Part shown: positions 1 to 37,027 of the stretch, piece after piece | Position numbering within the stretch: the first letter of the stretch is position 1 | Layout of the letters: each line of letters opens with the position of its first letter | IMG/VR virus record: IMGVR_UViG_3300033513_000034 | Location: 1-37,027 of that record | DNA: 37,027 nt | From: a virus | Taxonomy: Duplodnaviria; Caudoviricetes | Strand: one strand, 5' to 3' | Notes under the pieces: model-generated | The model's database searches: none | Told to the model about the DNA's origin: nothing | The model's input: only the letters and a program-made list of their open reading frames with translations | Translations under genes and position numbers: made by a program

Positions 1-201
1 TACTCTTATTGGGAATACCGTTACCTGCTGGAACCGGACAAGCTCGCATGGTATACGGCGGTCAAGGATCTGCCATCGATCCCCGTCAACATGCCGCCTT
101 TCCCATCACCCACCCGGTTGACTGATAAGGTATTAGCCCTGGAAGCTTTCAGGGCAAAGGTGGAGGAATACTTGAGCAAGTTCCCGACCTGGGAGCCGTG
201 A
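1..201 (+). CDS. 3' end of a gene truncated by the window edge (YSYWEY...FPTWEP*); function unknown
   Basis: Frame 1 is open from base 1 to TGA at 199-201, which overlaps the next start (GTGA). Not in the ORF track. Confidence 0.6.
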   Translation, partial: YSYWEYRYLLEPDKLAWYTAVKDLPSIPVNMPPFPSPTRLTDKVLALEAFRAKVEEYLSKFPTWEP

Positions 202-386
202 TGATTACCCTGGCAGTCAAGCAGGAGGTATCCGAGGACTGGCTGGCCCGGATGGGTGGTGATCCGACCGGTCGGGAGCGGTTGTGGCAACATCTTGAAA
301 GCGAGATGGGTGCTAACATCATGCAGTACCTGCACGGGAAGAAGACAAGCCGCATGCTATTCGCCAGAGAAGGACTGTACGTGTGA
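198..386 (+). CDS. hypothetical protein (62 aa)
   Basis: Start and stop overlap both neighbours (GTGA), typical phage translational coupling. Confidence 0.6.
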   Translation: MMITLAVKQEVSEDWLARMGGDPTGRERLWQHLESEMGANIMQYLHGKKTSRMLFAREGLYV

Positions 387-601
387 GGATGGGTAATTGG
401 CAAGATATGTACCAGTTTATCATCCAGGCTGAGCTGGAAGAAGTGACTACCATGAAACTTCAGGTGTTTGAACCACCGGAGATAGACTTCAGGGTTGTTC
501 AGTCACCAGGCAAGCGTGGGTTCTGGCAGTGTGGGTACTGTGGACAAACCAACGACTTCGAGAAAGACCTGTGCTGCCGTTTCTGTGGAGGACGCCGTTG
601 A
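383..601 (+). CDS. small zinc-ribbon protein
   Basis: C-terminal W-x-CGYC-x10-CRFCG motif; coupled to neighbours. Confidence 0.65.
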   Translation: MRMGNWQDMYQFIIQAELEEVTTMKLQVFEPPEIDFRVVQSPGKRGFWQCGYCGQTNDFEKDLCCRFCGGRR

Positions 602-981
602 AGAAGAAGCTGGTCAAACAAACCATCAAGCGTATTACTCGCATTGCCAAGAAATGGATGAAACCAATGGGTTTGCTGTGGTGGCGAACCGATTTTGTTT
701 ACTTCACGGACAAGAAAACCATCAAGGAGCACCTTGAGGCCAACCCCGGTTTTGTGTGTTTGATGAAAGCCTGGGCTGATTGGAAGTATATGGAAGCCAC
801 TGTCGAGTTCAACCTACCTGCTTTGGCTGAACAAAGTGATAGTAAGATCGAAGAAGCCCTAGTGCATGAGTTCACTCATATCTTGGTGCGTGAGATGCGG
901 GAAGGTGATCTGCACCACGAGGAGCGGGTGGTCAGTACACTAGTGCGAGCTTTCTTCTGGAACGGTGGGAGTAAGTTATAA
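598..981 (+). CDS. zincin-like (HExxH) metallopeptidase-fold protein
   Basis: LVHEFTHIL followed by HEERVV. Likely TTG start at 598 after GGAGG, overlapping the previous stop (ORF track begins at 529). Confidence 0.65.
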   Translation: MKKKLVKQTIKRITRIAKKWMKPMGLLWWRTDFVYFTDKKTIKEHLEANPGFVCLMKAWADWKYMEATVEFNLPALAEQSDSKIEEALVHEFTHILVREMREGDLHHEERVVSTLVRAFFWNGGSKL

Positions 982-988
982 TCATTGT

Positions 989-1061
989 GCCAGCGTAGCC
1001 TAACGGATAGAGCAGCAGTTCTCTAAACTGTTGGTTGTGGGTTCAAATCCCACCGCTGGCG
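989..1061 (+). tRNA. tRNA-Arg(TCT), atypical (C33, D-stem mismatch, no encoded CCA)
   Basis: Acceptor GCCAGCG/CGCTGGC; D-loop GGA (A20, an Arg identity element); anticodon stem GCAGT/ACTGT with loop TCTCTAA; T-arm GTGGG-TTCAAAT-CCCAC. Confidence 0.85.
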
Positions 1062-1062
1062 C

Positions 1063-1099
1063 AAAAAGGTGGCGCCCTCCAAACTTGGAGGGCGCCTTT
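1063..1099. terminator. probable bidirectional intrinsic terminator built around a variant of the 16-bp palindrome
   Basis: GGCGCCCTCCAA-AC-TTGGAGGGCGCC (1071-1096) with A-run on the left and TTT on the right, between the convergent tRNA and late genes. Confidence 0.75.
1076..1091. repeat. 16-bp palindrome, variant CCTCCAAaCTTGGAGG
   Basis: Direct reading; central mismatch. Confidence 0.85.
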
Positions 1100-1100
1100 G

Positions 1101-1475
1101 TCATTGGATGCGGCCTACTTCCAGTGTTCGAACCTCCTCGATTGGGTTCTTCTTCGTGAAGAACTTCATGATCAGGTCGTGTGTATAGTTGCTTCCTCGT
1201 CCAATTATAAAGCCGGTAAGTACCTGTCCGACTCGGCCAGGTTCGATCAAGTTATCGAGCCCGAGCCACTTGGGGATCAGAGCAACCATATCCAGTTTGT
1301 AGATCCAGCATAGGCCAACACCCACTCCCAGGGCGCAGTACATCAGCAGCCACTTGAACTTGGTCCAGCCGAGCTTATCCATCGGTGTCCCGAAGATGTA
1401 CTCGACCAGCGCTTCCACCACCAGGGATAGGAAGTAGATGATGACCAGCACACCCAGAACTTCTAGAATATCCAT
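1101..1475 (-). CDS. holin-like membrane protein (124 aa)
   Basis: Three hydrophobic segments, LTGFIIGRGSNYTHD motif, charged C-terminus, last gene of the late region; AAGGAGG before the ATG at 1475. Confidence 0.6.
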   Translation of the reverse strand: MDILEVLGVLVIIYFLSLVVEALVEYIFGTPMDKLGWTKFKWLLMYCALGVGVGLCWIYKLDMVALIPKWLGLDNLIEPGRVGQVLTGFIIGRGSNYTHDLIMKFFTKKNPIEEVRTLEVGRIQ

Positions 1476-1486
1476 TGTGCCCTCCT

Positions 1487-1621
1487 TTAGGCATCTTTGA
1501 CATTGGCGTATAACGCCTTCTTTTGAGCCACGGCTTTGGCATGTGAGGAGTGGCGGTACTTGACTCTCCACTTGCCGTTCTTCTTTACCAGTACGTTCTT
1601 GCCAACAACCTTGTACGGCAT
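1487..1621 (-). CDS. small basic protein, 44 aa (MPYKVVGKNV...AQKKALYANVKDA)
   Basis: GGAGG 4 nt before ATG; fills the gap between neighbours; below the ORF-track size cutoff. Confidence 0.7.
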   Translation of the reverse strand: MPYKVVGKNVLVKKNGKWRVKYRHSSHAKAVAQKKALYANVKDA

Positions 1622-1639
1622 ACGACCTCCGTGATTATA

Positions 1640-1840
1640 CTATTTCTTTTTCTTTCGATTGCGTGCCCACTTCTTAGCCTGGATGGCGAAGTTGGCGCGC
1701 TTACGCTGCTTGGTGGTAGCACTTTTGTCTTTCATGACTGCATGGGCATGCTCCTGCACACCACGGCCGGCAGCCTTGGCAGACTTGGTGAACTTGCCAC
1801 GGTTTTTCTTCTTGATCTTGATACCTGACTTGTTAGCCAT
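1640..1840 (-). CDS. small highly basic protein, 66 aa (possible virion DNA-binding protein)
   Basis: AAGGAGG before the ATG at 1840; very K/R-rich; IKIKKKNRGKFT...KRANFA...KKW. Confidence 0.7.
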   Translation of the reverse strand: MANKSGIKIKKKNRGKFTKSAKAAGRGVQEHAHAVMKDKSATTKQRKRANFAIQAKKWARNRKKKK

Positions 1841-1851
1841 TGGAACCTCCT

Positions 1852-2808
1852 TTACCATGGATTCGGATTCAAGTTGCCCTGCCTGATCCAATCGATAGCC
1901 TGGATCGGGATAGGGACGCCAACCGTCGTACCACTAATACAGTTGAACCATAACTTGCCATAAGCCACTGTGGTGGTGCTACTCCCGAAGGGTGTCCAGG
2001 TTGTGCCGTTCTTGGAGAAGTAGGTGTAGTAGGTGGTATTGGTCCTGGCAATCATAAAGTAGAACGCTTCCCCGTATTGGTTAGGAGCGTGTGACCCAAG
2101 GGTGCCTGCTGGGTTGTCAGACCACAAATAACAGGAAGTGGTGGAGTAGACTCTCCAACCCACCCGGATGTAGTCGGTGCCAACGTAGGTGGTGGTGCTA
2201 TTGTTCAACGAGATCCCCATGGCCTGAGCACCAGCAGCTGGGCTGGGCACACTGGCAGGGGCAGTTGGGGTCGCACATACAATGATAGTCTTGCCAGTGG
2301 GCAGAGTATAGTTCTGGTAGAAGTAGACACCAGCGTAATTCACCTGGCACAGAAGCCAGCCGTGACGCGTAGCCAGATCGTAGATGGCAAGCGAGCCAGC
2401 TGGTTGTATGATGTTGACTACTCCGGTTGAGCCAGATACTACGGTCCACTTGCTATCCAGGGCGGAGTCTTGAAACTCCTCATCCGGTTCATCGCCGGTG
2501 GGTTTGTAGGTCAGGTCAACACTGTCATCCAGATCCTGCCCGGTTTCCAGTGGTGCGCCTCCAGAGTAGGTTTCGGTAGGAGTGGTGGTGGCTACCTGGA
2601 TAGTGTACAACACCGGACTGCCAGAAGCATAGTCCACAAACACATGATCGCCCACAGAAGGAGCCGGGCCGATTTGTGGGATGCCGTATAGGATCGAGCC
2701 ATACTCATCCCCCAGCTGGACCGTGGCACAGCCAGGCAGGGAGTCAAGCACGATCCCAGGGATGAGTTTGTTCTTCTGGAGTGCGGAAAGTGAGCGTGAC
2801 AGACTCAT
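1852..2808 (-). CDS. tail-tip / receptor-binding protein with beta-sandwich (ConA-like) C-terminal domain
   Basis: Follows the tail genes; short beta-rich N-domain (PSVGDHVFV), Thr/acidic linker, then DEEFQDSALDSKW...IDWIR typical of lectin-like sandwiches; ATGA overlap at 2805-2808. Confidence 0.55.
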   Translation of the reverse strand: MSLSRSLSALQKNKLIPGIVLDSLPGCATVQLGDEYGSILYGIPQIGPAPSVGDHVFVDYASGSPVLYTIQVATTTPTETYSGGAPLETGQDLDDSVDLTYKPTGDEPDEEFQDSALDSKWTVVSGSTGVVNIIQPAGSLAIYDLATRHGWLLCQVNYAGVYFYQNYTLPTGKTIIVCATPTAPASVPSPAAGAQAMGISLNNSTTTYVGTDYIRVGWRVYSTTSCYLWSDNPAGTLGSHAPNQYGEAFYFMIARTNTTYYTYFSKNGTTWTPFGSSTTTVAYGKLWFNCISGTTVGVPIPIQAIDWIRQGNLNPNPW

Positions 2809-3725
2809 GTTACATGCCTCCCTTGCAGGGTCTCGCTTTCCTGAGTTGGCCTCCAATTGAAACTCAGGTTCTCTGCGATGAAGTATTCACTTACGGTAGT
2901 GCCGGTGCCTGAGAGAACGTAGGACAGGTTCACCTTATCACCGATCTCGATTAGGTGGTGCAGGCGGGCATTGGCTGTGTATAGGGTGAGGCCTTCCAGG
3001 GCGCGCTGCTGGATTATCTGGGTGATAAAGTCCACGTCCGTATTGATGTTCGGCAGACGCAGGACAGCCGGGGTGAACCCCACATCACTGGCCCAACTGG
3101 TGCTCTGGACTAGCTTGGAGTAGGCGTAGTAGGCGGTGATATCACTCATGCCTGGAGTGAACCTGGTTTCCTTGCGGTGGTTGCGAACGCGGTACAGGTT
3201 CGAACTTCCCAGGTTGCCAAGGTAGGTATAAGCGACCGCTCCATTGTGACGCGGGAATAACAAGACTGGCCGCTCCTGGATGACAGACGAGATGGCATTA
3301 GCCCCGGTGCTTTCCATATCCACCCAGACCGCTTCCCGGTAAGTACCCAGCTCCCGGATGCGGATATTAGTAACGGTGATAGGGCTGGTGGCCTTGAGTT
3401 TTACGGGAGTGTTCACCAGGCACTTGGGTGGGGTGGGACAGCATGAGCCGATGCAGTGTATATCATTGTAGACCGAGATAAAGTCATCATGGATGAAGAC
3501 CCGCAGGTGAGTGATGGCAGCGGTCAGGGAGTATTTCTCCACCAACTTGGTGGCGATGATCGTTCCTCCACCGTCGAAAGCATCTGCACTGTAGAAACCC
3601 ACGTAGGTGGTGTTGATCGCAACCGTAGCTGACAGGTTGCCTATATTGATATACAGGGTCTTGCCAGTTATATCCGGCAGATCCATTGAAAGGTCCAGAC
3701 CACCAAAGACTGAGGTTGAGGTCAT
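2805..3725 (-). CDS. minor tail protein (hub-like)
   Basis: Position in tail module; C-terminal IEIGDKVNL...FIAENLSFNW resembles tail hub barrels. Confidence 0.5.
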   Translation of the reverse strand: MTSTSVFGGLDLSMDLPDITGKTLYINIGNLSATVAINTTYVGFYSADAFDGGGTIIATKLVEKYSLTAAITHLRVFIHDDFISVYNDIHCIGSCCPTPPKCLVNTPVKLKATSPITVTNIRIRELGTYREAVWVDMESTGANAISSVIQERPVLLFPRHNGAVAYTYLGNLGSSNLYRVRNHRKETRFTPGMSDITAYYAYSKLVQSTSWASDVGFTPAVLRLPNINTDVDFITQIIQQRALEGLTLYTANARLHHLIEIGDKVNLSYVLSGTGTTVSEYFIAENLSFNWRPTQESETLQGRHVT

Positions 3726-6700
3726 AAGTCGCTCCAGACAGTAGTCACATTGGTGTCAGTCACCGTGATATCGCCAGGGAATTCAGCCTTGGCGCCCAGC
3801 CCTTTGGATAGGGCATCAATGTAGTTGGTCAGGCCCATATCCTCTGTGTCCAGTGAAGAAGCATAGAAACTCTTCAGCCTCAGGGAAGCTGTGCCCTCGA
3901 AGATATAGGCCACTGTACCGGGCGGGAAGAAGGTGGATGACTGGCCGGTAGAAGCCCGGACGGTGGTCAGTGCTCCTGTCACCCAGGTATTCACGGACAT
4001 ATCATGACTGTCCGAAACGTCATCCCCTTCCAGGAACCAGCGCGAGCGGTTGAGGGTATATTCCACGGCTCCAGCATTAGTGATGAAAGGTTTCCAGTCT
4101 ACCTCATGAACCTTGTGAGCGTATCCATCGTCAAAGGCCATGACATATCCGGAATAATCATTGTAGTGGGTGGCGTTGTTCTGCCAGCGGAATAGGGATA
4201 CTTCAGCTGCCTGTTTGTAACCGTAGAAATGGTTGTCACTGCGATATGGGTTCCAGCTGGTAACGTTGCGGATCTGCCAGGGGCCTTCCGGATCCACGTA
4301 AGAGCACATGGTCGTGCCCTTGAGATCATAGGTGGTGTAACCGGTAGCACCTTCGTAGCTGAGGACACAACCATTGAGCAAAACCTGACCGGCGATGCTG
4401 AAACCCACACCCTGGGCTTCGTCAGCCGGTGTCTCCTTCCAGGCCAGCAGGGAGGAGTTGTCGGCGCTGAAGCCGACGATAGGGAAGTGCTTGGCGGTCA
4501 CTTCACCATAGATGCCGATCTTGGGAACAGCCACGGAGGATGACAGCATGCTGCCAAGTCCTGCGTCCCACAGGAAACTGCTGGAGGCGGCGCTCCAGGT
4601 GCTGGTGGTGGAGTTTAGCTCGTAGGTGGCAAAGTAGCCATCCCGGTGCTCGAACTTGATCTTGCTGAAGTTGGTGACTGTTACTTTGGGGGAGGTCTCG
4701 TAGACCAGGTTTCCGTGCTGGACAACCCGGATAAAGGATTGGATCAGTCCGGAACTAGGGGTGTGCTCGTAGGCTCCGAGGACGTAGTTTTCGGAATCTT
4801 CGGCCAGCCCGACAATCCCGTAAATGTAGTAGGACTCGGTTACAGTTGAACTTACCTCAAACCTGGCTATAGCCTGGAAGTTGACTGCGTTATAGGGGCG
4901 TTGGGAGAACAGGATGCTCGGGCCGCGCATGTTGGAGGGGTAGCAGAAATCCCAGGTGGTGGAATTGACTGTTTCCGGTATCCACATGGTGGTAGCCAAG
5001 GGCCGGACACCCACTCCGTTGTACCACATTGTCAAACGATCTGGCCGGCACCAGGTAGTAGTGTGATCATGGAAGACCACCCCGATGCTTTTGATCTTGT
5101 CACCGATCGGCAGGGAACCAGCTCCTATTTGAAAGTCCAAGGGATAGTAGCCAGTAACCGTGGTTCCCAGATAGTATTTTGGCGGGCGGCAATAGGTTGT
5201 TCCCATAAGATCGGTTGCCATGACAACTGTCTCATATTCGGTTGAGCCGCGAATGGTCTTGAAGTAAACACCCAGATCATCTACATTCAAGTTGGTTCCG
5301 GTCAGGGTGCGGGACCAGGCATAAACATTGACTATACAGTGTTGCGGGTGCATCTCCCATCCCAATGGATTTGTGTCGATGACCAGCGGATAGTCTTTCA
5401 GGCTCAGCTCGGCCTTCAGGTCTTCGATCTTGACACATACACTGTGGGTGGCAGTGGTGGCGATATAGTACATGCCCCCACCCTCAGCATAGTTTGAGTT
5501 GCTGAAGTCGATATCGATCTCAACCGGTTCCCCAGGCTGAGCGTTGAGGAAGTTGTCAACCAGGTTCAGGTCATCCCGCAGGCACTGTTTGGCAGTCAAC
5601 TCGACGTAGTTGGGATAAGAAGAACTATTCAGGATAGCCAGGCTGGAATTGGTCAGGGTCAGGTTGGGGGTGCGTATCCCATCTCCAAAGTCATAAGACA
5701 GATCTGTGATGATGAACTCACCGGCCTGGATCGGGTAATAGCCAACATCCAGCACTGGCCCAAAATCCACTGTGCAGACATTCCCAACAGCTAGCAGTGA
5801 GTTGCCGTAGAAGGCTTCATGGGGATCAGAGAGGGTCATCTGCCAAACATCATTACCGTTGGAAACTGCACCGGTCAGGGAAAGGATGCTTCCGATCGGG
5901 ATCTCCAGGCTGGAGCAGTGAGCTGGGTCGAGCCAGTAGGAGTAGGCTTCGGACTTATAGCGATCGCCGCTGGCAAAGTAGACCAGGTAGTTACTGGTAT
6001 CCAGGGCACAGCATACGTGAGCTCCAAGCTTGGAGACCGAACTCCAGCGGTTCATAGCAAAGTAGCGACCATCCGTGCTGGAGTTGATCATTGTCCATGG
6101 TGCTCTGGTGGTGTACTCGTCGGTAGTTGTCACGGCTGCGGTGCCATCTGCGCGGGCATAACTACCGACCAGAAAGATGGTGGAGTTGCTGATGAAGGAG
6201 TCCTGTACCTGGTAGGTTGACATATCCCTGGGGATGGCTACGAATACATCCGACCAGTAATCATGGGTCTTATCATAGATGCAACCCAACAGATCCCCAT
6301 CCAGGCGGCTGTAGTAAACATAGATCTTGGAACTCAGCTCGACCGCTGTAAAGTAGATCACATTCTCAGGGGCCGTATCAGCTGGCACTGTTGCAGTGTA
6401 AACGTTGTTGTGGCGGGACATAAAACGGTAGGGCATGGTGTGAGTCTGCCAGGTGCCGCTCTTATAATAGACCGTGGGCCGCGTACCGCCGTTGTCTATC
6501 CCAAGGTAAACTACCTGGGTCGCATCGGTGGGAGAAACCACTGAAAGGGAACCAGGTTCAACCTCCGCTGCGGTTACATTCTCAACAGTGAGGTTGGTAG
6601 CTCCGGGCAGGCAGTAACCGCGTTGGATGATCATGTTGGGTGAGTCAATAAAGAAGACGTAGATGTTTCCCCCACTGTAGCAAATGGCAGGCTTGGCCCA

Positions 6701-6988
6701 TTTGTAAGTGTACTCAGTTACCGTGGCTCCGGAGGTGAAGTTGCCAGCAAACACCCCATTGACGTACTTTTCCAGTACGAGGGTTGTGGGGTTCACCACA
6801 ACCGATATGAGCTGAGTGCCGGTCCAGACTGCATCCTGAACGATCCGATCCACGTTGTCGTAGGCTGTATCTGTCCCTGACCAGGTGCTGAACCAGATGC
6901 GGGTCTTGAAGATTTCCGCTGAACACTGACTGCGGGAACCTTCGCCTTGCTGAGCAGTTTCAATTACGGCATCGTAGTCTCTCGACAT
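3722..6988 (-). CDS. large minor tail protein (1088 aa)
   Basis: Two genes downstream of the tape measure; beta-rich, S/T/Y-rich; internal GEFIITDLSYD hub-like segment. Confidence 0.6.
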   Translation of the reverse strand: MSRDYDAVIETAQQGEGSRSQCSAEIFKTRIWFSTWSGTDTAYDNVDRIVQDAVWTGTQLISVVVNPTTLVLEKYVNGVFAGNFTSGATVTEYTYKWAKPAICYSGGNIYVFFIDSPNMIIQRGYCLPGATNLTVENVTAAEVEPGSLSVVSPTDATQVVYLGIDNGGTRPTVYYKSGTWQTHTMPYRFMSRHNNVYTATVPADTAPENVIYFTAVELSSKIYVYYSRLDGDLLGCIYDKTHDYWSDVFVAIPRDMSTYQVQDSFISNSTIFLVGSYARADGTAAVTTTDEYTTRAPWTMINSSTDGRYFAMNRWSSVSKLGAHVCCALDTSNYLVYFASGDRYKSEAYSYWLDPAHCSSLEIPIGSILSLTGAVSNGNDVWQMTLSDPHEAFYGNSLLAVGNVCTVDFGPVLDVGYYPIQAGEFIITDLSYDFGDGIRTPNLTLTNSSLAILNSSSYPNYVELTAKQCLRDDLNLVDNFLNAQPGEPVEIDIDFSNSNYAEGGGMYYIATTATHSVCVKIEDLKAELSLKDYPLVIDTNPLGWEMHPQHCIVNVYAWSRTLTGTNLNVDDLGVYFKTIRGSTEYETVVMATDLMGTTYCRPPKYYLGTTVTGYYPLDFQIGAGSLPIGDKIKSIGVVFHDHTTTWCRPDRLTMWYNGVGVRPLATTMWIPETVNSTTWDFCYPSNMRGPSILFSQRPYNAVNFQAIARFEVSSTVTESYYIYGIVGLAEDSENYVLGAYEHTPSSGLIQSFIRVVQHGNLVYETSPKVTVTNFSKIKFEHRDGYFATYELNSTTSTWSAASSSFLWDAGLGSMLSSSVAVPKIGIYGEVTAKHFPIVGFSADNSSLLAWKETPADEAQGVGFSIAGQVLLNGCVLSYEGATGYTTYDLKGTTMCSYVDPEGPWQIRNVTSWNPYRSDNHFYGYKQAAEVSLFRWQNNATHYNDYSGYVMAFDDGYAHKVHEVDWKPFITNAGAVEYTLNRSRWFLEGDDVSDSHDMSVNTWVTGALTTVRASTGQSSTFFPPGTVAYIFEGTASLRLKSFYASSLDTEDMGLTNYIDALSKGLGAKAEFPGDITVTDTNVTTVWSDL
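6022..6035. repeat. palindrome 14-bp core CTCCAAGCTTGGAG (inside tail gene)
   Basis: Direct reading. Confidence 0.8.
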
Positions 6989-6997
6989 ATCCTTCTC

Positions 6998-7420
6998 CTA
7001 GGTAGTGGTGGTGCCCATGGCAATCTGAACCTCGACCATGTACCAGGTGTTGTTGCCATCAATGATGGTACAGATAGGTTGCAAGGCTACCTGGGCATTT
7101 ATAACCTTGCAGTTGGTATGCCAGATACCCCAGTGATCAGTCATGCTGAAGAAGGGTGTGGGATTCGCATTGGGGTTATTGCGCTTCAGGATGGTCTTTA
7201 GGCGATCGTACCAGCCATAAGAAGTATCCGAGACAGTGTACGGGACACGCAGGACATAATCAAAGGACTCGTACACCCCACCGTAAGTGATATCGTAAGA
7301 CCCACTGGCGGTCTTCTCAACGTTGCGGGTGGTCTCGATGACTGGGACCATCTTGACTGCCTTGAACTTGCAGGTATAGCCACCTGTGCTTTCTACAACG
7401 GTGATGTATGAATTAGCCAT
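6998..7420 (-). CDS. putative distal tail protein (140 aa)
   Basis: Immediately downstream of the tape measure, with the size and beta character expected of Dit-like proteins. Confidence 0.5.
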   Translation of the reverse strand: MANSYITVVESTGGYTCKFKAVKMVPVIETTRNVEKTASGSYDITYGGVYESFDYVLRVPYTVSDTSYGWYDRLKTILKRNNPNANPTPFFSMTDHWGIWHTNCKVINAQVALQPICTIIDGNNTWYMVEVQIAMGTTTT

Positions 7421-10400
7421 TTAGAACATCCTTATTTCCTTGCTGGTGGTGTCGATAACGTACTTGCCAAGGAGCTCGTTGCCGATGTAGATTTTTATAA
7501 CGCTGTTTCCTCCAAGCTTGGAGGCGGTCTGTGCATACCTCGGGATGACTTCTCCAGCCCAGGGATCAGACAGCCCACGTGTGATGGCTTGCAGGGTGTT
7601 ACCTGAGATAATGGAAGTGGGGGTGATGGGGATTGCCACCTCGGGTCCATCCTCGCCAACGATGCGCGGGCTGGTAATTACCCCGCCAATGGCACTGCCA
7701 CCCTGGATTGGCACCCAGCGTCCCTTTTCCGCATCCCACCTCCAGCCTGCCCCTGGATTGTTACTGCGGTCTGTCAAAGGATCTGAAGCATCAGGTAACT
7801 CTCCACCCGTGATATCGTAAAGCTCACGCACGAAGTTGGTGATGATATCCAACACACTGATCATGTTGTTGCCCAACAACTTGGCGTTGCCCGCGGCGAT
7901 CGATTCCTGGTCGGCCATTTCGAGCAGTTTCTGGTTGGCCTCATAGGTCTTGGTGGCGAAGTAAGCCTGAGCGCCGGCCGCATCCTTTGAGAGTTGGAGT
8001 TGTTTCATCTGGTACTCGTACTGGAGCTTGCGCTCGGTTTCCTGAAGCTCAAAGCTCTTTTTGTAGAACTCTTCCTGCTTGGTCATGTACTGGCTTTGCA
8101 GGTCGTGCAGGGTCTTGTACTCGGCCTTGGCTTTATCGAACTGCTTCTGCTGGATATCCCACAACTCCTGCTGGCGGGCGCGCTGGATGTCGATCTGTCC
8201 TGTTTCCAGGTTGTAGGACATCACATCCCGCCCGCGCTGGCGCTCGGCCAGGCGGCGCTCGCGGCCGCTCATGAAGCGCACATTCTCCTCATAGTCCTCG
8301 GTGCTCCACTGGAATTGCAGTCCGCGCATCTGGGACTGGTAGCCCCAATCCTGCTGCGTCCACTGGCGGGTGCGGTTCATCTGCTGTTGCTGTTGCCCGA
8401 ACTGCCACATCTGGTACTGGTTCTGGATATCGAAAGTCTGTCTCTGATAGCCGAAACCGTACATCTGTTGCTCGTATCCGAGCTGAGCCTGTTGGGTGTT
8501 CAGGGCGAAGAACTGCGGCATGTACTCTTCCTGCAGGGCAATACCGCGCAGGGTTGCACCGATGCTTGCCATCTGGCCCTGATAGGAAAACTTGTTAGCG
8601 GCCAGCTGGGCGCCCATCGAACCACCCACTACCTGCCCGTTGCTCATGGTGTAACCTGTAACAGCCGCGTTCAGGATCGGGTTATTGGAGAGAGCTGAGC
8701 CAGCCCATCCACCACCAGGACCGACCGCGCCGGCACCCCAGACGTTGGCGGTCACCTGTTGGGCAGGGACATTACCCCACTGATAGCTGGTTGTGCCCCA
8801 TGGTAGACCGGTTTGCTGTCCTTGCAAGTTGATGTCACCAAACATCACTGGAGCAGTGGCTGGCATCCCGGTGCCAGGCCCGCCTGTGCTGGGGATCTGT
8901 CCCTGCATGGCGAGGTTAGTCCAGGCGATTGGATTACCGCTGATCAGCTGGCCGTAAAGTTGCTGGTACTGCGGCCCCATCAGATTGTAGCGGGTCACAG
9001 CACGCGCGGCGTCCATGCTACCCGAGATAGCTAGAGCTTGGTTTCCATATTCAAGAGCTTGTCTCCACTGTGGGATCTGCTCTCTACGAATACCAGGAAT
9101 TCCCCTTTCGGGAGCACCCAGGATCTGTTCGGGGATGTACCCAAGCTGGCTAGCTGGTCCAACCAGGGCCAGGCGGGCTTCGGCTGTAGTCAACTCTTTA
9201 GGGGTAGCTTTGGCAGCACCCATGCCCACACCCCACTGCAAGCCGCCAGCTTCTACACTCGTGCGCCAGCTCTCCAGCTGTTGCCGGGCTGACACAGCCT
9301 GCGGGTTCGTGAAGTCCAGGTTCAGGTTATAGTTGATCCCCATCCCCTGCCACTTCTGCCCGATGGCAGACTCGGTGGCGATCATTTGGGCGATCACCGG
9401 TGTTTGGCGATAGATATCCGCAATATCCTCATAGGGTTTAAATGGAGCACCCTCCTGCCAATACTTTCCCCTCAAAGCCAGGCCCATTTCAGGCGATAGT
9501 TGAGCCATAAACTGAGCACCGGTCTGGATCTTGGAGAGCCGGACAATATCTTCCCCAACGTATTTGGTGAGGCCTTGCTCCATGGCGCCCTGCAGTTGAG
9601 GTGTCAGGATGGCCTGCCCAGCGGCCGCCAGGGCACCAGTGATGTTCTCCATATTGACACCGGCTGTTCGCATGTTGGCCGAGAACTGGATCTGCTCTTG
9701 AGTAGGGACAACCCCAGCCTTGGCATACATGGAAGATACCTGTTGAGCGATATCAGGACCATACTGTTTGTAGAAGCCGGAGACTGACTCTCCGGTAATG
9801 CCAGCCGTGATGAGATCGGGACGGTTCCTTAGACTGGTAGTGAGCGGGACACCGGAAGTCCTTTGTTGGGTAATGGCATTTTGCAAGAGCGCCATATCAA
9901 CCTTTTCCTGAGTAGTGCCGAACAGGTTGACTTTCATAGTGTTCCAGGCGAACTTGCTATCACCATAAACATCGGTGGCGGCGCCTGTCAGGGCTGTGCC
10001 AGGGTCCATCCTGGTTCCAGCCACCATAAGACCGGTCGCCCCAATGACACCTGCAGCGGCACCTATCCCGATCCCAACCGGTCCAGTCATGGCAATTGCG
10101 GCGGGTGTGCCAGCCGTAAGCATTGAACCAAGCCACAGGGACATCATCGATCCAGCAACTGCGCCTGCACCGACACCGCCTATATCTCGGGCCACGGAAG
10201 GAGCATTGGCACCAAGGCGCTGGATAGCCGCGCCAGCACCACCACCGTAAGCGATCTGAGCCTGCCGGACTACATTGGCAGTGGACTCATAGGGCATGGC
10301 CCCAGGAACGTAGCCCAACAGTCCTTGAGCTGATTGGGATAGAAACTGGTCGGCTTGCTGTTGGCCGTATTCCATAAAGCCCAGCGGCATCTGCGCCAGG

Positions 10401-13400
10401 CGGGACATATACATCAGACCCCAGCCACCTAGTACGTTGCGGGCCATGTGTCCCAGGGTAGCACCTGAGATACCGCCGCCCCGACCTTCCATCTCAAAAG
10501 CCTTGAGCCTACCTTCGGCTTTGGAGACTGCTTCCCCGGCTTCACCGTACTTGTAAAGCAAGTCTGTCATGGTCGCCCGAGGGACCTCTTCGATACCACC
10601 CCATTGGGCGATAGTTTCATCCAGGATTGCTTTAGCCGCTCTTTGCCTTGGCATCAGGTTCTTGGCGATATCCTGCTTAGTGAGCTCGACGTTATACTCA
10701 CGCTCAGCCTTGGCACGTTCTCCCACAGACTTGCTGGAGTCATTCATGGTCTGGGCAAGCTCTTTGATCCTGGCATTGAACTTGTCGATTGTTTCAACCG
10801 ACTCTTTGACCTCCTTCATACTCATCGTGCCTTCTTCGGCAGCTTTGGAAGGTCTCTCCAGACCCAGGGCAGCTTTGCCCTCCTGCAAAAGACGACCGGC
10901 CATGGCGGCCTGTCCCAGAGGTGTTCCCCCGGTGGTGATACCGGTTACGGTTGGGAGCAGGGTGGCATCCTCAGTCTTGTAGCCAGCATTGAGCATGCCC
11001 TCCATGGTATAGGCATCCCCCATCAGGTTGGAGAAACCGCGGATCATTTGGGGATTCCGGACGCTGAACATACGCAGGGCGGCTTGTCCCTGAAGTGTTC
11101 TAGCTCCCTGCATGATGGCTTGCTGCATATTTACTTGACCCTCACCAGTACCGATGCTGATGTTGGCACCGGTAGCCGTGAAGGCAGCTTGCAACCTGGC
11201 CTGGAAAGTCTCTATCTTGGGTTCATTGATCCCGGCTTGAGTGAGGACACTGAATTCCTGAAGTGCCCCCTTTACCTGGTCGGGTGAACCACCACCCCAA
11301 ATAGCTCGCATGGTGGCACCCTCAAAACCACTCTTGATACCGCTTGCGATCATGCCAGATAAGCCTTTCATCCATTCCGGCATGCCCTCATCGTCGCCCG
11401 CGGCGGCTACTGTGCCTTCCCCACCAATGTCCCCACCCTTGCCACCACCTGTGGTTTGACCGGCCTTGCCACCCCGGATGTAAGTTCCCGTTTTGGGAGC
11501 GCGGTGGGCGGCCTTGGGATGTAAGATCCCGCCTACCAGATCCTTGATATCCTCGCCCTTGGCACCGGCATAGGTCTGAAGAGTAGGTAGGTTAGTTTTG
11601 ATGGCGGCTGGCTTCTCCATTTCGGATACCTGCCCCAAAGCACCAACCAGCATGGTTGACATCGTTTCCAGATCGACTGGAGCTGTGGCTTCTCGGCCAC
11701 CAGGTCCACCTACAATACCGAAGGCTTCGGGAGATTGACCGGTGGCTTCGAACCATCCAGCTGCTACCTTGCGAGCTTCGACTTCCCCCTCGTCCCTGAG
11801 GCCACGAAACTGCTTACTTTCTCTGATCCAGGGTTTCATGGTTTGATAGAATAACTCACCCTGTTCTTGAGTAGTCTTACCCATTTCAAGTGCCCGTTCT
11901 CGGGCGCCGTATAGGATACCAAGGTAAGCGGCTGGTTCCAGACCAATGCCGGGGGTCTGGGCTAACTGTGCCACATCTGCGTTTACATCGGTGGTGTACT
12001 TGGCCTCGATGGCAGTGAGTTTGCCACCCACCACATTCATGATATCCGGCTTGCCGCTGATCATTCTTCTAGGACTGGCTCTGGCTACGTCTTCAGCCGT
12101 AACTGCACCTGGCGCGATGGCCTGCAGACCGCGCAAAAAATAGGATTCAGGGATACGCACAGTTCCCTGTGGTCCACCAGGTCCAATCTGTGAAGCCACC
12201 AATGGTTCGCCAGCATAACGGGCAGAGAGAGTTTCCTCAAACTTCCCGCCAGCTTCCGTGGCAGCAGTTTTAGCAGAGCTGAAGATCTTCTGGTATTGCT
12301 CTGTTGGCATACCGATAATACGGGCTAGAACCTCCATGGGGGCACGAGCATTGATCTGGCTCTGAATAGTTTGGGAATAAGGGGAGGGGACACCCAGAAT
12401 ACCCTGGAACATAGAGGCTGAAATGCTGTACTCGCTTACCGGGTACTGTTGCCCACCAGCCACGGCTGTGCCTTCAGCAGTAGCTTCACCGGGAAATATC
12501 TTCTGTAACTGCCGGATAGCGGCCGGGATCTGGCCTTCACGACCGGCATATTTCTCGGCTACAGCCTGGTTGAGCATCGCCATCTCTTCTACAGTCGGGG
12601 TGGCGCTGCGCTGTTTCATACTTTGATAAAGCACACGTGCTGCTCCTACCGGACCACCTTGGGCCAGCTCACCAAAGGTCATCCCAAAGGGACCGGGAAT
12701 GGTCTCGGAGAATGGCCCCAGGTTGACCTCAGACCCACCTACCATACGAGCTTTGCCAAGTCCTTCCCCTCCGATCAGGGCATTGGTGACAGCCGCAGTC
12801 AGACCGGCCAGCCCCAAGGGACTTGACAGGGGATCAGCGCCTTTGGGGAACACATCCCGCAAAGCTACACCTACACCCTGTCCGGTTTTTTGGCGAGCGA
12901 CAATAGCTGCTTCCAGCTGGGTCATCTGCTCAGGGGTGGAGGTAGCTGGCGCGGCTAGGAAGGCTTTGGTGTGCGGGTCGAGATCGGCTTCGTTTAGGAC
13001 ACCGCCGATGAAGTTGCGGTACTCGTCCCAATAGTCATTGGCAACTGCTTCTCCCTGAGAGTAACGCTTCTGGCTATTCCATAAAGGAGTCCAGCGTTTG
13101 TCCTTGGCACTGCCTTTTGCCAGGAAGATCAGGTTGTTCGTGCCCTCTTCTATACCGAAAGTGGCTGTGGATAGGAAGGTCTCAATGCTGGATTTGCCGC
13201 CGCGTTTCTGGATCAGGCCAGTCATGACATCCAGATAAGGTTGGTATTCCTGTGCTAGCCCGCGTGTGCCAGCCACCGGGTTCTCCTGAGTGCCCAGAAC
13301 GGCCCCAGAAGCCCGTAGCATGCGCATGGCATTGAACATGGTCCCTTTCCCAAAGGAGGCCTGCATGGTCAGTGCAGACGTTTCCAGGGTCTCGGCGCGG

Positions 13401-16400
13401 GACTTGGCGCGGCCTTTGCTTGGATCAAAGGGGTCTTGACCACCCTCTTCCACCAGACTTTGATACATATTGCTGATGATGTTGTACTGCTCATGCTTCT
13501 CGCCAAATACAGACATCAATGAACGACTGATAGCAGTACCGGTATCGCCCATCTGCGGGATGAGTTTCTGAACGTGTTCCGGGATATGTAGACCCTTTTG
13601 TGGATCGGCAGTCACAATCCCCATGGCGATCATCTGGTCCAGGTCCCAATCACCTACCTGGGTAGCCGAGCGTAAACCAATGGCAAGAGGAGTACCAGTT
13701 GCCTCAGGATTACCAGGAATGATCTGGCCGGCATTGGTGACACGGGTTGCTTCAGCGTACTGTGCCCCGTATTTTCTGGCCGCCATCTTGGGAGTGATGA
13801 TACCCACGCCAGTGATACCGGCTTCACCTTCATAATAAGGTGAACGCATGAAAGCACCAGGCAGGTAGCCCCACTGTTCGATCTGTGCTTCGGCCTTGCC
13901 CCTCCAAGCTTGGAGTTCTTCACCCTGTAAACCAGTGGATTGTCCAAGCGCCCCCAGGATCTTCTGATATTGATCCTCCTGCATCAGCATCATACCGGGT
14001 GGGATGCCGGCCACGTTCTTGTAACGCCCCGACTCAGCGGCACGTGAGTACCAGCTGGAGACTTCTCCCAGGACGGTATGGGAGCTAGCAAGTTGACCGG
14101 CCAGGAGATCGTAACGGGCTGTTTGGCGGGATGGTCCAGCGCCACCAGCAAAAGAAGCCACGGCAGGTAGATAGGTGTGACCGATACCGGAAATGGCTTG
14201 AAAGGCTACATCGTCCTCTTTGGTTCCAGTGCGGCCCCACTTGATGATCTTCTCCATCGGTTCTGGTCCGAGCATGTAGCGTCCACCACGTTCCAGGATA
14301 TCAGCCCCACCAGCCGCCTCACGCGCCATTTCCCAACCACCAGCTCCCAGGGCAGCCGCGCGCTGGAGCTTGGTAGCCATTTCCTCATTCACGGTGCCGA
14401 TCTTCAGTCCTAGAGCCGCGGCGGCTTCTCCGATGGGGTAGGCTTTGCCATAGGTCTCCATCGAGCGGGTATAGCGTTCAGCGGTCAGCATGGCCTGCAT
14501 GGCAGGGATGTGGCCGGGGGTGTAGGATGGTAATCCTTCAAGCAGTCCAGGCACAGCAGTCTGAGCCAGCTCTAAGGCACTTGGGCCTAAACGGGCTTGC
14601 TTGGCCGGATATTCAGCAGCGCGTTGAGCAGCCTGAGGCGCGATGGTCCAGTTGCCAAACTCGCTGTAAACACCGGAAGTGGGGTCGTAGCCGATGTAGT
14701 CGTACCAGTTCTTACCTTTAGGTAAGTTGCCCTGCAGTGCACCACGCCGGATCTCGAATTCCTCCTGGGTCATGCGGGTAACTGGCATCCAGGTATTGGG
14801 CATACTGGCTACACCAAACTGGCGGTAGGTATCCTGTGGGTTCATCTGGTTCAGGGCACCGATGGTAAGCTCCATGGCTTTGTAGTAACCTGACTTGGGA
14901 TCCTCGCCAAAGAATGAGCCCACGATATTTGGGTTGAGTGCTACAGCCTCCGGGTTTTTAGCCCCTTGCCGGTTCTGGATGACATACTGCTCAGCCTGCG
15001 TGAAAGCACTGGCGGCTTGAGCATTTCCGGCTTGCTGGTAGAAACTGCCCACGGCCTGGAAGAGATTGGCTTGCTGGGTGGAAGTCAGCGAGCCCACCAC
15101 ACCGAAACCGAACTGCTGTAAGGGAACCTTGGTGATGTTGCCAGCCCCGCCCAGGGACACACGTGTGCCACCTCCACCCTCGCCGCGAATGACCGTTTCG
15201 AAGTCCATGGCTGAACTGTTGGCGAACTGTGCCACGAGGGTTTCACCACCCTTCAACCCAAGCGACTTAGGCTCAGCACCCACCGTGCTATAAGCGCCCA
15301 GGAACAGGTTTACATCGGCAGTCTGCCGGCCGAGCAGGTTGACACCCTGAAGATCCAGCGAGCCAAAGGTATTGGCGGCTGTGCGGAAACCAGGCCCACC
15401 AGTCAGGGAACCCGAACCCTCCCTGACATTGAAGAACTTGGGGGCGGTCATGGAGATCGAGGCGCCCTGCTCTAGATAGGCATCACGTTCAGGTGTGAAG
15501 GTCAAGGGGAACTGCTTACCGCCCTGGAGTGTGACCATGCCGATGGTGGCTGAGACACCGGCTGGATAAGCCCGGTTGCCAATATCGCCAGTCCTCTGCC
15601 AGGCATCGCCCTCGCCCCGTTGGAAGAGACCCGACTCAACCTTGGCATAAGCCCAATCGGCTACGTTGATCTGGGGTGCATCCAGCGTGACCTGCTGGCG
15701 AATGGTGTTGGCGATTACTTGCCCTTCCTGCCCGGCCTGGCTGACGTTCTGCTGGAAAACCCACTGAGAGCCGGATTTGCTTTCACCGCCGATCGCCATT
15801 CCCTGCCGTACCAGTGCTTCGATGGGAGTACCTTCGAAGGATAGGACGTTCAGGGTACGGAAACCCTGCTGGCCTGCTTCAGTGATTGGGTTATAAGCGG
15901 CCGGCTTGATTTCGCCGCCGCGCCCGAGCATAATCGGGGTGGTCATACGGGCAGTCTCTTCGGTCACGCGAGTACGCTTGGGATCGAAGAAACCGAGTGG
16001 GATCAGGGCTTCCCCTTGCTTGGGTTCAGGGACATAACCGCTGGTGACGCTCAGGATCAGTTGTTCCTGCGGCGAAAGTGGGGTAGTGCCCTGCCGCCGT
16101 TGCATTTCCAGGTCATTACCCAGACCGTACAGAAAACTCAGTGCGTCCGGTTTCTGGACACCCTTGCCGTAACGGATCGGGATGGCTTGACCCAGGAAGG
16201 CCGTAAAACCAGCCTCTTCCTGCACGTTGCTCATGAAACGCTTGCCAACCTGGCTACCTACCTCGGCTACCCGTAGGGTGCTCCAGATGTCATTAGGGGT
16301 AGTAGCGCCGCGGGACTTGAAAGGTGAAGTTCCCAGGGCCGTGGACACCCGATCCATAAATGAGGTCTCGGCTGTTCGAACCTGAACATCCTGTTCGCCG

Positions 16401-16660
16401 GTAAAAGCGATGGTGGGACCGTGGTGCCAAACATAATCGCCCTGTTTCGTCCCCTCCAGGAGCTCCTGTCCCATCTCAGTGGTTTGCCCGGCAGCCAGGT
16501 TCAAGACAAGCGCACGTGTGCCTTTGCGGAAGGTGACTTCCTGGAATCCACCCTCTTCGCGGCCGAATTCAAGCTCGATCCTGGCCTTCCTGCCGGTGAA
16601 CATTTTGGTGAGTGTTTCCCGCAGGTTGACGCCGGACGAATATGGCAGTCTGCTAGGCAT
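7421..16660 (-). CDS. 3079-aa tape measure polyprotein with N-terminal RNA polymerase-like region and PD-(D/E)xK nuclease-like domain
   Basis: Canonical position after tail tube and frameshifted chaperones. C-terminal AIGGVITSPRIVGEDGPEVAIP, hydrophobic Gly/Ala helices and Q-rich aromatic-periodic coiled coil indicate a tape measure. SGR(879), RSP(939) and DWDLD(1004-1008) are RNAP-like; PD(1538-39)...EAK(1552-54) is nuclease-like. Confidence 0.85.
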   Translation of the reverse strand: MPSRLPYSSGVNLRETLTKMFTGRKARIELEFGREEGGFQEVTFRKGTRALVLNLAAGQTTEMGQELLEGTKQGDYVWHHGPTIAFTGEQDVQVRTAETSFMDRVSTALGTSPFKSRGATTPNDIWSTLRVAEVGSQVGKRFMSNVQEEAGFTAFLGQAIPIRYGKGVQKPDALSFLYGLGNDLEMQRRQGTTPLSPQEQLILSVTSGYVPEPKQGEALIPLGFFDPKRTRVTEETARMTTPIMLGRGGEIKPAAYNPITEAGQQGFRTLNVLSFEGTPIEALVRQGMAIGGESKSGSQWVFQQNVSQAGQEGQVIANTIRQQVTLDAPQINVADWAYAKVESGLFQRGEGDAWQRTGDIGNRAYPAGVSATIGMVTLQGGKQFPLTFTPERDAYLEQGASISMTAPKFFNVREGSGSLTGGPGFRTAANTFGSLDLQGVNLLGRQTADVNLFLGAYSTVGAEPKSLGLKGGETLVAQFANSSAMDFETVIRGEGGGGTRVSLGGAGNITKVPLQQFGFGVVGSLTSTQQANLFQAVGSFYQQAGNAQAASAFTQAEQYVIQNRQGAKNPEAVALNPNIVGSFFGEDPKSGYYKAMELTIGALNQMNPQDTYRQFGVASMPNTWMPVTRMTQEEFEIRRGALQGNLPKGKNWYDYIGYDPTSGVYSEFGNWTIAPQAAQRAAEYPAKQARLGPSALELAQTAVPGLLEGLPSYTPGHIPAMQAMLTAERYTRSMETYGKAYPIGEAAAALGLKIGTVNEEMATKLQRAAALGAGGWEMAREAAGGADILERGGRYMLGPEPMEKIIKWGRTGTKEDDVAFQAISGIGHTYLPAVASFAGGAGPSRQTARYDLLAGQLASSHTVLGEVSSWYSRAAESGRYKNVAGIPPGMMLMQEDQYQKILGALGQSTGLQGEELQAWRGKAEAQIEQWGYLPGAFMRSPYYEGEAGITGVGIITPKMAARKYGAQYAEATRVTNAGQIIPGNPEATGTPLAIGLRSATQVGDWDLDQMIAMGIVTADPQKGLHIPEHVQKLIPQMGDTGTAISRSLMSVFGEKHEQYNIISNMYQSLVEEGGQDPFDPSKGRAKSRAETLETSALTMQASFGKGTMFNAMRMLRASGAVLGTQENPVAGTRGLAQEYQPYLDVMTGLIQKRGGKSSIETFLSTATFGIEEGTNNLIFLAKGSAKDKRWTPLWNSQKRYSQGEAVANDYWDEYRNFIGGVLNEADLDPHTKAFLAAPATSTPEQMTQLEAAIVARQKTGQGVGVALRDVFPKGADPLSSPLGLAGLTAAVTNALIGGEGLGKARMVGGSEVNLGPFSETIPGPFGMTFGELAQGGPVGAARVLYQSMKQRSATPTVEEMAMLNQAVAEKYAGREGQIPAAIRQLQKIFPGEATAEGTAVAGGQQYPVSEYSISASMFQGILGVPSPYSQTIQSQINARAPMEVLARIIGMPTEQYQKIFSSAKTAATEAGGKFEETLSARYAGEPLVASQIGPGGPQGTVRIPESYFLRGLQAIAPGAVTAEDVARASPRRMISGKPDIMNVVGGKLTAIEAKYTTDVNADVAQLAQTPGIGLEPAAYLGILYGARERALEMGKTTQEQGELFYQTMKPWIRESKQFRGLRDEGEVEARKVAAGWFEATGQSPEAFGIVGGPGGREATAPVDLETMSTMLVGALGQVSEMEKPAAIKTNLPTLQTYAGAKGEDIKDLVGGILHPKAAHRAPKTGTYIRGGKAGQTTGGGKGGDIGGEGTVAAAGDDEGMPEWMKGLSGMIASGIKSGFEGATMRAIWGGGSPDQVKGALQEFSVLTQAGINEPKIETFQARLQAAFTATGANISIGTGEGQVNMQQAIMQGARTLQGQAALRMFSVRNPQMIRGFSNLMGDAYTMEGMLNAGYKTEDATLLPTVTGITTGGTPLGQAAMAGRLLQEGKAALGLERPSKAAEEGTMSMKEVKESVETIDKFNARIKELAQTMNDSSKSVGERAKAEREYNVELTKQDIAKNLMPRQRAAKAILDETIAQWGGIEEVPRATMTDLLYKYGEAGEAVSKAEGRLKAFEMEGRGGGISGATLGHMARNVLGGWGLMYMSRLAQMPLGFMEYGQQQADQFLSQSAQGLLGYVPGAMPYESTANVVRQAQIAYGGGAGAAIQRLGANAPSVARDIGGVGAGAVAGSMMSLWLGSMLTAGTPAAIAMTGPVGIGIGAAAGVIGATGLMVAGTRMDPGTALTGAATDVYGDSKFAWNTMKVNLFGTTQEKVDMALLQNAITQQRTSGVPLTTSLRNRPDLITAGITGESVSGFYKQYGPDIAQQVSSMYAKAGVVPTQEQIQFSANMRTAGVNMENITGALAAAGQAILTPQLQGAMEQGLTKYVGEDIVRLSKIQTGAQFMAQLSPEMGLALRGKYWQEGAPFKPYEDIADIYRQTPVIAQMIATESAIGQKWQGMGINYNLNLDFTNPQAVSARQQLESWRTSVEAGGLQWGVGMGAAKATPKELTTAEARLALVGPASQLGYIPEQILGAPERGIPGIRREQIPQWRQALEYGNQALAISGSMDAARAVTRYNLMGPQYQQLYGQLISGNPIAWTNLAMQGQIPSTGGPGTGMPATAPVMFGDINLQGQQTGLPWGTTSYQWGNVPAQQVTANVWGAGAVGPGGGWAGSALSNNPILNAAVTGYTMSNGQVVGGSMGAQLAANKFSYQGQMASIGATLRGIALQEEYMPQFFALNTQQAQLGYEQQMYGFGYQRQTFDIQNQYQMWQFGQQQQQMNRTRQWTQQDWGYQSQMRGLQFQWSTEDYEENVRFMSGRERRLAERQRGRDVMSYNLETGQIDIQRARQQELWDIQQKQFDKAKAEYKTLHDLQSQYMTKQEEFYKKSFELQETERKLQYEYQMKQLQLSKDAAGAQAYFATKTYEANQKLLEMADQESIAAGNAKLLGNNMISVLDIITNFVRELYDITGGELPDASDPLTDRSNNPGAGWRWDAEKGRWVPIQGGSAIGGVITSPRIVGEDGPEVAIPITPTSIISGNTLQAITRGLSDPWAGEVIPRYAQTASKLGGNSVIKIYIGNELLGKYVIDTTSKEIRMF
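7509..7524. repeat. 16-bp palindrome CCTCCAAGCTTGGAGG (3' end of tape measure gene)
   Basis: Exact copy. Confidence 0.95.
13901..13916. repeat. palindrome variant CCTCCAAGCTTGGAGt (inside RNAP-like region)
   Basis: 15/16 match. Confidence 0.85.
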
Positions 16661-16943
16661 CGGATTTCTCCTTGATGGGTGGTCGCATGCTTATCTCGAC
16701 TTCGCGGATAACTGCGACTTCCATAAGCCAGATAAAGGGTTGATCTAAAAGACCACCACTGCACAGGTTTGTGTTGAGAGCCTGACACTGCTGCCAGTAA
16801 ATCAATGCTTCGGGTTTATCGATCTGTTTTGGAGTTGATGTCTGGCCGATCTCGGCCATCATCGCAATCTCATTCAGGGTTCCATAGTAGTTGTAGAGTG
16901 CTTCTCGGAGTTCGTCTAGTTTCTCCCCCACTAGCCTTCCCCC
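16653..16943 (-). CDS. C-terminal (-1 frame) extension of the tail assembly chaperone (lambda gpT-like)
   Basis: Open -1 frame after the slippery site, ending in an overlap with the tape measure start; GGLLDQPFIW motif. Confidence 0.7.
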   Translation of the reverse strand, partial: GGRLVGEKLDELREALYNYYGTLNEIAMMAEIGQTSTPKQIDKPEALIYWQQCQALNTNLCSGGLLDQPFIWLMEVAVIREVEISMRPPIKEKSDA

Positions 16944-17377
16944 GATAAGCCCCTCCACACAGGATTGACCTCCAAAACTTTAGCATGGATTTCGTCAGCA
17001 ATATCGCCTGGTAACGCTCCCCAGGCTTTGTCAAACTCACTGCGTTTCATCGCCAGGACCGGTTCATTGTCCTCTTGCTTGGATGGGAAGAGCACACTTC
17101 CATCCACATTTAGCAAGTTGCACTCACATAACGTGAGCCATACTTCCAGCTGCATCAGGGCTTGCAACCCGATATTGGTCACTAGAGCGACCTTATCAGG
17201 TTCGGCAGAATCCCACTCCCGACGCATGGTGTCGAAGTATGCCTGGCGCTCGATGTCCTGTTTCTTGCGCGCCTGCCGAACGGTGACAGTGGTTGGATCA
17301 CCATCGTTGCTGTACTTTTTGTCAGTTGCTTCAAGTGTGAATGTCTTTATCAATGGTGCTATGAGTTTTACGGGCAT
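16931..17377 (-). CDS. tail assembly chaperone (lambda gpG-like)
   Basis: Between tail tube and tape measure, 148 aa, slippery heptamer just before the stop. Confidence 0.75.
   Translation of the reverse strand: MPVKLIAPLIKTFTLEATDKKYSNDGDPTTVTVRQARKKQDIERQAYFDTMRREWDSAEPDKVALVTNIGLQALMQLEVWLTLCECNLLNVDGSVLFPSKQEDNEPVLAMKRSEFDKAWGALPGDIADEIHAKVLEVNPVWRGLSGEG
16937..16943 (-). promoter_or_regulatory. programmed -1 ribosomal frameshift site G GGG GAA
   Basis: Minus strand reads TCG GGG GAA GGC TAG; a -1 shift enters the ORF that runs to 16653. Confidence 0.75.
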
Positions 17378-17394
17378 CTACATTTTCCCCTTTC

Positions 17395-17420
17395 GGAGGC
17401 CTCCAAGCTTGGAGGCCTCC
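17395..17420. repeat. palindrome copy extended to a perfect 26-bp GGAGGCCTCCAAGCTTGGAGGCCTCC
   Basis: Intergenic between tail tube and chaperone; core at 17400-17415. Confidence 0.95.
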
Positions 17421-17435
17421 ATATCTGAAAAGGTT

Positions 17436-18512
17436 TTAGGTGGGCCACACGTAGCTGGTGTTGGTGTTGCCCAGGTTGACGGTATAGGCTGCACCGCTGG
17501 TAGGAGCGATGACCGTCCCGGTCAGTCTCATCATGACCGAACCGTTGCCTGCCAGCCGGATGCCACCATTCATCTGGTACATAACGTTATCCGAGCGAAC
17601 CCGAAGCTGCCAGGGCGTGGTCAGGATCGCCAGGCGGCTGGAAACGCACAGCACATCCAGGTTCGCCACGTAGGGCGCCATGGTCCAGGACATACCGCTG
17701 GTGGTGCCGGTCATCAGTTTCTTGTAGAGCTGAGGATCTTCCCACTTGATGATCAGATCCACTGCCAGCGAGCGGGCGATGATGGTGATGTCCTGAAGGT
17801 ACGGATCGCCGTAAACCCGTTCCTGGCGCATATCCAGTGGAGCATTGGCGAAGGTCAACGTGCCGGCTACGATCGGGAGATCAGATCCTGAGAAGGATGG
17901 GATCTGCATGTAACCAGTGGTGACGCACCCAATTGGGATCGACTGGTAATCTTCCCAGTTGGTATTGGTGTAGGTCCAGGCCGTGGGATCAGCATAGCTT
18001 GGCATGCAGCCCAGAACATCCACGCGGGAGGTGATCAGGCCATCGTTGGGCAGACCCAGGGTGAAACTGATGATCTTGGTGTCCCGGAAAACCTCACCCA
18101 TGGCCGAGGCCGTATTCGTGCCAGGGGTGTACTTGCGCCAGGTCATCCAGGGCAGGTAGGTTGAGTCGGAAGCAAAGGTGAAACCGTGATTGAAGAAACC
18201 AGTCACGGTTGTTCCGAGAACGTCCTGGTTGGCTGTGGTAGCCACGGCGCCTACCGCGCCGTACAGCAGCCATCCCAGGGTGTTTTGCAAACGAGGCAGA
18301 AGGGTCGCACCACCCGCAGCCACCACACCAGCCCGGTAAGGGATGGTCGGAACGGGCTGGCCGCCGACTTCTGGCGGGCCGAGCCGGTCATCCGAGATGG
18401 TGCTCAGATCGATGTCGGAAGCGCGGTGCTTGTAGAAAGTGGTGGAAGCGGCTGTTCCCTTGGCAGGTTGCGGCCCAAAAGAGAGAACACCATTCATTGC
18501 GGTGATAGCCAT
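17436..18512 (-). CDS. major tail (tube) protein
   Basis: 358 aa, Thr/Gly-rich beta protein upstream of the chaperones; ends VNLGNTNTSY; AAGGAG RBS. Confidence 0.75.
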   Translation of the reverse strand: MAITAMNGVLSFGPQPAKGTAASTTFYKHRASDIDLSTISDDRLGPPEVGGQPVPTIPYRAGVVAAGGATLLPRLQNTLGWLLYGAVGAVATTANQDVLGTTVTGFFNHGFTFASDSTYLPWMTWRKYTPGTNTASAMGEVFRDTKIISFTLGLPNDGLITSRVDVLGCMPSYADPTAWTYTNTNWEDYQSIPIGCVTTGYMQIPSFSGSDLPIVAGTLTFANAPLDMRQERVYGDPYLQDITIIARSLAVDLIIKWEDPQLYKKLMTGTTSGMSWTMAPYVANLDVLCVSSRLAILTTPWQLRVRSDNVMYQMNGGIRLAGNGSVMMRLTGTVIAPTSGAAYTVNLGNTNTSYVWPT

Positions 18513-18524
18513 ATGACAGCTCCT

Positions 18525-19094
18525 TTACGTGCGGACAGTCAAGACCCTCCAATGGATCTTGCCGCGGAATATGTACTTATCGGGACCACCGCTTTCAAAC
18601 AAGCTGACTGTCTCAATGTACAGCGGCGGCTCGCACACTTCTCCATATATATCTGCTATTCCGTCCAATGGGGTATGCTCAAGAGCGTACAGGAGCCTGC
18701 CTTGGAAGTTATATGCGTATTGATGTGCCAGTTCGTCTTTGAAGTTCTGACGAACAAAGAATGTATGGTACTGGATCGTCCCACGCCGCCACCAGGCGAA
18801 GTTCGGGCCACCCACCTCGGAAGGAGGCAGATCCCGGATAATCAGGTCATCGAAAGCGGGATTATCCACCCGGCCATCCACGTAGTTGGGTTCTTCGTGA
18901 TCGCCAGCATGGATATCCACTATGACGTTCTTATCCAGCGGGTTCTGCTGGAACTTCCCAATCCTCACCAGGTCAGCTTTTGTTGGATCAGCTGCATCGA
19001 CCTCGGTGATCAGTTTCAAGGTCAAATAGTCCCTGAGAGCCTGAAGGATCTGCGGGACAACCTGCATGGTGTAAGTGGGATCGAAGTCACTCAT
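18525..19094 (-). CDS. tail completion/terminator-like protein
   Basis: Gene order (between adaptor and tail tube) and size. Confidence 0.5.
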   Translation of the reverse strand: MSDFDPTYTMQVVPQILQALRDYLTLKLITEVDAADPTKADLVRIGKFQQNPLDKNVIVDIHAGDHEEPNYVDGRVDNPAFDDLIIRDLPPSEVGGPNFAWWRRGTIQYHTFFVRQNFKDELAHQYAYNFQGRLLYALEHTPLDGIADIYGEVCEPPLYIETVSLFESGGPDKYIFRGKIHWRVLTVRT

Positions 19095-19750
19095 AGAGTA
19101 GCCTTCGGGTGGCGCGGGTTGGTGTTCATCTCATTGATGAACTGCTTGTAAAGCCAGTCTACAGTCCGCATGACCGGGTTCTCTTCCGGAGTGCCCGAGT
19201 CAACGCGGGTGTTCCACTGACGCACGTCAGAAGATGCGATGGCAGTCGGAATCAGGCAGTAAGCCGTGGCGGCGTAGGCCAGGGCGCAGTCCACCCAGGC
19301 CGGGACCGGGAGATCCTGGTCGGAGGGGTTCTCACCCTCAGCCACTGCTGGATGATCCCAATAGCGCGTGTACCATACTTCGAAAGTCTCGTCCGATGTG
19401 GGGATCTGGGCGAAGGTGATCTTATCGTCCGTGGTCAGGCGCCAGGTGTTGGATGCGTGCATGGTCGTGCCAAAATACTGGCCCGGCGCAAACACCGCTC
19501 TGGCAATTATATTGCCCTGTACCTTATCAATAACAGCTTCGATTTCGTAGAAGTTGTCAGGCAGGTCAAAGGAACGCTTCACGCCATCGCCCGCGATATC
19601 GTAGTAACTCCGGTCTGGAACCCAGGCCAGGATTGCATCGAGGGCATGGCACACACCATCATTCAGCAGTGCAGCTGAATAGGCGGTGCCGGCCGTGTCG
19701 CTGAGCAGCCGTTGAATTCGATCCACCAGGGCGTTATAACTGACAGACAT
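19091..19750 (-). CDS. head-tail adaptor protein
   Basis: Follows the capsid gene; helical N-terminus (LVDRIQRLLSD), central beta insertion (FDLPDNF), and VPAWVDCALAYAATAY helix typical of adaptors. Confidence 0.65.
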   Translation of the reverse strand: MSVSYNALVDRIQRLLSDTAGTAYSAALLNDGVCHALDAILAWVPDRSYYDIAGDGVKRSFDLPDNFYEIEAVIDKVQGNIIARAVFAPGQYFGTTMHASNTWRLTTDDKITFAQIPTSDETFEVWYTRYWDHPAVAEGENPSDQDLPVPAWVDCALAYAATAYCLIPTAIASSDVRQWNTRVDSGTPEENPVMRTVDWLYKQFINEMNTNPRHPKATL

Positions 19751-21141
19751 TACTGGACTCCTGCCGCACCCTTGATGCGGGTCGTGCCCGAGGAAAAGAC
19801 CACTTCAAAGACTTCGGGGGCATAGGTCTGATAACCCATGTAGGCGTCCCAGGAGAAGCGCTGGACGCTTTCGAAGTCGTCAATGGCCTGCGGAGCATGG
19901 TAGCGAGGTGGGATTGCCACACCGGAAACGATGCCATCGTTGCCGCCCACGAAGATCGAACCGTGGATGTTGCGGCCCTTGGTGACATAGGCGTAAACGC
20001 CGGAACCCAGGTTGGTGTTCATATCGACCATGATCGGCTGGTCGAACACCAGAGTCGTGGCGCCCTTGGCAGTCACGCGCCGGTTGGTCAACGTGCCTTC
20101 GAAGGGATCGACGCCGTTGGTCACACCGTAAGCACTGGTGCGGGTGGTGTGGATGGAAACGATGTCATTCACGCTGATGCTGGCGATAGAACCCACGTCC
20201 CAGGAACCGATCGAGACGTAGTTCTTGATCGCGCCGGTCGTCTGACCGACCATGTAAGTGTTATCCACTTTGGTCGTGCCAGGAGCTGGGGCACCATCAC
20301 CGGCGTTGATTGCGGCATCCACCAGGCCCTGTGCCACGACTTCACCGCAGTTCCACAGGCAGAGCTTGGGGCTCTGCACGAAGCGGATCTGCTTGTATGA
20401 GCCGACCTCGTACTTGAGCAGGGCGGTCGGGTTGGCGTACTGGTTGATGGTGATCCACTGGTCGCCCGCGGACCCACCACCAGTTGCCTTCTGGATGTCG
20501 TAGATGACCGAAGGACTGGTGTAGCATATGATGTTGTTGTTTGCGCCAGCCGCACCGAGAGCAGCGGCCACACCGCGCTGAGCCATACCGAGCCAGATGT
20601 CCATACCGGTATTGACGTTGAAAAGGTCGGTGATCGCCAGGCTGTTGAAGCTCGAGCCTGCGCCCTGGTAGAGCACGAAACCAGAGTCGATCGCGCCTTT
20701 CAGATAGGCATTGCGGGCCAGGAGATCCAACACATCGATCATGTGGTTCCCCAGGGCGCCGCGGGTGATCTGCCGGATGCCTTCCTGGTTGTTCTGGCGC
20801 CAGTAGGTCACAATGTCGTCGTAGAAGTTGTAAGCCACTTTCCCACCGTAGCGGGAGAAAGTGATTTCGACCGACCGGCTATCCAGATGCGAGGCGGGCA
20901 TCCAGATCTGGCGTACTGCCAGGGCGGTCGTGTCGGGGTGCGGATCGAGCAGCTGCGTTACAACCATCTTGGTTGTTCGCACGTCGTACAGGTTCCGCAT
21001 GAACTGGATGGTCGGGGTGAAGAGAGCCTGTTGCCGATATTTTGCGATCAGCTCGGGATCGTACCAAACCCGCTGGTTCTTATCGACTACCGACCAAGGG
21101 TTATCATCATAGTAAAGGTCAAAGTCGCCAGTAGTAGCCAT
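19750..21141 (-). CDS. major capsid protein (HK97 fold, with insertion domain)
   Basis: 463 aa directly after the scaffold; VEITFSRYG, SPSVIYDI, YEVGSYKQIRFVQS and DDFESVQRFSWDAYMG motifs; GGAGG RBS. Confidence 0.85.
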   Translation of the reverse strand: MATTGDFDLYYDDNPWSVVDKNQRVWYDPELIAKYRQQALFTPTIQFMRNLYDVRTTKMVVTQLLDPHPDTTALAVRQIWMPASHLDSRSVEITFSRYGGKVAYNFYDDIVTYWRQNNQEGIRQITRGALGNHMIDVLDLLARNAYLKGAIDSGFVLYQGAGSSFNSLAITDLFNVNTGMDIWLGMAQRGVAAALGAAGANNNIICYTSPSVIYDIQKATGGGSAGDQWITINQYANPTALLKYEVGSYKQIRFVQSPKLCLWNCGEVVAQGLVDAAINAGDGAPAPGTTKVDNTYMVGQTTGAIKNYVSIGSWDVGSIASISVNDIVSIHTTRTSAYGVTNGVDPFEGTLTNRRVTAKGATTLVFDQPIMVDMNTNLGSGVYAYVTKGRNIHGSIFVGGNDGIVSGVAIPPRYHAPQAIDDFESVQRFSWDAYMGYQTYAPEVFEVVFSSGTTRIKGAAGVQ

Positions 21142-21151
21142 ACGCTACCTC

Positions 21152-21766
21152 CTATTTTCGCTTGGCTTCGAGCTCGCGTATCTGTTTGTTCACAGCATCG
21201 AACTCGGCCTTTTTGGTTTGATCCCCAGCCAGGGCATAGGCTTTGACATACAGCCCATCCAACTCCGCGGACTGATCTGCGGGTGCTCCCTGTGGGGAAG
21301 AGGGTGAAGCTCCAGCGAGTGCAGTTTTGGTGCGTTTCTCGATCATGGCGATGATACGTTCCTGCAGCCCCTTGGCGTTCTTGCGAAAGCCATCATCGTC
21401 CTCGGCGGCAGGAATGATATCGGCTAATTCCACCAGGTCAGGAAACTCAGCCATAATGATCTTCTGGAACCCAACAGTCTTTTGGAGTTTAGCTTTTTCT
21501 GTTTCAAGCTCAGACAGCCGGGTAGCTGACGACTTGGATTGTTCTTCAAGTTCCTTGGCCTTGCGTTCTTTCTCTGCCGATGCTTCAGCCAGCCGGGCGG
21601 CTTCCTCCTCACGCGTCTTTTTGGCGGTTTCCGCTTCCTCGGCGCGTTTGGTCAGGCGGTCCAGCTCGGCCTGATTCTTGGCAGCTTGTTCCTGGAACTT
21701 TTTCTCCCAGTCTACTTTGGGCTTTTCGTCCTTTATCTCTTGTTTGTCCTTATCTTCTTCTGGCAT
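21152..21766 (-). CDS. capsid scaffolding protein
   Basis: Charged coiled coil, Pro/Ser linker, short C-terminal helix; directly upstream of the capsid gene. Confidence 0.75.
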   Translation of the reverse strand: MPEEDKDKQEIKDEKPKVDWEKKFQEQAAKNQAELDRLTKRAEEAETAKKTREEEAARLAEASAEKERKAKELEEQSKSSATRLSELETEKAKLQKTVGFQKIIMAEFPDLVELADIIPAAEDDDGFRKNAKGLQERIIAMIEKRTKTALAGASPSSPQGAPADQSAELDGLYVKAYALAGDQTKKAEFDAVNKQIRELEAKRK

Positions 21767-21786
21767 GTTCTTTACTCCTTATGGAT

Positions 21787-22230
21787 CTACAGGTCGAAAT
21801 GCAGACCCTGGCTGATCATTGCGCCGAGTTCGTAGTACTCGACCGCGAATCGGGCAACCCCAGCCACCGGAGTACCGCCCACCGTGAGCATCAGGGTAGG
21901 CGCGGTGTGGTAATACACCCCGTTGGTGAAGGTGTTGTAGTTACCAGCCGTTGCCATGGAGAAGTTGGTGAAGGCGATCAGGGACGTGGATGTGGTTGTG
22001 ATGCCCAGCGAGACGCGCGTGTTGCCATCTGCAACAGTGTGGCAGATGGCGAGGGCGTGCGTGATATACGAGCCAGCCGGGAGAGTTATGACCGCATTGG
22101 TTTCCGAGACGGCCGTGGTGATGGTCTTCTGGAAAAAAATGGTCTTTGGTTCATACGAAACACCCTGGATATCGACAGGGCCCGCTTTGCTAAAGCGGAG
22201 TACGGGTTGAGTTCCCAGCACGAGAGACAT
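21787..22230 (-). CDS. putative capsid decoration/auxiliary protein (147 aa)
   Basis: Thr-rich beta protein with ITLPAGSYI motif in the head module; GGAGGTG before the ATG at 22230. Confidence 0.5.
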   Translation of the reverse strand: MSLVLGTQPVLRFSKAGPVDIQGVSYEPKTIFFQKTITTAVSETNAVITLPAGSYITHALAICHTVADGNTRVSLGITTTSTSLIAFTNFSMATAGNYNTFTNGVYYHTAPTLMLTVGGTPVAGVARFAVEYYELGAMISQGLHFDL

Positions 22231-22358
22231 ATTCACCTCCAGTGAAGTAGAGACGGATGGACCGATTTTCACTATTCATGGTGAATATGTCTGTTCTTTT
22301 GCTGTAAAAAGCCCCCAAAACCTATAAACTTATTGTACTATAAAACCTAACAATAATG

Positions 22359-22721
22359 TCACTTTCCTCCAAGCTTGGAGGACGATTGGGGCGGTTTTTG
22401 CAATCCCTGGGGTATCGGGTGGTCTTTGACCGAGAACTTTGCCTTGATTTTGGCTTCAAAGAGCTGTTTTTCGGTGATTACGGCCCCTTCGTACAATTCT
22501 CCGATATAGGAACAGGCTTCCTGGAAAAGATTCTCCAAAGTAGCCACTTTGCCCTGCATGCGCTCCAACTCGACCATGTAGGGTTTGATCAGGGCTAAAG
22601 CGGCCTGGGAAATGACATCGGCGGCGTCGGCGGTGTTTTTGCGGCGGCTGATGAGCGCGCCGACGATCTGAGGCACGATGGTGATCAGGGCGACGAGTAT
22701 TCCGGCGGTGATTGCATCCAT
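22359..22721 (-). CDS. N-terminally membrane-anchored coiled-coil protein
   Basis: One hydrophobic helix, RRK, then coiled coil; a common phage lysis-associated architecture. Confidence 0.6.
   Translation of the reverse strand: MDAITAGILVALITIVPQIVGALISRRKNTADAADVISQAALALIKPYMVELERMQGKVATLENLFQEACSYIGELYEGAVITEKQLFEAKIKAKFSVKDHPIPQGLQKPPQSSSKLGGK
22366..22381. repeat. 16-bp palindrome CCTCCAAGCTTGGAGG
   Basis: Exact copy in the last codons of 22359..22721, upstream of the head-gene leader. Confidence 0.95.
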
Positions 22722-23029
22722 TAGTGGTTTTCTCCTGCCTTGGCGATAAAGGCGTGGTTGAGGCCTGAAATCAGAATGTAGGGCATAAAGGCCAGGATGA
22801 TGACCGAATGAACGCGGATTATGAGCGACCAGATATTCTGGGTCTGGATCGATAGAGGGAATCCCACCAGAGCAACTGCGTGGAACACCAGGGTATTGGC
22901 GAAATAGGTAAAAACTGGCAACACCAGCCAGATACCACGTTTATACTTCCTGATCCACCAGTTCCAGTTGAAAATGCCCAGGGAGCACAGGATAACGATA
23001 ATCAGGTGTAGTATCTGGTTGGTGTTCAT
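22721..23029 (-). CDS. small three-helix membrane protein
   Basis: Three hydrophobic stretches in 102 aa; TAATG overlap with the next gene. Confidence 0.6.
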   Translation of the reverse strand: MNTNQILHLIIVILCSLGIFNWNWWIRKYKRGIWLVLPVFTYFANTLVFHAVALVGFPLSIQTQNIWSLIIRVHSVIILAFMPYILISGLNHAFIAKAGENH

Positions 23030-23032
23030 CTT

Positions 23033-24511
23033 TTAGCCCTTTTTAGTGTTTACGGTGATGCCAGGTGAGATCTGAAACAACCCAATCTCGTCCAGGCAGT
23101 CGTAAAACCATTTTGAGTGGTCAAAGTGCATCGGGTACAGGTCTTGCTGCCCGAAGTTGACCGTGAAATACAGATACCCGCCGCGTTTCAAAACGCGGCC
23201 TATAGCTTTCAGCATTTCCCGCAGGGGTTCAGCCGGGATATGCTCGAAGACCTCGAAGGATACAACAGCTTCGTAACTATTGTCCGGCACCTTGGTTTCC
23301 CAGCTAGGATCGCCGTACAGGATCGAGCCCAGCCGCTCGTAGCCGGTCAGCAGGTTACGGGTGGTCTTTTCCCGCAGTTTGGAGAAGTCCTGCAGCAGTT
23401 TGTTGGTTTCGATGGACAGGACGTTGTTGCGCTGGAACATGAGCTGGATCGAGACCGTCCCGATGCCGGAACCGATCTCCAGCACGTTCTGATCCCAGAT
23501 GGGGGTGATCTGCTCCTGCAGGCTCTTGAAGGTGTTGGTGTAGTTCCAGTGCAGCAGTTCCATGATGTACTTCTTGCCCGTTTCGGGGTTGGAGTACCAC
23601 TCGTGGACCTCACGCGGCTTGGCGGTGCGGTTGCCGAAGCACTCGCGCCAGTAATCGCCGGCGTCGTGTGGTGTGCCTTTATCGATCTCGGTTTTGGCCT
23701 GCTCCAGTGAGATTTCGTAGAAGTCCTTGTACCACGTGGCTGCGGCTTCCGGGGTGTACTGTGACATAGCCATGCCGCGGTGACGATATCCAGCCTCGAA
23801 TTGGCCGACCGAGATAGGAACATCCAAATAATGGCCGGAAATGAGTGAAAGATCGCAAACGACCGGATAACCGGTCTCCTTGGCTTCAGCGCAGAACACC
23901 AGGTCTTCCGAGTTGCCGCCAGGCCGGTATTCGAAGATGGGTTGCGGCATTTTCTCCAAAACGGAGCGGTGGATCATCATACAACCGGTGGCGACCGCAT
24001 CGCAGTACAAAAGCGGATCGGTGGAGCACTCCTTGACCCAGATCGGGCCATCGGTGGGAGGAATGTGGTTCTGGATGATGAAATCGTGCACCTCGTCGTA
24101 CATGGGCGCCCACAGTTTCCCCATACGTCCATAACCGTCCTTACGATCGTTACAGCGCCGGAAACAGAAGGGTTCGTGGCTGGATCCTCGGTGGAAGTAC
24201 AGAGCGCCGATGATCGGGAGTTTTCGGCCCACCAGGATCTCGCCGCACATGACCGGGTGCTCCATATCCGAGTCAAGCATCAGCAGCCAGTCGGGTTTTT
24301 GGGGCAGGCTGAGAAAAACCTGGATAATGCTGTCCCGGTTATGGTCCACGCGGTGTCCGGAGGCGGGAATCAGGCCACCTTCAGCCATCAGGCCGCGTTG
24401 GGCCAGGTGTGCGATAATAACATCGCGATTATTGACGAAAGCGGGCATCATGGTGCGTTCGACCGGTATTCCGATCGCAATCAGGTTGTTTTTTATCTCT
24501 AAGGGTTCCAT
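23033..24511 (-). CDS. GT-A (GT2-like) glycosyltransferase fused to class I SAM-dependent methyltransferase
   Basis: N-half WLLMLDSD (DxD), ATGCMMIHRSV, SEDLVFC; C-half VLEIGSGIG, FEVFEHI, RVLKRGG. Confidence 0.85.
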   Translation of the reverse strand: MEPLEIKNNLIAIGIPVERTMMPAFVNNRDVIIAHLAQRGLMAEGGLIPASGHRVDHNRDSIIQVFLSLPQKPDWLLMLDSDMEHPVMCGEILVGRKLPIIGALYFHRGSSHEPFCFRRCNDRKDGYGRMGKLWAPMYDEVHDFIIQNHIPPTDGPIWVKECSTDPLLYCDAVATGCMMIHRSVLEKMPQPIFEYRPGGNSEDLVFCAEAKETGYPVVCDLSLISGHYLDVPISVGQFEAGYRHRGMAMSQYTPEAAATWYKDFYEISLEQAKTEIDKGTPHDAGDYWRECFGNRTAKPREVHEWYSNPETGKKYIMELLHWNYTNTFKSLQEQITPIWDQNVLEIGSGIGTVSIQLMFQRNNVLSIETNKLLQDFSKLREKTTRNLLTGYERLGSILYGDPSWETKVPDNSYEAVVSFEVFEHIPAEPLREMLKAIGRVLKRGGYLYFTVNFGQQDLYPMHFDHSKWFYDCLDEIGLFQISPGITVNTKKG

Positions 24512-24521
24512 ATATTCTCCA

Positions 24522-26099
24522 TCATTTTTCAGTCTTGTTTTTTTGGTCTTTTTGAGCGCCTTGTTTAGCCATCAGGGCTGCGCGTTGCTTTTCCTGCTCG
24601 GCGCTGATCTCCAGCTGGATTTGGGCAAGTTCCCGCTTCCAATCAAGCATGCGTCCTTTTTCCTCCTCGATATTATCCACGTCGCCGGTCATTTCGAGCA
24701 AGTGATCGATACTACCCAGGTCGGTGGTTGAACGGTTGACGAGTTCATTGACGAAACTCTCACGATCCTTGGGCAGCATAGGTGCCCACATCTGTTTGGT
24801 GCGGAGTTTGAGCACATTCGGGTCGAGACCGCCGATCTTCTTGGTGTCAAACATGCGGAGCAGGTAATTGGCGATCAGATCCAGCCCAGGTGTCCAGAAG
24901 AAACGTTCGATCCCGGCATGGGCCAGGAGCGGCCAGAAACGCGTGCCCATGGCGGTGCCAGAACGCTGGGAAGCCTCACCGGTGCCGTTAGCGACCTCGG
25001 GCACGAACGAATCCCGGCTATACTGCTCCCACAACTGGTCGAGTAACTGATCCATAGCACCGTTAGCCGAGGGGGTGTGGATCTCTTTCATATTCGGCTC
25101 CGGACCGTTGCCTGACAGATCCTGGTTCGAGCCGAGCTGAACCACTTCCAGAAACGGCGAGATGCGCTCCATACGGATCTGCCCGTTGGTGTTGGCGACC
25201 GTCCGGATGGGGTGCGAGTCGTCGTTGACCGCATCCTCGAAGTCACCGAAAACGCGGTTGAGCTCGTTGATCAACCCTTTCAGGTTATCGATGACATTTT
25301 CGCCGTAAAAGCGGCTGACGCGGATATGTGGGATGTAAACCAGGGGAACAAAGCCAAACGGGTTCTCGGTGGGCAGTTCGGTCATTTCCTTATTGATCCT
25401 GACCTGGACCGGCTGACCATTGACACAGATTTCGCACAGATCACGCGTCCAGTGCTCGGTGTACCAGACTGCGGTGCGGGGAGAGGCCTCGACAAAGCCA
25501 TAGTCTTTCGCCAGGCGCGGGTGGATCTGCTTGAAAACCCAGGCTTCGTTCAGCCGGTATGGATCGCCGCCCTGAGGGTAGCCGATGAACTCTTTTGGCA
25601 GGATAGTCTCAATCGCAAAAGGCCAGATCCGTTCGGTTTCCCACGGCAGGTAGGTCAGTTTGAAGATACAGCCGCCATAGATCTGGGAAAGCAGGGCGTT
25701 ACGGATCTGGACCGCCCGGCCGCCGCTCTGCCAGTAGACGGTGTTGATCAGGTCTTCAGCGTGTTGAGCTGCTTCCAGTTGTTCCTGCGCGGCGACGATT
25801 TTAGTGACCACCAGCGGCTTATCGCTTGGTTCGGTCTCGCCCATCAGCATGTAGGCGTGTTTCTGGATGGTGTTATTCAGGGGGTTGATGCGGGTGGGAT
25901 ACAGATCGTACTTCTCACCAGCGCTTTTCTCGGTCTGGATGGTCTCTTCCCACATTTTGCCATCGAACCAGCGTTCGGCCTCAAAGTATGCTCGTCTCTG
26001 GTTCAGATAGTCTTCCCAAGGAAAGTCCGGGATCTGGGACAGGTTGAAAGTAGGTTCGTACAGGAATTCCTGGATGACTTCAGAGATGGATCTGAGCAT
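24522..26099 (-). CDS. portal protein (SPP1-like)
   Basis: Follows terminase; ~525 aa; ENPFGFVPLVYIPH, SGTAMGTRF and C-terminal helices; GGAGG before the ATG at 26099. Confidence 0.85.
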   Translation of the reverse strand: MLRSISEVIQEFLYEPTFNLSQIPDFPWEDYLNQRRAYFEAERWFDGKMWEETIQTEKSAGEKYDLYPTRINPLNNTIQKHAYMLMGETEPSDKPLVVTKIVAAQEQLEAAQHAEDLINTVYWQSGGRAVQIRNALLSQIYGGCIFKLTYLPWETERIWPFAIETILPKEFIGYPQGGDPYRLNEAWVFKQIHPRLAKDYGFVEASPRTAVWYTEHWTRDLCEICVNGQPVQVRINKEMTELPTENPFGFVPLVYIPHIRVSRFYGENVIDNLKGLINELNRVFGDFEDAVNDDSHPIRTVANTNGQIRMERISPFLEVVQLGSNQDLSGNGPEPNMKEIHTPSANGAMDQLLDQLWEQYSRDSFVPEVANGTGEASQRSGTAMGTRFWPLLAHAGIERFFWTPGLDLIANYLLRMFDTKKIGGLDPNVLKLRTKQMWAPMLPKDRESFVNELVNRSTTDLGSIDHLLEMTGDVDNIEEEKGRMLDWKRELAQIQLEISAEQEKQRAALMAKQGAQKDQKNKTEK

Positions 26100-26155
26100 A
26101 CTGTCCTCCACAATAGAAAAAGCGGCAGGATATCTCTATTCTGTCGCTTTGTTCC

Positions 26156-26164
26156 ATTATAGCA
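26156..26164 (-). promoter_or_regulatory. extended -10 promoter element (TGCTATAAT) upstream of portal
   Basis: Exact TGnTATAAT in the terminase-portal intergenic region. Confidence 0.55.
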
Positions 26165-26208
26165 CAGTTCAACGCCTCACTGACCGCTGGCGGTGCTTCA
26201 GACGCTTC

Positions 26209-27846
26209 CTACCGTCTATAACTACGTAGGGTTCGTCTTGCAACAATGCGTTTTCGACCCTGGACAGCCCCTTCAAGAGCTTCTGAACGATTTTGAGCAA
26301 CCATATCCTCAAGCGCAACATTGAAAAACCTCCTGATTCCGAAAGCGGACATACTCATACAGGCTACGATGTCCTGGGCGATCTTCTTGTCCTCTTCGTA
26401 CTCGTAATTGGTGAGCTGGGCGCGTATCCCGCCGATAAACTGCGGCCACTGCAGATGAGTGCCTTCCAAAAGCAACCGGAGCGAGATCAAATAGGTCACT
26501 TTCTGCCCGCCGCTGAAGTCCATACCCTGGATGCCGCGCACGATGCCCATAGGGGAGACGTAACCATAACGGTACTCGCTGTCCTCGGCTTCCTGGGCCC
26601 GTTCGAAGCGTTTCCGGAACAAGTGCTCGTTGATCAGCTGGGCGGTGTTCTTCTGCGGACCGGTGGAATCGATGCCGGTGGCGATCGGTGAGTACAGATC
26701 CATCAAATCAAACATCTTATCTACAAAAGGATGGATCGAGCTGTGACCGAAACCCCACCAGAAGTTAGCCAGCTGAGCGCAGCGACTAGGGAAGTTATCC
26801 GGGATCTCCCACATCATCAGGACCGGCGCATTGCGTTTGGGAGCATCGTCGATGCCCGGATCGCCAAAGAGCATATAAATATGGCCTTTTCGAGGCGGGA
26901 GTTGCCAGGAGACGATGCCAGCGCCCTGCACCTTCCGCACGGCATAACCGGCCTGGTTGATGTTCTCCAGCGTGATCTGGTTCAGGATCTGGCTTTCGCA
27001 AGCCGAAACGCTCTCCTTGCTGAAATAATGACCGCGGCCTTCGGGTCGTGTTCCATCAATAAAGCGTTCGCGTTGGTCCTCGGGGATACGGGCCAGCATG
27101 CGCCGCAGCTGGTTGGGAGTGACGTTCAGGTTATCACGTGAGCTGACGACGATCGACAGGTAGTTTTCGGGATCACTGGCAGCCATATCGAAGTAGTACC
27201 AGAAATACCAGTTTTCCCAGGGGTTGGAGGTCATACTGAAGCGGCCCAACCGTTCCCGGCCCTGGATGGTGCCACGCAGACGGGAGCCGACATTGGTGAT
27301 CGTGCCTTCCAGGTCTTCGATCTGGGCGGCCTCATCGATATTCAGCCAATCGCCTTCCCAGCCCAGGATAGCATTAGCGTTCTTATCCACCGACATAAAC
27401 TCCATGGTGGACTCATGCAACTCGTTCCCGATCTTATAGCGAATGATGATCTTGGGGTAGGGTGCCTTGTAAAACGTCATCAGGTCAGCAGCGCGGGTGT
27501 TCTTGGACCAATCCATCAGCTTCTCGAACATCAGGTTGGACTGCCATAGGGTTTGGGCGGCGTTCAGGAACTTGAAGTCATTCGTTTCCATACCCCAGAA
27601 CCAACCGCCCATCCCGATCCCCAGCGTCTTGCCGCTTCCGAATCCCCCATCTACCACGATGTCTGACTGAGCCGCCAGGCACACGTGTTCCTGCCACTTG
27701 CCTTGATCCCGAAAGTTATCGTCGAATATCCATCCTTTCTCGGCACCGGGCTTCTTGAAGAAGTAGTTGGTGACGAGCGATGGATGCTGTTGTCCCTCCC
27801 GCAACAACTCGATCTCTTCGGGAGTTAGAACGACGACCCTGGGCAC
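26209..27846 (-). CDS. terL: terminase large subunit
   Basis: Walker A GGFGSGKT, Walker B WLNIDEAA, coupling motif TSNP, RNase H-like FGDPG, GIDSTG and QDIV. Confidence 0.92.
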   Translation of the reverse strand: MPRVVVLTPEEIELLREGQQHPSLVTNYFFKKPGAEKGWIFDDNFRDQGKWQEHVCLAAQSDIVVDGGFGSGKTLGIGMGGWFWGMETNDFKFLNAAQTLWQSNLMFEKLMDWSKNTRAADLMTFYKAPYPKIIIRYKIGNELHESTMEFMSVDKNANAILGWEGDWLNIDEAAQIEDLEGTITNVGSRLRGTIQGRERLGRFSMTSNPWENWYFWYYFDMAASDPENYLSIVVSSRDNLNVTPNQLRRMLARIPEDQRERFIDGTRPEGRGHYFSKESVSACESQILNQITLENINQAGYAVRKVQGAGIVSWQLPPRKGHIYMLFGDPGIDDAPKRNAPVLMMWEIPDNFPSRCAQLANFWWGFGHSSIHPFVDKMFDLMDLYSPIATGIDSTGPQKNTAQLINEHLFRKRFERAQEAEDSEYRYGYVSPMGIVRGIQGMDFSGGQKVTYLISLRLLLEGTHLQWPQFIGGIRAQLTNYEYEEDKKIAQDIVACMSMSAFGIRRFFNVALEDMVAQNRSEALEGAVQGRKRIVARRTLRSYRR

Positions 27847-27847
27847 A

Positions 27848-28249
27848 TTACCACGCTGTTTTCTTGCGTAATGTGCTCTTGAACTTCTCTTCCGCTCCCA
27901 TCATATCCCAATAATTCACCAGGATCGGTATGTTCTGCTCCAACTTGCGCTGGAGCTCGAGCGCGTCCGGACCGCAGAAGACATAGGTCAGGATGACCTT
28001 GCCGTTCTCCCGTTCCACGTCGATCCGGTGGATCGGGATCGCCAGGGCGATAAACAGGTATATTTCCCAGCGATCGTTGGTGGTGAACTTTTCCAGCACC
28101 TTCTCCACGGTCGGAGTGCAGGGCTGGAGGGAACTGACATCCCCGACCGTGGTGGACTTCACCACCAGCGGCAGGGTCGTAACAGGCGTCGTGATAGGGG
28201 CTGGACCGAGAAACTCAGTGGTTCCGGTGGAAGATTGCGGTGTAATCAT
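27848..28249 (-). CDS. hypothetical protein (133 aa), in the position of a small terminase but without recognisable motifs
   Basis: AGAGG RBS; abuts terL. Confidence 0.55.
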   Translation of the reverse strand: MITPQSSTGTTEFLGPAPITTPVTTLPLVVKSTTVGDVSSLQPCTPTVEKVLEKFTTNDRWEIYLFIALAIPIHRIDVERENGKVILTYVFCGPDALELQRKLEQNIPILVNYWDMMGAEEKFKSTLRKKTAW

Positions 28250-28258
28250 TTTTCCTCT

Positions 28259-28465
28259 CTATTTGAAACCGAAGGACATACTTTCGTATCCCGCTTCGGT
28301 CTGTTCCACAAAGATGGCTTCTTCCCCGTTCCCTAGCACGCGGTACAACTTGTTATTGGCGTTGAGATAACCCGCTTTCTTATCCCAACAGGCGTACAGG
28401 TAATCCCAACCGGTATCCTTACGATGGATGACCTGGCCCTGCTTCTGCTTCTTGTTCTCTGCCAT
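28259..28465 (-). CDS. hypothetical protein (68 aa)
   Basis: GGAGG before the ATG at 28465 (MAENKK...). Confidence 0.6.
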   Translation of the reverse strand: MAENKKQKQGQVIHRKDTGWDYLYACWDKKAGYLNANNKLYRVLGNGEEAIFVEQTEAGYESMSFGFK

Positions 28466-29033
28466 GGTTGCCTCCGCTGAGGTTGATCGGCTTATACACG
28501 GGGTTGGCAGGGTTATAAAGGTTCGTTCCGGGTCTGGGCTGGTTCTGCGGTGGTTTCGGCTGGAGCGGCATGATCGGTTTCTGCAACGACCTGGCGGCCG
28601 GCTTTGCTTCAATATGCAGGATGCGACCGATCATATCCGAACTGGCCTCACCGATCAACGAGAACTGGATCATCGGCTCGGGCACGAGCACGGTCAGGAG
28701 GGCGATCAGGATCGGCAGGGGCAGCAGATACCACAACTTCACATAATCCACGGTCTGCATGCTGGTCACACCGATGAAGTTAGTAACGGCATCATACAAA
28801 TAAGCCAGGAAACCACAGGCGCGCAGGGTGACATTATCATAAGCCACCATGACGCCCATCTCCAGCACGAACACCAGGACACCCAAGATATAGCCGAAAG
28901 CCTTTGACTCTCCGCTGACTGCAAACCCCTGGGCGCTCCAGTTGATACCCATCACCTCGATGATCGCTCCCATGATACCCATCAAGATACGAACCACTGT
29001 AACCCATTTATCTCTATTCATCTGCCTGTACAT
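28419..29033 (-). CDS. multi-pass membrane protein with Pro-rich C-terminal tail
   Basis: Four hydrophobic helices; start at 29033 is inferred. Confidence 0.65.
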   Translation of the reverse strand: MYRQMNRDKWVTVVRILMGIMGAIIEVMGINWSAQGFAVSGESKAFGYILGVLVFVLEMGVMVAYDNVTLRACGFLAYLYDAVTNFIGVTSMQTVDYVKLWYLLPLPILIALLTVLVPEPMIQFSLIGEASSDMIGRILHIEAKPAARSLQKPIMPLQPKPPQNQPRPGTNLYNPANPVYKPINLSGGNHGREQEAEAGPGHPS

Positions 29034-29226
29034 TTTTCTTTTCCTTTCTGATGATGGCGAATTCGGCCTTGCCACAACGAGCACATTTCAACACCAACCC
29101 CATATCACCATCACGTATATTCAATTCCGGGTGGTCACTTCCCGCTAGTTTGGTCTGTGTAACCTCCCAGATATGCCCCACAAACGGGCATTTCAATCCC
29201 TGAAGTCTGTCTACTGTCCCACTCAT
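29014..29226 (-). CDS. small Cys/His zinc-binding protein
   Basis: CPFVGHIW...CARCGK motif. Confidence 0.6.
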   Translation of the reverse strand: MSGTVDRLQGLKCPFVGHIWEVTQTKLAGSDHPELNIRDGDMGLVLKCARCGKAEFAIIRKEKKNVQADE

Positions 29227-29234
29227 TTGGCGCT

Positions 29235-29243
29235 ATTTTATCA
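29235..29243 (-). promoter_or_regulatory. extended -10 element TGATAAAAT
   Basis: Intergenic; the same 9-mer recurs at 30131-30139. Confidence 0.5.
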
Positions 29244-29249
29244 CACCCC

Positions 29250-29870
29250 CTAAAGCGACTTATGGTTCGCCACCCGTAGCAACTCTTCCGGATGCGTCTT
29301 CAGGTACAGCAACTGGGTAGCCAGCTGGTCGGCCATCGGCACCCCGCGCGCCTGAACGCAGTGAGCGGTGTGCGCCACCCCCTTCGGTCCCACTTCCACC
29401 ACATTGTAGCTTTCCTTGTTCGTCAGGATAAAGCTGGGGAGATGCCGGCCATTCCTGTAGATCGAGATCTGTTTCCTGTCCCGCCACTCGCGGCGCTGGC
29501 GGCGGTTCAGGAGTGACACCAGTAGCCGGTTGGCTCGCTTATCAGCTAGTACCTTCTCCTTCATCCTCTTAGCGCGCTCAGCCTCAATGCGAACCCGCTC
29601 GGCCTCGGCCACCTGGCGCAACCGTTCCCTCTGTTCCTCGGTGAGAACCGGTGCGGGCGGGACGATCTGTTCAACTGGATCGATATTGCCGATGGTGTTG
29701 TTGTCACCGAAGTACGTGACGTTTGTGATCCGACCTGTGGTGATCCCATCCGTCCAGGTGTTCCAGGCATTTTCCGCAGTGGTGGTGTTGGCCGACCCAG
29801 CTGTACTGGTCCACTCGTACCAGGTGTTGGAGGTCGTGCTACCAGCAGTCAAGGTCCCGTATGTCGCCAT
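29250..29870 (-). CDS. hypothetical protein (206 aa)
   Basis: GGAGG RBS; Thr/Trp-rich N-terminus, coiled coil, basic C-domain. Confidence 0.7.
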   Translation of the reverse strand: MATYGTLTAGSTTSNTWYEWTSTAGSANTTTAENAWNTWTDGITTGRITNVTYFGDNNTIGNIDPVEQIVPPAPVLTEEQRERLRQVAEAERVRIEAERAKRMKEKVLADKRANRLLVSLLNRRQRREWRDRKQISIYRNGRHLPSFILTNKESYNVVEVGPKGVAHTAHCVQARGVPMADQLATQLLYLKTHPEELLRVANHKSL

Positions 29871-29871
29871 A

Positions 29872-30099
29872 CTACCCTCCGGAGATCGGCGCCGCTAGAA
29901 TTATCTTTTCCAGATCCGGATCGAACTTGGTGATCATCTCCCCCTGCGCTCCACCTTTCTTGACCGCAAAGGCTTTGTAACCCTTGGTAGTCAACTTGTC
30001 AAAGGTGTCCCGAGCTGCCTGCACTTCATCTTTCTTGTCTACATCCCAGATCAACTTCGTGTCACCACTACCACCCATGATACGCATTACGTGTGCCAT
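29872..30099 (-). CDS. hypothetical protein (75 aa), first gene of the leftward region
   Basis: AAGGAG RBS; coupled to 29250..29870. Confidence 0.7.
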   Translation of the reverse strand: MAHVMRIMGGSGDTKLIWDVDKKDEVQAARDTFDKLTTKGYKAFAVKKGGAQGEMITKFDPDLEKIILAAPISGG

Positions 30100-30130
30100 C
30101 TTTTCATCTCCTTTCTCTCATTTGCCGCTT

Positions 30131-30139
30131 ATTTTATCA
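30131..30139 (-). promoter_or_regulatory. extended -10 element TGATAAAAT heading the leftward region
   Basis: About 30 nt upstream of the ATG at 30099, leaving room for the RBS. Confidence 0.55.
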
Positions 30140-30184
30140 TAGGATACCTGTACCCCTATATGAGATCTGCGTCGCAAAAAATGG

Positions 30185-30645
30185 GCGCGGGTGCCTTATA
30201 CACTGATGTACCGGCCCCTTTGGAGCCCTGGGGGCAGGGAATGATAGCAATTCCAGCACATGGGGCGCACGCTGATGAAGGACAGTGCTGGTTTGCCCAC
30301 GTCAAACTCTCGTTCGCTCTAAGAGACGTGGATGCTCTACCGAGTGAGCTTATGAATACTAGCCCTTTGGAAAGGTTGGATCATAAGCGGACCAATAAAG
30401 TTGATCATAATAGGTCAACACTAACTTGCAGTAAGCAAAGTGGCATAAGCAGCTGCAAGCCCAGGACAGGGGTTATCTTCCCGCGTGCAGAAGCAACCTG
30501 CGTAGTGAGACGCTCAAACAAAGCAATAGGTTGTGCTATCGAGCCGCATGCAAGATCAGGCTGATGCTGATAAACCATGCAATCGGGCAAACGTTGTTCT
30601 TAGGAACAACAGTCTGCTCACACACACATGATGTGGGCAGACATT
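30185..30645 (+). ncRNA. candidate large structured RNA / structured leader (block A)
   Basis: At least 8 local inverted repeats plus long-range GTTTGCCC(30291-98)/GGGCAAAC(30585-92); no credible ORF; family not recognised. Confidence 0.45.
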
Positions 30646-30674
30646 TTGTTTCTAAGAGAAAGGATAGGGAATAA

Positions 30675-30821
30675 ATGACAACGGCTCCATATGTGGCGGC
30701 AGGATGTGTATTCATTATCGGCGCAGCAGTAGTGTTGGGTTTCGCTCTTGGAAACCCAACTGCGATCGCCATTGTGAACACCTTTACTGCTCTGGTGCAG
30801 GCTGTACAAGCACTGCTCTAA
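30675..30821 (+). CDS. small membrane protein, 48 aa (MTTAPYVAAGCVFII...QALL)
   Basis: Purine-rich RBS, hydrophobic sequence; not in the ORF track. Confidence 0.65.
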   Translation: MTTAPYVAAGCVFIIGAAVVLGFALGNPTAIAIVNTFTALVQAVQALL

Positions 30822-30855
30822 TAAACCAGTTCACGTTCAAGAAAGGGAACAGATA

Positions 30856-30993
30856 ATGGACAAGCACATGCAGAGAGTGGCTAATGTTTGGATAGCTCTT
30901 GTTGCTGTTGGCATGGGTGTGCTGGCAGCAGTAGTAACACTCATCATGCCCTCTCTTATGGGTTGGGTGCCTGTATTCCTCGCACTCAAGTAA
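30856..30993 (+). CDS. small membrane protein, 45 aa (MDKHMQRVANVWIALVAV...LALK)
   Basis: AAAGGGA RBS, hydrophobic sequence; not in the ORF track. Confidence 0.65.
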   Translation: MDKHMQRVANVWIALVAVGMGVLAAVVTLIMPSLMGWVPVFLALK

Positions 30994-31003
30994 CACAATA
31001 AGG

Positions 31004-31019
31004 CCTCCAAGCTTGGAGG
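31004..31019. repeat. 16-bp palindrome plus extra half-site TTGGAGG at 31022-31028
   Basis: Exact copy, intergenic. Confidence 0.95.
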
Positions 31020-31028
31020 GTTTGGAGG

Positions 31029-31315
31029 CCCTTCACTGAGCATAAGTAGCGGCATATACGTACACAGGAGTGCCTATATGCTTCAAGTCTAGGAGCAAAA
31101 CCTACATCATGTAAGCCTGTAACTCATGGTAGGTGCAGTATCTAGTCTTGTGCTCAGTGAAGGGGGTCTAGTATACCAATGTCACGTAGTGATCTATAAC
31201 CCAAACGCGTAGACGCGGGCAATAGATGATCGCGTAGTGACTACATCAGCTCACGTACAGAGTGAGTGTACAGCACACACTGTAGGCATATCTATCAAGC
31301 CCTTGGTCCTACAGC
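31029..31315 (+). ncRNA. candidate structured RNA (block B)
   Basis: 18-bp stem 31029-31046/31147-31164 enclosing two hairpins, followed by three more stem-loops. Confidence 0.5.
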
Positions 31316-31340
31316 AAGGCATGCAAGAAGGAGTATCTAT

Positions 31341-32264
31341 ATGACTAGCAATATCGTTGCAGTAGTCGGCTCTAATAGCAAGGGCACGACTTTCACCCCT
31401 GAGAATGGGGATAAGTATTTGATGGCTGATAGAACGATGAAGCATGACTTCAAGGAGGGCGAGAAGGTCGTTATTCTCGACACCAAGAAGCTGGAAAGTG
31501 GCCTGGTCTTTGTGACCAAGGCTGTGCGTTTCATCGAGAAACAGACCATCAAACAGGCACCCAAGGTCATCAAGATCGAGCCTCCGAAACCGGTTATCAA
31601 AGTGAACGCTGTCGAGGAAGCGTTCGCCCAGACCATGGAATCGGTAAATAAGGCCATTGCGGCCCTGAAGTTGAGCCACAATAAGCTCAGCCAGGCCGTG
31701 GCCGAAAAGCGCCAGCAGGAACAGATCAACCAGCAGGTGCTGGATCGGACTGCGACTGTGTTCGGGCTGGAGAGTCCGTTCTATCAGCAGATGCAGTTCA
31801 CGACTGCAAAGGCTCTGGAGAATATCGCGCTCGAGGCTGCCCAGGCCAATTATCTGACCGCGGTCGATCTGACCTACCAAATCGCCCAGCAATTGGGCGA
31901 GAAACCGTTCCTGGGGATCTCTGAGAAGCTGGACGAGCTGTTGAACGCGTCCAAGCCTGCGCCAGAGGTCATCACGACTGAAGTGGCGGCTGTTGAGACC
32001 GAAAAGCCGGTGGGCAAGAAGAAGCTGGCTGCTCAGGCTAAGAAGGCCGAGCAAGAGGCCGCTCATCAGAGACACGAGGCCAAGAAACTGAAGGCCAAGC
32101 AAGACTATGAGGAGAAACTGCGCCTCGAGAAAGAGGAGCAGGACCGGAAAGATGCGGCAGAAGCCAAGCACCAGGAAGCTCTCGCCAAGCGGCGGGAGGC
32201 TCGCAAGGCCAAGAAGGTTATGGCCGTCCCTGTGGTATCCACTGTTGAAGCCATTCAGCAGTAA
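31341..32264 (+). CDS. hypothetical protein (307 aa) with charged coiled-coil C-terminus
   Basis: GAAGGAG before the ATG at 31341; K/E/A-rich tail. Confidence 0.8.
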   Translation: MTSNIVAVVGSNSKGTTFTPENGDKYLMADRTMKHDFKEGEKVVILDTKKLESGLVFVTKAVRFIEKQTIKQAPKVIKIEPPKPVIKVNAVEEAFAQTMESVNKAIAALKLSHNKLSQAVAEKRQQEQINQQVLDRTATVFGLESPFYQQMQFTTAKALENIALEAAQANYLTAVDLTYQIAQQLGEKPFLGISEKLDELLNASKPAPEVITTEVAAVETEKPVGKKKLAAQAKKAEQEAAHQRHEAKKLKAKQDYEEKLRLEKEEQDRKDAAEAKHQEALAKRREARKAKKVMAVPVVSTVEAIQQ

Positions 32265-32335
32265 TACACTATTTTATCCATCCCTGGCCTTTCTGACCGA
32301 CCAGGGTATATCTATTTCTATGAAGGAGTGTGTGT

Positions 32336-33424
32336 ATGTCTAAGAAGCAACAAACTGATCCTATCGAAACAACTGTAGTGGAGGTTCCTATGACTATTGA
32401 GAACAAAAACGTCAGCTTATCTTTCTTCAAGGGCCATCCCTTCGCGACCGTGAACAATATTGGTCACGAAGTGGCGACCTTCGAGGAAGCCGATCACTTG
32501 GTGGTATCGGTTCGTGGCATCAAGATGGTGGAGTGGAAAACCACTTACCGCTATACTGAGATCGTGGCGGGTCTCAAAGCTGCCAAGCATCTGAGCTTCA
32601 AGTCCGAACTGCCCGAACCAGGTCTTCGGGAATATAGGGGTATCAATAACAGTTTCGTGACCGGTTTCCAGGGTGCTGGCGCCGTGCACTTGAACTATCG
32701 TGGCACTCGGCGGGCCGATATCTTCGGTCTGCCCAAGAGTGCAGATGGGTGGTTCGAGTCTTTCGGCCTGCCCTGGGCCAAGCTGGTTATGCGGAACGGC
32801 GTGCTTCTGGCTGAGCCGCTGTCTGACATCTGGAAAGATGGACAGATCAGCACGCCCGCGCCTGATCTGGCACGCCTCTATGACACTATGGATGAACTGC
32901 TCCAGGGTGTCACTTATGTGTTAGCTCTGACCGATAAGGCCAATGGCTTCGGCGTTGGCGGTCGGCATGAGAACTTCCTGCGCGTATTGCTCGAAGAGAT
33001 CACCTTGGGAACGGATGCAATGAACGAGCCGGACCCAGAAGTAGCCAAAGAGAAGTGGGCTGCTTATAAAGAGGTGACTGTTGAGCACTTCGCCAATGGC
33101 TCTCAAAGCCGTGCGGCCAGTGCTATCTATCGCCAGGAACACAATATTGTCGCAACTACTGGCAATCTGCCGTTAGATGACGGTGAGCGCCCTGCTATGG
33201 TTGCTGAAGATGGTGTTGAGTACAGCCTGAACATCTGGTCAGGCGTAAGTGCCGGCCATCCGAAAGCGACCGTGGTAGAAGTTATCAAGGGCAGCCAGCC
33301 GGTGCAGGTGAAGTATACCTACGCCAACGGGCAGTCCACCGTGAAAACGGTATATCCGACCGATCGCTTCAGCGTTGCCAACCATAATGGGTTGAAGGCG
33401 CTGTTGCAGGAAGTCGTATCGTAA
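32336..33424 (+). CDS. hypothetical protein (362 aa)
   Basis: GAAGGAG before the ATG at 32336; long ORF, no recognised motif. Confidence 0.8.
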   Translation: MSKKQQTDPIETTVVEVPMTIENKNVSLSFFKGHPFATVNNIGHEVATFEEADHLVVSVRGIKMVEWKTTYRYTEIVAGLKAAKHLSFKSELPEPGLREYRGINNSFVTGFQGAGAVHLNYRGTRRADIFGLPKSADGWFESFGLPWAKLVMRNGVLLAEPLSDIWKDGQISTPAPDLARLYDTMDELLQGVTYVLALTDKANGFGVGGRHENFLRVLLEEITLGTDAMNEPDPEVAKEKWAAYKEVTVEHFANGSQSRAASAIYRQEHNIVATTGNLPLDDGERPAMVAEDGVEYSLNIWSGVSAGHPKATVVEVIKGSQPVQVKYTYANGQSTVKTVYPTDRFSVANHNGLKALLQEVVS

Positions 33425-33432
33425 GTATAACT

Positions 33433-33470
33433 GTGGGGGCAAGGGGGCAAGCCCCCACCACTATTTCTGT
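33433..33470 (+). terminator. probable intrinsic terminator
   Basis: GTGGGGGC/GCCCCCAC stem just after the stop, followed by a weak T-rich tail. Confidence 0.55.
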
Positions 33471-33567
33471 TCCTATCCACATTTCAACTATCCCACTGCG
33501 TTGTTTACTCGACTCGCTAGCTGTATAGCATGGAAGAGTTGACTGGCGCGGTGTCCGGAGATAACAC

Positions 33568-33744
33568 GTGGACTTTCTGGCAGTAATCATCAACACTGTT
33601 GCTGGTATCGTATCCTACAATGTAGGCCAGCTCAAGCCGGCTGTATCGCAGAATGAGCTGTTCATTTGCTTCCTGGTGATCATCATCATCGGCTTGATCA
33701 GCTACATCTTTGCTTCCCAGGACGGCCGGAGCGAATATTATTAG
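33568..33744 (+). CDS. small membrane protein, 58 aa (MDFLAVIINTVAG...RSEYY)
   Basis: GGAG before GTG; two hydrophobic stretches; not in the ORF track. Confidence 0.6.
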   Translation: MDFLAVIINTVAGIVSYNVGQLKPAVSQNELFICFLVIIIIGLISYIFASQDGRSEYY

Positions 33745-33748
33745 AAAC

Positions 33749-33764
33749 CCTCCAACCTTGGAGG
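33749..33764. repeat. palindrome variant CCTCCAAcCTTGGAGG
   Basis: Central mismatch; intergenic, 9 bp upstream of TATAAT. Confidence 0.85.
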
Positions 33765-33779
33765 ATCCTAGTGTATAAT

Positions 33780-34050
33780 TAGTGAAACGCTCGTTCCACT
33801 AATGAACCGTGTGGGGATATGGGCACACGGTAGCCTGAAAATGGGTAAGTTGGCTCATATCCCCCCGCACTAGGCAGCATGTATATATATGGCAGATCGA
33901 TCGTCGGTATATCTTATTAGGCATGATCAGCTTGAGTTAGTAGCTGATGGGTGTAGTTTTGTGGTGATGGATCATGCCGACTGGTTGTATTCGTTGGTGA
34001 GCAGGTGCATAGAGAGGGGCTATCCTGCCGATCTACATACACCTGTTTCT
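33780..34050 (+). ncRNA. candidate structured RNA with potential pseudoknot (block C)
   Basis: Follows TATAAT (33774-79); stem ACCGTGTG/CACACGGT whose loop is complementary to 33854-33863; further 8-9 bp stems downstream. Confidence 0.5.
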
Positions 34051-34099
34051 ACGATGTTAGTATGGTTAGCCCCTATTGATATCAGAAAGGAAAACAAGC

Positions 34100-34342
34100 A
34101 TGGATAATATGCCCATGTGGTTGAACTGGGTGTTCTGGGTGTTCTTGCTTCTGATGATGGTGATGATACTTGTAATGGGGGTTGTTGCTATTCGGATGTT
34201 CTTACAGGACACCAAGAAGAAAGAAGAACGGCCCTTTTATTATCTGCGAGACAGGGATAATGGGCACATCGTTGGTTCCACTCGCTACCCTGAATATTAT
34301 AAGGATAGTTACTCTTTGTACGTAGGAGAGAAGATCCAATGA
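34100..34342 (+). CDS. membrane-anchored hypothetical protein (80 aa)
   Basis: AAAGGA RBS; long N-terminal hydrophobic helix. Confidence 0.65.
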   Translation: MDNMPMWLNWVFWVFLLLMMVMILVMGVVAIRMFLQDTKKKEERPFYYLRDRDNGHIVGSTRYPEYYKDSYSLYVGEKIQ

Positions 34343-34746
34343 CCGTGATCATGTTGAACGCTATCAATGGGAACCACTTCGTTGAGGCGGTATGCAATAA
34401 CGAGCCGTTTCGCCTGCCAGCTGGTGTTGGTGAGAAAGTCACTCCGACTAAAGATGACCTAATCCTGCCATTATGGAACACAATCGAAACAGACATCTTG
34501 GCAGGTTATAACCTGAGGATTTTTATTCAGGGTCCGGGGGAAACTTATCACCTTACACCAATGCTTCCCAACTCTGAGTATTATGTGCTGAAGCGCGAGG
34601 AAACAACGATCGTTCATACTACTCGAGGGAATGATCCACTATTTGGTCGAGGCAGTTGGAACTTTGTATCTGGCCCGTTTCCAGGACATAGACAAGCTGA
34701 AGACTGGCTTGATGATTTAGAGAAAGGAAAAGTCGATGAGAGCTGA
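34339..34746 (+). CDS. hypothetical protein (135 aa)
   Basis: AGGAG RBS, ATGA overlap. Confidence 0.7.
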   Translation: MTVIMLNAINGNHFVEAVCNNEPFRLPAGVGEKVTPTKDDLILPLWNTIETDILAGYNLRIFIQGPGETYHLTPMLPNSEYYVLKREETTIVHTTRGNDPLFGRGSWNFVSGPFPGHRQAEDWLDDLEKGKVDES

Positions 34747-34888
34747 TGCTATTGCCGCGCTGGTTATAGCTGGCATTGTGGTTATTGGCATTGTGGGGGT
34801 AACAGCATTGATCTTTATGGCAGTGGAAGCTGCCAACAATTCTATTCGACCGACCTATCCAAAAGAAAAAGAAGATGGCACAAAATAG
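34736..34888 (+). CDS. small membrane protein, 50 aa (MRADAIAALVIAGIVV...DGTK)
   Basis: AAAGGA RBS, one hydrophobic helix, fills the gap; not in the ORF track. Confidence 0.6.
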   Translation: MRADAIAALVIAGIVVIGIVGVTALIFMAVEAANNSIRPTYPKEKEDGTK

Positions 34889-35057
34889 TTTTGTCGAGCC
34901 CACCAGGCCCGATCCTCCTGAATGGTATACACCGACGCAGGTTTTTCTCTTCAGGGCAACGCAGAAGGGTTGCATTGATATATTTTGGATCCTCCTGTCT
35001 ATCGGGGCTATCGTTGTCCTGGGCGGCATATTGTTTTATATTGGGACAATCATCTGA
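34875..35057 (+). CDS. small membrane protein (60 aa)
   Basis: C-terminal hydrophobic helix; TGATG overlap with the next gene. Confidence 0.55.
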   Translation: MAQNSFVEPTRPDPPEWYTPTQVFLFRATQKGCIDIFWILLSIGAIVVLGGILFYIGTII

Positions 35058-35317
35058 TGGCTGCTCAGAAATGGCATGGCACTCGTCGCTTCAAACACAG
35101 TAAGAGAGCGCATTATCCTGAAGATGACGACTATGACAGCCAAGATGATTTTCGAGATCCTGGTGGCCGATCTGCATTGAGAGCTGGTCGGCGTAACCGT
35201 CCTTGCCCAACCTGCGGCAAGAAGAACGCCTTGACTGAGCGTGATGTTGAGCTGGGTTATCAGTGTGATGACTGCGCTGATAAACTGGAAGGGCGGTTGC
35301 CAGATGCAAGCTACTAG
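35057..35317 (+). CDS. zinc-ribbon protein (86 aa)
   Basis: CPTC...CDDC; start at the TGATG overlap. Confidence 0.65.
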   Translation: MAAQKWHGTRRFKHSKRAHYPEDDDYDSQDDFRDPGGRSALRAGRRNRPCPTCGKKNALTERDVELGYQCDDCADKLEGRLPDASY

Positions 35318-35627
35318 AGTCGTTCGTTACGGTAAAACGACGCCAACCAAAAACCTGGGGTGGTTGTTGAAAAACCGTAACAAATATGGTGGTGTCTGGT
35401 GGGTCACGATCAACCATGCTGGACGCGACGAGGGTGAGCTGGAAGTCTATTTCAACGATCGCCAGGTGATCTTCTTCGCACACTTCTCTAGTTTCGAGAT
35501 ATTGTATCGTTTCACTGATCGGCACCTGGTGAACTGGATGTGCTCTGCTAACATCAAGTACAACCAGAACAAATATCACCGCTGGCTGGAGGCTAAAGAA
35601 ACCTCCAAGCTTGGAGGAAATGTATGA
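35304..35627 (+). CDS. hypothetical protein (107 aa)
   Basis: Overlaps both neighbours in operon fashion; start MQATRV inferred. Confidence 0.6.
   Translation: MQATRVVRYGKTTPTKNLGWLLKNRNKYGGVWWVTINHAGRDEGELEVYFNDRQVIFFAHFSSFEILYRFTDRHLVNWMCSANIKYNQNKYHRWLEAKETSKLGGNV
35602..35617. repeat. 16-bp palindrome CCTCCAAGCTTGGAGG
   Basis: Exact copy overlapping the RBS of 35624..36052. Confidence 0.95.
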
Positions 35628-36052
35628 GCGACCGTTTTCATATCGTAACCGTTGATCCAGAATGGGATGAGGATGACGATCAGTATCCTCAGCTGACAAC
35701 CAGCATAGTGGACTGGCCTACTGATCCAAAGGAAGCCTTGAAGCTCAGTATTGAGAAGTGGCAGTTCCTGGTTGACAACATCCCTACTCTGGGCTGGATC
35801 GAGGATGGCGGTATTATCACCTGTGCTTGCTGTCGGCGCACAATAGCTATCGCCGGAAACGATATTCTGGATTGCGATCTATGCCCGATCGGCACCTATA
35901 AAAAGGAACAGGGCGAGGATCATTATGGCTGCATGGGCACTCCCTATGCTAGATATCAGGGTTTCCTTGTTGAAGATCCCAAGTGGCAAGCACAAGATGA
36001 ACTGGATTTTCTGAAAGAAGTATTGGCATCCCTGGAGGGAAAAGATGGCTGA
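35624..36052 (+). CDS. Cys-rich metal-binding protein (142 aa)
   Basis: CACC...CDLCP...GCMGTPY; its GGAGG RBS is the right arm of a palindrome copy. Confidence 0.7.
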   Translation: MSDRFHIVTVDPEWDEDDDQYPQLTTSIVDWPTDPKEALKLSIEKWQFLVDNIPTLGWIEDGGIITCACCRRTIAIAGNDILDCDLCPIGTYKKEQGEDHYGCMGTPYARYQGFLVEDPKWQAQDELDFLKEVLASLEGKDG

Positions 36053-36242
36053 AGCTGAGAGGACTCAGATCTCGATTGTAGTGACCTTGACCCCGGAACA
36101 ACGTGAACGGTTGGCATGTGCTATTCTGGGTATACTCATGGAAATGGGTATCCAACCTGAAAGCTGTGGTTCCTGGGCTATTTCGGATATCGAACCTGCT
36201 CTAATAGAGGTGGACGATGGAAGCGACCTACAAACGGGGTAA
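36045..36242 (+). CDS. hypothetical protein (65 aa)
   Basis: GGAGG RBS, overlapping neighbours. Confidence 0.6.
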   Translation: MAEAERTQISIVVTLTPEQRERLACAILGILMEMGIQPESCGSWAISDIEPALIEVDDGSDLQTG

Positions 36243-36552
36243 CTCATGGTTCGCTATCCTATTGATCCTGGCCGCTGGTATTCTGTTTGCTGTAACGATT
36301 GGCGGCAAAACCTTTGATCAGATAGTCATGACCGAGCATTTCCAGGCAGACCACTGGGAGGACTGCCGAGCAAAGGAAGCAGCCTTGAAGCCAGGGGCAT
36401 GGTGGCACTGGATCTACCAGTGCAACGAGAATAACGAATTGAAATACACTGTCAAAGTGAAAACTGCTTTAGGGGTCGTGATCCTGGTGGTGATCATCTG
36501 CGCGATCAAAGGCAAGAAGACTCTCAAGCTCATTACGGGCTACAGAGAGTAA
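36217..36552 (+). CDS. membrane protein (111 aa)
   Basis: GAGGTG RBS; hydrophobic segments near both ends. Confidence 0.65.
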   Translation: MEATYKRGNSWFAILLILAAGILFAVTIGGKTFDQIVMTEHFQADHWEDCRAKEAALKPGAWWHWIYQCNENNELKYTVKVKTALGVVILVVIICAIKGKKTLKLITGYRE

Positions 36553-36560
36553 CAATTGTT

Positions 36561-36576
36561 CCTCCAAGCTTGGAGG
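36561..36576. repeat. 16-bp palindrome CCTCCAAGCTTGGAGG
   Basis: Exact copy, intergenic. Confidence 0.95.
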
Positions 36577-36588
36577 AAAGGAGTCAAA

Positions 36589-36792
36589 ATGGGAAACCGT
36601 ATTATGGAACTCACAAACGAAAAGATCAAAGAAGTCGAGGCTAGTCAGGATATCAACTGTCCGGGCTGTGGTGGACACCAGTATGCCATCTTCGACAAGT
36701 TGTACACTTTCACTTATGGAAAGTGCCCGACTTGCTCAATTGATGATCCTGAGTATATACGCCAGGCCGAGAACATATTTATGTTGATGTGA
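36589..36792 (+). CDS. zinc-ribbon protein (67 aa)
   Basis: AAGGAG before the ATG at 36589; CPGC...CPTC. Confidence 0.65.
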   Translation: MGNRIMELTNEKIKEVEASQDINCPGCGGHQYAIFDKLYTFTYGKCPTCSIDDPEYIRQAENIFMLM

Positions 36793-36793
36793 T

Positions 36794-37027
36794 ATGGCAA
36801 AAGGTAAAAGCACCTCATTTCAGAAGTCCTATGCTCAACACTATCAGGGATATCGACCTGGCCTGAAAGAAGTCTGGGAAGCTACTCTACCACACAAACG
36901 CCTGGGCAACACCTTTGATGAGTTTCTGATGCTGCTGCCGCCTGGGCACTGCGCTTATGTATCCAATTGGTCTATCGTTATAGAGAAGGAGTTGTACTAT
37001 GAGTCTGCTGAGTATCGCAGGGATCAT
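36794..37027 (+). CDS. hypothetical protein, truncated by the window edge
   Basis: ATG one base after the previous stop; frame open to the end of the window. Confidence 0.5.
   Translation, partial: MAKGKSTSFQKSYAQHYQGYRPGLKEVWEATLPHKRLGNTFDEFLMLLPPGHCAYVSNWSIVIEKELYYESAEYRRDH

What the first reader, a model, noticed from the sequence alone, without database searches (positions are those of the whole stretch)
11600..12440. PD-(D/E)xK (RecB/Cas4-like) nuclease domain between the RNAP-like region and the tape measure
Seen: YSISASMF (~aa 1411-1418), EAGGKFEETL, MISGKPDIMNVVGGKLTAIEAKY (D1539, E1552, K1554), then LEPAAYLGIL. Established: SxS...G...SGxPD...(D/E)xK...QxxxY is the RecB/Cas4/lambda-exonuclease-like signature (here E replaces Q). 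Inference: a three-part RNAP-nuclease-tape polyprotein delivers a nuclease with the polymerase, possibly to resect or nick the entering genome and expose single-stranded template, or to attack host DNA. I do not recall this triple fusion being characterised.
Basis: partly seen in the sequence, partly recalled or inferred. Interest (0 to 1): 0.85.

Follow-up and report, generated by a model that had tools for sequence, protein, structure and literature searches.

The report
Nuclease module in polymerase-tape-measure fusion
The 3,079-residue protein in the tail-"ruler" position of this uncultured phage carries an RNA-polymerase-type active-site motif followed by a very diverged, likely DNA-cutting (RecB-type) domain that only about half of its relatives keep, so the phage probably brings an optional nuclease into the cell along with its DNA and polymerase.

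Summary
ORF 7421-16660(-), 3,079 aa, sits in the tape-measure slot of a phage tail module. It carries RxP and DxDxD (invariant in 9 of 9 aligned proteins), then a GxxFE / GxPD / ExK / ExxxY block with D1539, E1552, K1554. A 24%-identical full-length relative keeps these three residues gap-free and has the canonical QxxxY. The block is in 4 of 8 informative proteins (one with Ser at the third acid) and absent from 4, one from a complete genome; carriers do not form one clade. Library support is weak: Cas4 TIGR00372 E 0.04-0.25 here, PDDEXK look-alikes for one relative. Both AlphaFold models were low-confidence, so neither fold is shown structurally. No cysteines, so not Cas4. Best reading: an optional RecB-type nuclease ejected with a P23-45-like tape-fused polymerase, probably acting on the entering genome end. 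RNAP-tape fusion is published; seven paper searches showed no nuclease version. This scan had already noted the same three-part layout on at least eight other genomes.

The parts
7421..16660 (-). Giant ORF, 3,079 aa (P0001), in the tape-measure position; no cysteine
   Evidence: same gene order in L001, L002, L003, L006
12761..14623 (-). Two-barrel RNA-polymerase-like region, about aa 680-1300 (borders inferred)
   Evidence: homology to 4 proteins, E 1e-13 to 1e-40; weak structural hint to RNAP beta'
13838..13846 (-). RxP motif, aa 939-941
   Evidence: invariant in 9 of 9
13637..13651 (-). DxDxD metal-binding motif, aa 1004-1008
   Evidence: invariant in 9 of 9
11561..12448 (-). PD-(D/E)xK (RecB-type) nuclease-like domain, about aa 1405-1700
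12407..12430 (-).
12236..12250 (-). GxxFE helix motif, aa 1471-1475, 68 residues before the catalytic Asp (67 in P0002 and in L003)
11999..12055 (-). Catalytic core GxPD...ExK: D1539, E1552, K1554
   Evidence: identical and gap-free in P0002; covered by the only NCBIfam match, TIGR00372, E 0.04-0.25
11924..11938 (-). ExxxY (QxxxY in the three other carriers), aa 1575-1579
11381..11503 (-). Gly/Pro-rich linker after the nuclease-like domain, about aa 1720-1760
   Evidence: most G/P-rich 30-mer lies after the domain in 4 of 4 carriers
10031..10453 (-). Conserved family motif (aa 2080) and hydrophobic, membrane-like stretch (aa 2187-2207) of the tape-measure part
7871..8563 (-). Gln/Glu/Lys/Arg-rich, likely coiled-coil C-terminal tape region; best-conserved part against P0002 (48-55%)
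17436..18512 (-). Tail tube protein
   Evidence: PF18906 E 2e-5; 44-57% identical in 4 loci
16653..17377 (-). Two overlapping ORFs, likely the tail-assembly-chaperone pair (label from position)
3722..7420 (-). 140-aa and 1,088-aa genes after the giant ORF, likely distal-tail and hub proteins (label from position)
   Evidence: no family match

Best explanation
The giant gene encodes a tape-measure protein whose front half holds a likely two-barrel RNA polymerase followed by a likely RecB-type PD-(D/E)xK nuclease, and both would be ejected with the DNA, where the nuclease probably trims the leading end of the entering phage genome. Shown here: gene position, motifs, their conservation, the domain's place on the polymerase side of a flexible linker, and its patchy presence. 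Inferred from P23-45 gp96: packaging in the tail as one polypeptide, a pore made by the C-terminal half, and pre-early transcription at the pore. Inferred from family behaviour (recalled): RecB/lambda-exo/RecE/Exo5-type domains mostly work from free DNA ends. The incoming genome offers one and the host chromosome does not. Limited resection would give a single-stranded overhang that helps load the polymerase or prepares circularisation through terminal redundancy. It is an accessory, since relatives do without it.
For: Tape-measure slot in the window and in 4 of 4 loci that show both flanks. RxP and DxDxD invariant in 9 of 9. The pre-named D/E/K triple is identical and gap-free in P0002, about 1.5% by chance. 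GxxFE-to-Asp spacing is 68, 67, 67 in P0001, P0002, L003. Of 18,950 NCBIfam models only Cas4 TIGR00372 matched the window domain, over the catalytic core (E 0.25 on 301 aa, 0.042 on a trimmed 85 aa). The equivalent block of L006 has PDDEXK_3 and PDDEXK_1 look-alikes at 0.90-0.91 (family shares 14% and 20%) and matches phrog_1706 at E 0.012. The G/P linker follows the domain in 4 of 4 carriers. P23-45 gp96 is full-size in virions and proposed to transcribe at the pore (PMC10770324).
Against: No library match reaches a curated cut-off. The Atlas gave no usable hit for the window domain. Both AlphaFold models are low-confidence (pLDDT 40 and 46). 4 of 8 informative proteins lack the block, including one from a complete genome with no PF12705 match. 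L003 has Ser at the third acid and the window has E for Q, so catalysis may be relaxed. A nuclease next to the phage's own genome needs a brake that I cannot see. Nothing here tests substrate, polarity or packaging.
Confidence: 0.42

Rival explanations
1. The domain is a real nuclease but an anti-host or counter-defence cargo. It rides on the ejected protein and cuts host DNA, rival elements or defence-related nucleic acids, independently of the polymerase.
For: Patchy presence over the polymerase tree: 3 changes needed, one clade of carriers rejected at p-AU 0.002. The L006 block does not align with the other three (z under 1), which suggests exchange. Lower GC at four-fold sites in the window's domain (0.44 vs 0.58, z -3.6). 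Swappable enzyme cargo on injected phage proteins is a described theme (PMC5512222, passages).
Against: The block is always at the same place, hard against the polymerase, in 4 of 4 carriers. No protease or release domain was detected in the window protein. The GC dip is broader than the domain and absent in L003 and L006.
Confidence: 0.25
2. The fold is PD-(D/E)xK but the job is tied to transcription. It grips DNA in place of a missing clamp, or it cuts or trims nascent RNA (backtrack rescue, 3' or 5' end processing).
For: Fixed adjacency to the polymerase. P23-45 gp96 is clamp-less (PMC10770324). Active-site drift in 2 of 4 carriers. PD-(D/E)xK RNases fused to viral polymerases exist (cap-snatching endonucleases; recalled).
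Against: QxxxY and the upstream G-containing helix motif point to the RecB/DNA-exonuclease branch (recalled family knowledge). D, acid and K are all kept in 3 of 4 carriers over great divergence. Half the family transcribes without it.
Confidence: 0.22
3. The motifs are a chance resemblance in a Gly-rich, poorly folded linker, and the region is not a nuclease fold.
For: No significant family or structure match for the window domain. The landmark pattern was written after seeing the sequences and fires in 1-4% of shuffles.
Against: Pre-named residues conserved gap-free. Five landmarks in the same order in four proteins, and none in the four shorter relatives. Three independent libraries lean to the same superfamily.
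Confidence: 0.11

Closest known systems
Thermus phage P23-45 gp96, tape measure fused to a virion two-barrel RNA polymerase (PMC10770324; also P74-26, G20c, TSP4)
   Same: Giant cysteine-free ORF after the tail tube and chaperone genes; DxDxD in the N-terminal third; membrane-like stretch and tape region behind it.
   Different: No detectable sequence similarity (blastp none at E 0.05; profile E 1). gp96 is 5,002 aa with a metallopeptidase domain. The word 'nuclease' does not occur in that paper's main text, and the landmark pattern finds nothing after its polymerase, only one unrelated-looking match at aa 4678.
RecB-family PD-(D/E)xK nucleases (Pfam PF12705 PDDEXK_1; RecB, AddB, lambda exonuclease, RecE, Exo5-type)
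   Same: Order of landmarks: G-containing helix, catalytic Asp, (D/E)xK, QxxxY.
   Different: No PF12705 match; E for Q in the window; embedded in a virion protein rather than free or helicase-fused.
Cas4 (TIGR00372) and phage Cas4-like proteins
   Same: Weak match over the Asp...ExK core (E 0.04-0.25).
   Different: No cysteines for the Fe-S cluster; 11-14 bits against a cut-off of 65; I did not search for a CRISPR array, and no cas gene matched among the 30 window ORFs scanned.
Polyvalent injected proteins of phages (PMC5512222)
   Same: Large multi-domain proteins that deliver polymerase and enzyme cargo with the DNA.
   Different: 'tape', 'RecB' and 'Cas4' have 0 occurrences in its main text; the polymerases discussed in the passages seen are N4/T7-type.

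Membership tests
PD-(D/E)xK RecB-like nuclease | Catalytic Asp after a G-x-x turn and a (D/E)xK motif, conserved | tested here: met
   D1539, E1552, K1554 identical and gap-free in P0002; D/D/K in L006; D/S/K in L003
PD-(D/E)xK RecB-like nuclease | QxxxY helix after the lysine | tested here: inconclusive
   ExxxY in the window; QxxxY in 3 of 3 other carriers
PD-(D/E)xK RecB-like nuclease | N-terminal motif I (Ser/His at the first helix) | tested here: inconclusive
   two alignments disagree on the register
PD-(D/E)xK RecB-like nuclease | Restriction-endonuclease alpha/beta core fold | tested here: inconclusive
   AlphaFold pLDDT 40 with 2 sequences; searches uninformative
PD-(D/E)xK RecB-like nuclease | Profile match above the cut-off of PF12705 or a related family | tested here: not met
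   a home-made comparison had low power (5 of 28 known pairs at E under 0.01)
PD-(D/E)xK RecB-like nuclease | Metal-dependent nuclease activity | not testable with these tools
   needs an assay
Cas4 | Four cysteines binding an Fe-S cluster | tested here: not met
   0 Cys in 9 of 9 proteins
Two-barrel RNA polymerase | RxP and DxDxD of the catalytic barrel | tested here: met
   invariant in 9 of 9
Two-barrel RNA polymerase | Two double-psi beta-barrels | tested here: inconclusive
   pLDDT 46; best relevant rows 8w9z_C Z 5.0, rmsd 4.5, 123 aligned over the RxP-DxDxD region, rank 28, and AR9 polymerase 7s00_d E 0.72, rank 2; not significant
Two-barrel RNA polymerase | Template-dependent RNA synthesis | not testable with these tools
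   needs an assay
Tape measure protein | Giant ORF between the tube/chaperone genes and the distal tail genes | tested here: met
Tape measure protein | Membrane-like stretch and long helical C-terminal part | tested here: met
   hydropathy peak aa 2187-2207 (1.74, modest); Q/E/K/R-rich aa 2700-2900
Tape measure protein | Match to a tape-measure profile | tested here: not met
   no Pfam or PHROG match for P0001
P23-45 gp96 family | Sequence homology to gp96 | tested here: not met

The most novel reading that the evidence does not exclude
Tailed phages with tape-fused virion RNA polymerases widely pair the polymerase with an exchangeable RecB-type nuclease that is ejected through the tail and works on the entering genome end or the first transcripts: an undescribed 'entry module' in which DNA-end processing and pre-early transcription are carried by the ruler protein itself, before any phage gene is expressed.
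Probability: 0.4. Interest if true: 0.82.

Novelty: new variant of a known kind. Interest (0 to 1): 0.62.

Why it matters
How tape-fused virion polymerases load on an entering linear genome, and how that genome survives until it circularises, are open questions left by the P23-45 work. A nuclease in the same ejected chain gives a concrete, testable step. This family offers natural with-and-without pairs, and point mutants are already defined (D1539, E1552, K1554). It also extends polymerase-tape fusions to a lineage with no detectable similarity to the Thermus phages.

Tried and rejected
Family scans of the whole protein and of the domain gave nothing at a cut-off. Word-index protein searches found only the query; with the 4-domain alignment, none of 7,992 candidates of 121-545 aa scored, so no stand-alone relative was found. 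Longer proteins were not searched with that alignment. tblastn of cultured phages found nothing for the polymerase-nuclease region, the L006 domain or the terminase. Domain-seeded scans of viral contigs found nothing, nor did the GTDB genome scan. PDB sequence searches were uninformative. AlphaFold of the domain (2 sequences) and of aa 400-1400 (8 sequences) gave low-confidence models; no nuclease fold appeared among their structural matches, which excludes nothing. An hhalign test against 8 phage PF12705 proteins failed (no window under E 0.28) and had little power, though P0002's best hit lined up Asp, (D/E)xK and QxxxY in register at E 0.064. Rejected: Cas4 membership (no Cys); an obligatory role for the polymerase (4 of 8 lack it); recent insertion judged from GC (dip broader than the domain, absent in two carriers). 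One search was a pattern search of no use. No expression or read data were examined.

Full report
Setting. The window is a 37-kb linear virus record, about 43% complete. On the minus strand it reads terminase, portal, a glycosyltransferase-methyltransferase fusion, scaffold, major head protein and tail tube, then two overlapping small ORFs, the 3,079-aa ORF 7421-16660, a 140-aa gene and a 1,088-aa gene. This is the tape-measure slot. Four related loci show the same order on both sides of their giant gene, and a fifth shows the downstream side. The giant protein matches no Pfam, PHROG or PDB sequence.

Observation.

Relatives. phmmer of aa 600-1730 against 1.84 billion representatives gave 4 other proteins, E 1e-13 to 1e-40. 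One is full length (P0002, 3,265 aa) and one has a 2,389-aa cluster mate (P0006). A motif shared by their tape regions gave five more distinct loci: L001, L002, L003, L006, L007 (L004 is the window, and L005, L008, L009, L010 repeat others). Left out of the presence count: P0003, which ends 337 aa after DxDxD; L007, which lacks the front half; and P0004, P0007, P0008, which are pieces of the P0006 cluster. That leaves 8 informative proteins including the window. P0005 is partial but runs 695 aa past DxDxD and reaches its Gly-rich linker early.

Polymerase part. RxP (aa 939-941) and DxDxD (aa 1004-1008) are invariant in 9 of 9 aligned proteins at 19-28% identity to the window for the range-cut rows. 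The AlphaFold model was poor (pLDDT 46). Its matches were not significant, but the relevant ones were RNA polymerase beta' chains. 8w9z_C covered the RxP-DxDxD region with 123 aligned residues, the longest alignment among 50 rows (Z 5.0, rmsd 4.5), and the AR9 polymerase ranked second in Foldseek at E 0.72. I read this as likely, not shown. There is no sequence similarity to P23-45 gp96.

Nuclease part. In P0002 the three named residues are identical in a gap-free block. Background conservation of D, E and K in this pair gives about 1.5% for the triple, and G, P and the later Y are also kept. P0002 has QxxxY where the window has ExxxY. A landmark pattern finds the core between polymerase and tape in 4 of 8 proteins (P0001, P0002, L003, L006) and not in L001, L002, P0005 or P0006. 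The pattern was written after seeing the sequences and fires in 1-4% of shuffles, so it is supportive only. The distance from DxDxD to the tape motif is 957-1,241 aa in carriers and 730-880 aa in the three non-carriers with both anchors. The GxxFE-to-Asp spacing is 68, 67 and 67 in P0001, P0002 and L003, and 42 in L006. Only the P0001-P0002 pair aligns significantly (z 10; others 2.4 or less). L003 has Ser at the third acid. Outside support is weak but points one way. Cas4 TIGR00372 is the only NCBIfam match of the window domain, over the catalytic core (E 0.25; 0.042 after trimming). L006's block has PDDEXK_3 and PDDEXK_1 look-alikes at 0.90-0.91 and matches phrog_1706 at E 0.012. Against this, Pfam and PHROGs give nothing relevant for the window domain, the Atlas gives no usable hit, and the AlphaFold model (pLDDT 40) did not form the sheet core and matched no nuclease. 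My hhalign test was negative and underpowered. Motif I is unconfirmed. All 9 proteins have no cysteine, so this is not Cas4. I put the PD-(D/E)xK fold at about 0.87 and catalytic activity in the window protein at about 0.65.

Evolution. On a tree of the polymerase core the four carriers are not one clade: 3 changes are needed, 0% of 200 bootstrap trees show one, and p-AU is 0.002 (three long branches, so placement is unsure). Loss in several lines or exchange both fit. L001 lies in a complete 84.6-kb genome with terminal repeats and no PF12705 match, so that phage's polymerase-tape fusion does without the domain. In 4 of 4 carriers the most Gly/Pro-rich stretch follows the nuclease, which puts it on the polymerase side of the hinge.

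How it likely works. By analogy with gp96, which is full-size in virions and is proposed to transcribe pre-early genes at the tape-measure pore (PMC10770324), the chain would be ejected whole. The C-terminal half would form the channel and the polymerase-nuclease half would hang in the cytoplasm. RecB/lambda-exo-type domains mostly need a DNA end (recalled), and the nearest end is the leading end of the phage genome. I therefore favour limited resection that helps the polymerase load or prepares circularisation (0.42). Host attack or counter-defence (0.25), a DNA-gripping or RNA-cutting aid to transcription (0.22) and chance resemblance (0.11) remain. None of these steps was tested.

Literature. 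I read parts 1-3 of 7 of PMC10770324 (abstract, results, discussion, start of methods); 'nuclease', 'Cas4' and 'RecB' have 0 occurrences in its main text. Its supplements, including a survey of viral polymerases, were not read and may bear on novelty. I saw passages only of PMC5512222, PMC7824862 and PMC13277306 (no 'nuclease'). Seven searches, seen as listings, showed no title or abstract start describing a polymerase-nuclease-tape fusion. The library lacks most subscription papers.

Earlier scan notes. A word search returned eight follow-up reports of the same three-part layout on other genomes, most with proteins of 3,700-6,800 aa. No note concerned this genome or a look-alike sequence. These are unchecked AI notes and I did not test them. 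They suggest that the layout recurs well beyond this family.

Verdict. Real, and a new variant of a known kind: a polymerase-tape fusion with an optional RecB-type module whose fold and activity still need direct proof. Interest 0.62.

Noticed in passing
L007:2-3820 (+), aa 1042-1166 of the open frame: A related tape measure carries a pretoxin-type HINT domain (PF07591, E 9e-9, above cut-off) close to its C-terminus, with about 100 residues of tape C-terminus after it; possibly self-splicing or self-cleaving.
   Followed up: partly
window 23033-24511 (-): 492-aa glycosyltransferase-methyltransferase fusion right after the portal gene; could modify the capsid or DNA, which would matter for how the phage spares its own DNA.
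   Followed up: no
window 16653-17377 (-): Two overlapping ORFs like a tail-chaperone frameshift pair, conserved in L001, L002, L003 and L006; no classic slippery heptamer found by a simple pattern in 16901-17000.
   Followed up: partly
L003:8060-8210 (+): This relative's nuclease-like core has Ser in place of the third acid (PD...SxK), with QxxxY kept; an inactive or rearranged active site.
   Followed up: partly
proteins P0003 and P0004/P0006/P0008: NCBI labels these relatives as from Bathyarchaeota and Thorarchaeota genome bins, on contigs of 3-18 kb. A host lead only; mis-binning of phage contigs is likely.
   Followed up: no
window 11561-12448 (-): GC at four-fold sites is 0.44 in the domain against 0.58 in the rest of the gene (z -3.6), within a broader dip; not seen in L003 or L006.
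   Followed up: partly
window 31266-33424 (+): Two plus-strand ORFs (332 and 364 aa) without family matches open an opposite-strand block of small genes after a roughly 1.4-kb stretch without a convincing long ORF; candidates for pre-early genes of the virion polymerase. Promoters not searched.
   Followed up: no

Follow-up and report, generated by a model that had tools for sequence, protein, structure and literature searches.

A two-barrel RNA polymerase carried at the N-terminus of a tape measure protein has, in the literature searched, been published only for the Thermus phage P23-45 and its relatives. The sections of PMC10770324 cited here describe the P23-45 protein, gp96, as an active enzyme which is present at full length in virions, which lacks a clamp and has a disordered connector at residues 613-679, and which works together with a second polymerase, gp64; they also propose that the flat, clamp-less body of gp96 is what allows it to pass through the tail. 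Apart from a single review comment, a word search of the supplementary material of PMC10770324 turned up neither tape measures nor metagenomic contigs, and the unlabelled accessions in that material may include members of the family described below. For the active polymerase gp66 of phi14:2, a phage of crAss-like type, the cited part of bioRxiv 2020.03.07.982082 ties the catalytic loop DFDID, whose fourth residue is not glycine, to a self-inhibited form, and gives a connector of about 140 aa.

The present work concerns a 37,027-nucleotide stretch of viral DNA, referred to as the window, whose minus strand is the morphogenesis region of a phage. Terminase, portal, scaffold, major capsid, tail tube and two small genes run in this order ahead of a giant ORF (Table 1), the portal, scaffold and major capsid being named by PHROGs matches. 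The giant ORF is one continuous reading frame in the window's ORF list, and it is the longest gene after the tube and the chaperone-sized genes and before the distal-tail genes, where the 140-aa gene is followed by a gene of 1088 aa. Relatives show the same gene order around the ORF in this slot: the 148-aa and 101-aa small genes are conserved in 109 and 101 loci respectively, and the 140-aa gene is kept at the distal-tail position in 9 loci. The giant protein has no match in Pfam or PHROGs, tape-measure families included, and none of 17 slot proteins has a tape-measure match in Pfam, so that the tape-measure label is given because of gene position, with no profile to back it. The features of the C-terminal third that suggest a tape are the motif RxxxGG[FW]GLMY at aa 2074-2085, found in 24 of 36 slot sequences, many of which are cut short, a hydrophobic segment at aa 2187-2215, and a Gln-rich stretch near aa 2700-2850.

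Table 1. Features of the giant ORF and its surroundings (window positions).
Feature	Position	Strand	Basis or remark
Terminase	26209-27846	-	Precedes giant ORF
Tail tube gene	17436..18512	-	PF18906 E 2.3e-5, under curated cut-off
Two small genes, 148 + 101 aa	16653..17377	-	Tail-assembly-chaperone position; putative function
Giant ORF, 3079 aa, cysteine-free	7421..16660	-	Siphovirus tape-measure slot; gene order
Module predicted to be a single-chain two-barrel RNA polymerase, aa 1 to ~1200	13061..16660	-	Conservation and model of aa 195-1195
Beta-like half, aa ~240-691	14588..15943	-	Beta-rich in model; boundaries estimated from model secondary structure
KxxGxK motif, K465/K470 in PKSLGLKG, aa 464-471	15248..15271	-	Family consensus KGxGxK
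Connector or clamp-like region, aa ~692-868	14057..14587	-	Mostly high pLDDT (above 83)
Predicted catalytic beta'-like double-psi barrel, aa 869-1062	13475..14056	-	R879, R939-x-P941, GDWDLD
Palindrome CCTCCAAGCTTGGAGG, 16 bp	13901..13916		One of 10 copies; repeat scan
DWDLD catalytic loop, D1004/D1006/D1008	13637..13651	-	Conserved; predicted role
Predicted bridge helix, aa 1088-1122	13295..13399	-	35-residue model helix, pLDDT ~52-65; family MGxxYN
Predicted trigger-loop helix, aa 1126-1144	13229..13285	-	Putative role, from position; family YQxxLD
Candidate PD-(D/E)xK nuclease motif, aa 1521-1564 (GKPD...IEAK)	11969..12100	-	PF12705 in homologues, same place
Likely tape part, aa ~2050-3079	7421..10513	-	Motif, hydrophobic segment, Gln-rich stretch
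140-aa gene	6998..7420	-	Distal-tail position, directly after giant ORF; putative function

The preliminary description of this DNA had picked out PKSLGLKG, ESGRY, AFMRSP and DWDLD in the giant protein's N-terminal part as the marks of a polymerase, and all four are found at the residues that it gave (ESGRY at aa 876-880, AFMRSP at aa 936-941, and DWDLD, the sole DxDxD of the 3079-aa protein, within QVGDWDLDQMIAM at aa 1001-1013). Direct homologue searches, and viral contigs scanned with the core, returned the giant protein itself only, and relatives were therefore sought by capsid and tube, the family being defined as the ORF that fills this slot in the syntenic phages found in this way. A DxDxD lies at aa 940-1500 in 59 of the 62 slot ORFs of at least 900 aa; the remaining three are cut by the contig end after 1011-1111 aa, and two of these, once aligned, stop short of the Asp column. 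Collapse at 90% left 36 non-redundant homologues with 12-21% identity to the window protein. The proposed check on the three aspartates, the two lysines and the two arginines came out in favour of the reading, with D1004, D1006 and D1008 present in 36/36 homologues, K470 in 36/36, K or R at position 465 in 34/36, R939 in 35/36 and R879 in 30/36, where the trimming of the rows relative to DxDxD makes the Asp columns partly selected, unlike those of K, R and P. Conservation extends to P941 (36/36), G1003 (34/36) and K511 (32/36), to G297 and E683 in the beta-like half, and to D1144 (33/36), Y1139 (32/36) and Q1140 (29/36).

DWDLD had been taken for an unusual catalytic loop, a view that does not survive the comparison: the family as a whole has a loop GDxDxD, in which positions 2 and 4 vary freely and of which DWDLD is a variant that recurs in a second family member (L264). 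The fourth loop residue is glycine in 3 of the 36 homologues and something else in 33. That non-glycine residue, the variation of R879 in 6/36 and the existence of one relative that manages without a polymerase module could be read as signs of an inactive relic of the polymerase fold, with a structural or nucleic-acid-binding role. Such a relic is highly improbable, since at 12-21% identity the residues that stay invariant are only those of catalytic type, and since phi14:2 gp66 is reported, in the cited part of bioRxiv 2020.03.07.982082, to be active with DFDID.

A held-out set was obtained from a wider capsid scan, which gave 12 new distinct slot ORFs of at least 875 aa after one duplicate, two shortened ORFs and one locus not reaching the slot had been left out. 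Eleven of the twelve carry DxDxD at aa 753-1150, the exception being the locus L178 discussed below, and shuffled sequences contain 0-0.15 DxDxD per protein. Against the core profile, eight of these eleven ORFs score E-values of 1e-40 to 6e-8, and the remaining three give weak values of 6e-4, 0.023 and 2.5. Four later sequences (L192, L200, P0002 and L264) have both DxDxD and a profile match, and one later homologue search added a single protein; the searches covered part of the protein library, and the family size is a lower bound.

The protein's N-terminal part had been described as globular rather than tape-like, which is borne out by structure prediction and not by amino-acid composition, in which this part does not separate from the rest. 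AlphaFold2 run without an alignment gave a pLDDT of 35.5; with an alignment of 52 rows, aa 195-1195 were modelled at a pLDDT of 79.3 and a pTM of 0.78. The lower end of the module, formerly put at nt 13500, has been moved to about aa 1200 (nt 13061), because the earlier limit leaves out the predicted bridge helix and trigger helix. A Foldseek search of the PDB, suggested earlier as a check, produced no match at E <=0.001 (best 2e-3, beta chains at 0.004), and all PDB matches listed are RNA polymerase entries, of both beta and beta' chains. In a Foldseek-independent fold search over 48,161 chains, ranks 1-15 are all two-barrel polymerases, including QDE-1, Pol II, Pol I, M. tuberculosis beta', archaeal A', phiKZ, AR9, vaccinia and P74-26 gp62, and rank 16 is the CDC48 N-domain; the VIA Z values are modest (9-10, just 2-3 above unrelated rows), and the matches listed cover mainly the beta'-like half of the model. 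BFVD contributed four phage models at E <0.001, followed by crAss-like giant proteins at E 0.004-0.017.

The double-psi barrel that was expected of the model is present in its catalytic half, where it aligns to beta' and archaeal A' barrels: model residues 675-868 (aa 869-1062) match E. coli beta' 345-503 with Z 9.9 and rmsd 4.1 over 140 residues, and the archaeal A' barrel (317-487) with Z 9.2 and rmsd 2.3 over 106 residues. R879 and RxP sit on predicted strands, and the order of strands around R879, RxP and DxDxD fits the double-psi topology of beta'. The putative beta-like barrel is supported by lysine conservation and by whole-chain alignments, those of the single-chain enzymes QDE-1 and gp62 starting at model residues 32-80 and spanning both halves. 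The conserved lysines of one half and the aspartates of the other may come together in a single active site, which the pTM of 0.78 supports indirectly. In many rows the alignment pairs model residues 542-675 with the N-terminal region of beta', with an rmsd of 6-7 A. Since model residues 929-935 align to beta' 803-810, in the bridge-helix part of beta', the helix at aa 1088-1122, whose end falls at beta' ~807 in several alignments, is read as a predicted bridge helix; the pLDDT of the bridge and trigger region is 42-73.

If the motifs were coincidental and the fold something other than a two-barrel polymerase, blank sequence searches would be natural, as would modest Z values and Foldseek E-values; the order of the motifs, their invariance and their recurrence in the held-out set speak against coincidence, as do the confident model and the fact that its 15 best matches are all two-barrel polymerases, and this explanation is close to refuted. 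Conservation and predicted fold thus agree with the earlier proposal that a two-barrel RNA polymerase is fused to the N-terminus of the tape-slot protein, and the module very likely folds as a two-barrel polymerase whose active site is intact.

The earlier assessment of this polymerase as very divergent is confirmed: PDB searches by phmmer and profiles, Pfam, PHROGs and tblastn against INPHARED all gave no known-polymerase match, and an ESM Atlas feature search was blank. The module represents a new, deeply divergent family of predicted single-chain polymerases which is invisible to sequence searches of Pfam, PHROGs and the PDB. The suggested comparison with P23-45 gp96 by hhalign showed no link (probability 0.1-0.3%), on which ground homology to gp96 is rejected, and neither gp96 (8H2M/8H2N) nor gp66 is among the best 50 fold matches listed, an absence that is compatible with structural likeness. 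The two designs are alike in having a single-chain two-barrel polymerase, predicted in the case of the window, in the ~1,200 N-terminal residues encoded by the tape-measure gene, and in sharing the gene order and a hydrophobic segment downstream of the polymerase. They differ in the connector (some 180 aa, for the most part ordered in the present model, against the 67 disordered residues described for gp96), in the loop (GDxDxD(P) against DFDGD, as given for gp96), in length (2,600-4,260+ aa against 5,002 aa) and in the companion polymerase gp64 described for P23-45, of which no counterpart was found in the polymerase-bearing genomes. To judge from the model, the window polymerase seems to keep a clamp-like connector, unlike gp96; it would work like gp96 and is not filed in the gp96 family. 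The clamp-bearing case, if true, argues for unfolded travel through the tail rather than for a flat body, and at least 50 divergent phages with a tape-borne two-barrel polymerase and no detectable kinship to gp96 imply a recurring design rather than one lineage.

The best whole-chain match is Neurospora QDE-1 (7y7p, Z 9.6, rmsd 4.3, 229 residues, model residues 80-927), which ties with cellular beta' subunits within 1 Z. A long connector is common to the window polymerase and to QDE-1 and plant RDR2, which are single-chain two-barrel polymerases of RNAi; the identity to QDE-1 is 9%, and the window protein stands in a context of phage structural genes. Both halves also match P74-26 gp62 / P23-45 gp64 in fold (8f5m, Z 7.3, rmsd 5.1, 234 residues), a stand-alone enzyme of about 600 aa which is absent from virions, whereas the window polymerase is fused to the tape. 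With phi14:2 gp66 the window polymerase shares a single chain, probably of virion type here as well, the non-glycine fourth loop residue and a connector (~140 aa in gp66); no sequence link exists between the two proteins, and gp66 is a cargo protein of a podovirus, not a tape measure.

The N-terminal ~1,200 aa are likely to be an injected transcriptase fused to the tape. The giant gene would be expressed late, together with the tail module, and the chain would be built into the virion and packaged with the tail; on infection it would exit through the tail and refold at the host membrane, tethered to the tape part, and the polymerase would transcribe the DNA that enters first and perhaps help to draw it in. 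Before delivery the polymerase may be kept in a self-inhibited state by the non-glycine fourth loop residue, a role suggested for that of phi14:2 gp66; the family varies naturally at this position, and its polymerases can be directly expressed and assayed. Later phage genes would rely on the host polymerase because no second phage polymerase was found. The profile gives exactly one polymerase match in each genome that has a match, and a motif scan of ORFs >350 aa detected no second polymerase in the polymerase-bearing genomes, a scan which a very divergent enzyme could escape. In two complete relatives, Pfam found no polymerase subunit, sigma factor or integrase among 130 of the 159 ORFs of at least 110 aa, structural genes having been dropped and three border-spanning ORFs skipped. 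A sigma-70 promoter scan of window positions 29900-37027 is at chance level (10 against 7.9). As to the host, genome scans with the tube gave no match and those with the capsid two MAG contigs, and no cultured member was found by INPHARED tblastn or the genome scans.

Delivery through the envelope bears on a second explanation, in which an active two-barrel polymerase is cut from the tape at tail assembly and acts in the producing cell, in late transcription or priming, instead of being injected. Tape measures are often processed, conservation is low in the linker at aa 1200-2000 (identity of about 10% per 100 aa), and the complete relatives have no second phage polymerase, all of which would suit such an enzyme. 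It would gain little as a late-only enzyme from the fusion, however, and the polymerase module is, like the tape part, without cysteine, which suggests passage through the envelope: the 36 slot proteins contain 6 Cys in 96,056 residues, compared with 1.0% in 20 other window genes, a scarcity that would fit a chain which crosses the envelope. The polymerase-less relative is also without cysteine, so that the absence of cysteine marks ejection and not polymerase function. With gp96 described as full-length in virions (PMC10770324, in the sections cited), cleavage and action in the producing cell are unlikely, and injection remains the preferred reading.

A further feature of the window, with at most a conjectural link to the polymerase, is the palindrome CCTCCAAGCTTGGAGG. 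Its other copies lie at window positions 1076, 6021, 7509, 17400, 22366, 31004, 33749, 35602 and 36561, and the 10 matches within 3 mismatches compare with 0.27 expected in the window. Two copies overlap ribosome-binding sites, two lie within longer hairpins, and one is directly upstream of TGTATAAT. Of the 14 genomes that bear the polymerase, twelve each possess a perfect palindrome family peculiar to them, with 5-22 copies against 1-2 in shuffles, and two have a weaker one; the polymerase-less genome G006 and P23-45 have no palindrome family above shuffles, and neither do 16 of 30 partial loci have a repeated one. Inside ORFs lie 165 of the 258 sites, against a background of 82-88%, and the sites have no conserved flanks. 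That these palindromes are chiefly hairpin promoters of the early region was rejected, since they are genome-wide, symmetric, mostly in ORFs and not universal; they are more likely to be operator-like sites for a dimeric protein. Cluster O mycobacteriophages have 17-bp dyad repeats, given as of unknown function in the cited part of PMC4351075, which resemble the present ones as short palindromes repeated across the genome and partly within genes, and which differ in that the sequence here is particular to each phage and the majority of sites fall within ORFs. A separate 18-nt inverted repeat with a 100-nt spacer occupies window positions 31029-31164, in a non-coding interval that precedes the plus-strand genes.

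The palindromes also bear on the possibility that the polymerase is injected and active and that its main job is mechanical or non-messenger, such as genome pulling by repeated initiation, or the making of primers or short RNAs, perhaps at palindromes. A polymerase tethered to a membrane-inserted tape would be suited to such work, QDE-1 is the closest whole-chain fold, and the dispersed palindromes accompany the polymerase in 12/14 genomes and are missing from G006. Yet this contrast depends on a single polymerase-less genome, the sites are symmetric, without conserved flanks and in 165/258 cases within ORFs, the 16/30 partial loci have no repeated family, and Cluster O mycobacteriophages have comparable repeats (PMC4351075, in the part cited); a mainly mechanical role is accordingly quite improbable, and early transcription by the injected enzyme is the reading retained.

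The slot protein varies in its cargo. PF12705 was detected in 10 of 13 motif-picked homologue segments, 7 of them above the cut-off; the window's own segment has no Pfam match and scores E 0.023, a weak value, against a profile of the homologue segments, and the region after the polymerase is a candidate nuclease domain by these sequence criteria. The relative without a polymerase (L178, 14223-21323; G006:C1:41726-50533) has a 2,935-aa slot protein which shares its C-terminal part with the window protein (E 1e-23), and its aa 574-633 match Sigma70 region 2 with E 1e-4 on the segment and 22.5 bits against a cut-off of 24. The same genome encodes a stand-alone 753-aa protein (G006:C1:5223-7484; L223) with RYP, GDFDGD and the downstream motifs IAN and IAVDGIK, which has no relevant Pfam match, belongs to PHROG 34895 (unknown function) and is a candidate non-virion two-barrel polymerase on its motifs. 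A search for further polymerase-less relatives gave only L262, with a weak tube match.

A more speculative synthesis, which we consider doubtful as a whole, is that in this uncultured siphovirus clade the tape is a modular vehicle for an independently acquired, clamp-bearing, self-inhibited polymerase which serves as the only phage transcriptase, which is often joined by a nuclease, and which in one relative is replaced by a sigma-factor-like piece and a polymerase gene that stands alone. Taken to its boldest, the idea is that membrane-tethered re-initiation at the phage's own palindromes every 3-7 kb would winch the whole genome in.

Several minor observations concern individual loci. L262:11677-13161 is a distant relative whose slot ORF is just 495 aa long and cysteine-free. 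At L013:7842-8741 there is an extension N-terminal to the polymerase which by eye is DEDDh exonuclease-like and has no Pfam match, and L031:11796-20807 carries a Hint (intein-like) domain at aa 2771-2902, close to the slot protein's C-terminus (PF07591, E 1e-12). In the window, a 492-aa fusion of a glycosyltransferase-like part and a methyltransferase is encoded between portal and scaffold (23033-24511, minus strand), and clusters of glycosyl- and methyltransferase genes occur in two complete relatives; these genes possibly serve in capsid decoration.
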